From assembly GCA_001643675.2 (NCBI GenBank), contig LSRY02000012.1:682001-746000 (forward strand): DNA of 64,000 nt, given 5' to 3'. Source of the DNA: Monocercomonoides exilis PA203. Lineage: Eukaryota; Protista; Preaxostyla. Under the pieces are notes generated by a model. It worked only from the letters and a program-made list of their open reading frames with translations, made no database searches and was not told the DNA's origin. A program made the translations under genes and the position numbers. Position 1 is the first letter of the stretch, and every line of letters starts with the position of its first letter. Of the stretch, positions 1-64,000 are shown in pieces.

Positions 1-3000
1 GACAAGCCAGAAGAAGAATAGGAAGAAGGAGAAGGCGCATTTTTGTTCTGACAAGACAAACAACGTGAACGGACAGAGGAAGGCGAGGAAAAATCGTCAG
101 AGCCAGCTAAGTTGTGTGGGGCAGAGGTTGAAAGGCTCAGCTGTTGCTGCTGCTGTTGTGATTGTGATTGCGATTGCAATTGTGGTTGATATTGAGGATG
201 CAGCTGATATTGTTGAGGAGGGTATTGCTGCTGCTGCTGCGGTTGAATGAAGACAGAAGGTGCAGAGGAAGACATGAATGAAGGAGGAGTTTGGGGGGAT
301 ATGCCGAAATGAGGAGAGGAATAAAGAGAAGACGAGAAAGAAGAAGAAGAAGAACTGGAAGAAGAACTGGAAGAAGAACCAGAGGAGGAAGAAGAAGACG
401 GAAAAACAGACGATGAAAAGGAGGAACCAGAAGATTCCGATGTGATTGCAGTAGTAGCATCAGCATCAGCATTCGAAGCATCATAAGCCTTCATTGTATT
501 TGTATTTGTATTTCTATTTGATATTGCAGCTGCTGTTTTACTTGTAGTGTTATGATCATCGTCACTTGCCTGACAGAGAGAAATGCTGTGCCCACACTCC
601 ATCGAATGGCCTGTGTCCTCAGAAACAATTCGTGTTGGCGCAGAATTCGACGAAGAATCGCTGGAAAGAGCTAAATGTGAATGATTTGTGGGCGCAATGA
701 TCATAATTGGGGTGGTCTGCTGTGACGGCTGCTTGTTTGAGTGAGTGGAGATGAAGGAGCTTGGTCGATTATGGAAGGAAGGGGTTGAGGAGGGGTTGAA
801 CGGAGAAGTGGAAGAAGAGGAAGAAGAGGAAGAAGAAGAGGAGGAGGAGGAAGAAGAAGAAGGTGAAGAAGAAGAGGAAGAGGAAGATAATAACGATGAT
901 GATGAAGCCAAAGAAGAAAGAGATTCATGATTGTAACAAGGGGATTTGCCAGACTCAGAAGGAACAAGACGAGTCGGAGCAGGGCCAACAGAGGTTGTGG
1001 GTGTGAGTGTGGTGACAGGAAACAAAGAGGCAGGAGAAGAACGAGAAGAATGAGAAGAAGGGGAAATGGAGTCTGGTGAATGCAAGGGGTGCTGAAGAGG
1101 AAGGGAAGGAGGCATGGAGGGAGGAAGAGAGGGAGGAAGAGGCAAAGGATATGATTGGGTGGATGGTTGTGCGATTGGAAGATTCAATAGATTGCTTGAA
1201 TTGATATTAGTATTGGAATTGGAATTAGAGGAAGAGGAAGAGGAAGAAGAAGAGGAAGAATAATCAAAGTTCCTTGATTGACTATCCATTTTGTTAGAAG
1301 GCATGAGAGGTGGATTCAGATGAAGTCTGTTCGAATAGCACGAAAATTCATTTTGCAAAGAAGAAGAAGAAGAAGACAATGACGATGAAACTTTCTGTTT
1401 CTTCTTGGCGTCAATCAGAATTAACCCTCTTTCATTCACTGGATCCACCACAACACGCAGATAGCAGTGCTCATCTGTATCTTCATCATCATCATCATTA
1501 TCACCAGTATTATTATTATTATTACTTTCTTCTTCTTCTTCCACATCCATTCCTCCATTCTTAATCTTATCATTAACATTGGCATTATCATTTGCATTTC
1601 CCTTTGTACTTTCCTTCCTTCTCTTCTTCTTTTCCTCCTCCTCCTCCTCTTTCTCTCTCTTCCTCCTCTTCCTCCTCTTCTTCCTATCCAAACACAAATG
1701 CACAAAGTACTTCCCCCTCCATCGCGTGCAATACTTGCTCTTCCCTTTCAGCCACTCCCAGTTAAACCAGTCGTTCTTCGGGTGTACATATAGAAACGGC
1801 AGCTTCGCCTCCACAAACTGGTGGATGAAATGCGACGCATCCGACGGCTCGATCACATACTGCGGATACAACCCAGTCTCCACCACTGCTGACGTATACT
1901 TGATGTCGTTCCACTTCACTGGAATACCAAGACTCGCTGATTTCGTGCCCCATCGGCCCAATCCAACTGCCACAAAGGGAATATGCTGGCTGTGCAATGT
2001 GCTGTTCAGAAACGCCATTTCGCTCGCTGCTGTGTGTGTGTCCGTGCTGACAAAGGCGTCGGGGTCGCAGTAGACTATGTCAGCAATCGGGGGTGAAAAC
2101 AGAGGAGGGCCCAGCACTTTTACAGAGCGGCAGAGCAACGCAGAAGAAGGAAGAGAGAAAACGGAGATGCTTTTGGGTACATTGGCACGTGAAAAGGCAG
2201 TTGAATTGAGAGAAGAAGAGGCAGACGAAGGCAGCTGGTCAGATGATAGCTTTGCAGTGAAAAAGGAAGTCGATGAAATCCTCCTTATGGCACCTGATCC
2301 TGCTTTTCCTACTTCTCCTCTAACTCTTCCTTCTCTCCCTTCTTCTCTTTCTCTTTCACTTCCACTATCTTCTTCTTTTTCTTTTTCTTCTTCCTCCTCC
2401 AGTCCCTCCGATAGGAAAGTTGCAGGGACCGTGAAGTCTGCCGAGTCGTCCACGATGAGCGGGCGCAGCTTCAACAGCACGATTTCCACAGGATTTGTAG
2501 CCAAATTCACTGAAAGTGACACATTCACTGGGGACCCCATCGCCTTTGCTGCCACTTTCAAAATGTGGTCAACCGTCTTTGCGAAGTTGAACTGCTTCGT
2601 CTCCTTCATCAGCTTGTCGTAGGTCAGGCAGCGGATCGCCAGCTCGTCTATGCCAGGATAAAAGGGAACCAATCGATTATCTTCAAAGTTCAAGCACTGT
2701 GCTCCAAGTAATGAAAGCAAGCCGTCTTTCTCCATCTCTTCGATAGACGCGACAGTCAGAAACTGCGGAATGCCAAAAGCTTCTGTGTGGATGAGCGGGT
2801 CGAGGGAAGGGTCGACTGGATAAGGCGTGGCCGAAGGGCGGAAGCAGTGCGGATGGTGCACGCGGTGCTGGTGGAGGAAGTGGTGGGCGGGGGACAGCGG
2901 CGGCTTGCGCGCGGGTTCGAGTCCTGGTAGCGCCGACGTGTTGATTGAGGAGATTGTTGGGGTTGAATTTGGAATTGAAGAAGAAGAGGAAAAAGACAAT

Positions 3001-6000
3001 GAAGAAGAAGGAGAAGAAGGAGAAGGAGTAGAAGCATATGATGATGATGATGATTGCAATGTTGAAGCAATAGAAGAAGGAAGCACAGAAGAGCACTGGG
3101 ATGCTGTGTGGACGATGGATGGGATGGGCATTTGCGACACCTCTTGCAGTGTGGGCTCAGCATATTGAGGAGGAAAAGAGAGAGTGGCTGAGGGAGAATG
3201 CTGAAATGGAGGCAGAGCAGAAAGAGAAGAGTCAGTTTGAGAGAAGAGGGGAGGTTGGACCAAGGAAAGAACTGGAGAGGAGAAAGGAGAAGGGGAAAGT
3301 GAAGGAGAAGGGGACGGGATGGGTGAGCAGGCAACATAAGAGGAAGAGGAGGGAGAAAAAGAAGAAGAAGAAGAAGAAGATGATGATGATGAAGCAAATG
3401 AAGATTGCTTTGGTCGCAAAGAAGAAGTAATAGAAACAGAATTAGACGAAGGATAAGGAAGAGGATGAGGAAGGGGAAGGGGAAGTGGAAGAAGCGGCTG
3501 AGTTTGCATTTTGGCACAGAAGTTGGAAGGGTCGGTGACGTGGATAGAGGAATCTGAAGTGAATACAGAGTGAGAGGAGGATGAGGAAGAAGAAGAAGAA
3601 GAAGGCAAAGAATCATAAGCATGCGAATTCTGGTGTTGTATAGAAGAGGCAGGAAGAGAAGGAGGAATGTTGTATGGCTGGATGGTGACGAGGGAGGCAG
3701 GGTGAGTTGGAGAGGACGAAATGGACGGGGTGAATGAGAGACCGGGGAGCTGAGATGGAATAAAAAGAGAAGAATGAACTGGAGAAGAGGAGGAAGAGGA
3801 GGAAGAGGAAGAAGCAGAGTTCGAAGGGGGCGGTTGTGTTGTGAGGAGGACAGGAGATGAAATGGGGGTGACTGAAAGAGGGGTGGAGGTGATGGCGCAG
3901 CTGGTGTCTGCATAGAGCGGGGGCACACTCAACGGCGAAGGAAGAGCAGAAGAAGGATGAGAGATTATTTGACAGGGATTTTGACATGGAATTTGAGAGG
4001 GAATTTGAGGAGCATTTGAACTAAGGTGTGTTTGGTTGAGTGTCTTACTAAGTGCAGTTATTTCAGGCGATGACACGAACTGAAGATCGCCGATGGCTAC
4101 TGACGCTGCTCCTGTTGCTTCAGAATGAGAAGAATGAGATGAAATAGCTGGAACAGCAGAAACACCAGAAACACCAGAAAGGGAAGAATATCCAGCCTGA
4201 CCTTGGAACGGAGACAGGAGTTGAGGTGTCTTTGTGTCAGATGGAATGGGATCGGAGAAAATACATTCGTCCGGAGAATTAGTGACTGCTGTTACGAAGC
4301 TGCTGCTGTCAATTCCCCTCTTCCCGTTCTTCAGGAGCATTTCTTCTTTCTCCCGCTGAATTCGAATAATCTCCTTCATTTTTATCTCTCTTCCTTCCTC
4401 CTCTTCCTCCACCTCTTCTTCTTCTTCTTCTTCTTCTTTCTCTTCTTCTTCCTCTTTGTCGATGTCAATATCGATTTCGTTTTTATTATCAGCTCCCATT
4501 TCTTTCTCTCTTGCTTTCCCCTTTTCTTTTGCTTTTCCTTTCGTTTTCTCTCTTTTTCCTTTGCTTTCTTTATTTTTTTGGTTTTTATCATTTTCATCAT
4601 CCTCTTCCTCTTCCTTCTCTTTCTCCTTCTCCTCCTCCTCTTCTTCACTCACCTCCATCATCTGCCTCCCCAATCCCACTCTTCCTCTAAACCTTCCCAT
4701 CATCTCGCTCTTCCTCCTCCTCCTCCTTTCCTCGTCTTCTTTCCTCTCCTTCGACAGCTCGATGAACTTCCTCTCACTTTCTTTCTCTTTAATCATCTGC
4801 TTCACCTGCATTGTGCACTTTTGATCCACATCCAAGTTGAGGGCAATGAAATAGCGCTGTGTTCTTGACATGTAGTCATTTTGCTCCAAAAGATAGCTCA
4901 TTGAGGGCTTTGATGGGCAGAAGCGGAACTGCCGAATGGCCAAAGAAGGGTTCTTTGCCAGGGAAGAGAGAGAGGAGCGGGCAACGGATGAAGCAGAGAA
5001 GGAAGAAGAAGAAGAGGAGGAGGAGGAGGATGAAGACAATGAAGAAGCAGACGAATTTGAATTTGAATTCGAATTACTTCCTTTGTCTGGATTCGCCTGC
5101 AGCAGTGTGATGATCCTCTCAAAATCCTGTGTGTGCGTCCCCAGCCCCACATTCATCGCCGCATCGCCGTCAGCTGCGCTCATCGCGTTTGCATCCCTTC
5201 CTCCCGACGATCCGATTTTGATTGGGTAGAAATTCAAGCTCTGACACGAGCACGAGATGTGTGGGTAGAACAACCCCGTCTCTTTAAATCGTGTGCCAGG
5301 CACCTCCTGCACCATCACTGCCATTGCTTCGGATGAACACGACAGCCCCAGCGAGCGGCGGAAGGCGCGGGCTTTGCGGAAGAACGTGGACGCGTAGACG
5401 AGCTTGATGGCGTTGCTCAGCTGCTCTACACGCACCGCAAGTGACTCGTCGTTGTTGCCCAGGAAGAACGAGGCATAGATGCCTGTCACAGGCTGCCGGC
5501 GCGAGTCCTCCAGAAGCGACGACGAGCGCACCGCAACCGGGTGCTTCCCGAACGCGACGGTGATTTCAGTCAGAATCTGCATAATGTGCGGGGGCAAAGG
5601 AAAGGAAACGAATGTGGCAGCGATGCAGGCGTCGGTGATGTGGTCGGAGTCGAGCTCCGGCGATGAGAAGACATGCAAGTGGTGGTCTTCCAGAAACTGC
5701 AGGAAAACCGACGTGGACAAAGTGACGGTGCGGGGGATGCGGATCAGCAGCGCGTTCTCGTCGAAGTCTGTGTCGACCATCATCGAGTTGTTCACGTCGT
5801 TCACCAGGCGGTCGAGAAAAAGTAAGCCATGCGCTTTGCCTCCGACGCTGCCAGAGCCAACCGTCATGAAGAAGTGCCGCTCGCCCAGCAGGCTCACGTC
5901 GTAGTCCAGCGACAAGCCTTGTGTGTGGGCGAAGGAGTACTTTTTGAGGCATTTCTTCAGAAACTGACGCACACGCTCCACGTCGCCTCCGAAGTGGGTC

Positions 6001-7283
6001 ACACGGAAGCGGTGGAGGAACATCGACACGCCAAAGTCACCGCGCGCATACAGCCAGTGGGAGAAGTGGTTGCACTGTGCGTGGAACAAGAGAGACTCAT
6101 TTGGGATGTGCGACAGTAGCTGCAGCAGCTCGGTGTGCGTGGATGCTGGTGGGAGCTCCGGGATGGGCTTGCAGTCGGTAGGGGAAAGAGCGAAGAAGAG
6201 AGGAGAGAGGCAGATGAAGGTGTCGAGAAAGTGCTGAATGGAAGACAAGACATCTGCACTGTTCTTACGCGCAAATAGGCAGTTGCTGTATTTCTCTGCG
6301 ATTTCCTTGTTGGATGTGGCTGTAGACAGAAACAGGAATGGGATTCGTGGCAAAGGTTTTGACAGATATTTTGTTTGGGGAACAAGATCTCTCAAAACAA
6401 GACCAGCCATTTCAGGAAATTGTGATGTTTGAATAATATTCTTTTCGAGAAGGTGCCGAGTGGGCTGACTTCGCGGACCACGTTGATGATGTGAGAGAGG
6501 ATATTCAATGTCTGTGATCACACCATGAACTCTGTATTCATAGATATGAATGATTGATAATGCTTCTTCGAAAGAGGTTGCAAAAACAAGTTTTGGACGT
6601 GATCTTTTTCGTGCAAGAGAGTGTTTAGCCGATAGGCCTGGAGCAACCATTGTCCTTCTGAAAATCTCCGTGTAAATGTGAGGAAGATATTCACTGTAAT
6701 ATTGACAAGTGTCTTCCACAAAAAGAATAATGCCACAAAATCCTTCAATTACGTCACATTTGAGATTCCATTTGTCTTCTATCAATTTTATCAATGCCAA
6801 AAACAGCATAGGATCTCCGTTCCACAAAAAGAATCTAATATTGCGACTTTTGGAAAAAATAGGCATCCTCGAATCAAGTTCTAGCACAATTGGGAAAATT
6901 GGTGTGTTCGGTCTAAGTTTTCTCATTTCAAGTACAAATGACCACGTTGCGATATCATTTGTTGAATGCATAGAAATAATGATATCATAATTCACAGATG
7001 TCTTAAGAGCATTCAAAGCGTTTTCTGGCTTGCAATATTGAAAATTGGGGCAGGAGCTGAAACCCCAATTTAGAAAGCAAGAATCAATCTGAAAAAAGTC
7101 ATATAAGCCACCAACAAATAGAACTCTGTTGACTCGATCATTCATCATAGAGTAATAAGGCTGTCTATCGTCAAAAGTTAATAAATTCATTTGATTGAGT
7201 TGCTGTTCAGCCTCTTTTTGATTAAAATCTGCTGAGCTGTTGGTTTTTAAAATATTGCCTGTGAATGCCCTTGATTGTGCCAT
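1..7283 (-). CDS. Bacterial-type receiver-domain / PPDK_N (PEP-synthase-like ATP-grasp) protein with long low-complexity insertions; 3' end outside the window (>2400 aa)
   Basis: Manual translation of segments from ATG 7283 gives MAQSRAF..., LLTFDDRQPYYSMMNDRVNRVLFVGGLYDFF, FLWNGDPMLFLALIKLIEDKWN, GIILFVEDTCQYYSEYLPHIY, RSRPKLVFATSFEEA, VITDIEYP, NHFSHWLYARG, VGSGSVGGKAHG, IPRTVTLST, VAVRSSSLLEDS, MAVMVQEVPG, LLKLRP, GLGRWG..LGIPVKW, PSDASHF. All are in one frame and in the order I recall for the ~1000-aa Bacteroidota/Spirochaete PEP/pyruvate-binding domain proteins. The ORF track lists nothing in this frame from 1 to 7283, consistent with no stop before the window edge. Confidence 0.85.
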   Translation of the reverse strand, partial: MAQSRAFTGNILKTNSSADFNQKEAEQQLNQMNLLTFDDRQPYYSMMNDRVNRVLFVGGLYDFFQIDSCFLNWGFSSCPNFQYCKPENALNALKTSVNYDIIISMHSTNDIATWSFVLEMRKLRPNTPIFPIVLELDSRMPIFSKSRNIRFFLWNGDPMLFLALIKLIEDKWNLKCDVIEGFCGIILFVEDTCQYYSEYLPHIYTEIFRRTMVAPGLSAKHSLARKRSRPKLVFATSFEEALSIIHIYEYRVHGVITDIEYPLSHHQRGPRSQPTRHLLEKNIIQTSQFPEMAGLVLRDLVPQTKYLSKPLPRIPFLFLSTATSNKEIAEKYSNCLFARKNSADVLSSIQHFLDTFICLSPLFFALSPTDCKPIPELPPASTHTELLQLLSHIPNESLLFHAQCNHFSHWLYARGDFGVSMFLHRFRVTHFGGDVERVRQFLKKCLKKYSFAHTQGLSLDYDVSLLGERHFFMTVGSGSVGGKAHGLLFLDRLVNDVNNSMMVDTDFDENALLIRIPRTVTLSTSVFLQFLEDHHLHVFSSPELDSDHITDACIAATFVSFPLPPHIMQILTEITVAFGKHPVAVRSSSLLEDSRRQPVTGIYASFFLGNNDESLAVRVEQLSNAIKLVYASTFFRKARAFRRSLGLSCSSEAMAVMVQEVPGTRFKETGLFYPHISCSCQSLNFYPIKIGSSGGRDANAMSAADGDAAMNVGLGTHTQDFERIITLLQANPDKGSNSNSNSNSSASSLSSSSSSSSSSSSFSASSVARSSLSSLAKNPSLAIRQFRFCPSKPSMSYLLEQNDYMSRTQRYFIALNLDVDQKCTMQVKQMIKEKESERKFIELSKERKEDEERRRRRKSEMMGRFRGRVGLGRQMMEVSEEEEEEKEKEKEEEEDDENDKNQKNKESKGKREKTKGKAKEKGKAREKEMGADNKNEIDIDIDKEEEEEKEEEEEEEEVEEEEEGREIKMKEIIRIQREKEEMLLKNGKRGIDSSSFVTAVTNSPDECIFSDPIPSDTKTPQLLSPFQGQAGYSSLSGVSGVSAVPAISSHSSHSEATGAASVAIGDLQFVSSPEITALSKTLNQTHLSSNAPQIPSQIPCQNPCQIISHPSSALPSPLSVPPLYADTSCAITSTPLSVTPISSPVLLTTQPPPSNSASSSSSSSSSSPVHSSLFIPSQLPGLSFTPSISSSPTHPASLVTIQPYNIPPSLPASSIQHQNSHAYDSLPSSSSSSSSSSHSVFTSDSSIHVTDPSNFCAKMQTQPLLPLPLPLPHPLPYPSSNSVSITSSLRPKQSSFASSSSSSSSSSSFSPSSSSYVACSPIPSPSPSLSPSPFSSPVLSLVQPPLFSQTDSSLSALPPFQHSPSATLSFPPQYAEPTLQEVSQMPIPSIVHTASQCSSVLPSSIASTLQSSSSSYASTPSPSSPSSSLSFSSSSSIPNSTPTISSINTSALPGLEPARKPPLSPAHHFLHQHRVHHPHCFRPSATPYPVDPSLDPLIHTEAFGIPQFLTVASIEEMEKDGLLSLLGAQCLNFEDNRLVPFYPGIDELAIRCLTYDKLMKETKQFNFAKTVDHILKVAAKAMGSPVNVSLSVNLATNPVEIVLLKLRPLIVDDSADFTVPATFLSEGLEEEEEKEKEEDSGSEREREEGREGRVRGEVGKAGSGAIRRISSTSFFTAKLSSDQLPSSASSSLNSTAFSRANVPKSISVFSLPSSALLCRSVKVLGPPLFSPPIADIVYCDPDAFVSTDTHTAASEMAFLNSTLHSQHIPFVAVGLGRWGTKSASLGIPVKWNDIKYTSAVVETGLYPQYVIEPSDASHFIHQFVEAKLPFLYVHPKNDWFNWEWLKGKSKYCTRWRGKYFVHLCLDRKKRRKRRKREKEEEEEEKKKRRKESTKGNANDNANVNDKIKNGGMDVEEEEESNNNNNTGDNDDDDEDTDEHCYLRVVVDPVNERGLILIDAKKKQKVSSSLSSSSSSLQNEFSCYSNRLHLNPPLMPSNKMDSQSRNFDYSSSSSSSSSSSNSNSNTNINSSNLLNLPIAQPSTQSYPLPLPPSLPPSMPPSLPLQHPLHSPDSISPSSHSSRSSPASLFPVTTLTPTTSVGPAPTRLVPSESGKSPCYNHESLSSLASSSSLLSSSSSSSSPSSSSSSSSSSSSSSSSSTSPFNPSSTPSFHNRPSSFISTHSNKQPSQQTTPIMIIAPTNHSHLALSSDSSSNSAPTRIVSEDTGHSMECGHSISLCQASDDDHNTTSKTAAAISNRNTNTNTMKAYDASNADADATTAITSESSGSSFSSSVFPSSSSSSGSSSSSSSSSSSSSFSSSLYSSPHFGISPQTPPSFMSSSAPSVFIQPQQQQQYPPQQYQLHPQYQPQLQSQSQSQQQQQQLSLSTSAPHNLAGSDDFSSPSSVRSRCLSCQNKNAPSPSSYSSSGL

Positions 7284-7492
7284 GATAGATACAACCTAAG
7301 AGCTTTCGCAGAAATTTGATCGAAGCGACCCTTCATTAAATAAATGAAACCAAAGATTTTATCTCATGAACAGTTGTTCATTTGTTTGTATCTTTTTCTC
7401 AAATCGATTTTAATGATATTTATTGAATTTAGAAGTTTTACCATAATGAAAAACAAAGAAGAACGGTTCAATCGTAATTGTGTAAATTTCTC
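7284..7492. promoter_or_regulatory. Compact putative bidirectional promoter
   Basis: 209-bp AT-rich gap between divergent ATGs at 7283 (-) and 7493 (+). Confidence 0.45.
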
Positions 7493-10400
7493 ATGCAAAC
7501 AAACTTAAATCGTTCTTCATCAACTAAAAAAGTGCCAGCATTAAATCATGGAACGGATTTGCAAAGAAAGCAATCTTCTTCAAATCTTAAAACAGGACCA
7601 AAAACGAAAAGACAGTTCCCTCCTTTGCCAAAATTTGATGATTTTTCAAAAGAAGAAAAAGAAGTTTTAGAAGCGTCATCTCATCTTAATGGTCAAACTT
7701 TTCCAATTTGGAATCCTTCACTTCATCAAATTGGGCCAGCTCCACCTGACAGTAAATTATTTGAAGATTCTGTCCCTGTTCGTTACAACTCAAAGCAAGT
7801 GAATTACGGAGCAGTACTCGCGAGACCCAGTGATGTGTTTGAGTGCAAGCCAACTGACGTTAGTATATTCGGGGCTTTCAGTTGGAGGAATGCCAGACAA
7901 TCTGTTGTTGATGATTGTTCCGTAATTGCTTCACTGTTACTTCTTGGCTATGCAGAAGAACGTCTTAAGCTTGCATTTTTAACCAGTAATGTATATCCTC
8001 AACTTCCAGATGTAGGATGCGTTCCCAATCCATCCGGTAGATATTATGTTAGATTTTATTTCAACGGAGCATGGCGCATGGTAGAAATAGATGATCGTCT
8101 GCCTCGTCATCCATCGTCTTATGTGCGTCCAGAAAAAACTAAACGGCTTCTTTGTGGACACATTGCAGGAAAAAAAGAAATTTGGCTTTCTCTTTATGAA
8201 AAGGCGTATTTGAAACTTCGAGGAGAGAGTTATGGTACAGGCGATATACAAAGCGGAGAGACGATTCATTTCATGGCAAGCTGGATTCCGGACATCTGGA
8301 GACTATATCCATCTGAGGGCGATAATGACACAGAGAATATGAGCGAAGAGGATAAGAAAAAAGAGCAGCAAATGGAAAGTTTCTGGGAGCAGCTGAAGGA
8401 AGGATATGCGACTGCCACCACTTTGGCAACTGTGGGGTCAGATCCAGACATGTTGGACGGAGTTGTCGAAAGCACAGGGCTTATTCGCGATCATTGCTAT
8501 GCTGTGCTGGATGCAAAAGAAGTCGATGGACATCGGATGGTGAAACTGAGAAACCCATTTATGGAGCGAGGCTGGAAAGGCAAATTTTCATTGGAGGATT
8601 CCGGCTCATGGAGCGATGCGATGAAGCAGCGACTGCACTTCGATCCAGAAGAAGTGAAGAAGCGTCCAGACAACGGTGTCTTCTTCCTGTGTTTTGAGGA
8701 TCTCCGACGCTACTTCACAACAATGACTGTGTCCTGGTCGCCTCTCCTATTTCCCTATCAGCGCATGTCACACTGCCTGTTTGCAGCGCACCACCAGTTC
8801 GATGAAGAGCTGCAGCGGACGTATTATTCCCCGCAGTTTCTGGTGCGGAAGCAGCGCGGGCAGCGCTACTGGTTCCTGCTGCAGCGGCACTGGGAGGACC
8901 TGGAAGAGGAAGAGCTGGACGAGCCGATTGACCCGCTGATTGCGCTGCGCTTTCACGTGCACACGGTGTCTGTGACTGGGCCAGACGGCATGCTGCAGAA
9001 GAGGACGCGGCCCATTTCGAGTGTGCCGACGGTCTGCCGCGTGGCAAACGTGGAGAACAGAGTCGATCCGACGATATATTCGACTTGGATGTATGCGCTG
9101 GAGAAGATCGAGGACGACTTCGAAGGTTACTACACAATGGTTGTGTCGCTGATGAAGGCACCAAAACGCAAGAGGGACTTGAGATTCACCGTGTCGTGCT
9201 ACTCAAACAGGCCAGTGGCGGTCTCGCGAATCCCGATCATCCAAAAGAACCAGTGCAAGCTCCGCACGAAGACAAGGCCGTATCCTTTGATTCGACCACT
9301 TACACCGCGTGAAGGTGTGGATGTTGTGAAGAGAACGTCAATAAACTTAAAAGAATTGACATCTTCTGCTTCTTCATCATCATCACCCTCCTCCTCCTCC
9401 TCTTCTTCTTCTTCTTCTCCCACAACACCTTTATCTCCCCCGTCCACAGCAGGCGCAGCCATGCAGCGTGCTTCTGCAGCTCCTGACACTCTTTTCCCGA
9501 TTGTCTGCGATAAGCCTGGAGATGGGTCATTTCTTGCCTCACTCACAGACCAATCGCCTTATCTCCCTTACATCCGCATTGCACAAGTGATGTTTGCTCC
9601 ACAGTTTAACCTCACACTAACTCCTAATGAAGGAAGTACTTCTTCAGATCAAGCATCATCATCATCATCATCTTCTTCTTCTTCTTCACCCAGTTCTTCT
9701 TCAAATCTGCCTGGTGATGTCTCAATTGTGGTGGACAGCCAGTCAAACACACAGTTCTACATCGATGCTGAAGAGCTGAAAGCAGCGCCTTGTCCGTTTC
9801 TTCCGTCGTCTTCGCCATTCAATATGTCGATGACTGAGCGACGCTATGCGCCTTCTTCACTCCACTTTCTGTTCAGCAAGGCAGCGGCACAAATGATCTT
9901 CTCATTTGAATCATCTCAGGCTTCTTCTCCTTCCTCTGCTTCTTCCTCTTCCTCCTCTTCCTCTTCCTCTTCTACCCCATCTGACAAGGAATCGCCTCGA
10001 TATCTGCGGATTGCCACACCGTCTCCTCTGAACGACCTGGAAAGCAACGACGAATTCACCTTGACTGTTGTGCCACCCCCTGGTTACACAGCAAAAGTGG
10101 AGCAGATCTTGTCACCATGGCTGTATGCTGCATATCAGCTGAGCTGGTTTGGCGTTGCCGGCAAAATCGACGGGCAGAAGCAGAACCCGATGCAGATCAA
10201 GAGGAGATACTTTATTCTCGAAGCGGAGGGGAACACTGAAGTCTACATCCAGTTCCTGTTCAAGACGTCGGAGCTGCTGCTGTACAACCCGTACTTCAAA
10301 GTGTTTGAGCTTGGCGCTGTTGAGAAGGAGAGCGGAGAAGGAGCGGATGACGAGGACAAAGCGAAAGACGGGTTCTGTTCTGTGGCGAAGAAGCTGATGA

Positions 10401-10750
10401 AGCGGCTCACACTGAAAAACGGGACGACTGCGAAGGATAAGCCGCTGTTTGAGTCGACAGAGCATTCGAACAGAAATTATGCCCATCGCTTCCCATCCAC
10501 ACTTGACTCTAACTTTGGCACTCCTGACGAATGCTATCATGCTGGGTTTTCTGCGGGGTCTGGCTTGCTGAAAGGGAAGATCACGCGAAGCGCAGAGGAG
10601 AGGAAAAAAGAAAGTGCAAAGGAGAAAGAAGAGAGAAGAACAAAAGGAAGATATCTCATTGAATTGGGTGTGGCGTTTCTGGATCATGTCGACTTTCTGG
10701 CTTTTATTTGGACCATACAGGCTCCAGTTGTGCTATATTCTTTGGAGTAA
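7493..10750 (+). CDS. Calpain-7/PalB-like cysteine protease (1085 aa from first ATG)
   Basis: Catalytic triad in QSVVDDCSVIASL, GLIRDHCYAVLD and KLRNPF. PalB/CAPN7-typical segments FSKEEKEVLEASSHLNG, NPSGRYYVRFYFNGAWRMVEIDDRLP and WLSLYEKAYLKL. C2-like domain III start YYSPQF. The track start 7478 is TTG; the first in-frame ATG is 7493. Confidence 0.9.
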   Translation: MQTNLNRSSSTKKVPALNHGTDLQRKQSSSNLKTGPKTKRQFPPLPKFDDFSKEEKEVLEASSHLNGQTFPIWNPSLHQIGPAPPDSKLFEDSVPVRYNSKQVNYGAVLARPSDVFECKPTDVSIFGAFSWRNARQSVVDDCSVIASLLLLGYAEERLKLAFLTSNVYPQLPDVGCVPNPSGRYYVRFYFNGAWRMVEIDDRLPRHPSSYVRPEKTKRLLCGHIAGKKEIWLSLYEKAYLKLRGESYGTGDIQSGETIHFMASWIPDIWRLYPSEGDNDTENMSEEDKKKEQQMESFWEQLKEGYATATTLATVGSDPDMLDGVVESTGLIRDHCYAVLDAKEVDGHRMVKLRNPFMERGWKGKFSLEDSGSWSDAMKQRLHFDPEEVKKRPDNGVFFLCFEDLRRYFTTMTVSWSPLLFPYQRMSHCLFAAHHQFDEELQRTYYSPQFLVRKQRGQRYWFLLQRHWEDLEEEELDEPIDPLIALRFHVHTVSVTGPDGMLQKRTRPISSVPTVCRVANVENRVDPTIYSTWMYALEKIEDDFEGYYTMVVSLMKAPKRKRDLRFTVSCYSNRPVAVSRIPIIQKNQCKLRTKTRPYPLIRPLTPREGVDVVKRTSINLKELTSSASSSSSPSSSSSSSSSSPTTPLSPPSTAGAAMQRASAAPDTLFPIVCDKPGDGSFLASLTDQSPYLPYIRIAQVMFAPQFNLTLTPNEGSTSSDQASSSSSSSSSSSPSSSSNLPGDVSIVVDSQSNTQFYIDAEELKAAPCPFLPSSSPFNMSMTERRYAPSSLHFLFSKAAAQMIFSFESSQASSPSSASSSSSSSSSSSTPSDKESPRYLRIATPSPLNDLESNDEFTLTVVPPPGYTAKVEQILSPWLYAAYQLSWFGVAGKIDGQKQNPMQIKRRYFILEAEGNTEVYIQFLFKTSELLLYNPYFKVFELGAVEKESGEGADDEDKAKDGFCSVAKKLMKRLTLKNGTTAKDKPLFESTEHSNRNYAHRFPSTLDSNFGTPDECYHAGFSAGSGLLKGKITRSAEERKKESAKEKEERRTKGRYLIELGVAFLDHVDFLAFIWTIQAPVVLYSLE

Positions 10751-11171
10751 ATTAATAGCGATAAAATGTTGACCTATGCAAAACTTGTTTTCAACAACAC
10801 CTATTTTTGCTTTTATTATGGACCACATCCAATTATTTTGTGTTTATTAGGGGGGAGCATTTCATTAGAAAAAGATTTCGAAACTTATTTTTTTTGAAAT
10901 TTTATCTTTGTACTTCAATTCACATGACATTTCACATTTTTTGTATGAGTTATTTTTGAATTTAAAAATTGTTCATGAAGTGTCTTTATTCTCATAGTCT
11001 TGAAAAAAACCTCTTTTTAATTTTGTTTCATTTCTTTTATCCTATCTTTTCTTTTCGTTATAGCATTTTTAGATCTCGTAATTGTTTTCCTGTCTTCCTT
11101 AAAATCATCATTTCAGATATCAAACAAACCCAAAATAATATCGTTTTTTCGTATTTTTTCTTTTTTTCACA

Positions 11172-14100
11172 ATGTTACGTTCTGTTTATTTGTTTGGGAT
11201 TATTGTCATCTTATTATGCACATTTTTACCTCCGCTTTCCATGCTGAAGTCAAATTACGCGCCTCAACTTTCATTTCCATCAGACCAAGAGTTCTTAAAA
11301 GCACCTTCAGTTGGAGCGTCCACTAATGGACTTGCGGTATTCACACATATTTCTGATTTGCATATAGGAAAAACTGGATTTGTAACAGAAGATGCAAGGT
11401 TGTTTTTGATTTCGATTATTTCTAATTCATTGAAAAAAAGTGCTCTGTTTCGATTCATAAAGGATAAAATAAAGCCAGATCTAACATTTGCTACAGGGGA
11501 TTTAACTCGCGCAAGTACATCAACGTATTTGCAATTTTATTTTGATCAATCTTTTGAAAAAGTGTTTTTAATAATTTTTTTTTAGTTACGGATGGTTTCA
11601 TCATTCACAAGAAAAAAGCGAATGGGAGCAATATAACAACTATTTGAAATCGTTCAATTTGCTTGGGTGCAATGACTATATCGATATGAGAGGAAATCAT
11701 GATCGTTTGAAATTATCATTTTTCTTGTTGCTTATCATTGGTAATAATCAGAATATGGTGTAACATTTCCAGGAAACGCTCAAGACCACTACAACAAATA
11801 TGCATCTTGTGCTAACAGTTATCCAGAAGGTGTTTTGTTACGAAAGTTCACAGTCCCATCAACAAATGTTTCAGAAAATGATACAGTTGCCTTTCTTTTT
11901 GTTGATTCAACTCCAAAACCTGGACTTTATTCTCCATTTGGTGGAATTGGAGATCTTTTATCGGAGCCCAAAGGAGAAGCCTCGAGAATTGATGCAATTA
12001 ATCGTATTCTCAGTGAAAACGAAACTGCCTCATCTTCTTTTTTGAGTTCAGTTAGTAATAATAAAAAATTAATTGAACAAACAAAAGTATTGCCTTCTGT
12101 TCGTGCACCTTCTTCTTTTAATGGGAAAGCCAAATGTGATGCAACTTCTTCTTCTAAGCAGACTTTTTCAGTCTCAGCCACATCTTCAAAGAAATTTGTT
12201 CCAATGGGTTCTTTTGATCAAGGGCAAGCTTCTCAGCCTCAAATGCTTTTCTTGCTAAACCATTTCCCTCTCCGCTCTCTTTCAATCCGTACAGAAAAGT
12301 ACATTCATAACTTGGCTTCCAAGACATCTCCATCGACCGGCAACAACGCTTACTCGTTATTAGGCGTTTTAGCTGGCCATCTGCACTTCCACAACATAAC
12401 CGTTGGCCATACAACCAGCTATGAACCAACTGACTCTTCAACAGATAATTCAGACAGTGGAAGCACCACTGCAAACAAAGCGCTGAATATCACTGAAGAG
12501 CGTTCGTGGTTTGAGATCTCTGCGGCAAGTTGGAGGGATCAGGGATGCATGAATGTTATGGCTGTGGACAACAGAAACGTGGTGTGGAGAGAAGTCTGCG
12601 TGAATATGAGCGCATCGCAGTTCAAACAGCAGAGCAGCAGCAATACCATCTATAGACCGGATGTTGTTAATGCTGCTAATAGAGAATTTGGATTTCAGCC
12701 AATAGAGCAGAAAAATGAATCGCTTTCTGCAAATTTTCATCAATTGACTGAATCATCTAACTCTGAGGATAGCACAGAGACTTCTGTTTCTTCTTCACAT
12801 CTTCCATCAATACACCGCACATGGAAGCATCAGAAAAAGGGTGAAACTATCGAGAACCACGAGCGTGTCTTTGCTCTTGTGACTAACCCGATGTCTTCTT
12901 CGCAGATCTCATCGCGAGTGCCATGGTGGAATGCTGCTAAGTCGACGCACATTCGTGTGCTGGTGTTCAGCACTGAAGGATACGATAGGATTGTCAATGC
13001 TTCCATCGAGTGGCCGCTTGACCAGGAAGCAGAAGAGTCAAAGGCGAGAGAAAGTGGGATGCTCAATGGATGGGAAGAGAGAAATGAGACAGAAAAAGAA
13101 GCAGCAAACAAAGTTCACACTAAAGAAAGAATTGTAAAGCTGTTTGGATCTCAGGGTGTTGAATGTAATGATGGAAAAAGCATTTGCGTCCAGTTATCTC
13201 AAAGTTATTCACCAACGGCGAATTTAAAGGCTAATAAAGAAAATCGAAATCAGTACAAAGTTGATTACTCAAAATCTCTTTCGAATGAACCTGACATTCA
13301 AACAAACAATTTGGAGAATGAGAGCAAATTTGATTCCAAGCAAAAGAACAGCGACAGAAGCAAAGCTGCTGAAGCGTTGTGGACAGCGCCATGGGATCCA
13401 AAATGGCTATCTCCAAATACACAGCGCGATGAAGATAATCTGCCGCCTTTGAGTTCTTTCAGAGGCCTGCATGTGTTTTATGTGCGTGTCTGTGTAAATG
13501 CTTCATCAAATGATCCCTCCTCCTCTTCATCATATTCTTCTTCTTCTTCAACAAATAATAAGCTGTCCAATGATGACTCGGTTATCTGCACACTCACCCC
13601 ACATCTGTTCACTCTTGGTGGTGAAACAACAATGCCACCATATTCGTCTTCTCTGTACAACTGCGTCTTTCCACTGCAGACTGTATTCACTGCGTGCTTC
13701 TACTTCGGATGGGCTTTGGTTTTGCTCTATTTGCTGCTTGGCTTTGGATGCCTGCATCCAGTTTGTGGGAAGTGCTACATCTGCCTGATGCGCTCTGAAC
13801 GGAGCAACTGGAGTGCGAAAAGGATTGCAGAAAAAGTGGAAGTTGGAAATGAGAGCGTGCCAGCTGCAGAAACTTCACAGAATGGAGTGAGTGTAGAAAC
13901 GAGATGCACAAGAGAGTTTGTGATGGCTGGCTATGAAGGTGGAAGCGCAGAGAGTAACAGAGGAGATGGGGATTATGAAGCGCTGTCAAGTGATTTCTGG
14001 GATATGATGCTTGACCGAAGAAAAGGCGTTGATGAGACGAATACGATTAGTCATTGGGCGCTTTCTGTATCAGACTGGGAAATGGCAATGTTGGAGTTCT

Positions 14101-15496
14101 TTGCAGACAAGACAGAGAAAAAGGTATTGATGGAGATGTTCTTACCAAAAAATTCCAATGAACTCAGTACAAATTCTGCTATATCTTCTTCTTCTTCCTC
14201 CTCCTCTTCTTCTTCTTCTTCAGCCAAATGCAAATCTATTCTTTCGCCATTTACTCAGTTCTTCCAGACTGTGCGAAACCACTTCTGCTGTGTGTTTGGC
14301 ATTGGCAGGTATTCTTTGTCGTTTCCTTTCAATGAGAATCAAAAATGCTGTTGTGGTTATTACAATTGCTGCATGTGCTGTGCGGGCAGCTGCTGCCGCT
14401 CGTTCGCTCATTTTCTTGCTGGTTGCTGCAGAGCTTTTCTGGTGGAGTTCTATCCAATGTACTGTGCGCCTCTATGGATTAAGTTTGTGAATGATGCTAT
14501 TTTTTGTTGTTGCTTTATTAATTCTATTTGTAATGTTTTTTAATTTTAAACGTCTTCTTTTTCTTCTTATATACTCATTTTTGTTTTTTTTAATGTTAAT
14601 TGTTCAGATTCTTTCTGCTCTTCGTCTGTTTATTCTGCAGTGCAGGCCCTGTTCATCTGCTGCGTCTGCTGGATGATTCACCTTATTCCATCTTTGGCTT
14701 TGGAGAGTATGTTGCAGCCAAAGGCACGACTGTTGTGTCTGGCGTGTGGACAACGACGATTGCTCTGCCAATCTTCATCATTTTTTATCTCCCGCTGCTT
14801 TACACTTTCCTCTTTGCGCCTTTCGACTTCAGAAATTGCTTGTCTTTTTGCTGTTGCAATAAGAAAAGGCAAAAAATGAAAATGGAACCATTGCAGATGG
14901 AGAATGCATCTTTTGTTCCTGTTGAGAATACAAAATCAAATGAACAGGAAACAGAAGTACCTCAATCTGCTTCATCTTCTTCTTCATCGCCTTTATCGTC
15001 CATACCAACATCTGACTCGTCATCATCATCATCTTCTTCTTCTTCTTCAATGTTATCTTTTCCTGCTGAACCACCACAATTCCCAGCAACCGCGCCACCT
15101 CCGCCATTATCGTATAATGCCTCATCTGCTCAATCTTATTCAACAATACAATCAAATCAAACAGACAAAGACAAGCCACTTATTTCCTGGCTCAACACAC
15201 AAATTCAGTTGTGTGCAGATTTCAATTCATCTGTTTCTCCATCGCATGCTTCTTCAAGCCATTTGAAATATCGTCATCTTCCGCCTGTCTCTGTCACGCC
15301 TCTTCGTTTGTCCACTCTTTCCTTCGTTATCCATTTGTCTCTTCTGATATTGGCTGCTGCCTTCTTTTTGGTGTCGTGTGCGCTGTATGCTGCCATCTAT
15401 TTTGCTTTTCCCTTTGTGGCTGTCTTAAGCTGCTTCGGTCTTGTCTTCTATTTCTTCGGTTGGAAGTTGTCAAAGAAACATTCCAAAATTGAATAA
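11172..15496 (+). CDS. TMEM62: TMEM62-like membrane metallophosphoesterase; exons 11172-11398, 11441-11524, 11586-11704, 11752-14482, 14608-15496 (~1349 aa)
   Basis: N-terminal signal/TM segment. Calcineurin-like motifs HISDLH, TGDLT, RGNHD, NHFP, AGHLH. TMEM62-like LVTNP, STHIRVLVFS, LWTAPWDP. C-terminal TM helices. Four GT-AG introns (42, 61, 47, 125 nt) join the fragments in frame; spliced length 4050 nt. Confidence 0.8.
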
Positions 15497-15870
15497 AAAA
15501 TTAAAATAAAAAAATATTTTTTGTAAATTGGGTTTTAATTGTTTTGTTTATAAATATGAATGAGTTATGCGAAAGTGTTTATTGTTATGATTTCTTTTAT
15601 TGTTTTAACAAATATGCTCTATCTTTTGTTTTGTGGAATGATAATTTGAGATTTTCCTTTTTATTAACAAATTTTCTCGTTTTATATTTTGTTTCTTTTA
15701 AATTCTATTGCATATTTTTTCATTCTGAACCTTTTCATATCGCATTTACATCATTTTATTCTTTAAATTACATATAACAATAAAAAGATTGAGAAAGAGA
15801 AAGAGAAATAAATGTTTCAAAAAACGAAAAAAAAAGAAAAAGAACTTCCAAATGTCTTCAATTATTCCTT

Positions 15871-17582
15871 TCACAATCCATTACTCGTCCACGGATACTC
15901 ATCCTTCTGCCCCCTGTTCCTGCTTCTCAAAGACCTCTGCTTCACATTCTGCACCGAATCCGCCGCACCATAGCCTGATTCCATTCCCCTGCTCCTTTCT
16001 CCTCCACCTCCTCCTCCACCACCTCCACTGCCATATCTACTCCCACTTCCACTGCGCAGTCCCCGTGTTGCATGCCTCCTTTCATCTTCTCCCTGCGGAA
16101 GCATCCCCGTCCCTCCCTGCCCTCCCAGCGACGAGTCCAGTGCTTCTCTGTAGTTGCTCCTCGCACTGAGACGATACGCCCGTGTGAGTGTGGGGTCTGT
16201 CACATCCATCTCGTGAATGTCCGGAAACCGCTGGTCAGCGTCGGCTTCTGTGTCTGACAAGAACGGCAGCTGTGCAACTGGAAGCGGCTCTTTCACTAAT
16301 CGGGTGACAGGCTCTTTGGGATCGATGGGTGTTGTTGTAAGGTCTGCTTTGTCTGCTTTGGCTGCACTGTCATTTTTGCTTGGCGGCTGGATGGGCGTGG
16401 GAGGAGGGAAAGAGACAGATGATGAGAGAGAGGGGGAAATGGAAGAAGAAACAGAAGAAGAAGCAGATGAAGGAGAAGCAGCTGAGGGAGAGGTAGAAGT
16501 CGAAACAGAAGCCGAAGGCGAAAGCGAAGATTGTGAAAACGGTGAAGCAGGAAAAGAAAGTGATGTGGTTGTAATTTTCTTTTCTTCTGCTTTTGCTGCT
16601 GCTTTCGCAGCCGCTTTACTGGAGGTCATTTTGAACTGGGGCATCGGGGGTGCAGTGAAGATGAAGGACTGGTTGCGCTGGGCAGACAAAGTGTGTGGTG
16701 TCAGTGAAACGACTTCGGTTGTGTGCGCGTCGGTGAAGTGGGTGGATGTGAGAGGAAGTGGCAGAGTGAATGGTTTTGGTGCAGGACTTGTTGGAGTGCT
16801 TTTTGTGGTGCGAATAGAAGACAAGGAAGTGGTTGAAGAAGTGGAAGAGGAGGAGGAGGAAGAAGATGATGATGATGTTAGTTTTAGACGAGTATTGATA
16901 GAACCGCTGGTAGAAGCTTTGCGGGGGGATGAGGAGGAGGAAGAAGAAGCAGAGTGAGGAGGAGGAGGGAGGACTTTGGAGTAAGGCTTCCAGCCAGGCA
17001 ACAACGGGTTTGCTACAGCGCGCTGTGGGGCTTCATTCTGTTTGTAATAAAATGCGGTTTTAATTATACATATTAAAAAAAAGTGGGAAGGGGAAAAAAA
17101 ATGAAGAAAAATGAAGATAAATAAATGAAACATGTAAATAGAAATGTGTTTATGCAAGCAACATTAGTGCAATAAATAAAAAATATGAATTCTTTTCAAT
17201 TATTTTCCTCATCACATTCTCATTTCTTTTCCTCTTCCTTTTTTCTTCCTCTTCATCTTTCACATCTTAAAATCCAATAGAAAAATACATATATTCATGC
17301 AAAGCCACTCACCTCTTCTCTCTTCAGTGCGACAACAAATAGCGCAGCCTCTTCGATCGTCGTTATGCCGTTCATCTTCATCCGCTGCCAAAACGCTATC
17401 TGACTTCGTATCTTCGCCTCGCTGACGATCCCTTGCTGCAGCCCAAACCACTCGCCGGGTGTCAGAAACCGTGCAAAGGGCTTCAGCCGCCGCAGCACAA
17501 GACGCTCAAAACGGCCCATCAGCTGCTCTTCTTTCAGAATCTGAGGCGTTTTGTTTGTTTGTTTGTTTGTTTGTTTTATTTC

Positions 17583-17624
<42 letters not shown>

Positions 17625-18761
17625 ATTTCAATAATTATATTCACGGCAAGCAAATATTCATCAAAGAATGGTAAATGCAACATATCCGAGACATCCGCAG
17701 ATAATTCGAATAAAAATGAAGATTAAATTTAAGTTAATAAAAAAAATTGAATGAATATCACAAACCCTGACATAATCCAAAAGCCCATGATCCAATATGA
17801 AGTTTTTCCTTCTTATGCGCTCGTCAATTGTTCTGTTGTATCCGTGGAGTGTATGTATCTTCAGTTGGAGCGCATCCGGTGCGTCTGTCGGGAGAATGGT
17901 CATATCAGCAATAAACCGCTCTGCCTCCTGATCGTATTCGACATCCATCTCTCCTCGCTTCTCTCGGTATCCGGCAGACAACGGGTTGAATGTTTCGTTG
18001 TGCGACCGATGACTGTCGGAGCGCTCATTCGCTTTGTGTTTGGTTTTCTCTTCGCTCGCTTTTGTTTCGTGCTTACGATTTGATTCCGCTTTTGATAGTC
18101 TTGATGATTGTCCGCTTTTTGAAGAAGAAATTGCAGAAGATGAATCTTCGTTAAATAACTCTGAATCATCATCTTTTTCATCATGACCTAACAAGCAATT
18201 TTCATGTTTTGTACTTCTATATCTTTTATAGTGAGTCAGATCTATTTTTTCACCGTCCTTGTCTACGAATTCATGCTTTATAGTTGGATCAAGCCGAAGA
18301 AAGCCAACCATCATTCTTTCTTCTGGGAGAAACCGAGTTGGTACAAGATCTGTTGTTGCGCAATAATATTCATGATAATGGCGCCTGCATTCTTGTTCAG
18401 TTTTTGAAGCAACAACTTCTTGAATCTTTGACCAATTATCAACACCATTTGATTCAATTGCGTCAAGCAAAATAAGCTCCTCTTCAGCTGTCCAACTTTC
18501 TTCAAGTATCGGGAAATTCAAATTTTCTATGACTCGATATGGATGGTTCAGCGTATGATGATCTAAAACAGCTCCAGCAAGAAAACACTCAACACATAAT
18601 TCTGAATGGAAATGTTAATGATTAAAAATTAGAGCAATCAAACCAAATTCCTTACATACAGTACACAAAATTCTTGTACTGTCCGTAATGTTTCTATTGC
18701 AATAATTGCAACAAACAGCCGGTTTTTTAATGTGAGATTTTGATACAGGTTGTGTTGACAT
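15871..18761 (-). CDS. ADA2: Transcriptional adaptor ADA2 (SAGA complex); exons 18761-18644, 18601-17766, 17540-17313, 17037-15871 (~782 aa)
   Basis: ZZ zinc finger CNYC...CTVC...LCVECF...H...HPY; SANT domain WTAEEELILLDAIESNGVDNW; ADA2 boxes AGYREKRGEMDVEYDQEAE, ERIRRKNFILDHGLLD and LKPFARF...NGITT. GT-AG introns of 42, 225 and 275 nt keep the frame. The last exon is low-complexity and less certain. Confidence 0.88.
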
Positions 18762-19530
18762 TTTGGTTATGGGTTTTGATCAATATTTCAAAATTTTGAA
18801 AAAGAGAAATATTTATGCATCAGTCATCTCATCTGCGCAAAATGATATTAAATTTTTATGGTGTATTTTTCACCCTCCTCTTTTTATTTTTAGCTGGATT
18901 CATTTCAGTTTCATCCAAAACAACTTCTAATTCAATATGTTTCGTCGTTTTTGGAATTTTCGCTGTTAGAATATTTGTTTATTTGTTTATTTACGATTCT
19001 CATATGCTTTTTGCATTTAAAATTTGCTTCAAATTATTATGTCTTTTCTAATTTGAAACAAAAACTGTATTTTGCTTTTAGATATTTCCTTGTTGTATTG
19101 TGGAAGTGTTTTTGTCAATTTCTGTGATGCACTTTGTTTGAGTATGAAATTTGTTTTTAATATAGTTATTCATTCAACTATCCTCTGTGGAGCATTTCCC
19201 ATTCATTATGTGAAATATTCCTTTTTGTGAATGAAAATGAAAGAATTTTCTTTGATGGATTCGAACAATTTCAAATTTTCACTAAAACATCTAAAATAAT
19301 TCAAATTCGAAAAATCATATTTCAATTTAGAGGGCAAAAAAGTGATCTGAAGATGAAAATGTTCATTATCATAACGTTTAAAAGATTTTAGCAGATGATG
19401 AAAATGTCCAGAAGTGTTTTCGTCATTATTTCGAGAAGAAAATGCAGAGTGCCTGATTTCCTTTCTTGTATTTGGCTATCCAAAGTGAAAAACAAGCACA
19501 ATGGATGAACATATTTATCAAACAAACAAA

Positions 19531-19531
<1 letters not shown>

Positions 19532-19594
<63 letters not shown>
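19532..19594 (+). repeat. Poly(A) tract preceded by (CAAA)n
   Basis: About 60 consecutive A residues. Confidence 0.9.
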
Positions 19595-19596
<2 letters not shown>

Positions 19597-20189
19597 AAAA
19601 GAATCATTTTCAAATGTGAAAGATGAAAGATGATTGAAAAGATGAAGCTTTGATTCCAATGATTGGTTTTCAAACGTGTAATTTATTTCAAAAAGACGAA
19701 AAAGTTTCATTTTCAATTTTAAACTGATTATCTCATTTGAGTAATTGTTTTTTAAATCAAATTTTTTCTGTAGAAATTTTCGGTTTGTATGTTTGATATG
19801 AATATTCATAAATGAACACAAAAAAGTGATAGATCCATTTGTGATGCTTCTTCTTTTTTTCAAGTCAAACAATCGCTTTCGTAATGATTGATAAACATTT
19901 CACATTTGTGGAATTATCTTTGAATTCATATTTTATTTCGGCGTGTTGATTTCTCTAAGGTTGTTTGATGTTTGGAAGAGATTTTTAATTTTTATAATAA
20001 AATTTATCAAAGCCATTTCAAAAACAAATGTTAATGCTGAAATAAACATTAAGATATCTGTAATTGATATTTACACTTATCAATGCCATTTTGTTAATGT
20101 TCAAGTGAAATCTTCGAACCGAAAAATTTGAATGTTTAAATAAGATTTCAAAAATAATCGCCCATTTGAATGTGAATTATTTAACAAAT

Positions 20190-20701
20190 GGGACAAAAAT
20201 TTTTTTTCCATGAATTTTCATTAAAAAATTATGCACTTTTGATAAACTAATGGTGAACAAAAAACGTAAAAAAATTTGGTTCGTTTTTTGAAATACATGT
20301 GAGATCACAAAACTTTTTGTAATTATATATCTATATTTTTTTGAAAAGTTCCTTTTGTTTAATTATCAAATGGAATAAATATTCTTATTTCGATCAAATT
20401 TCTGTTCATTCTTTCGAAACTTCACAAAAATGGAAATAATAACATTGTTAAGATTTTATTTTCATGACAGCGAAATTTGGGGAGTAGGAACAGAAATTTA
20501 ATCGAAATTTAAAATTCTTATTTTTATATGAAAATTAAACAAAAGGAACTTTTCAAAAAAATTTAGACATATCAATTATGTTCGCTTTCAGATATGAAAA
20601 TTAAATTTCTTTTGATATCTGTGGTTGTTTGCAAAAGAAATAAGAGGAAAAAAAATAAATTTCTTTATGCAAAAAAAACTTGAAAACACTAAATTTTCCC
20701 C
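20190..20701 (+). mobile_element. MITE family B copy 1 (~267 bp unit) carrying a nested family A MITE
   Basis: GGGAC...TTTTCCCC ends, AAAT duplicated at 20186-20189 and 20702-20705. Colinear with 31393-31661 apart from the 240-bp insert. Confidence 0.75.
20329..20568. mobile_element. MITE family A copy 1 (240 bp, long terminal inverted repeats)
   Basis: Arms ...TTTTTGAAAAGTTCCTTTTGTTTAATT and AATTAAACAAAAGGAACTTTTCAAAAA...; flanked by ATAT on both sides. Same length and related arms as 58262-58501. Confidence 0.75.
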
Positions 20702-22436
20702 AAATGACAATGAATTTTCAAAACAATAAACATTATGAAAAAAGTCATGATTTTATAAATAATTATTCATTTTCAAATCAATAACCCCAACAACATTTCA
20801 AACTATTCCATTAAATGAACCCAAGCATGCCATTGTTGTTAACTTGTAATAACTTGTTTTAAATGGAGTTTTGAAATGAAAATTGTGAAAACTGTTGAAA
20901 AAAGAGAACTTCAATCAAACTTGTGAAATAAATGTTGTTTTTTTTCATTGACGACAACAAATATCAGTGACATTATTTTTTTTATTTGTGTTTTTTCTGT
21001 GTTTCGAGAATTGAAAGTTGTTTTCTCATTCAATCTTTTTCCAAAAATCTAATTTCCCGGATAAAAGAATTGCTTCAAACCAATCAGTTTCATAAAATAT
21101 TTTCGTTATGATTCACATTTTCTTTTGTCACTTTTCGAGTTGCAAAAATATTGAAAAATTCATTTTGAATTAATAATTAACAAAAAATATTTATTGTGGA
21201 TCAGAAAAAAGAAGTATTTATAACTCCGATGCATCATTTCATTTGAATGATAAATGAAATGTTTCATGATTCTAAGAGTAATTGATATTATGGATGTCTG
21301 GTTTTTGGCAGGCCCATACTTTATGTAATGAGAATGAATAATAGATTTCCTTTGCTACAGAGGTGATGAAGCGAAAAATTTTGCGATTGTACTAGATAGA
21401 TTTTTCTCGATTGAAAAAATTTTCAGTTCTTTGATCATTATATTCTTATTCTGCTAAATCCGCGCACGTTTAGACAAATATTATCCAATCTACTGTTACC
21501 ACGGATAAGATCTGAAAATTTTAGGTATTATTCGGTTAGAAACATCGTTAAGGCTGTTTTTTTTGGAGAGGAAAAGTGAAGAAACAATAAACAAAATATT
21601 CGACACTTTTTTTGAGCTTGAAGCAAGATCGTGCTATCATGCGCAGCGCTGAATTTACTAGAATTATTTTGCTTGATGGAATGCATTTTGAACGAAATGA
21701 GCAAGAATTCCATGAAGTTAGGGAAGATACTATTCCTCCGTGTTGGTTCACTTTTCCATGTGAGTGTTGGAGAATCGGAGGATCAAAAGAAATGCAGATT
21801 GCAAATAATCCGCTTTAATGAACCTGAGCTGCTGTTTCGATTTTTATTGGATCAGAAAAAAATCCGATTTCGATATTAACAAAACACACGATTTGCAGAG
21901 CAAGGTTAACTTTGATTTACTGGCGCATTTACAGGGTTCACGACAAGAACAATATGAAAAACGAAGAGACATCCGAGAAGGATTTGCTAAAAATTTATTG
22001 TTTTCATGAGAAAGGCAGGAGATAATCGAAAAGATTGTGCTGCTTGATTGGAAAACGCATTCATTTATCTTTGGAAAAGCATTTCATTTTCTGACAGCTC
22101 GCTCCATATCATCAATAAATTTAGATGAACGAATGTGAATGCTCACGTCCAAACGCCAAAAAGGAATCGGAAAAATGTACATTTTGAAAATCCATCGTTA
22201 TTTTTTTTCTTCATTGCAAGATTTTTCTCGCAATAATAAAATTTAAAAGCAAGGATATATGCGAAGCTCTATCGTTGAGAACAGCTGAGATTCTGAGATT
22301 AAAACAAACGGAAAATGAGTGAAAACGACAACTAATACACGAAAAATTGAAGGCAAGAAAGAAAACATGAGTTTAATTTCTGTTAAAAGGTTGAATAAGC
22401 TATCAGAAGAAATAAATAAAGCGCAAAAGATAGAAT

Positions 22437-25400
22437 TTACATTTCTGTTTGAGTGCTTATGATTTCCGAATCGATGAGCGTATCACTTCCATCGGTATCG
22501 TCTGTGGCATTCTCAAATCCAATTGCATCTGTTACTGTGAGGACCGCAGCGTCAGGCGGAAAATGTGCAATAAAATCTTTTTTGAGCTGAAAAAGAGAGG
22601 GGCGAGCAGACGGAGATTGCGAAACGCAATTCTTCACAAGGCTATAGAAAGCAGAACATTGGACAACCTCCAATTTTGGTCTTTCGCCTTTCGTTATTTT
22701 ATCTCCAGCTATTCCTGCTTCATACTCGCCAAATGGGATCTGGAGCGTCAGACACTCCCACAGCATCATGCCGATGGAGAATGCAACAGATTCCTTTGTT
22801 GCTCTCTTCTTCTTATTAATCTGCAGCTCAGGCGCCTTCCACCTCAAACATTCTTTCAAATTATCATCATCATCCTCAAAGGCGGACGAGGGAGGTGGTG
22901 AGCCTCTACTATTCTTGTTGATGGTTAAGTAATCTGAGGAAGAGGTTACAATTGTCGAAGTGGAAGAGATGGATGATGAATCCGAATCTGATGAACAGTC
23001 GGAGTGCAGAGCAATGCAAATAACCATGTGTTCTGAGAAGAGAACAATATGAGGGCTCAAGTTTGATAAAGAGGGAAGTTCATCTTCCTCATCCTCAAAC
23101 GGGTGGAGTGCCCCATTTGCCACCCAGAACAGGATCTGTGCAGCGGTCATCTCCCTCTCTTGAAGACTTCCAATCGCCATCTCCTTCTTCTCGTTCCTTC
23201 CGTGAAACAACATGAACAATGAATCCCGCAGATCCACAATCAGCTTCTCGTGAGGTGATGAGCAGGCCATTGCATCCACCAGATTCGACATCGATGAAGT
23301 GGTTGGACATAGATCTTCCCCTTGAACAAATGTGGATTCTGTATCTGAAGTGTCTGTGGTTGAAGTGGATGAAATGGACGGAGACGGAGATCTCTTTTGA
23401 ATCTCTTCCTCATCATCAACATCATCCATTTCCCATTCTGCATTCTTATCCGAATCATGTTCAAGAATATTTTCTGTAGAGCCACCTTCAGACAACAAAT
23501 GCTCTGAAGACTCAGAATGCACCATCTTCTTTCCATACACCCTCTTCATTGTCTTGCCTTCAATCTTCTTTTCTGCCTCCCTCTCTGCCCTTCGCCACTG
23601 ATTCTCAGGCGACATCTCCATCGACACCATCTCAAACGCTTTCGGATCCTTATTTATGTTGTCATCAAGAATCTCCTTGTATTTTTTCGTTTCTTCCTTT
23701 GATTTTCTCCATCGAACAATGAATATCACCAATCCAACGAACACCGCAATCAATATCACGATCAACACTATTACAACGATTGGCCACATTGATTTTTCTT
23801 CTTTTCCACTTTCAACAGATTTTTCATCTATTTTTTGCTTAGACTCGCTTCGATTCTTCAATATGAACGATTCAGTTCTTGATGGAAATGATGGATTACC
23901 AAATAGAATGCTCACACGAACTTCTGTCTCTGCGAATACTGTCGTCAAATTACTGTTATGAATTACACCTTCAACTTCTCCTTCCGAGATAAATCCGTCT
24001 TCATTAAAATCATACTTCTCAATCAGCTCCTCATCACCTGTTGTGTATGTCAGCCTGAAAGACAGACCACACGGTAGAAGCAGTGTTCCTTTGAACCTTA
24101 TGATATAATATTCATAGGCTTCTGATCCCACAACCAGGACAGAGTCCAGTTTTGGTATGAAAAAAGATGATTCTCTCTCTCCTGCTATTCCATCAAGTGT
24201 GCATTCATCATTCAAGATCCAAAGAGAAGAATTGGGCATAACACCATCCCCGCCTTTCAAACTCGAAATTGTTAGAGCTGCACCACCAGAGCAGATGATG
24301 TTTCGGCGAAGGGAGGGATATTTTTCAATGAAAGGATTATTATTTGCCAGCATCCCCATTTCGATAAATGTTTTTCCTCCTTTAATCGAAATTCCTCCTT
24401 TCGATGAATTCTCTATCATTATTTCTTTTGCCTGAAGATTGGAATTTTCCATATGTACAAGAGATCCATTCCATTTACAAATTCCATCAGCAGCAATATT
24501 ATTTCCAAACTCTTGTTGATTTGCAAGCACTCCTGAAAAACTGCATGAGCTCAACGAAATGTTTTCCGAGTCATAGATATTTAAAATGCTCCCTTTATCT
24601 GCTGTGGAAATGCAAGATTCACAAGAGCAATTTGAAAGCGTTGCATGAGTGAAAGACGAATGGTACACTGAAAGAATGGAGGCATTTTGCGAATTGCTAG
24701 TGCAATTATTGAATGAAGCGCTTACAAGAGATATTGTTTCCGAAGTTATATCGTTTATTGATAAGATGCAACCTTCAGATAGATTCGCTCCATCAACAGA
24801 TACTCTATCAAACATAACATTTTTGCACTCTCCAAGCTCAAATACATTTTTTGAAGCTTCAAACTGTTCCAGTTTCACATTTACCAACGAAATATGATCT
24901 CCACTCAACAGAAAAGAAGGCTTATTGAATGAAAGGAACGATATTGAGCAATTGTCAACATGAAGAATTCCATTTTCTATACTCAGTAATGAAGAATTGA
25001 GAACGACAGCTTCAACGCTTTCTGGCTCTACAACCGAAGAAAAATCAACAAATGATAAAGAAAGCTCCCCGCTTGATTCAAGAATGACTGAATTTCCTGA
25101 ATAAGAAAACGATTGGTCAAAGGTGAACTTTACGCTCTCGATACGAATTCTCCCTGTGGTTGTGATAAGACTTCCCTCGTTGGTTATTGTTGAATTCAGA
25201 TATATCAAAGCAGCTGAAGGAGATTCAAGTGAGCGTACGATAACATCATGCACATCACATTTCTCAACGATGCCTGTTTCCCCTAAGATCAACAGCTGCG
25301 AGAATAGCGATGGAATGATGTGTGGAACTCCATCGTTCAATGATTTGCATGGCATACTGAACTCTCCACATTGCTTGCTATCTGAATGATTATCTGCAAC

Positions 25401-28400
25401 TGAAGACACAAATATCGTCTCGCTCTGATATTTCACAACCTTCAGCAGAAGATCCTCCTCATCAAGAAATGTATCTGTTGTACAGCCCCATATCGCGAGC
25501 TCCTTCACAAACGGTGCTCTGAAATCCAGCAAGAATTGCTCATCAACTATTTGATTTTCTATTGAGTGGCATCTCACATACGCATCTCTCCCCCTCAAAG
25601 CAGAGTTGTCTCTGAATGTGATGTTCGATAGTACAAACTGCAGCGGTTGTTCGACTGTTGGAGCACATCCCAGAAACAGCCAGCCACCTCTTCCTGCGAT
25701 GGAGCAGAAACACTCAGAAATTGTTGAAAACGAACAGTCAAAGCTTCCTCCTTCATTTAATGCATGAAACATTGCGCCTCCCTTTTCACATTTCGATCCG
25801 CCGCATCTCCTCATTGTTGTGTTTCGAATCACAATTTTCAATGGCTCATCATCATTGTCATTTCGGATGACTGGAATATTATCTGTTGTGTTCTGGGTGA
25901 CTTCTTCAAATACGCTCCACTCAATAACAACATCTTGTTCAGCTTCATTTCTCTCTCTTCTTGAGCTCTTTTCAATATACAATCCGCTCACACCTTGCAG
26001 CTGAACATTCTTCATTGTTAGGTTTTTTATGTTTATTGTTGATGTTGACAACACAGAAACAACATCATGTGAAAAGCGCAATGATTGGATGGACACAAAA
26101 TTCAACAAAACAACACCTTCATTTGCTTTGATAAGCCCAAAGTTTATGATTTCTTCTCTATCTTCTCCTTTTTTGGTGAATGAGCAATCTTTCAGAGTCA
26201 ACGATCCTTCGCTTGAGTCAACATTCAACAAAGCATTAACACCGCTCGTGAATGACGATGGAAACACAAACTTTATCAGTTCGAAATTGGTAATACCCCG
26301 AATCTTCATTGCTGCTTCCTCTGCTCCTTCAAGCGAAGAGTTACATTCCAATGAGCACATGCTGCTCTCATCAGATTTCACTGATATTCCACTCACATCA
26401 ACACTTTTCTGAAGAATTCCATTTCCAATGATGCTGATAATCCTCTCGTTTCCTTCTGGCAATCGATCCAATGAATAATCAATTGACAGACAAGGATAAT
26501 CTGAAAGACCACAAATGCACACATCTTTTCCATCATCACTGACAACTATCTCTGAGCCAAAGGTTCGCCAAAAATAGATCAATGGAATGGCATTCGTTGA
26601 ATCATTTCCATCAAAGCCACTCAAAGAATTCAATGAAATATCAGCAAAATGATCAGATATAAAAGGAAGAGAGGTGTTTGTGATGCTCTTTGTCAAGTTG
26701 GATGATTCAATAAACAGATCATTTCCATATTTCGCAATATTTGGCTTGTTTGCGTCAAAAATGGGAGATAAGATTACAAACGAAGGATTACCATCAATCA
26801 ACTTCAGTGCCATTCCCCCACCAAAGCCAGTCTTCTCTTCTTCATCTGGTGCTGTGCATCCTATGAATGTGCTTGAAATAACATTCATTTGAATGCTCCC
26901 TTTCAACTGACCATCAATGGCCCCTCCTCTGCTTTCATCAGCAAGCACAGAACATCCGTCAAAATCACATTCTTCAATATTAATTTCTGCATTAGAATTT
27001 TCATCATTGCTGTTGTCAATGCTGATGCAGCCTCCACTTCCACCTTCTCTTTCGATTTTTGTGTAATTGCTTTTTGTCATGTTCAACCATAGAGTGTTCA
27101 TCAACTCGATATTTGTTCCACTTCCACACAAAGAGATCAGAGGATTTCCACTCAAAGTGATTGATGAAGCTGAAAACGAATCAACGGACAAGGTGCCAGA
27201 CTCAACAGATAAGAATAGACATGCTAATTCTGATGATGGACTTTGAAGCGAAAGAGAACACTGAGATAGAGTCAACGAAGAAGAAGAAGAAGAAATAAAA
27301 TTGGAATGAAGAGGAAGTGAAGATGGAAGAGAGAAGATAAGTTTTGACAATTCAGTTTCAACGCTTACTGTTATCAAAGCTGAGTTTGATGTTGTGCTTG
27401 CATCAGAGACTGTCCAGCCACTCTGTTCATCATTTCCTCGTATTTCATGCTTCTTGTTGAATAAAACAAATTCATTACAAACAGAAATTGTTCCCTTCAC
27501 AACAACTTTCTTTTCACCTGTAAAACGTGTGAGGGAGTGTTTCATTGTCAAACAAGGGAATTGAGTAATTCCGCAATGTGAATGATCAGATGCCTCAATA
27601 TTGCTCACATAGATTTCTGTTGGGATGAGAAGGAGATATATGCACAGGGGTATAGCCAAAGTTGTATTTCCATTATCATATCCCAGCACTTTGTCAAATG
27701 AGTCCAACGAATTTGTTACACACGTAATCTTTTGTGACTTTGCGATTTCTTCCAGATTTGGTGAAATAACAAAGACATCACTTCCCCACTTGGCTGTGTT
27801 TGTTTCGAATGAAGAGGAGATCAGGAAATCTGGAGTTTCAGTTAATAATCGAAGAAGGATTCCACCCCCAATTCCGTTGGATGAAGAGCAAAAGCATCCA
27901 TCAAACGTCCCGCCTTCCACTTTCACTTCATTTGCTTCTCCTGCACATAACATCATCGATCCTCCATTCTCTGAACTTGTGCTTCCACATCCCAAAAATG
28001 AACAAGAATTCAGATCAATGTTGGCCTTGTCATTCGAAAATGACATCACAGCTGCTCCGCTCGTTGTTATTTCTATTCCATCAAAAGCGCATTCTGAAAG
28101 TGTCAACGAAATCTCATTTGTTGAAGAAAGCGAAAATAGCGAAATTGTCGAAATAGTCTTTGCCCAATTCACATTTTCCATCTGCAGCATACCATTCTGA
28201 ACATTTATCAGTTCAGTCGAAAATCCTGTTTGTACCGAGTATCCGCTTCCAGCAGATATGTTCAGTCTGCTAATATGTATTTCTCCTGCTCCACTTATCT
28301 CAAATAACCTTGAATCACGATTGTTCGGATGTATTGAATCATGCACAAGTGAAAGGTCACTTACAGTTAATGTGCCTGTTGAGACTGAAAAAAGAGACAA

Positions 28401-30254
28401 GCCAGCTGATTCTAATTCTGTTTGGATTGCTGTGCTCATATTGCTTTGGCCATAAATTGATAAACCATCTGCTCCACAATCCACATTTTTTGTTACGATT
28501 ATTGTTCCTGTGAGTATTTTGATATCCTTCACAAATTCTGGAATTAGTTGAGTTAAACAATGGCTAATAGTATTACATGGATAAGATTCATTTATTCCAC
28601 ATACAAATGCGTCAATCGCATGAGGTTGGGTTTCATTCGATGAGACAAATCTGACTCTTCCGCCATCATTCCTAAGCCATTCACTATGATCAGCAACGGT
28701 AACAGAGTTTGTGCCAACGCGAATTCCAGTCTGGCGAGTTGAATAACAGCTTGAATCAAACAAATTGAACACCTGACCTTCAAGAACAGCATCACAACCT
28801 CCAGTGCCTCCGGTATTTTCATGGAAAAAACAAAAAAACATAACCTTTATCGATATATTTTTACAACCACTTATTGAAATACCTCCACCCCCCAAAAAAG
28901 CATTGTTCTTTATAAATTGACAATTAGAAACGTTAGGCATAAGGCTCAAATCCCAAATCTGAATCCCTCCTCCTAATGGCGATGAAACGTTTGACGTTGA
29001 GCAGTTTTCAAACAAGCAATCAGATATGATATCATCCGCTAAAACAGAAGCTTTTCTATCAATTGACATCCCCCCACCATCATTGCCAGCAAAGCAATTT
29101 CTGAATGAATTATTTCTTACGATGTATGTTGTCTGAGGTCTTGTGATGCAAACTGCACCGCCAGCTTCGTTGGAACTTCCTTGTGCTTGGCAGTTCAAAA
29201 AAACAGAGTTACAAATGGAAATCTGAGAAATTGAGGTAGCGCATATTGCTCCTCCCCGTCCGTTTTGCGCAATATTTCCTTGAAAATAGCAATTTGAAAG
29301 AGTGAGAGTGGATGCAGTGTTCCCTGCTATTAAAATGGCGCCTCCATGAGTTGTTGAGTTACAACCAATCCATTCAGAATTACTCAATGACACTGAATCT
29401 GAAGTGTCGATCCTGCTTTGGCTTGCATAACCGTCATTGTTATCAATATTTCTAATTACAGATGTATTTTTGCAATGAAAACGGACAGTGCCTTTCAGAC
29501 CAAAAATAACAGAGCCAAAAAATGCATTTTCTGTTGAAATCAACAGGCAGTTTTCAATGCGGCTTTCCTCCGTTTTTCTTCCAATGGCACCGGGCTTGTC
29601 CGTTTGTAATATCTTTCCTTCTCTGGTGATGTTGCGTATGATTGTATTTTTGATGGAAAAAGAGTGGCTGTCAACCCCACAAATCAACCCACTTCCGCAG
29701 AATCTTAAATCGTTGAACAAGCAATTATCCATTGAGATTGATGACTCTTTCCCGTCTGCAAAACAAATGAACTGCACAGCTTCGTTCTGCGATTCGTGCT
29801 CAAGTGTCAAATTGGTAAAGTGGAGAACAGATTCTCGATTTTCATAAGAAATTGGAGAAATTGCATCTCTCACCAAAATACTTGAGCAAATGCTAACAGC
29901 CGAGCATTTTTCAATGACGAAAAGGCTTCTTGTCTTCAACTGCTTGAAAACCATACCAACCAGAAGATTTGAGGCATTTTGAGCCCTCCATGTGCCTGCC
30001 ACCTCTGACATCAAACAAGAAAGATCATTTTTCCAATCCTCTTCCATCTGCTTCCTGGAACCTGTTTCTCCCAATGCGCACAACCATTCTTTGTTTTTGG
30101 TTCCTTCCTTCTCGAGAGGGTGTTCCAATCTCATCTTCGTAATCCGTCCTTTCTTAAAGTCCATTTTATCCAATGCTTCATCTTCCGTGCAAAATCCAGC
30201 CTTTTCGCTGCTGCAAACGCCACCAAGCACCAAGAAAGAAAATATCAAAATCAT
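22437..30254 (-). CDS. Giant single-pass receptor 1: beta-helix/PMP-like ectodomain, TM helix, tyrosine-kinase-like pseudokinase (2605 aa)
   Basis: Signal peptide MILIFSFLVLGGVCSS; repeated GGAI / FxxN motifs; four CG-x5/6-C modules; TM WPIVVIVLIVILIAVFVGLVIFIV followed by RWRKSK; kinase C-lobe motifs LRWKAPE, FSIGMMLWE, IPF, RP. Confidence 0.88.
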   Translation of the reverse strand: MILIFSFLVLGGVCSSEKAGFCTEDEALDKMDFKKGRITKMRLEHPLEKEGTKNKEWLCALGETGSRKQMEEDWKNDLSCLMSEVAGTWRAQNASNLLVGMVFKQLKTRSLFVIEKCSAVSICSSILVRDAISPISYENRESVLHFTNLTLEHESQNEAVQFICFADGKESSISMDNCLFNDLRFCGSGLICGVDSHSFSIKNTIIRNITREGKILQTDKPGAIGRKTEESRIENCLLISTENAFFGSVIFGLKGTVRFHCKNTSVIRNIDNNDGYASQSRIDTSDSVSLSNSEWIGCNSTTHGGAILIAGNTASTLTLSNCYFQGNIAQNGRGGAICATSISQISICNSVFLNCQAQGSSNEAGGAVCITRPQTTYIVRNNSFRNCFAGNDGGGMSIDRKASVLADDIISDCLFENCSTSNVSSPLGGGIQIWDLSLMPNVSNCQFIKNNAFLGGGGISISGCKNISIKVMFFCFFHENTGGTGGCDAVLEGQVFNLFDSSCYSTRQTGIRVGTNSVTVADHSEWLRNDGGRVRFVSSNETQPHAIDAFVCGINESYPCNTISHCLTQLIPEFVKDIKILTGTIIVTKNVDCGADGLSIYGQSNMSTAIQTELESAGLSLFSVSTGTLTVSDLSLVHDSIHPNNRDSRLFEISGAGEIHISRLNISAGSGYSVQTGFSTELINVQNGMLQMENVNWAKTISTISLFSLSSTNEISLTLSECAFDGIEITTSGAAVMSFSNDKANIDLNSCSFLGCGSTSSENGGSMMLCAGEANEVKVEGGTFDGCFCSSSNGIGGGILLRLLTETPDFLISSSFETNTAKWGSDVFVISPNLEEIAKSQKITCVTNSLDSFDKVLGYDNGNTTLAIPLCIYLLLIPTEIYVSNIEASDHSHCGITQFPCLTMKHSLTRFTGEKKVVVKGTISVCNEFVLFNKKHEIRGNDEQSGWTVSDASTTSNSALITVSVETELSKLIFSLPSSLPLHSNFISSSSSSLTLSQCSLSLQSPSSELACLFLSVESGTLSVDSFSASSITLSGNPLISLCGSGTNIELMNTLWLNMTKSNYTKIEREGGSGGCISIDNSNDENSNAEINIEECDFDGCSVLADESRGGAIDGQLKGSIQMNVISSTFIGCTAPDEEEKTGFGGGMALKLIDGNPSFVILSPIFDANKPNIAKYGNDLFIESSNLTKSITNTSLPFISDHFADISLNSLSGFDGNDSTNAIPLIYFWRTFGSEIVVSDDGKDVCICGLSDYPCLSIDYSLDRLPEGNERIISIIGNGILQKSVDVSGISVKSDESSMCSLECNSSLEGAEEAAMKIRGITNFELIKFVFPSSFTSGVNALLNVDSSEGSLTLKDCSFTKKGEDREEIINFGLIKANEGVVLLNFVSIQSLRFSHDVVSVLSTSTINIKNLTMKNVQLQGVSGLYIEKSSRRERNEAEQDVVIEWSVFEEVTQNTTDNIPVIRNDNDDEPLKIVIRNTTMRRCGGSKCEKGGAMFHALNEGGSFDCSFSTISECFCSIAGRGGWLFLGCAPTVEQPLQFVLSNITFRDNSALRGRDAYVRCHSIENQIVDEQFLLDFRAPFVKELAIWGCTTDTFLDEEDLLLKVVKYQSETIFVSSVADNHSDSKQCGEFSMPCKSLNDGVPHIIPSLFSQLLILGETGIVEKCDVHDVIVRSLESPSAALIYLNSTITNEGSLITTTGRIRIESVKFTFDQSFSYSGNSVILESSGELSLSFVDFSSVVEPESVEAVVLNSSLLSIENGILHVDNCSISFLSFNKPSFLLSGDHISLVNVKLEQFEASKNVFELGECKNVMFDRVSVDGANLSEGCILSINDITSETISLVSASFNNCTSNSQNASILSVYHSSFTHATLSNCSCESCISTADKGSILNIYDSENISLSSCSFSGVLANQQEFGNNIAADGICKWNGSLVHMENSNLQAKEIMIENSSKGGISIKGGKTFIEMGMLANNNPFIEKYPSLRRNIICSGGAALTISSLKGGDGVMPNSSLWILNDECTLDGIAGERESSFFIPKLDSVLVVGSEAYEYYIIRFKGTLLLPCGLSFRLTYTTGDEELIEKYDFNEDGFISEGEVEGVIHNSNLTTVFAETEVRVSILFGNPSFPSRTESFILKNRSESKQKIDEKSVESGKEEKSMWPIVVIVLIVILIAVFVGLVIFIVRWRKSKEETKKYKEILDDNINKDPKAFEMVSMEMSPENQWRRAEREAEKKIEGKTMKRVYGKKMVHSESSEHLLSEGGSTENILEHDSDKNAEWEMDDVDDEEEIQKRSPSPSISSTSTTDTSDTESTFVQGEDLCPTTSSMSNLVDAMACSSPHEKLIVDLRDSLFMLFHGRNEKKEMAIGSLQEREMTAAQILFWVANGALHPFEDEEDELPSLSNLSPHIVLFSEHMVICIALHSDCSSDSDSSSISSTSTIVTSSSDYLTINKNSRGSPPPSSAFEDDDDNLKECLRWKAPELQINKKKRATKESVAFSIGMMLWECLTLQIPFGEYEAGIAGDKITKGERPKLEVVQCSAFYSLVKNCVSQSPSARPSLFQLKKDFIAHFPPDAAVLTVTDAIGFENATDDTDGSDTLIDSEIISTQTEM

Positions 30255-31392
30255 CTTTTTTAAAGTGATTGAAAAAAACAGAAATTATGGAACAATTTTT
30301 GATCATTTATTTTTTTTTTTTTAATTTGATGCACCATCGAATATTTGTTCTCATAATGATGAAAGATCACTGATCATATCATCTGATTGATCAATTCCAA
30401 AGGAATTATAATTTACTATTAGTTATTTTTTATTGAAATAATGTTTTCTTTTAATCAGAGAAATTGAAAAAGTAAAAGCAGAAATCAATCTGAAACATTT
30501 TCATTAAAGTTTTTAATTTGAGATTGCTTCTTTCTATTGTTATCAGAAAATGGAATTGTTAATTATTCCAAAAAAGAAAAGGAAAAGTCAAAAAAAAGAA
30601 AAAGAAACCAGATAATGAGGTGAAAAAAGATAGAAGATAATTTTTTATATAATAAGTGTTTTCGGAATATAGATTAAAAAAAAAATTTTTTTTTGAAATC
30701 ATAATTAATGAAATCGTTTTGTTCTTAATGCTTCTTTAATTATTATCAAACAAATATGTGAAGTCAACAAATAGTGATAAGCTAAACATTTATGAATCGT
30801 AACTCATTTCACATTCCAATTCAAGAAAAAATTTGGTGAGTTTGATGATCGATATTTTTTTTTATTGAGCAGTTATAATTTGAAAAAAACCATTCAAATA
30901 GGGAGAAAAGAGAAGAGAGAAAGGTTCGAAGGAGAGAGGAAAAAAGATATAAACTATTATCAATCATTGAAAAAAGTTATTAACTTTGTTATTGATGAGT
31001 GATTTATGTTTCATAAGAAGAGACACACTCCAAAAACTTGGAAAAATCATGTTTTTGGAAATCCATGTCATTTATTGTTTCTTCTCACTGATGTTTTTTC
31101 GTAAACTTATGTTTCATAGTTGTTGAATGTTATTACAGGATCAAATAAAAAAATAACACCACACTTATTACAAGATGTGGTTTTTTTCAAATAAGAATCG
31201 AAAAATAATCAAAAAAATGAATAAAAAAATGAATAGAAAATTAAGTGTATATTTACTGAAATAAGTTATATGCGTGATTTTTTTTTGAATTCGTGTTTTC
31301 TCTATCAAAAATATCAATTTGAGAATTTTCAAAGAATGCAAATAACGGAATATTGTGAAGTTTTTTCTCCTTTCAACGATTATTTTTCATAT

Positions 31393-31661
31393 GGGACAAA
31401 ATATTTGGCTTCAAGCATTTTCCTTGAAAAATTATGCATCTTGGATGATCTTTTTGTGATCAAATAATTTGAAGAAAATGGGCTTATTTTTTGAAATACA
31501 TGTGAGGTCACAAAACATAATGTTATTATATTAATGATGTTTTCTTACAGATATGAAAATCAAATTTATTTTGTAATCTGATAACGTTTTATTGTGTTAT
31601 AAGAAAAACAATTTTTTTCATGCCTTGTGCAAAAAAAGCTTGAAAGATAGTATTTTCCCCC
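31393..31661 (+). mobile_element. MITE family B copy 2 (269 bp, empty-site version)
   Basis: GGGACAAAATA...TATTTTCCCCC ends with ATAT duplication; alignable to 20190-20701 and to the reverse complement of 32193-32459. Confidence 0.75.
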
Positions 31662-32192
31662 ATATGATATAATTAATATAATTTTTTTTCCTGCTGTATA
31701 GAAATCAACAAAAAAAAAACAATAAAATTCAAAACAGGAAAATAAATAAATAATTGTTATTTCTATTTATTTCTCTATTTTATTTGTTTTTTTTTGACCG
31801 AAAAGTGAAAATGCATCTAATCACAATAGGGCAATGGTGAAAATTTTTGAAATCATTACTGTTCACACAGTGTTGATTTTTCGAATGTTCAATAATGAAT
31901 GTGAAGATTTTTTCATTCAATAGAAAAAAAAAATAATAATTGTTTTGAAGAATGATAATAAAGATTATTATTATTAAAAAATGATCTTAGAAAGGTGTTG
32001 CAACGTTTCAGAATTCATTTATCAATGCTCAAACTGAATTCTCAATCAGAATTTTGTGATGGAGATAATATGGACTCAAAAATATCCACACATGCATTGA
32101 AAAATGTTCAATTTTGTTCGAAGTTTCTTTTATTATTTCATTCACTTTTTTTTTTTGAAAAGAAGAGTCATATCATTCATAATTGAACATTT

Positions 32193-32459
32193 GGGGAAAA
32201 ATACGGACTTTCAAGCTTTTTTTGCACAAAGCATTGAAAAATTGCTTCTCTCATTACATTGTATAACTTTATCAGATTTCAAAATAAATTTGATTTTCAT
32301 ATCCGTAAACATGCATCGTAGGAATCAGAACATCAAGTTTTCCAACATTTTACGAGTGTCAAAAAATGGTCAAATTTTTATTGTGTTTTTTGATCAAAAA
32401 AGTCAATGAAAAGTGCAAAATTTTTCTATGAAAATGCCTGATGCACAATATTTTGCCCC
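32193..32459 (-). mobile_element. MITE family B copy 3 (267 bp)
   Basis: GGGGAAAAATA...TATTTTGCCCC ends with ATTT duplication; similar along its length to 62332-62598. Confidence 0.78.
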
Positions 32460-33146
32460 ATTTAGAGAATTTTGTGTTAGAAAATAATTTGGCATAATTT
32501 GTATGTTAACGGAGAAAATCTTGTGCTTGTCTTGTTTATTTTACCAATTCGAACGAAGTGTGTTCTGTGAAAGGAGACTCAACAAACACCCTTGAATTGA
32601 AAAAGATAATCAAATTCGCAACGTGTGAATGATAAATATTCAACATGTTCAAAAATTTTTGAGAACAATAGCCATATGCAAAGACGAAAAATTATCTTCA
32701 TTTTTTTCTTTTTGTCTCAAACAATTAATTTTTGGAGTGAAACCATCACTTTTTGACCATTTCAAACCACTGGCAATTGTTATGCGAAAATAATTAATTT
32801 CATTTCCCTGAAAAATATTCTAATCAGAGCTCATTTTAGAAACAAAAACAAAATATAATATAAAAATAATGAGTGCAATCAAAATAAATATCGATTGATT
32901 CTCCATTTTCCGCATTCCATTTGAAAAATGTTTTTTGAAAACTATTCTTTAAGATTTGTTATTGACATTTTTTGAATGGAAAGTTAAATATTCTTCTTTA
33001 ATAAAGCTTGATTTTTGTTCTTCTGTATAATGGAAAAAATGTCATATAAATCACATTCACAATTATTAAAAATAGATGATAAAAAAATAATTTTTTCATT
33101 TTTATTTCTTTTTTTTTCAATACAAAAACATTTGCTCAATTTATCA

Positions 33147-33364
33147 TAATAAGGCTGATTTTTTTTTGTTATTATTCTTTTTCGAGTTTTGATCAAAATT
33201 TTAATCTCAATGGGATTTTTGTTAATTTTTGTTTTTCCAATCGCAATATCATAAACAATAAGTGTTCACTATTTCAACTCATTTATTCCCAAAATCCCAT
33301 TGAGAATCAAATTTTGATCAAAACTCGAACGAAAGTATGATTTCAAAAAGTATCAGCCATATTA
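33147..33364. repeat. Imperfect inverted repeat / fold-back element
   Basis: 33181-33219 TTCGAGTTTTGATCAAAATTTTAATCTCAATGGGATTTT pairs with 33291-33329; outer GGCTGAT / ATCAGCC also pair. Confidence 0.7.
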
Positions 33365-33458
33365 AAAAAACTGAATAATGCAAAAATTCACATAATTTTT
33401 GGATCAAAACAAAAATGAACAATTGATAAACCCAATACATAAAGTTGTTTCAGAAAAT

Positions 33459-33512
<54 letters not shown>

Positions 33513-34942
33513 AATTGCAACCAGTTAATAAAACACAAGGAAAACCTTTATCAAATTTTTTTCGTCACAAATTTTGAATTTTTTGACTCAGATTGTTTGT
33601 AAAAAATATTTGAAATACAATTTCATTTTTGTTTGTTGATTTCAGTCATGCTTTATTACTGGTTTGCATGCCTGAACGAAATAAAGATGACAAAAATAAT
33701 TTTCGATGCTTGTTTAAAACTGGCTTCAACAAAAACTCAAACTTATTCAATAATTGGACCTTTCAAAAAATAATTATTCACGCAGTCTGACAAAAGGAAT
33801 TTTTTCAAATCGTGTTTTAATAGTCTTGATTCAATGAAATTATGGATCACTGAAACTTGATAAATTTTTTTTACATATTTCCTTTCTGAACAAGAAATTT
33901 TAAATTTTTATCCGGAAATAATATTTTTTTAAAAAATTATTTAAACTTGACGAATTAATTGATACTTTACAGAGTTTGCAATTGACCACATTTTTATTAT
34001 TGATAAAATATATTTATATAAACAAAACGGAAAATGAGCAGAACAAAAAAAGAAATAATAAAAAATGGGTTCCAAAAACTTTTTGTTTTAAATCACAAGA
34101 TTTCTGAGTAAAAAACGAAGAAAAATGACTTCTGTGTGAATGTACATTCATTTAAGAAATGTTTTGAGGATAAAAATGGAATAATCGATTGGATTTTGAT
34201 TATTAAAAAAATTATCATTTGTTTTCTCTTGTCAGGCTTTTTCACAAGTAATGAAAGTTCAAATTCTTCAGAGAGAATCTGGAAATACTGCGCATATAAC
34301 TGTTGTATGATTATTATTAATATTCACAAAAGAAAAAGAACAATAACGCCAGAATCCATTTATTCATAAAAATTCATTATGCTGAAGAGATGACAACAAC
34401 CGATGCTAGCAACAATTTGCAATCAACGGAAACACTCATTATTTGTTGCATTTGAAGAAAAATTGAATTTTCATCTTAAAAAATAAAAAATTGACAAATA
34501 GAAGAGAATCACACTTTTGTTGGAAAATACGGGGAATAAGCCGAAAACAAGAACTGAACCACAGTGTATGTGCTTTATCATGATTACATGATCTTTGTTT
34601 ATGAAGACATTGAATATTCCAATGTGATGTTTTTTTCCACCTATTTAAGAATTTAGATCTTCACATATCTTTCTTTTGATTGATTGACAGCAATATTTTG
34701 ATTTGATGGTATGACATTTCAGATTAAAAAATTTCCCTATTCAATTTATTAATTTTTTTTAAGTTTGGCTTCAAAAGTTACAGCTGATTTTTTTTTATCA
34801 AAATCAGATAGAAATTTGTCTCAAACAATTATGATTTATTCTTGAATAATTCCATTAATAAATCTCTAGAAGATATCACATCAAGCATTTATAATTATAT
34901 AATTTAAAGATCAGGCAATAATTTGGGATTTTTTTTCAAAAG

Positions 34943-37900
34943 ATGAAAACAACATCAGCATTATTTCGGAGACTCATTTTACTTTATGCATTATTATTGG
35001 GTAAATTTTTACAAATCGAATCCAAACCAGAGAAATTTTCATCAACACGGAAAGCTTCTGAAATAAATCACATTTCAAAAGTTCTTCGGAATTATCAAAG
35101 ATTTGAAAATGCAAACAAAAATGAACAAGCTTTGATTGAAAAAAGAAGTATATGAATTCTCAAATCATTCTTTTAACTTTAATAAACCATTAATGTTTAT
35201 GATTCCTTTTTATGTGACATTCTTTTCCTTTTCAACGAAATTTGTTTCTGTCATTATTTATGTTTTTTAAATTTTTTTAATGGACAATACCTTTTTCCTC
35301 AGGCGCAGTTCATATACAATGTCGTATATCAAATTCGACAGCTTCGTGGAGAAAATGCAAACTGTTGATAAAGAAGAATTCAATGCATTTAATGGACGAG
35401 TGCTCAAATCTGAACATTGAGGATTGCATATTTGAAATTCAAAACGATTCGCAGAATTCACCGTTTTCCTTAAGTTCTGGTAGTTTATTTCTTTTGAATG
35501 TCTCTGCAAATGTCATGAATAAATGCTCAAAGATTCGTCCATTTGTGGATTCTCCTGTTAGTTGCGCGAATTTTAGAGCAAAAGGATACATCACTATTGC
35601 ATTTTCTTCACTATGTTCATTTCAAACAATCTCAAAGGATCCACTCCTTTGTTCAAATTCGTTGTCAAGAGCTTTATTATTTAATTGTTTCTTTAGAAAC
35701 ATCTCTGGATCATGCTGCAAAGAAAACGAAAAGTGGGAACAGCCAAAGTGCGATAATTTTATTTCTTGTTGCACTTTCAACACCGTAGAGGATGAAATGT
35801 ATGGAAGAATAATGTCATCAATTGACGAAGGAAACTCTATTTGTGCTTTTAATACCACATTCCTGAATGACTTCCGCTCAGGACAAATAGGTGAGTCAAA
35901 TAATAAAACTATGAAGCAACAAATTCTTCAAGAAAATGAAAACTACATCTTCAAAGAATGCGAATGGCATTCATGTACTGCTTTAACTGGAAATGATCGT
36001 AAAACAACAAGTTCAAGCGGAGCTGCAATTTTTATCAATGGACAACTGTCTGCTTCACTAAATATTGATTCGTGTCTATTTATGGACTGCAACACAAGCA
36101 CAGATGGAGGAGCTATTTTGAGCTTGTACATCAGGAGCTTTATAATCACTAATTCATCTTTTGCATTGTGCAATGCTTTGACAAACGAAGCTGGAGGAAT
36201 ATGTGTATATCATACAAGCGAATGCTTTTCTATGAGTTGCATAAAATTCGATAATTGCTCTTGTCAAACTTATGGAGGAGGTATTATGATGGAACGTGAT
36301 GATTCTGAGAGTGAATTATGCATGTTTACGGACAACTCTTATCGTGGAATGTTTCAGCACCACAACTGCACATTCATTAAATGCAAAACAGGAAAACTTG
36401 GAGGTGGGGGAATTGAAGCATATGGATATACATCGAAATTTTTCACACTTCGAAGTTGCTCATTTGAATCATGCAGTTCTTTTAGAAATGGAGGAGGGAT
36501 TTCAGCATCTTTATCAGGAATAACAGAACTGAATCCAAAATTGTTTTATTTTTGTGCATTCAAAGGAAATAGCGGTAATGGCAAGGATGTTTATCTTGAA
36601 AATAGTGATGTCTGTTTGACTGAGTCACCATTTGTGGAATCTTTCACACTTACTGAAGGTGGAAACCACTTATTTCTTTCCAATCATGGATGGAACAAAC
36701 TTAGTTGGTTGCCTTATGGATTTATACGAAAGTTTGTTGTTGGAGAAAATGGATCAAGCATGGAAATGTGTGGGTTTTCAATAGAAGAAGGGTGCAAAAC
36801 TTTGGAAAATGCTTTGCTCAATAATACTGGAGAAAGTCATGTGAAAGCATTGATAATTGTTGGAAATTACAACTTGTTTAATATGAACGGTATGAGCTTC
36901 AATGCTATAGACATGTCCATTACTGGACAGAATTTGAAAGGTGAGCACACACAACTGCTAAATACAGGGATAGAATCAGGGCGTTCAATGTTCACTGTAA
37001 CTTCATGCACATTAGAGATAACTGATATTGAGATTGTTCATTGTAGTAATGGTTCTGGGAGGACTCTTGTTACTGGGGATGATCAAGGAGTGATTATGTT
37101 GAAAAGAGTTCAAATTGGTTTTTTGGAGGAATCTTCACAGACAGCTATTGAAGAATCTCCTTTCTACGCAGCATATGGACAGATACAATTTTCTGAATGT
37201 TGCATTACCAGATTACAGCTGAAAAGAGTTGCGCTTTTTGAAGGAGCAACAAACGTGTTGCTTAAAGATACAGAAATATCAAACATCATCCGCAAGGAAG
37301 GAAATGGAGCAATATTTGATCCAATCATAGGAGAAGGGGAGATATGGGAATTGAATAACATAAGTTTGAAAAATTGTCAGTGTGAGAACGGTAATGGAGG
37401 AGCCGTTTATGTGCGTGTGGAGAAAAGCGGAATGATGCGAATGGGAAACGTTCAAAATGTCAAGATGAGAGAGTGCAAGGTGTCAATAGAAGAGGAAGCA
37501 AAAAGAAAAGGTGGAGGGATATTTATTGATGTTGGTGATGATCAGAGCGGATTTGAATTGAAAAATGTGTTTTTTGAAGGATGTGAAGCATGGACAGGAA
37601 AAAAAATATTTTTGAGAAGCGCAAATTTGAAGCGAATTGTAAATGAGGCAAACATTGGATGGATAATGAATGATGAAGAAAAAAGAAAACTGGACGAACT
37701 TAATGGATTTGAAGGAGATACAACTGGAGAAGAGTATGTCATCCCACTGGTTGTGTATCTGTGGCATAATCTCAGCGGAGCAGTACATGTAAATGGACAA
37801 CGAGGCTTCGATTTTAGCGGATGTGGATATGAAGTGGCACCATGCTCTTCAGTTGATTGGGCTGTAGGAATATGGTGCGATCTATCACCATCAAATGAAT

Positions 37901-40900
37901 TACAAATTTTAATGGAAACTGAAATTGTTATTAAAAATGCCATTTGTTTCAGAGTTTCTTCAACAGAAACTGCTTATAGAATCATCGGAAAACAAGAATT
38001 AACTTCAATTTCTGTTGAAAATGCAATTGGAGTCGATCAGCAAACATCAATTATATATTCAAATGTTGTGTTAACTTTCGAAAATACTTTTTTTCAACTT
38101 CCAAATGTGATGAAGGAAGGAATTAACCAATTATTCTGGAGTAGTTCGAAATTAGAGCTGACAAATTGCATGTTCGAATTGATAGAAGGGACAACGATAG
38201 GATATTCATTAATTGAAATTGAAGGAGGTTCACTTGAGGGAAAGTGCGTTATAATTGGTTCTGAACTCTTTGAAACTGTTGTTGAAACGGGACATAATCT
38301 GATATCAGTTTCCGGAAGAATGAAATTAGAGGAGTGGAACTTTTTCGGCTGTGTGCAGAAGGACGGAAATGGTTCGTGCATTGACTTGAAAAGAGTGAGT
38401 CAGATAGATGGAGCAAGCATGAAGAACTGCTCATTTTGTGATTGCGAATCCCGAGGAGTGAATAGAGTTGGTGGAGCGATCGCGACAAGTGTTGAAGGAG
38501 ATGGATGGTTGACTTTCGAAAATTGCACGTTTTCGGGGTGCAAAGTTGGACAAGGACTGGAATATAATAAAGGTCTTGGTGGAGGATTCTATGTTGAATG
38601 CAATGGAGGGAGATCAGGAATTAATCTTGCAGACTTACAGTTTCAAGATTGCGAGGCTTGGAAAGGAAAGAATATATTTGTGTGCGGAGAGTCTCTCTCT
38701 CGGATAGTTATAAGAGAACATTTTGCATTTGATTTTAAACTTGATGTGAGTGATATTCCAGACCTTGAAGAAATGAATGGATATGAGAATGGAGATCAAA
38801 GTTATGCTTTGCCACTAGTGGTATTTCTTCGAGAATTCGTACCTCCTTATTACGTGGGAAATGACGGAAATGATGTGAAAGGATGCGGGTTTAAAGACTT
38901 TGCATGCCAGACAATTATGCATGGAATATCTTTATGTGATGGAATAGACCTTTCCCAAATTCGATTGCTTCCACAATTTTGCATCCGGAATCGACTTGTA
39001 TTTTGGGAAAATTCCATTCAGATGGACGTCGAAGAGAAAAACACAACAATACTGTTTGGATATGAAGGAGAATTGAATGGAAATGGAATCATTGAAATGC
39101 AAAGCAAAGTAACTATCACAGGAATTCGGATTAGTGTCGATTCGATTGTGAACGAAGAGATATCCTGCTTGCTTCACTGCAGTGGGTCAAAAACACATTT
39201 AAATGAGTGTAGTCTGGAGTGCGTAAATGGAGTAATGAAGATATCATTTATATGGATTACAAACGGGGAGATGATAATAGAGAATATGCAAATTGAATCA
39301 CTGAAATTATCATGTGGAGAAGGGTTAATATATTCAAAGGGAAACAGAACAACATGCGTGATGGAACAATGTGCTTTGAGGTTGTTAGAAGGAAACGTTT
39401 CTTTTGGAATGCTTTTATCAGCATCTGGATCAACTTTTGAGTTGAGGAATGTGGAGATTGAAAATGTTAAAGTTGTTGATTGCGGGATGATATGTTCAAA
39501 CGAAAATTCATCATTGAGTATGCATAATGTTACAATCGAAAACGAGGATCGCTTTAAAGGAAGTGGTGGAACTGTTGTTGGGGTTGTTGGAGAAGGAAAA
39601 ACGTTTGAAATGGAGAATAATACTTTGCGAAGTTGCAAGTGCATGGAGAGTGGACAGATGCGTGGAGGAGGAATTTTTATTGAGGTGAAGAAAGGAGGAA
39701 TTTTTCATTGGGACAAAGGGACCGTGCACGACTGTTTTGCGATGAAGTGTCAGGCCTTGGAGGAGGAATGTTTCTTAGATTAAGCGATGTTTCATTGGAG
39801 TATTGGATTAGAAATACAGAGTATACTGAGGATAAGGCTCATATTGGAAAGGATGTATATCTCGTTTGCCTATCTCCAAGCTTCATGGTGAATGAAGCAT
39901 GTTGGAAAGGGTCAGTGAATGAAGAAGATGAGCTGAATTCGAAGTGGGTTTATGATGACTCTGTAAGTCCGGTAATCAGCAATTCTTTGATTTTGTTTAT
40001 TTATCCTCCGTCAACAGCTGTTGTTTATGTGATGAGTGGAATAAAATCAGAGAATGATTGTGGGTATGCCCATCTGCCTTGTTCAAGTTTGATTGAAGGA
40101 TATTCAAAAATGAAGAACAATCAGACAACAATTCATCTCAATAATTCCAACAACCTTGATGGAGAGATCGATCGAAACGGAATTGGACTGACAGTTCGCG
40201 GACATACAGAGGAAAATAAGTCAAAACTTGAAATTGGGATACAAGGGCATTTCCGTATTGCGAGAGGAATTAGCACAACAGAACTTGTGCTAAGTAGACT
40301 AATAATTGATTTACCACATAAATCTGAAAAACATGAGCTCATTTATTCATGTGTTGGACGTGTTAGCGTGGAGCAGTGTGAAGTTTGTGCTGGAGAGGTT
40401 AATTCCAATACAGATTTGTTACTCTGTCGATTTGAAGGATCCGAAGGAGTGTTTGCAAGTGTTGTACTGAATGGCATCAACTTCAATGGAGATTCGGGAA
40501 TAGCGAGTGTTACCGGCGGCAAATTAACCTTGAGAAATGTTACAGTTGGAGAAATAGAAATGGAGGGAAGAGGACTAATAATTGGAAGAGATGGATTGGA
40601 AGTTGTGTTGAGAAATTGTTCATGTAATGGATGTTTGACGAAAAAAGGGCAAGTGCTGAATCTTGAGAATGCAAAGATAGTGGATATAAAAGAAAGATGC
40701 ACATTCAGGGGATGCAAAAACGAAGAAGGAAACGGAGGAGCATTATCATGCAGCATTTCTTCAGATGAGCAGGTTGAAGTGGAAGAAACAGAAATGGAAG
40801 AATGCTACGTCAATGAAGATACAGGGAAAGGAGGAGGGATGTATTTATACATGTTCGATGATTCGAAAAATTATGTTTCAATGGAAAACCCAACATTCAG

Positions 40901-43900
40901 AGAGAATAATGCATTTTCTGGAAAAGATATGTTTATTGAATGCAGAAATTTGAATGATACTGTTAACAAAAATCGATTTGTAATAAAAATTTTTGATGAA
41001 AATGGATTTCTAATTACAGATATGAAAGGAAAAGATAGAACAAACTTTAAAAACGATGATGTGGAACTCACATTATTTTTGATAAAAGGACAATTTGAGT
41101 CTGTTCTTGTGTCAGAATCGGGCTTGGACGTGTATGGCTGTGGAAAAAGAGAACATCCGTGCGAAACATTTGGAAAGGGATATGAGAATATTGATGCATC
41201 AGTGAGCGAAAAGAAGATGATCATTTCGGGAAAGATTCCAGTCACAAATGAGTTTTGCATATCTCAGTTTGTGATTGTATCATTTGATGAGGAAGAAGCA
41301 GGAATTATCGAAGTGAATGAAGGCATTGAAGGTGAGGATCAAGATTACGTTTTTCAAAATGACAAAGTGTTGCGATTGGAGAATATTGTGATTAACTTTC
41401 CATCAAAATTAAATGATCCTCATAAAATAGTTTTTAAATCAACAGGAAATGAATTAAAAATGAAGAAATGCAAGTTTCACAGTTTGACAAATGAAATCAA
41501 AGAGTTTTCCGTCGTTGAAAATTTGTGTGGAGTATTGCATTTAGTGGAGTGCGAAATACGCACAGGAATGTATTTGAGTGCTCCTTTAAAAGGAAAATCT
41601 TCAACTGTTCTTGAAACATGTACTTTTGAACATGTTTTGAGTCAGCAGCACAAGCAAGGAGGAATTATGGAAGCATTTATAAAAGAAGAAGAAATAATTT
41701 TTGTGAACGATACCACGATGGAAGAATGCGAATGCAATGAAAATGAAGGGAGAGGTGGGGGTCTATTCTTGAGCTGTGTTGAAGCCAGATCAGAGAAACC
41801 GTTTATATTTGAAGGAGTGAGATTTAGGAACAATAAAGCATGGAAAGGGAAAAACATTTTTGTTCTTTGCAGTGACTTAAATAAAACTGTAAACACGGAG
41901 ACATTTGCGTTTGGAAATGAAGGATTTGAAGATGATGAATCATTATATTGTGGAACAGACGCTTTTCATACTGATACCGATCTGCTTCGATTTTTAGTTA
42001 CATACAGTTCATCAATAGTTCATATATCATCTCGAGGTTTCGATGTTAAGCGATGTGGGAGCAAGAAAGATCCATGCCAAACATTTATAGAGGGAATGAA
42101 GCATTTCAATGTCGAAGAAATAACCAAAAAGATGACAATTGAGGGTTGTATTCCATTTCGAAATGGATTTGATCTTTCAGGATTTTGCATCTCATCTGGG
42201 CAGAGGGATGAAGAAGATGAAGGATATGGAGAAATAACTTTCTTGAAAGAAACAGAACAAGAAGAGGACCCAGAGATGATTAACAAGGAAGAATTAACAT
42301 TGACATTGTTAAAATTGTGGGGCTCAGAATCACTGAGAAGTGAGCAAAGAGGGCTTATTGCGAACGAAAATGGAAAGACACATTTGGAAAGATGCAGGAT
42401 CGGATGGACAGGATTAACAGAAGCAACGATGGATTGCAGCATTGCCTGGATTGTCAAAGGTGAACTTAGTGTTGAGTGTACTGTAATTGAGAAGATAAAT
42501 GTGAGAAACAATTTATTTTATATTGCAGATGGATGCAAAGTTCACGTTAAAGAAGTGGAGATCGAATCTGTGAAAATCGTAAGTGGAAGTATTTTTCGAG
42601 TGGTTCCTTTTATAGATCGAAGTGATGGAGAGAAGACAGAAATGAAGATTAATGAAAGTCGGTTTTTAAATGTTATTCGAGAGTCGAATGGGGCATGCAC
42701 ATTTTATCCTTCTTCTTGCAAACATATTGAGCTATTGATCGATGAAACAACTTTCATTCTATGTCAATCAGCAGAATCTGAGATAGGAGGAATGGGATTT
42801 TTTGAATTGAGTGAAAAAGGGTCGCTTCAAATGAAAGGTGGATTTGTGAATCAGTGCGGGTGTAGTCGAACGAAAGGAAAAGGCGGAGGAATATATTTGA
42901 GGAGTTTTGAGACAGGAAAATTGGATTTTGTTTTTGATAGATGTAAATTTACGGAGAACAGTGGTTGGAAGGGAAGAGATATATTTGTTGAATGTGAAGA
43001 TATCGAGAGGCAGATCCACGAGCAACAGTTCCAGATGGACTTGAATGAAGAGAAATATAACAGAATTAATGCAATTTTTGGGATAGATAACACAAAATAC
43101 ATAGACGAACCTGTTGATTTGATTGGATTTATTACCTATTTGCAAGAGAACATGATTATTGTTTCAAGTTCTGAAGGGAAAGGAGGAAGTGATGAAAGAC
43201 AGTGCGGGAAAATCAATTTCCCATGCAGAAGTGTTGAATATGGCCTTGGACATTTATATGGGGATATGTTTTTAATGTTGATTGTGGACGAAGCAAGTAT
43301 CATAGAAATGGAGATTAGGCTAGAAGAGATGACTTTACGTGGGCGAACACAAACAAAGGCAAGAATAGATATTGATGAAAGCATGAACTCAGAACTTGAA
43401 TGGGTTATTGATGTTGCGGGAAATGTTGTTGTTGAAGGAATATCTTTTTTTGTTTCGGTGACGGAAAACAAATCTCATCAATTTGTTTTTGGAGTTCAAA
43501 ATGGCTCGTTGAAGATTGTATTTTGTTCGTTTGGCAACAATATCATAACCAGCTGTTTTGGAAACGAAAAAAGTCTTGAATATAGGATTCCTGGAATTTT
43601 GAAAGCTATGGAAAGTACAATCACAATTGAGAAAGGAGATCTAAAGGAGATGGAAGTGGATAAATTAATTGATTGCGAAGAATGTGAGTTAGACATTTCT
43701 CAGCTGAAAATTTCATCTGTCAAAATAAATGGGAAAGGATTTAAACTAATTGACACAAGAACTTATATTAATGAATTAATATGTGTGAACCTATATTCGA
43801 CAATGTCGTTGTTTTCAACGAATTGCTCATCTGAATCTGCCTTTGTGATGAAATCTTCATCAATGAAAATAATAAGATTTGATAACAATTCAAAATGCAA

Positions 43901-46160
43901 ATTATATTTGAAGAATGAAAATTTTCCAGAAAATTTCTTTTCGGAAAGTGTTATAGAAAGTTCCTCAAATTCACTTTTTATTAAAATGGAAAACTGCACT
44001 TTTAGCCGAGATACGAATGGAAAAGAGAAAGGGAGCATTTTGTGTTTGGAAAATTGTGAAGAAGGTTGCTTCGATAATTGCTTGTTTGCTGGAGGAATTT
44101 TAAATGAAATCGGAAAAGATTTGAATAATAACCGTGAAAAGGAGCTGTGTAAGTGGAATGGATCTCTTGTGGATTTGAAAAAGAGCAAAATTGAGATGAA
44201 AGACACAATGATCTGCAACTCCTCAAAAGGAGGAATGAGTGTGAGTGGAGGGTACGTGACGATTGAGACAGGTAATTTCAGCAGCAACAGCCCTTTGATT
44301 GAGAATTACCCATCTGTGCGAAGAAACATTATTTGCTCTGATTCTGCTTCGCTGACTATTTCCAGTTTGAAAGGAGGAGATGGCTTTGAGAAAAACACAT
44401 CACTTTGGCTTTTGAATGAAGGATGCCTCTTTGAAGGGATTGCATCAGAAAGAGCATCTCCATTCTTCATTCCAGTGTTAGAGAGTGTGGAAACAAAAGA
44501 AGAAGGAGCAGAAGTGGATATTGTGTTCAAAGGGAAGCTGCTGCTCCCTTGCAACTTATCGTTCATGGTTGTGAAACAAATAGGTGATGAAAAGCAGATC
44601 GAAAAATATGGGTTTGATGCAAGCGGTTTCATATCAGAGAAAGAGATACATGGGTCTGTTCCTGTCAAGACAATTGAAGGTGTACCAAGTGAAGCAGAAG
44701 TGAAAGTGTGCATTCTTTTTGGGGATATTAATAATCCATCTTCAACAGATTCTTTCAACCTGAAGAACAGAAGTGAACCCAAAACAAATGGAGATGAAAG
44801 GATTGCTGAAGGAAGAAAAGAAGGAAAATCGATATGGCCAATCATTGTGATTATTATGGCCTTTGTTCTTTTAATAATTCTAATGATTGCGGTGATTTCA
44901 ACTGTTCGATGGAGAAAGCAAAAGAGAAGAACGGAAGAATTAGAAATAATTGTGGAAGATACAGTGAAGAAAGATCCGAAGGCGATTGAAATGGTGACGA
45001 TGGAAATGTCGCCTGAGGAGCAGTGGAGGAGAGCAGAGAAGGAGGCGGAGAAGAAGAATGAAGAGAGGATAAAGAAGAGGGTGTATGCGAAAAGCTTGGG
45101 ACACTCGGAATCATCGGAGCATCTTCTATCTGAGAGTGGATCGACTGAATATATCTTGGGAAGAGATTCAGACAAGATTCCAGAATGGGCATTGGAGAAG
45201 GTTGATGAGAAAGAAGAAGAGATAAGAAAGAGAACTCCGTCGCCATCCATTTCATCCACTTCAACCACAGACACTTCAGACACAGAATCCACTTTTGTTC
45301 GATCAGAGAGTCTGTGTCCAACCACTTCATCGATGTCGAATCTGGTGGATGCAATGGCCTGCTCTTCACCACATGAGAAACTGATTGTGGACTTGAGGGA
45401 TTCGCTGTTCATGCTTTTGCATGGAAGAAATGAGAAAAAAGAGATGGCGATTGGCACCTTTCAGGAGAGAGAATATGCAGCTGTCCAAATCCTGTTCTGG
45501 GTGGCTAATCTGGCACTGCACTCCTTTGATGAAATGAACAATCCGCTCTCTTCCCTTGCCAATCTGAGTCCACATATTGTGTTGTTCTCAGAACATATGG
45601 TTATCTGCATTGTGATGCACTCAGATTTATTGTCCGATGATGATTCAGATTCATCATCCATCTCTTCGTCAACTGTTGTGACATCTGCAAGTGATTGTGA
45701 TGATGATGATGATTCTCTTCCCTCGTCTGCGTTTGAGGATGAGGATGACTTCAAAAAAGAGTGCCTGAGGTGGAAGGCGCCTGAGCTGCTGATGAACAAG
45801 AAGATGGGGGCAACCAAGGAGTCGGTTTCATTCTCAATTGGGATGATGCTGTGGGAGTGCCTGACACTCAAGATCCCGTTTGGGGAGTATGAGGCAGAGG
45901 CAGCTGAGCAGAAGATTGTGAATGGAGAGAGGCCAGATATGAAGCTGGTGGAGAAGTGTGGAATGTCGCATGTTGTAAGAAAATGCTTTTCGCCAGATTC
46001 TTCGCAACAACCAACGCTGGGCAATCTGAAAAGAGAGTTCATCCAGCGCTTTCCGGCAGGGGCAGTGATGCTGACTGTGACAGATGCAATCGACTTGGAG
46101 GAGCCATCAAAAGAGGAGGAAGAAAGAACAGGAGAAGACATAGGAACCATGTTGTCTTGA
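34943..46160 (+). CDS. Giant single-pass receptor 2 (same family, ~3687 aa); exon 34943-35147, intron 35148-35302, and a 1-nt frameshift at 39735-39738 joining track ORFs 35365..39783 and 39708..46160
   Basis: Signal-peptide exon MKTTSALFRRLILLYALLLG splices (GTATAT...CTCAG) in frame to the 35365 ORF. One extra T in the T4 run restores DCFCDEVSGLGGGMFLRL, matching the paralog motif GCFCSSSNGIGGGILLRL. Seven CG..C modules, TM at ~44830-44905, pseudokinase tail. Confidence 0.8.
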
Positions 46161-46464
46161 GAGATAATGGAGAATAACAGTGAGCAAAAATGCCAGAAAC
46201 TATTTTTAAGTTTCTCAAGAGAATGCATTCCGTCAACGTGGAAACCAGAAAATCAAGAATGACGAATTGTGTATGATGCAGAAGCCTTTCTGTTGCAATA
46301 CATAATTTTTCATGAAAAATTCAATGAAACATTTTTTGCAGATGATTATTTCTTTTTTTCATTTTCAATTGGATATCCATTAACACCCCCTTGCAAAAGC
46401 ACGCTTCAGGTTTTGGGCACTTTCACTTTTGAAAGATAGAACCCGAGCTCTCAACCGATTTTCC

Positions 46465-46525
<61 letters not shown>

Positions 46526-47613
46526 CCTTTTTCCTTTTTTGTTGAAATTTTGTGTTTATGAAAATGTTTGTGATTTTAAAAGAGTTTTCAGTTAGTTGAG
46601 ATTTATTTTTCGTTTGAAATATATGTTTTCAATTCATATTCATTTGTGATTCAATTGAAAGATTTTGAGTTTTTATCAAATCAACACCTTTTGAATTTCT
46701 TTTTATTTTCCCCTTTTCCGAATTATTTGTTGTAATTCATTTTTTCTTTAATTTCAGAAATGTGAATCTTATTTTGTTGATTTGGGCATGTGAAGTGCAT
46801 CTTTCTTTTGAGAGAGAATTTGGTTTTAAATTGATATTAGCTGTTATCTTCTCAATTGGAAGATAACTCTTATATTTTTGAATGTTTTTGCTCTGTTAAT
46901 AAAGCAAATTATTGTTCTAAACAGTTTATAAGACAAAAAATAAATAAATAAATAAAATAAAATAAAATAAAATTTAATAAAATAAAATAAAATAAAATAA
47001 AATAAAATAAAATAAAATAAAATAAAATTAAATAAAATTAAATAAATAAAATAAAAAATAAAAAATCATCATCATGCAATTCAATGAAAACAACGTTCAG
47101 TCAAAACAGGGTGCAACCTCACGGCATATAGTCGTATCCATTTTAGCGTCAACTTTTTAATGTGACTTTTTCCATTTTTGGAACTTTTTTTGTTTTTGAC
47201 TGCCAACTTTCAACAAACATTGATTTACTTTTTTCACTTTAATACAATGTTTTTACATATTTTAAACAATTCATTACTAGTTTGTTTTATTATTTTAGTT
47301 TGTTTCTCACTGAGTTATAGCGTTTTTTTGAATTTTTGAAAGACACTTTTCTCAGCGAACTAAGCTTTTCCAAAAAATGTGAAACACAGTTTTGTAAACT
47401 GTTAACATTTATCTATTTATGCTTCAAATCTCAAGTTCTACATTTATTTATTTTGACACTTTTTTCTCATTTTATTTTTTCACAAACATGCAAACATAAA
47501 ACTGATTATTTCTTTGAAAATATGATGAAACAATATAAATAAAATTATGATATAAATAGCATATACTTTTTCAATGAAGTGTTGTTAAAATGAAACATTA
47601 ATTTTTTCTATTT
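44466..47613 (+). repeat. Left arm of ~6.3 kb palindrome
   Basis: Reverse complement of 47687-50800; stop 46160 mirrors stop 49106. Differences I found: one substitution (46009 vs 49257) and homopolymer lengths. Confidence 0.97.
46937..47064 (+). repeat. (AAAAT)n microsatellite, mirrored at ~48230-48358
   Basis: Direct inspection. Confidence 0.9.
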
Positions 47614-47686
47614 GTCAAGAACTTAACTTTGTTTCAAAAACTTGATCATTGATCATTTTAAGTTTGCACCATTTGTCTTTAAAAAT

Positions 47687-48767
47687 AAATAGAAAAAATT
47701 AATGTTTCATTTTAACAACACTTCATTGAAAAAGTATATGCTATTTATATCATAATTTTATTTATATTGTTTCATCATATTTTCAAAGAAATAATCAGTT
47801 TTATGTTTGCATGTTTGTGAAAAAATAAAATGAGAAAAAAGTGTCAAAATAAATAAATGTAGAACTTGAGATTTGAAGCATAAATAGATAAATGTTAACA
47901 GTTTACAAAACTGTGTTTCACATTTTTGGAAAAGCTTAGTTCGCTGAGAAAAGTGTCTTTCAAAAATTCAAAAACGCTATAACTCAGTGAGAAACAAACT
48001 AAAATAATAAAACAAACTAGTAATGAATTGTTTAAAATATGTAAAAACATTGTATTAAAGTGAAAAAGTAAATCAATGTTTGTTGAAAGTTGGCAGTCAA
48101 AAACAAAAAAGTTCCAAAATGGAAAAAGTCACATTAAAAAGTTGACGCTAAAATGGATACGACTATATGCCGTGAGGTTGCACCCTGTTTTGACTGAACG
48201 TTGTTTTCATTGAATTGCATGATGATGATTTTTTATTTTTTATTTTATTTATTTAATTTTATTTAATTTTATTTTATTTTATTTTATTTTATTTTATTTT
48301 ATTTTATTTTATTTTATTAAATTTTATTTTATTTTATTTTATTTATTTATTTATTTTTTGTCTTATAAACTGTTTAGAACAATAATTTGCTTTATTAACA
48401 GAGCAAAAACATTCAAAAATATAAGAGTTATCTTCCAATTGAGAAGATAACAGCTAATATCAATTTAAAACCAAATTCTCTCTCAAAAGAAAGATGCACT
48501 TCACATGCCCAAATCAACAAAATAAGATTCACATTTCTGAAATTAAAGAAAAAATGAATTACAACAAATAATTCGGAAAAGGGGAAAATAAAAAGAAATT
48601 CAAAAGGTGTTGATTTGATAAAAACTCAAAATCTTTCAATTGAATCACAAATGAATATGAATTGAAAACATATATTTCAAACGAAAAATAAATCTCAACT
48701 AACTGAAAACTCTTTTAAAATCACAAACATTTTCATAAACACAAAATTTCAACAAAAAGGAAAAAGG

Positions 48768-48801
<34 letters not shown>

Positions 48802-50800
48802 GGAAAATCGGTTGAGAGCTCGGGTTCTATCTTTCAAAAGTGAAAGTGCCCAAAACCTGAAGCGTGCTTTTGCAAGGGGGTGTTAATGGATATCCAATTG
48901 AAAATGAAAAAAAGAAATAATCATCTGCAAAAAATGTTTCATTGAATTTTTCATGAAAAATTATGTATTGCAACAGAAAGGCTTCTGCATCATACACAAT
49001 TCGTCATTCTTGATTTTCTGGTTTCCACGTTGACGGAATGCATTCTCTTGAGAAACTTAAAAATAGTTTCTGGCATTTTTGCTCACTGTTATTCTCCATT
49101 ATCTCTCAAGACAACATGGTTCCTATGTCTTCTCCTGTTCTTTCTTCCTCCTCTTTTGATGGCTCCTCCAAGTCGATTGCATCTGTCACAGTCAGCATCA
49201 CTGCCCCTGCCGGAAAGCGCTGGATGAACTCTCTTTTCAGATTGCCCAGCGTTGGTCGTTGCGAAGAATCTGGCGAAAAGCATTTTCTTACAACATGCGA
49301 CATTCCACACTTCTCCACCAGCTTCATATCTGGCCTCTCTCCATTCACAATCTTCTGCTCAGCTGCCTCTGCCTCATACTCCCCAAACGGGATCTTGAGT
49401 GTCAGGCACTCCCACAGCATCATCCCAATTGAGAATGAAACCGACTCCTTGGTTGCCCCCATCTTCTTGTTCATCAGCAGCTCAGGCGCCTTCCACCTCA
49501 GGCACTCTTTTTTGAAGTCATCCTCATCCTCAAACGCAGACGAGGGAAGAGAATCATCATCATCATCACAATCACTTGCAGATGTCACAACAGTTGACGA
49601 AGAGATGGATGATGAATCTGAATCATCATCGGACAATAAATCTGAGTGCATCACAATGCAGATAACCATATGTTCTGAGAACAACACAATATGTGGACTC
49701 AGATTGGCAAGGGAAGAGAGCGGATTGTTCATTTCATCAAAGGAGTGCAGTGCCAGATTAGCCACCCAGAACAGGATTTGGACAGCTGCATATTCTCTCT
49801 CCTGAAAGGTGCCAATCGCCATCTCTTTTTTCTCATTTCTTCCATGCAAAAGCATGAACAGCGAATCCCTCAAGTCCACAATCAGTTTCTCATGTGGTGA
49901 AGAGCAGGCCATTGCATCCACCAGATTCGACATCGATGAAGTGGTTGGACACAGACTCTCTGATCGAACAAAAGTGGATTCTGTGTCTGAAGTGTCTGTG
50001 GTTGAAGTGGATGAAATGGATGGCGACGGAGTTCTCTTTCTTATCTCTTCTTCTTTCTCATCAACCTTCTCCAATGCCCATTCTGGAATCTTGTCTGAAT
50101 CTCTTCCCAAGATATATTCAGTCGATCCACTCTCAGATAGAAGATGCTCCGATGATTCCGAGTGTCCCAAGCTTTTCGCATACACCCTCTTCTTTATCCT
50201 CTCTTCATTCTTCTTCTCCGCCTCCTTCTCTGCTCTCCTCCACTGCTCCTCAGGCGACATTTCCATCGTCACCATTTCAATCGCCTTCGGATCTTTCTTC
50301 ACTGTATCTTCCACAATTATTTCTAATTCTTCCGTTCTTCTCTTTTGCTTTCTCCATCGAACAGTTGAAATCACCGCAATCATTAGAATTATTAAAAGAA
50401 CAAAGGCCATAATAATCACAATGATTGGCCATATCGATTTTCCTTCTTTTCTTCCTTCAGCAATCCTTTCATCTCCATTTGTTTTGGGTTCACTTCTGTT
50501 CTTCAGGTTGAAAGAATCTGTTGAAGATGGATTATTAATATCCCCAAAAAGAATGCACACTTTCACTTCTGCTTCACTTGGTACACCTTCAATTGTCTTG
50601 ACAGGAACAGACCCATGTATCTCTTTCTCTGATATGAAACCGCTTGCATCAAACCCATATTTTTCGATCTGCTTTTCATCACCTATTTGTTTCACAACCA
50701 TGAACGATAAGTTGCAAGGGAGCAGCAGCTTCCCTTTGAACACAATATCCACTTCTGCTCCTTCTTCTTTTGTTTCCACACTCTCTAACACTGGAATGAA
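47687..50800 (-). repeat. Right arm of ~6.3 kb palindrome
   Basis: Mirror of 44466-47613; unique 73-bp spacer at 47614-47686. Confidence 0.97.
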
Positions 50801-53800
50801 AAATGCAGACACCCTTTCTCCTACAATCCCTTCCAATGAACATCCTTCATCCAATATCCACAACGATGTATTTGGCAATACTCCATCCCCTCCCTTCAAG
50901 CTCGTAACTTTCAATTTAGCGGAGCTTTCACACAAAACATTCCGTCTTACCGATCCATAATTCGCTATTGATGGATTATTGCTCTCAAATTTCCCATCAT
51001 ATATCTCCATATTACCTCCTGACAAGGAAATCCCTCCATTTTCTGAATTTACCAGTGTTGAATCCTTTATCAGCCCAGAACAATTTTGTAGATCGATCAT
51101 GGAGCCATTCCACTCACATAGCTCTTCAAATGGTTCTTTGTTGGCTCTCAACTCTTGTGTGCTTGCTGCTCCATCAAACACGCACGAAGATAAGCAAACA
51201 TCCGATAAATTCATCAAAGCAGCAATTCTCCCCTTTTCTGAGGATGAAATGCATTTTTGGTTGGTGCAATTCTCCAACTCCACCAACAAAGATGAAGATG
51301 AAGTGGCCAAACAGCACGGACCAAGCGAATCTCTCGTTATGTTTTGAAATGAAGACTGCTTCAGCAGGAATGTCGTAGCGTTTGATGTCACACTCACTGC
51401 ACATCCTTCTCCAAGCATCGCGCTGCAAATGGCCAAGAAATTCATCTCAACATTTGCATCTTCGCATTCAACAGAAACCAAGGATTTTTTTGAAGCGCGT
51501 GTATTGTCGAGTTCCAGGTGGCTGCACTGGATGTTTGAATGGACTCCTGGACTGTCTGAGGAAAACATAATCAAGCTTGCTTTGCTCTCTGCATTCTTGA
51601 TTTGAATTTTCTGGAGCTGAGAGTTTTTGCAGCTCCGAAGGATGAGAGCTGATCGATCAAACATGCAGCTGGAAACAAGCACTTGCTGCATAGAAAGGTT
51701 CACCAGATTGTGGAAGTTCAACAACACACCAGAATTCATATCAGAAATGTTCAAGTCCATAAATGAACAATACTGTCCGCCTCTTGCTTCCACACACGAA
51801 GAAATGAGACGAAGGGAGGCAAAAGTGCATCCGTTGATTGATAGTCTGCCATTCTCCACAAGAATTATTGAGCAGTTCAATTTATATTTGGAGTTTCCAT
51901 TCGAATCTTCTTGAGTAAATGCTGTATCTGCAATCAACAAGTTGCCATCAGTCAGCGATAACAAACTTGAATGAGAAGAAGAAAAAGCACTTCCAAACAA
52001 AAACGAAAGAGATTCCATTTTCACTCTCGACCAGCACGAAACGAGACTACCCTTCTTTCTTTCAATGATCCTGTTCAGGAGGATTGTCCCTCTGACGCCT
52101 TCTGCATCCAGCGACTTGATCGAGACATCATGGATGCTTGCTTCACCAGATACCAGAGAAATCTCGTCAACGAGCAAGTTGCTGTAAACAGAAGGAATGA
52201 TGTGAGACAATGCAATATTCAAGGAAGAGCAGGGCGCATTGATAGCTCCGCACTGGCGTGAATCTGAGGTGTTGTCGGATGAAGAAGATGCAAATATCGT
52301 CTCGCTCTGATATACAACCACAAGCAGCAACAGATCTTGCTCGTCTCCATAGTCTGGTGCTGTGCATCCCCACATAGCAAATTCTCGGACAAAGGGAGGT
52401 CTGAAATCGAGCTGGAATAGCTCAATGCTGATTTGAGATTTGATATTTGTGCATCTCACATACACGTCTCTTCCAACAAATGCTTTGTTCTCCATGAACG
52501 TAGTGTTTTTCAGCAGGAAAGGAAGCAAGCCTTCACTTTTGATTGATGAGCAATCCAGAAATATTGCTCCTCCCCTTCCAGTCGCCGAGCAGAAACATCC
52601 AGAGATTGTGGAAAAATTGCACTCGAAATATCCTCCTTCGTTCAATTTCATGACCATTCCTCCACCTTTCTCGCTTTGGCTGCTTCCACAGTTCTTCATC
52701 GACGTGTTTTGCACAGACACACTGCAAGGCTCGCTGCCAGTGCAGCTGATGATGGACGGCTCAGACGGAGCATTTTGGAGAAGCGAGAAAAGTGTGCAAC
52801 ATTTCAGCTGAACTGTTGGACTGTTGCCTTCATTCAATCTATGTGAGTTGCCTCGCAACTCAGTCTGCGCAAACGCTGATATTATGCTTTTACCCATCAG
52901 TTCCATGTTGTTCATTGAAACATTTGTCAAATCAATGCTGCTGCCATGCGATGCCATCAGAATGTGACTTTTGCATTTGATGGATTGGAACGAGCAGAAT
53001 GATAATTCGCAAGTTCCCGACAAGCAGGCAATAATGCAATAAGGAATGGCTGCTTCAGAAGCGCTGGCAAACAAGCAACCTTGAGCAGCAAAAGAGTTGC
53101 CAGTCGTGCCTATCAGCTTCGTCTGCTTCCATTCGGATCCATCCCCGCAGCAGATTTCAATGCTAACAAGGGTGCATGTTCCGGTGTTCACCAGCACAGA
53201 ATCGCTTTCTTCTTCCTTTCCTGCCTGAGGCGAAATGGCTGCTCCAAAAGTCAGGGAAGGGTGAGACTTGACATCAACTGAAGTCACAGTTACGTTTGAA
53301 ATGTCAACCTCGCTGTTCACCTGTGCTTCTTCGATGATTACGAAAGTGTTCATGCTTGGTTGTGCTGGATCTTCCAAAGCACGAAAATGCTTCTGCCCAT
53401 ACTCCATTGTTGCACATGGCTCTTCTCCACTCCCACACCGGAGGACATCCCACCCGCTGTTCTTGCTGAGATGGATTTCCTGAGAAGCAAATCCAATCAG
53501 AAATCTGCACAGATCGAAGTTTGTTTTTGTGGTGTCATTCCCCACGAACAAGTTTGTATCGCTTGCTGTCTCACTCACTTCAAATGCCAATGTCTGTTTT
53601 GTGATGGAAACGTTCAGGTCTGACGAGAGAAAGAACATGTTTTTCCCGTGCTTTGCAGAGCATTGATCGAAGGCTATCTGCTGGAAGGAGAATGCATTGT
53701 AAGCCGAACAGTCGAAATAGATGCCTCCTCCTTTACCATCTGTTTCATTTTCCGCGCAGCATTTCGTGAACGTGGCGTTTTCCATCGTAAATTGCCCTTG

Positions 53801-56800
53801 AGCTTCAACAGCAACTTTCATTGAGCCTCCATCGATGCTCTGAGCGCCTTTGGCATTCGTGACGTTCCAATTCAAACACTCAACCCGGCTCGAAATTGAG
53901 GACGAAATCAACGCAGCGCTGTTTGCATTGCCATTTGTTATCCCTTCAAAAGAGCATTGTGAAAGAGAGATAACCTCGTCACTCGTTGTATAGTCGTTCA
54001 GCTGTTTGGATGTTAACGATGGAATCACACCGATGAGAGGCTGATCGCCAATGTCTGTGTTCTTAACTTTCAAAAAAATGATCGTTGTTGAGGTGCTGGC
54101 TGTGTTCTCGCTCACTGCAATCGGCGTATGCTGAAGATTCGCTGAACTCAATTGGCAGTAGTCCATATTGAGACTTCCTCCGCACATCTGAAAAAGCCAA
54201 TAACTTATCTGGCCGGGCTCTCCCATTTGCACCCCAAATGTGCACTTTGTCAGCGACATGTTGCTCTCAGAAGACAAGAATATCAGCGTTTCTATTTCAG
54301 CATCGAACGAAGATGGTAGCAAAAAGTGGATTAATTCAATGGACACATTCCCCGTGGCTGATATCACTTTTCCACTCAAAGCATTCAGCGACTTTGCACA
54401 AGTCATTTCGGCTTTTGAAGTGTTTGATGATCTCAAGATCAAATCGGGATGATTCAGTTCGCTCTCAATTATAGCTGATTTGACGATAGCTATTGTTTTT
54501 GCGTTTTCCTCTTCCAGTCTCCCCACACAATAATCAATTGACTGACACGGATAATCAGAGAACCCGCACATCACAGTATCAGCGCTATCCTCTCTTCCAA
54601 CATGGATTGCGCTTCCAACTTCATCCAGAAACAGAACCAACGGGATCGAATGCTCATAATCAGTCCCAGTGAACCCGCACAAATCATCAAAGGAGCTATG
54701 CCCCAGAGCATAAGCAAAAGGAAGCGTTTCGTTCGTGATCGATTTCTTGAGGTCTGGTGATTGAACAAACAAGTCCTTTCCATGCTTCGCTTTATTCGGC
54801 TTTTCTGATGAAAAAGAAGGATTTGTGATGGCAAATGCTGCATCCGAGTGCTCAAGATTCAGAAAGATCCCTCCTCCAAATCCCACCTGCGAATCGAAAG
54901 GCGCCTCGCACTCTTCGAAGAAACATCCAGAAATTGTTGCAGAGCATGTGTTTGGCAGCGAGAGGAACAGTGCACCGCCTCCATTTCCATCACCAGAAAT
55001 AATACAATGCTCAAAGTTGCATCCGCTTATTGAAGCTTCGCAACCATTCACTGACCCTTCGCACCAAAGTGCATTCAGGCATCCGCCATTCTGCTCGCTC
55101 TCAACATTCCAGAATGAAGCATTGGCAAGAGAAATAGTTTTGCAATCCGACAAAGCAATTGCACTTCCTTGCGAAAATCCAAATCCAGAGACATTTACTA
55201 ATTCGATCGTCAACGAACCTTCTTCAACTTGAATCAAGGATTTTGTTGAGGCCTGAGTCGATTGGGCGCTTTTGGTGAAACTGCACAGCTCCAACCTAAT
55301 TGAACCAGATGAGCCAATTGCAATTGCTGATCGGTTGAACACGCAAGCAAAGGAAATCTTCTTTGCATTCAGTGAGCCATTCCCTATAGAGATCAAGCAG
55401 TCATTTGACGAGGCTTCGCGACTCTTTATTACCGATGAGTTGTTCTCTGCTCCGATGAGAACGATATTTCTCCAGTCGATGTCAATCATGTCTTCTTTGA
55501 ATTCTTCACTGTCCATAAAAACATTCTGCCCCAAATATGAATTCCATCTCGTCACCCCATATTCCACCGTTTGGCATTCTGAATTTGTTCCTCCGCAAGT
55601 GTCCTCGTCGCTTCCAGAATTGCTGATGAGTATTTCTGGCTGAGCTGTTGGTAAATATGAATCGTATGAAGCACCTCTATCTCCGCAGTCCAACGCATAT
55701 GTAATGCATTGCACGACTTTCCTTGGAGCAGTTGAAAGCGTAAAACTTTGCAATATCTGAATTGTGTTATTTAACAAGCTATATCCCTTTCCAATATAAA
55801 TATCTGCTGCGTGTGTCGTTTTCTGCACTGTATTGTTTTCAAATAAGCAAAACTGAATGTTGACGATTTTACTGTAATCATTAAATGAAACATCAAAGCC
55901 GCCTGAGCCCAGTTGTGAATCTCCTTTTAATAAATAGCTATTTGACATCACAAAAGTAACTTTAGGATTCTGTAGAAATACAGTTCCAGCATAAAAATTA
56001 AAAGCTTTGTTGCATTTGAAGATAGTGTTGTAAATTGATCCACTTCCTCCAATATACCATCCAACGCTTCCTCCATAAGCTGCTGAGCAATTTTCAAAAG
56101 TGCAGCCAATAACAATAGAAAATTTATTTAAAATATGAGCAAATGCTCCTCCGATAGATTGTACTCCCGTTCCTCTGCAATTATTAAATATTGAATTTTC
56201 AATGAAGCAGTCGCTTCCATTGGTAAAAATTGCACCCCCGTAACCATATTGACCATTATATGTATCGGTGCATTCGGAAAACGTGCATTTTCCTACAATG
56301 AGCTTGGCACTTCCGCCAACTGAAATTGCACCCCCATGCAAAGCGCTACATTCTGCAAAACTGCAATCTTCAAAGGTGATGTCCCCCCCTGAAAATGTTT
56401 GTGCTGCGTTTGTATAGGTCTGGTGAGAATATATGTTTCTCGAACGAATAAAAGATGTGTTCAAGGAGCTGAAATCATATCCGCGGCAGCCAGAAATGAT
56501 CACCCCATAAAATGGACAAACACAATCAGCGACCATGCAGCCTTCCATTTTGCTCTCCTGCAAAGAATGCTTTTGTAGCAAGTTTTTGCTGCTGCTCTGA
56601 ACAGAAATGTTGTGGAAGCCGCAAAAAGAAGCTGAGGCAAATGACAAATCGACATCTCCAATGAACGAATTCGCAAGCGAGGCACAAAACGAAAAAAATG
56701 TGCAACACAAAACATGAACACGTCCCGTCAAAGGTTGTGAGCGAGAGCTTGCTGAGACAAGAGATGGCCATGTCTGTTGCTGAAAAGTCCTTTGCAAAGA

Positions 56801-57337
56801 AATATTCGTCAATCTTATCGTTCCTCCAGCACAGTCAAAAGGAGATAATTCCGTCTCTGTCATCACATTTATGATGCAATTGCTTACAGATAATGTGGAC
56901 AATTCATTTCTCACAGAAATGGAAGATGTATTTTTTTGAACAATTTTTATTCGCTCAACGGCCAACGATGCGTTCAGAACCATCATCCTGCTGCAAATCC
57001 AACTCCGCTTATTCTTGCATTTATTGAGTGTTCCAGCAAGAAAGTTATGATTAAATGCCCTCTCAAAGTCCTCCTGCAATTGATTTATGCTTTTTTCTGT
57101 ATTTGGTGACCAGCTAGATGAATTAAAAACCTGTAGCTCATTAGACTTCACCGTATTGATTGCATCCACACTGTGCATGGAAGATACATTTTTGCATGTC
57201 TCATTGACGTTTCCTAACTCTCCAATGCCATATTCCTGTAAATCGTTCTTTACAAATTCATCTCCTTTCCAAGAGATATCTTCTGTGCATGACAGAGTAG
57301 AAATAATTATTGATACACTAATGCTCGTGAAAAGCAT
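49106..57337 (-). CDS. Giant single-pass receptor 3 (same family, ~2743 aa from ATG 57337)
   Basis: The track start is TTG; the first ATG gives signal peptide MLFTSISVSIIISTLSC. GGAI repeats, four CG..C modules. The C-terminal 564 aa match receptor 2 except one Q/R change. Confidence 0.88.
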   Translation of the reverse strand: MLFTSISVSIIISTLSCTEDISWKGDEFVKNDLQEYGIGELGNVNETCKNVSSMHSVDAINTVKSNELQVFNSSSWSPNTEKSINQLQEDFERAFNHNFLAGTLNKCKNKRSWICSRMMVLNASLAVERIKIVQKNTSSISVRNELSTLSVSNCIINVMTETELSPFDCAGGTIRLTNISLQRTFQQQTWPSLVSASSRSQPLTGRVHVLCCTFFSFCASLANSFIGDVDLSFASASFCGFHNISVQSSSKNLLQKHSLQESKMEGCMVADCVCPFYGVIISGCRGYDFSSLNTSFIRSRNIYSHQTYTNAAQTFSGGDITFEDCSFAECSALHGGAISVGGSAKLIVGKCTFSECTDTYNGQYGYGGAIFTNGSDCFIENSIFNNCRGTGVQSIGGAFAHILNKFSIVIGCTFENCSAAYGGSVGWYIGGSGSIYNTIFKCNKAFNFYAGTVFLQNPKVTFVMSNSYLLKGDSQLGSGGFDVSFNDYSKIVNIQFCLFENNTVQKTTHAADIYIGKGYSLLNNTIQILQSFTLSTAPRKVVQCITYALDCGDRGASYDSYLPTAQPEILISNSGSDEDTCGGTNSECQTVEYGVTRWNSYLGQNVFMDSEEFKEDMIDIDWRNIVLIGAENNSSVIKSREASSNDCLISIGNGSLNAKKISFACVFNRSAIAIGSSGSIRLELCSFTKSAQSTQASTKSLIQVEEGSLTIELVNVSGFGFSQGSAIALSDCKTISLANASFWNVESEQNGGCLNALWCEGSVNGCEASISGCNFEHCIISGDGNGGGALFLSLPNTCSATISGCFFEECEAPFDSQVGFGGGIFLNLEHSDAAFAITNPSFSSEKPNKAKHGKDLFVQSPDLKKSITNETLPFAYALGHSSFDDLCGFTGTDYEHSIPLVLFLDEVGSAIHVGREDSADTVMCGFSDYPCQSIDYCVGRLEEENAKTIAIVKSAIIESELNHPDLILRSSNTSKAEMTCAKSLNALSGKVISATGNVSIELIHFLLPSSFDAEIETLIFLSSESNMSLTKCTFGVQMGEPGQISYWLFQMCGGSLNMDYCQLSSANLQHTPIAVSENTASTSTTIIFLKVKNTDIGDQPLIGVIPSLTSKQLNDYTTSDEVISLSQCSFEGITNGNANSAALISSSISSRVECLNWNVTNAKGAQSIDGGSMKVAVEAQGQFTMENATFTKCCAENETDGKGGGIYFDCSAYNAFSFQQIAFDQCSAKHGKNMFFLSSDLNVSITKQTLAFEVSETASDTNLFVGNDTTKTNFDLCRFLIGFASQEIHLSKNSGWDVLRCGSGEEPCATMEYGQKHFRALEDPAQPSMNTFVIIEEAQVNSEVDISNVTVTSVDVKSHPSLTFGAAISPQAGKEEESDSVLVNTGTCTLVSIEICCGDGSEWKQTKLIGTTGNSFAAQGCLFASASEAAIPYCIIACLSGTCELSFCSFQSIKCKSHILMASHGSSIDLTNVSMNNMELMGKSIISAFAQTELRGNSHRLNEGNSPTVQLKCCTLFSLLQNAPSEPSIISCTGSEPCSVSVQNTSMKNCGSSQSEKGGGMVMKLNEGGYFECNFSTISGCFCSATGRGGAIFLDCSSIKSEGLLPFLLKNTTFMENKAFVGRDVYVRCTNIKSQISIELFQLDFRPPFVREFAMWGCTAPDYGDEQDLLLLVVVYQSETIFASSSSDNTSDSRQCGAINAPCSSLNIALSHIIPSVYSNLLVDEISLVSGEASIHDVSIKSLDAEGVRGTILLNRIIERKKGSLVSCWSRVKMESLSFLFGSAFSSSHSSLLSLTDGNLLIADTAFTQEDSNGNSKYKLNCSIILVENGRLSINGCTFASLRLISSCVEARGGQYCSFMDLNISDMNSGVLLNFHNLVNLSMQQVLVSSCMFDRSALILRSCKNSQLQKIQIKNAESKASLIMFSSDSPGVHSNIQCSHLELDNTRASKKSLVSVECEDANVEMNFLAICSAMLGEGCAVSVTSNATTFLLKQSSFQNITRDSLGPCCLATSSSSLLVELENCTNQKCISSSEKGRIAALMNLSDVCLSSCVFDGAASTQELRANKEPFEELCEWNGSMIDLQNCSGLIKDSTLVNSENGGISLSGGNMEIYDGKFESNNPSIANYGSVRRNVLCESSAKLKVTSLKGGDGVLPNTSLWILDEGCSLEGIVGERVSAFFIPVLESVETKEEGAEVDIVFKGKLLLPCNLSFMVVKQIGDEKQIEKYGFDASGFISEKEIHGSVPVKTIEGVPSEAEVKVCILFGDINNPSSTDSFNLKNRSEPKTNGDERIAEGRKEGKSIWPIIVIIMAFVLLIILMIAVISTVRWRKQKRRTEELEIIVEDTVKKDPKAIEMVTMEMSPEEQWRRAEKEAEKKNEERIKKRVYAKSLGHSESSEHLLSESGSTEYILGRDSDKIPEWALEKVDEKEEEIRKRTPSPSISSTSTTDTSDTESTFVRSESLCPTTSSMSNLVDAMACSSPHEKLIVDLRDSLFMLLHGRNEKKEMAIGTFQEREYAAVQILFWVANLALHSFDEMNNPLSSLANLSPHIVLFSEHMVICIVMHSDLLSDDDSDSSSISSSTVVTSASDCDDDDDSLPSSAFEDEDDFKKECLRWKAPELLMNKKMGATKESVSFSIGMMLWECLTLKIPFGEYEAEAAEQKIVNGERPDMKLVEKCGMSHVVRKCFSPDSSQRPTLGNLKREFIQRFPAGAVMLTVTDAIDLEEPSKEEEERTGEDIGTMLS

Positions 57338-57544
57338 GGTTCCTGCTCTCTCTTTGCCGCACAAAACAATGTTAAATTTCAAATTTAAATTTATTTTGAG
57401 TTTTGATCAATTTTTCATAATGTTGGTTATATGTTCGGATCACACGTTCTTCATTTGATTTTTAACACTGAAATTGTATTTGCTTGTATCTGTTGTTCTG
57501 GTATCATTGTTCGGAGTTGAGCTTGATAATGCGTTTTAAGCATA

Positions 57545-57941
57545 CAGATATCGTATTAAATACCGGACATCGCACAAAATACCGGACAAGATCGATTTCA
57601 CAATAACTGCAAGAGGAATAATTCTGTTAATTTTCCTCAAAATACATCTCATTAATACAAACTCATTTGAAAAACAAGACTTCACTTCATCTTTATTTGT
57701 GCTCAGAAAAAAAATAATTATATAATTCTCGGAGAAATTGGATTTAAGTTTCTCTGAGATTTTAATTATCATTTTTTTCTGAGTACGAATGAAGCTATAA
57801 TGAAAGTTTTGTATATCAAATGAGTTTGTATTGATGAGATATATTTTGAGGAAATTTGTCAGAATTATTCCTCTTACACTTATTGTGAAATCGATCTTGT
57901 CCAGTATTTTGTGCGATGTACGGTATTTAATGCGATATCTG
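57545..57941. mobile_element. Tc1/mariner-like palindromic MITE (~397 bp)
   Basis: TA|CAGATATCG...CGATATCTG|TA; the two halves pair imperfectly almost to the centre (~57743). Confidence 0.78.
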
Positions 57942-58261
57942 TAATTGCGTTATATCGGTCAACACAAATTCTTGCTTTTTTGCATCTTTCATACTGAATT
58001 ATTTTTTTAATTCATTTTTAATATAATTTTGTGGTTAGGAAAACAGTTTCTCAAAAATAAAATTATTTTGAAAATATCAGAATCTATAGATATATTCCGA
58101 TATGGTGTGATTGAAAAACAGAATATTCAGTTCAATACGGAGATAATCACATCGAATACAATCACGTTCGTTTATTATCACATTTTTCCATGCACCGACA
58201 ATTTTTGTCCAATTTTTTTTATTCATTTCCATCGTCTATTATCACAGGGCAAAATATATAT

Positions 58262-58501
58262 GGGTGATTATTTTTGAAAAGTCGCAAATGTTTAATTATC
58301 AAATAAATCAAAAATTTCATATATTGCTCAAATTTTTATAAACATACAACAAACTTCTCTTATGTAGAATCTATTTCTGGATAATGCTATTTTATTCATT
58401 CCAAAGAATATTCGTGAGCAGAAACAGAAATTTGAACAAAATATGAAATTTTTGATTCATATGAAAATTAAACATTTGCGACTTTTCAAAAAGAATTACC
58501 C
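58262..58501. mobile_element. MITE family A copy 2 (240 bp)
   Basis: ATAT|GGGTGATTATTTTTGAAAAGTCGCAAATGTTTAATT ... AATTAAACATTTGCGACTTTTCAAAAAGAATTACCC|ATAT; arms ~75 bp. Confidence 0.8.
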
Positions 58502-58959
58502 ATATAATCTCATTTTGTTAAATCATGTGTTGATTTTTCATTGAAAAATCGATTTTTTGATCAAAAATTTTAATTTTTTGATTTTTCAAAAATGAACTCA
58601 AATAAGTCAAAATAATGTGTATTTATGATCAAAATTGTTCAAACAAGTGAAAAAAGTGAATTTGTGTAGAATTTTCAAAAATAAAAAAATTAACACAATT
58701 TCAGATAATTAATTAACTAATTTATTTTTATTTTTTTCTGTGGAAAGAAGGATCGGATATTGTCACAATCGGATGAAGTCACAAAAAGTTGTGCAAAACC
58801 CGATGAGATTATATCCGGTTTTGACTGAAAACATAATTCGCAATAGAGCGAATCTGTGAACACAAGGAGCAGGTTTGCTCCGAGATAATGAGTATTAGTG
58901 ATAAAGAATGGGTGGTTTAAGATTAAACTTCGCTAACAAATAAACTTTCCTTACGTTCC

Positions 58960-61900
58960 ATTGTCCGCAGTGGAAATGATACAAGATCCTGTTAGAATGG
59001 CAAACAGCAACAGCGAGGAGAGAGGATTTGATCTTGCATATAGACTTTCAAGAGGAGAAAATATGATTGAAGAAATTACGAGAAGCCAAACATGGCCAAC
59101 CCGTTCGGGAGCTACGGTAATGTTGCCAATGAAAAAGGTTTAGAGAGAACGACAAAGGAAGAGATCTCAGTCGAGATCGAGCGAATCGGAGTCGGAATCT
59201 GATCTTACAGAAATGATCACGAAGAAGTAACACAGACAGTTGGAGAGGGGCAGACGCAGACGTAACCAGATGAAAAAACAAAATGATGAAGAAGTAAGCG
59301 AAAGTGATTTTGAAAAAACAGAAGAGCGGAAAGAAGAAGAAAGATCACAAGACTTTTGAGGAAATTTCCCAGACGAATGGCTGACGCCCAGGAGACAGGC
59401 GGGTGAGCTGAGAAGATTCATGGACTTCAGAAAGGCTGTATCAATTAGGATAAATGATGATATTTTAAATGCGTTCATCCCGGAGACAGAAAAGAACTTT
59501 TTCACCAGACATTCGAATGCGAGCTGGAATACCTTTGCTGTGACAGTGGTTACATCTGAAGGAAGGAAGGACTCACCAGAAGCTGTTCGGGTTATTGAAT
59601 TGCTCCAACCCGCGCTCGAATCGGGGTTTGAAACTGCCTAGGCGATTGCAGCCATCACAGCAAAGAAGAAAAGCAAAGCACATATTGAAGAAGAAAAGAA
59701 AAAGCGACTGAGAGTGCTGTTTTGCTCGTACGCCCTGATTGCAGACTGTATCAGCCACATTAATCAGTTGAAGGTTATCCCCCAGTTAAACTGGGAGAAC
59801 GTAAAAGGTTTCCTTGAAGGGGGAACGTTTAGGGACGTCCCATAAAGCCTCAAAAGGTTGGTGGAGAGCACTAGCTTTTTTCGATCAGAGGGGGATGACC
59901 CAGGGTACGGAGTATCCCCCATTTCTCCAACAGCAATCTGCCTCACCATGGCCAGAAGTGTACTTCCGAGAAGATACAGTTTGGGCAGAAATGCCCAGTA
60001 CTTTGCCAACAGACAGCTCCAGAAACGTGGCATCGATTGGAGCTTCACGAATTTCAGAGAAAGGAGGAAGTCAACCCAAGCTCCACTACTAAATACCCCA
60101 GCGTCAGTTGGGAGACTTGCCCCCGATTACAGTTCCCCTTCCCCCTGCTCCCCAGAGGATACAGGGAGGATCAGCAACCGGAACAGCTACGGGATCGAGC
60201 CAATGCGCTTCGAAGAAGCAGAGAGAGAAGAGAGAGCCGCGCTTTTCCGCGAGACGGAGACGGACAGAATGCTTTCGAATTTAGAGGAAGTGACAATACC
60301 ACGTGGTGTCCCATTCAAACGACAGATGGTCACGAATGGAACCCGTGAGAGTTTGCGAGTTTATCGAAGAGGCACTGAGCCCATTCAATCGGGAGAAGAG
60401 GATAAATCAATGTATCTCGAGAGTCCATGAGATGGGAACAGGGAGAGAGAACACAGAAGGAGACTCCGTATATCTCCGCAGGATAGAACAGATGAACGAT
60501 CGGAAATCCGGGAAGGAGGAAGAGATGAGAGTCTTGAGAGCTTTTGGTACTGCTATCGAGTCCCCAATTGGGAGCACCCTGGAGGAGAGCTTGAAGATAG
60601 TTACTGCAGATATTCTCAAAGGAGAAGATAATTCACAGATACAGTCTGGCCACAAGACGCCAGAAGTGAAGAGGAGTACAGTGATTGGGTCACTGAGGGA
60701 ATCGCTGCCTTGAAGACTAGTGAACAGACTGAACAAGTGGAAGAAGATTGTGGGAGACAAACTAGTGAGCCGTGGTAAAAGAGCTCGATGGATGAAGCCT
60801 AATTCCCAATCGCGCAGGAGAGAAAACTTAAGAAGGAATTCCGGGGGACGACAGAAATGATGAACAGTCATATACGCCTCTTGGAGGAGGAATTGAAGGA
60901 CGGAGTGGTGAAGCCCGTATCAGACTCGGAGGAGAAGTGGTTCAACCCGACATTCAGGATTCGAAAGAAGAACGGAAAGTGGAGAAAGATCTTGGATTGC
61001 AGGGCGCTAAACGAGGAAGTGCAGGGAAAGCACTTCAAGATGGATACCCAGGAGACAGTGGTGGAACTCCTGGAGGAGAAAGATTGGATGACCACTCTGT
61101 ACATATCGTGAGCATATCAGCATGTCAAGGAAGACGAGCAATTCAGTCCCTATCTGTGCTTCAGCTTTCAAAGTCAATGCTACGCTTTCGTGGGGATGCC
61201 ATTTGGTGCAAAGGATGCGCCCAGAATATTTACAAAGATAATGAGATGGGCTGCGTCATATATCAGAGAACAGCGGAAGGTGAAGCTTATAATATATCTG
61301 GACGTCATTCTCCTCATGCATCCAGACAGAGATGCATTGAGATCGATCTTACAGGAGATAGCCCAGTTCCTGAGAAATCTGGGCTGGATTCTGTCAGAAG
61401 AGAAACTGAATTTGGAACCCGCAAGGAGCGTGGAGTTTCTTGAATGGCTTTGGAACTCGGAGAAGATTGAGGCGACACTCCAAGAGAGGAAGGGAGTGCT
61501 GCTCTTGGAGGATGTGCGAACCTGGATGGCACATTCAAAGAAGAGGAGGAGACAAAGGAAGAGGGATTTAGCAGCACTCCTCTGGAGATTGAATTATGTG
61601 AGGTTACAACACCCGCCAGCGAGCTTGTGGATGAGGCGAATGCAATACATGCTGAGGCAGGAGATAGCCCGTGGTGGGCTGGAATGGAACGGTGATAGTC
61701 AACCCAACAAAGTTGGGAGAATTAACATATTGAAAGTAAATCCTGCTGAGAATGGACCAAGGTGTCTGAAGAGAAGGATGAGACCATCAGAGTTAATAAC
61801 GGACGCGTCAGAGCTGGGATGGGGTGCAGCGTTAACAATACCGAAAGAGAACAGGGAGGAGAAGATATATGTCCATGGAAGTCGGACACACCAGGAGAGT

Positions 61901-62331
61901 GCGTTAGCGATAAACAAGAAAAAGTCCAGAGCAGTGTTGATGACACCAGAGAGAAAGGGAGCATGGCTGCAACAGCAGAAGATAGATCATATTCGTCTGA
62001 GGACAGACAACATGTCCACGAGATGGACAATACAGAAGAAGAGGGGAGCGCCATCGCTCATTCCAACACTGAGAGCATTGGAGAAGAAATTGAACAGCCT
62101 GGACATCACAATACAAACGGAACCCATCCCGGGAGAGCAGAACAAGGAAGCAGAAGCACTCAGCCGGATGACGAGAAAGCCGGACTATGCACTGAGGGGG
62201 AAGAAAGTTGCAGAGATATTGCAAATAGTCGCACCGAGAATACTAGATTCAATCTTAGAACAGATTGCGCCGGTGCACTGCGGAAGAGTTTGGAGGCTAT
62301 CCTCTCTGAGAATGGAGAGAGAGAAAGAAAT
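58960..62331 (+). mobile_element. Decayed DIRS-type (tyrosine-recombinase class) retrotransposon, 3'-truncated
   Basis: GC-richer block with a broken gag-like region followed by RT-RNase H. The left boundary is approximate. No recombinase or terminal repeats are visible. Confidence 0.7.
60710..62331 (+). pseudogene. Reverse transcriptase-RNase H pseudogene (DIRS-like)
   Basis: WRKILDCRALN..HFKMD; WMTTLYIS*AYQHV (first catalytic Asp read as Tyr, TGA at 61109-61111); MPFGAKDAPRIFTK; YLDV instead of YLDD; RNase H ITDASELGWGA, LRTDN, IPGEQNKEAEALSR. Confidence 0.88.
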
Positions 62332-62598
62332 GGGGGAAAATATGGACTTTCAAGCTTTTTTTGTACAAGGCATTGAAAAAGTGCTTCACTCATAACTTTA
62401 TTTCACTTACTCAAATTAAATAATAAATTTGATGTTCATATCTGCACACAGGTGTCGTTGAAATCAAAACAGAAAGTTTCCAACTTTTTTCAATTGTCAA
62501 AAAATGGAGTCATTATTATTGTGTTTTTTGATCTCAAAAAGTCAATGGAAAGTGAATAATATTTCAATAAAAAAGCTTGAAGTTGCATATTTCCCCCC
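62332..62598 (-). mobile_element. MITE family B copy 4 (267 bp, best-preserved ~30-bp TIRs)
   Basis: GGGGGAAAATATGGACTTTCAAGCTTTTT ... AAAAAGCTTGAAGTTGCATATTTCCCCCC; flanks AAAT (left) and ATAT (right). Confidence 0.8.
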
Positions 62599-63455
62599 AT
62601 ATAATAGAGTATTAAATAATGAAACAAATGAAAAAAGATAAATATTTCATTTTCAGAAAATGGTAGAAATCACACAAGAGTGAGAATAAGTCCATCTTCA
62701 AAAGTGATTTTTGCATCAGCTGCTCCAAAGGCGAGAGCGTTTGTGGGAATGAAGGAAGCGTCTTGAAGGAAAGATAATCAGCTGATGATCAATTGAATTG
62801 TAGCCTATGATACCTACTGTGGTCTGTCACATACATCTGCATCTTCATCAAAATCAGATTCGAATTTAAAATTAGAATCGAAATCAGAAAATAAATTTGA
62901 ATCTACATTTGATCTGTTGTTTGATGCAATTTTCTTTGATGAGATAAGAGGGAGCAAGTTGTTGTATGTATCGCTTGTTGAATATTTATATTTTTGTAAC
63001 ATTTTGCTTTCTCACTTGCTTGAAACATTTTATTTTAATCTTTAAAAAAAATACAAGTCTGGATCATTTTTTCTTATTAAAAAACTGTTAACAGAAATAT
63101 TGAATTTTTTAAATAATGAACATATAACAATGAAACTCAATAGAGTATATTGAAGCAATACATAAAGGATTTGCTTCTCATTTGAACAATTTTTTTGGGA
63201 TTTGATTTGCACAAATGGGTAATTCGGAAATTTGAATAACTCTAAGGAACACTGGATATCCTTCCATTTCATAATTTCATTTCATGACGAAATGAAAGTT
63301 AACAAAAAATACGTAGGCAATTTTTTGAAGTTGTAAGCTTCTTAAAGCCTTTAATTTTTGTTGATTTGTATTAATCGAATTTTTTTCAAACAGATAATTT
63401 GTGAAATATTGAAACAGATGCGCCATTCACTATCCACCTCGCACAAAAACAGAGT

Positions 63456-64000
63456 TCATTTTCTCTTTGAGAAAGATGAAGCGTGAACAATGGAATCTCC
63501 AATTATCTGCAAAGGCTGAATGTCGCGAAGCTGAACATGAGAATGACGCTTTGACGGAGAATGATTAACAACTTTTTGTATTAGAGAAAGAGTATTCGTT
63601 TCAGATCGCTTGTCAATGATGCTTTGTTTTTCGCGAACATCTGAAGGCATGTGAACTTTGAAAGAATGAGCATCGCTATTTTTCCCCGTGAAAGAAAAAT
63701 TTTGTTGAGGCAAAGAATGAAATGTGGTATTGTGCAATGATGAGATCGATTCAGGAGTCGGAGTATAAGTTTTTGATTGAGAAGAAGCTGACTTTATTGA
63801 AGCTGAAATTAAAGAATGGTGAGTATTTGATAAGTTAATTGGTGTTGATGTGATATCAGAAGAGTTCTTTGAAACAAGAGGAGTTGGAGAAGAACTAATA
63901 CTTGTTTGCTGCTTTGTTCTGTAAAATCTTTGAGGGCTACAACTGCCAACGAAGGGCATTTTTTGAGAAATTGCAGAAGATTTTGGTTTAGTAGGAGAAG
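63456..64000 (-). CDS. Partial Ser/Thr-rich hypothetical protein entering from beyond the window; possibly part of a decayed multi-exon gene extending to ~62650
   Basis: Frame is open from the window edge (SPTKPKSSAISQKMPFVG...) to TGA at 63456. Downstream exon-like fragments contain stops. No recognisable domain. Confidence 0.35.
   Translation of the reverse strand, partial: SPTKPKSSAISQKMPFVGSCSPQRFYRTKQQTSISSSPTPLVSKNSSDITSTPINLSNTHHSLISASIKSASSQSKTYTPTPESISSLHNTTFHSLPQQNFSFTGKNSDAHSFKVHMPSDVREKQSIIDKRSETNTLSLIQKVVNHSPSKRHSHVQLRDIQPLQIIGDSIVHASSFSKRK

Follow-up and report, generated by a model that had tools for sequence, protein, structure and literature searches.

Likely inverted copying of a neighbour's tail, seeded at a foldback transposon, in a palindrome between two giant kinase-like genes of Monocercomonoides exilis

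How did two convergent genes with different ectodomains come to end in the same tail, mirrored around a short spacer? This question is raised by a palindrome in a 64,000-nt stretch of the M. exilis PA203 genome (contig LSRY02000012.1, positions 682,001 to 746,000), which we call the window. Both genes, here gene A and gene B, are members of the largest gene family of M. exilis, a tyrosine-kinase-like family whose tail motif occurs 902 times. The palindrome was delimited by an inverted-repeat search, BLAST and global alignment:

44466-47613: left arm (3148 nt)
47687-50800: right arm (3114 nt)
47614-47686: spacer between the arms (73 bp), with the same coordinates as the loop of the foldback element described below
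46009 (+): sole substitution between the arms, an A, whose partner at 49257 is G on the same strand (Q in gene A, R in gene B)

These arms and this spacer reproduce exactly those of the initial annotation. The coding part of each arm is 1695 nt long (564 codons plus stop) and comprises a TM and a kinase-like C-lobe, and the 3' DNA of each arm, which the annotation had also noted, measures approximately 1.45 kb. The annotation's count of one substitution plus homopolymer length differences agrees with the difference list of the global alignment. In that list, a run of 27 T at 46469-46495 is found in arm A only, and the other differences are seven single-base length changes at six places (46535, 47175, 47185, 47229, 47323-47324 and 47372). 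The outermost mismatch beyond the arms is 44465/50801. Arm identity falls from 100% to about 68% across the 88 nt outside this position, and farther out it is about 45-60%. As the annotation had described, identity ends abruptly at the FFIP motif: the boundary lies between its two F codons, and the alignment and ORFs show both genes in frame through it. The homology right upstream of the junction is weak at this level, which counts against homology-anchored copying.

The two sides of the junction in gene A were compared with a paralogue, A2 (C6:1702470-1704269), which is a single open frame of 3630 aa. The features of gene A are as follows:

35365..39783 (+): 1472-aa ORF at the upstream side of gene A, covering the 5' portion of an ectodomain gene of ~3600 aa
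39708-46160 (+): main ORF of gene A
39740 (approx.) (+): 1-nt deletion relative to A2 that splits the frame
39708..44465 (+): native ectodomain of gene A, the apparent recipient; matches A2 up to 44465
44466..44474 (+): crossover interval of 9 bases, TTCATTCCA (codons F-I-P), identical in A, A2 and B
44466..46160 (+): apparently copied tail of gene A, with juxtamembrane region, TM (44832-44906), low-complexity linker, C-lobe (45747-46037) and stop
46161..47143 (+): apparent inverted copy of the gene B 3' flank, equal to 48151-49105 except for homopolymer lengths

Up to 44465, gene A and A2 are about 95% identical in nucleotides and 93% in amino acids. Past this position identity falls to 65-90%. 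Sequence specific to A ends with base 44465, and bases that match B but not A2 start at 44475. Because the match of about 95% to A2 stops at 44465, gene A appears to be the recipient of its tail, and the A/A2 divergence of about 5% indicates that the tail would have been gained after a recent duplication. A Pfam search of the gene A ectodomain (39708..44465) found no domain. The arrangement before the event was sought downstream of A2, where a different neighbour was present and the foldback element was not found. The split of gene A near 39740 lies in a 96% identical alignment with one gap (CTGTTTTG-CGATG vs CTGTTTTGTCGATG) and is a true frameshift or else a fault of the assembly.

Gene B lies on the opposite strand:

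49106-57382 (-): ORF of gene B
50801..57337 (-): ectodomain of gene B, with first ATG at 57337 and a hydrophobic N-terminus; its subfamily has members of 2750-2800 aa
49106..50800 (-): native tail of gene B, the putative donor copy, with TM at 50360-50434
48151..49105 (-): native 3' flank of gene B, the putative template, placed by alignment; the direction follows from the A/A2 and B/relatives comparisons

When gene B was aligned with its subfamily relatives L038 and L039, there was no step in identity at 50800. Since it lacks this step, gene B is the probable donor, an assignment made by the missing step and not by a positive mark. The two ectodomains belong to different subfamilies: the closest relatives of the B ectodomain are 79% identical to it and the closest of the A ectodomain 93%, and A and B are absent from each other's match lists among matches listed down to 35-39%. 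Therefore, A and B are not the diverged twins of a whole-gene palindrome. We also rejected a transposon with long terminal inverted repeats (TIRs) carrying pieces of genes, given that both flanks of the palindrome are long open frames in register.

At the axis of the palindrome lies a transposon:

47144..48150 (no strand assigned): foldback (MITE-like) element of ~1.0 kb; dispersed copies number at least 40, have the same ends and are 70-82% identical
47144-47613: left inverted end
47614-47686: conserved loop
47687-48150: right inverted end

The inverted ends of the element are about 470 bp each, its termini are TAGGGTCAAC.../...GTTGACCCTA, and it folds into a near-perfect hairpin (-517 kcal/mol). 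The ORF list has no ORF of at least 100 aa within 47144-48150. A check for target-site duplication, covering only four copies, found TA adjoining the element ends in three of them. With dispersed copies, defined ends, long TIRs and no long ORF, the element is a foldback or MITE-like non-autonomous transposon. It was present before the palindrome formed. A related element lies at the centre of a palindrome on C9, and the loops of other palindromes contain transposase fragments.

The shared tail is only partly kinase-like. Its Pfam kinase match covers profile positions 162-257 of 258 only, and its PDB matches start at the APE motif. Read by eye, the HRD and DFG places appear to be LAN and HSD, and the tail does not have the complete catalytic domain (N-lobe plus catalytic motifs) of an active TKL protein kinase. 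The tails of other family members are 72-78% identical to the palindrome tail in amino acids, and the range for all paralogue pairs is about 67-82% (5th to 95th percentile). Tails of genes on the same contig are more alike (81% vs 71%), regardless of ectodomain. Older exchanges were mapped in 32 family members, with breakpoints mostly from -320 to +341 nt around FFIP and a second group at about +1420; the pairs were picked by discordance between ectodomain and tail, which inflates the clustering at FFIP, and we do not claim it as significant.

Further tail-to-tail pairs with inverted tracts of identity, which the initial annotation had proposed to look for, are common. Nine of the 11 close convergent pairs examined are palindromes, and their end points differ. 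One of them, L032, ends about 290 nt further in, and arms elsewhere are from 3.7 to >5.5 kb long. Three paralogous palindromic units on C1 have arms that are 98.4-99.7% alike within a unit and 90-93.8% alike between units, with a common spacer that is 90-96% alike. Units on C7 have the same pattern. This greater likeness within units than between them indicates that arm-to-arm gene conversion does operate in palindromes of this genome. The annotation had offered a template switch or arm-to-arm conversion as the cause of the palindrome. For the switch, the nine shared bases at the junction point to guidance by homology; conversion has its support in other M. exilis palindromes.

We consider it likely that the tail and 3' flank of gene B were copied onto gene A in inverted orientation, by copying that was anchored in homology and seeded by the foldback inverted repeat. 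The starting state would have been two giant TM/pseudokinase paralogues lying tail to tail, with the foldback transposon of about 1 kb between them. DNA breakage or fork stalling within gene A may have triggered repair, which would have copied the neighbouring gene B inverted, taking 1695 nt of tail and about 980 nt of 3' flank. One end of the tract would be anchored in the ~470-bp perfect inverted repeat of the transposon, so that the turn of the palindrome falls within the 73-nt loop. At its opposite end, the tract would be anchored in the nine identical bases at the conserved FFIP codons, so that the product is in frame. The native tail and 3' flank of gene A would have been lost. Repair may have proceeded by snap-back hairpin priming and then annealing to A, or by invasion with template switching (SDSA/BIR), with the same product. 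The comparisons bear out the structure, the donor and recipient, the junction interval, the axis element and the recurrence of such palindromes. The locus has the features of a foldback duplication, namely near-identical inverted arms, a short loop, a hairpin-capable repeat at the axis and homology at the outer junction. Foldback inversions of yeast begin at repeats that form hairpins, and second events mediated by homology finish them (PMC7467729, PMC10622511). In M. exilis, NHEJ is reported to be missing and HR to be present (PMC6759080), and the missing end joining may favour such repair. The rearrangement is of a known kind and seems to be a repair accident of a type that is common in this genome. 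The near-identity of the arms could reflect a recent event, arm-to-arm conversion or both.

The window was assembled with Canu from Nanopore data, and the palindrome could be an artefact of that assembly, if a chimeric read had folded back or paralogues had been wrongly joined. The arms do differ mainly in homopolymer lengths, and the centre of the palindrome is covered by run X1 only, which probably fed the assembly; two older DNA runs have zero depth over 46100-48300, and the loop turn is seen in X1 alone. Nevertheless, we regard an artefact as very improbable. Our read evidence consists of 31-mer contigs of the sequencing runs, in which depth is swamped by paralogues. The joint between gene A and the tail is present in a 2016 DNA contig (44450-44641, zero differences) and in a 2024 RNA contig (44367-44495), both independent of the Nanopore assembly, and both contigs end at the limit of 31-mer contig reach into a repeat. 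The joint is in frame and at a homologous position, the flanks are two different genes that each continue for kilobases, and the element at the axis is genuine and dispersed. Because the tails of paralogues are just 80-85% alike, a false overlap would not yield 100% identity. Similar structures also exist, with spacers from 73 bp to 2.5 kb.

Another explanation is an old palindrome, in which continuing arm-to-arm conversion kept the inner 3.1 kb identical and the outer parts were left to diverge. In that case near-identity would be uninformative on age, and the conversion pattern in the C1 and C7 units fits such a history. We find it unlikely, since the ectodomains come from different subfamilies, the comparison with A2 places the gain of the tail after a recent duplication and identity falls from 100% to 68% at a very sharp edge, not gradually. 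Conversion may keep the arms alike, but does not account for how they arose. The initial annotation had gone further and proposed a variable/constant receptor-diversification system. A dedicated system of this sort would place changing ectodomains on one signalling tail at a fixed junction. The older breakpoints near FFIP and the likeness of linked-gene tails regardless of ectodomain could be read this way. However, clustering of breakpoints is expected where homology begins and is inflated by the choice of pairs. The end points vary among palindromes, and the family has no single constant tail. The axis is an ordinary dispersed transposon, the recipient gene A, as assembled, carries a frameshift, and neither a recombination signal nor a linked enzyme was observed. 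This proposal did not hold up, and we give it hardly any credence.

Homology-anchored inverted copying places this locus beside the foldback inversions of yeast and human (PMC7467729, PMC10622511, PMC3907307), with which it shares an inverted duplication, a short unique loop, a hairpin-capable repeat at the axis and a second junction made by homology between dispersed repeats. In contrast to those, the M. exilis event is fixed, natural and interstitial, with only 3.1 kb per arm, and it ends in a paralogue a few kb away, giving an in-frame chimeric gene and not a rearranged chromosome arm. It is known from the sequence of its product, and hairpin-capped or dicentric intermediates are only putative. 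As Rozen et al. reportedly described in 2003, sex-chromosome palindromes are kept alike by arm-to-arm gene conversion. Like them, the palindromes of M. exilis have gene-bearing, nearly identical arms with a short spacer, and their arms evolve in concert. Unlike theirs, the M. exilis arms are far shorter and end inside genes, so that only the 3' parts are common, and their origin is traceable to a single donor and a single recipient. In Giardia muris, also a metamonad, identical VSP genes occur in pairs, tail to tail or head to head (PMC7641422). The two cases share a surface-protein family and frequent inverted identical pairs, but in G. muris whole genes are identical and other genes lie between them (PMC7641422), whereas the M. 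exilis pair shares only the tail, under unrelated ectodomains and around a foldback-transposon axis.

A text search of two M. exilis genome papers found no mention of 'palindrom' or 'gene conversion'. The locus is a clean natural case of an inverted duplication whose donor and recipient, two junctions and seeding element are all legible in the sequence, and it shows how a repair accident can swap a domain of a receptor-like gene in frame. Anyone annotating such genes, mapping reads to them or building trees of the family should treat identical tails with caution. Palindromes seeded by transposons, along with arm-to-arm conversion, are a possible, though on balance doubtful, candidate for the main route by which tails move between linked genes of this family of about 900 members. 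If this were true, the tails of genes in one chromosome neighbourhood would undergo concerted evolution as their ectodomains diversify, a process that the missing end joining would favour. These findings suggest that the largest gene family of the mitochondrion-less M. exilis has been shaped by palindromes and local tail exchange.

The palindrome joins the ends of two convergent transmembrane (TM)/pseudokinase paralogues, gene A and gene B. Its coordinates in the initial annotation proved exact to the base: an inverted-repeat search, a BLAST comparison of the window's left half with the reverse complement of its right half, and a global alignment all agreed. The features are as follows.

39708-46160 (+), long open frame of gene A
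44466-47613, arm A
44832-44906 (+), TM helix in the gene A copy of the tail
47144-48150, foldback element with inverted ends of about 470 bp, delimited from aligned copies
47614-47686, spacer of 73 bp
47687-50800, arm B
49106-57382 (-), long open frame of gene B

In the global alignment, the arms differ by a single substitution (46009/49257), a 27-T run present in arm A and absent from arm B, and seven further single-base length differences at six places, nearly all in T runs. Beyond 44465 and 50801, homology persists at about 68% identity for 88 nt and then at 45-60% farther out. As annotated, both frames stay in register through the boundary, and the crossing point separates the first from the second F codon of FFIP, the conserved motif where ectodomain meets tail. 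Each arm consists of the 1695-nt tail, about 980 nt of gene B 3' flank and one inverted end of the foldback element. Within the 3' flank, a short-period, imperfect repeat (46928-47077 and 48217-48366) gives rise to many inverted matches at an offset; reads there were skipped as repeat.

The 564 residues in common comprise a juxtamembrane stretch, a single TM helix, an acidic or serine-rich linker and a kinase-fold C-lobe. The label "pseudokinase" is a fair description of this tail, since the Pfam kinase match is confined to profile positions 162-257 of 258 and alignments with solved kinases, TAK1 among them, begin no earlier than the APE motif. All homologues of the palindrome genes were from Monocercomonoides exilis. 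The Nanopore assembly of strain PA203 has 82 Mb in 101 contigs (PMC8767320), and tyrosine-kinase-like proteins are the organism's largest gene family (PMC8767320, PMC6759080); the terms "palindrom" and "gene conversion" occur in neither genome paper. With a degenerate 26-nt pattern representing the tail motif GMMLWEC, 902 occurrences were counted in the genome and none in a reversed control. Other family tails are 72-78% identical to the window tail in protein and 79-86% in DNA. A third, apparently intact member lies in the window at 22437-30254 (-), with 2605 aa and a hydrophobic N-terminus; its tail, outside the palindrome, can be aligned with the palindrome tail and is clearly diverged. Elsewhere in the window, a calpain-type cysteine protease domain is encoded by an ORF of 1090 aa at 7478-10750 (+), and reverse transcriptase and RNase H domains by an ORF at 61190-62395 (+), which is likely a piece of a retrotransposon.

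When the genome was searched with the central 600 bases of the palindrome and the copies were fetched and aligned, at least 40 other places matched at 70-82%; every one of them matched on both strands, and the end points were shared. These copies define the axis as a MITE-like foldback element, about 1.0 kb long, with the termini TAGGGTCAAC.../...GTTGACCCTA. Its loop, which is the spacer of the initial annotation, is kept across copies. Folded as single-stranded DNA, the element is predicted to form a nearly perfect hairpin (-517 kcal/mol). Because this inverted-repeat element is dispersed and its loop conserved, the palindrome turns inside the loop of a pre-existing inverted repeat.

The ectodomains indicate which gene received the tail. 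With the 600 boundary-proximal residues of ectodomain B as the query, the relatives found, at 79%, 78% and lower identity, belong to a subfamily whose genes encode 2750-2800 aa, and gene A was absent from the listed matches. Ectodomain A has one close relative (93%), a paralogue elsewhere in the genome that we call A2 (contig C6:1702470-1704269); the remaining matches reach at most 41% over the compared stretch, and gene B is absent from those listed. Since the two ectodomains fall with different relatives, the idea that genes A and B are diverged twins was rejected. Base by base, gene A is about 95% identical to A2 through 44465, and from 44466 identity falls to 65-90%, the level typical of unrelated family tails. 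Gene B compared with two relatives shows no such step at 50800. This difference makes gene A the recipient: it lost its own tail and gained the tail and 3' flank of gene B, inverted. Fine mapping places the last A-specific base at 44465 and the first B-specific base at 44475, so that the switch lies within nine bases, TTCATTCCA, common to A2-type and B-type sequence. As assembled, gene A also has a 1-nt deletion at about 39740.

To judge whether the palindrome is real, contigs of public runs were compared over 43900-49899. Over 44450-44641, one contig of a 2016 DNA run matches the window at every base, passing from A-specific to B-type bases at the junction. Another, of a 2024 RNA run produced in a different study, spans 44367-44495 and departs from the window at 44409 only. 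The two extend into the repeat to the 31-mer contig limit. The joint of gene A to the tail is thus backed by DNA and RNA contigs, which are support and not proof, because they reach 16 and 30 letters where 31 are required on each side of the junction. Run X1, from which the assembly was probably built, is the only one that shows the turn at the loop, since the two older DNA runs have zero depth over 46100-48300. Four observations speak against an artefact: two different genes form the flanks, the joint keeps the reading frame and falls at a homologous site, the element at the axis is real and dispersed, and paralogue tails are only 80-85% alike, too little for a false overlap to give 100% identity. 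Position 44409 is T in the contigs of all four runs and in A2, and C in the assembly; a polishing error, an allelic difference or a short patch of conversion could account for this.

The initial annotation suggested looking for further tail-to-tail inverted pairs, and these were found. Nine convergent pairs with a spacing below 8 kb were present among the first 100 motif matches listed, and another search added two. Nine of the 11 are near-perfect palindromes (arm identity 98.2-99.98%, spacers of 73 bp to 2.5 kb, arms of 2.5 to more than 5.5 kb); the other two are not palindromic. A fixed junction was not borne out, as end points vary between palindromes and some arms include far more of the genes. 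At locus L032, the arms stop about 290 nt closer to the axis than FFIP, immediately ahead of the TM helix; its flanks are in frame with 35% protein identity, making it a second tail-sharing pair. The palindrome on contig C9 is centred on a related foldback element. Judged by eye, the loops at L033:3793-6110 and L036:3734-6271 hold pieces of an IS1595/Merlin-like transposase ORF, and L034 and L036 also hold small-GTPase-like pieces.

Tail sharing was also seen across the family. Among 32 members, a sample biased because it consists of related best matches to the window tail, identity over the ectodomain-proximal 466 residues correlated weakly with tail identity (r = 0.41). For pairs whose ectodomains are less than 50% identical, tails in this sample average 81.2% identity on the same contig vs 71.3% on different contigs, a difference reached in none of 5000 label shuffles. 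In identity profiles, the starts of older shared tracts lie from -320 to +341 nt relative to the FFIP point, and many tracts extend a few hundred bases past the stop. Homology-limited exchange would give such clustering near FFIP, which is inflated by the choice of pairs. Some tract-sharing genes lie at a distance from each other in direct orientation, which means that palindromes cannot be the sole route. One tail tract, with the same limits in each gene (about -240 to about +2100 nt), is common to three same-strand genes on contig C58 (L006, L017, L018) whose ectodomains are unrelated (32-35% aa identity) and which are spaced hundreds of kb from one another.

One palindromic unit is present on contig C1 in three paralogous copies. 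Arm identity is 90-93.8% between units (spacers, 90-96%) and rises to 98.4-99.7% for the two arms of one unit; a left arm is no nearer to the left arms of other units than to right arms. The arms therefore evolve in concert, and the near-identity of the window's arms need not reflect youth alone. The unit at the very start of C1 (L054, C1:1-9900) has arms of more than 4.1 kb, compared with 2.5 kb in its two paralogous units, as if its arms had grown.

The best reading of the palindrome's origin is a single homology-anchored copying event. The inverted repeat of the foldback element would be the first anchor, the conserved membrane-proximal coding region the second, and the inverted neighbour gene the template. 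Two candidate paths would give the same product: invasion with template switching, or snap-back priming on a hairpin, as in yeast foldback inversions, which are finished by homology-mediated second events (PMC7467729, PMC10622511). The part of the initial interpretation that proposed a homology-directed switch, possibly with conversion between the arms, stands. The proposed variable/constant diversification system was rejected: junctions vary, tails differ across the family, and the axis is a transposon. The window palindrome is a new, well-resolved case of a known kind of rearrangement. In M. exilis, non-homologous end joining is reported absent and homologous recombination kept (PMC6759080). 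This combination may explain the frequency of such products.
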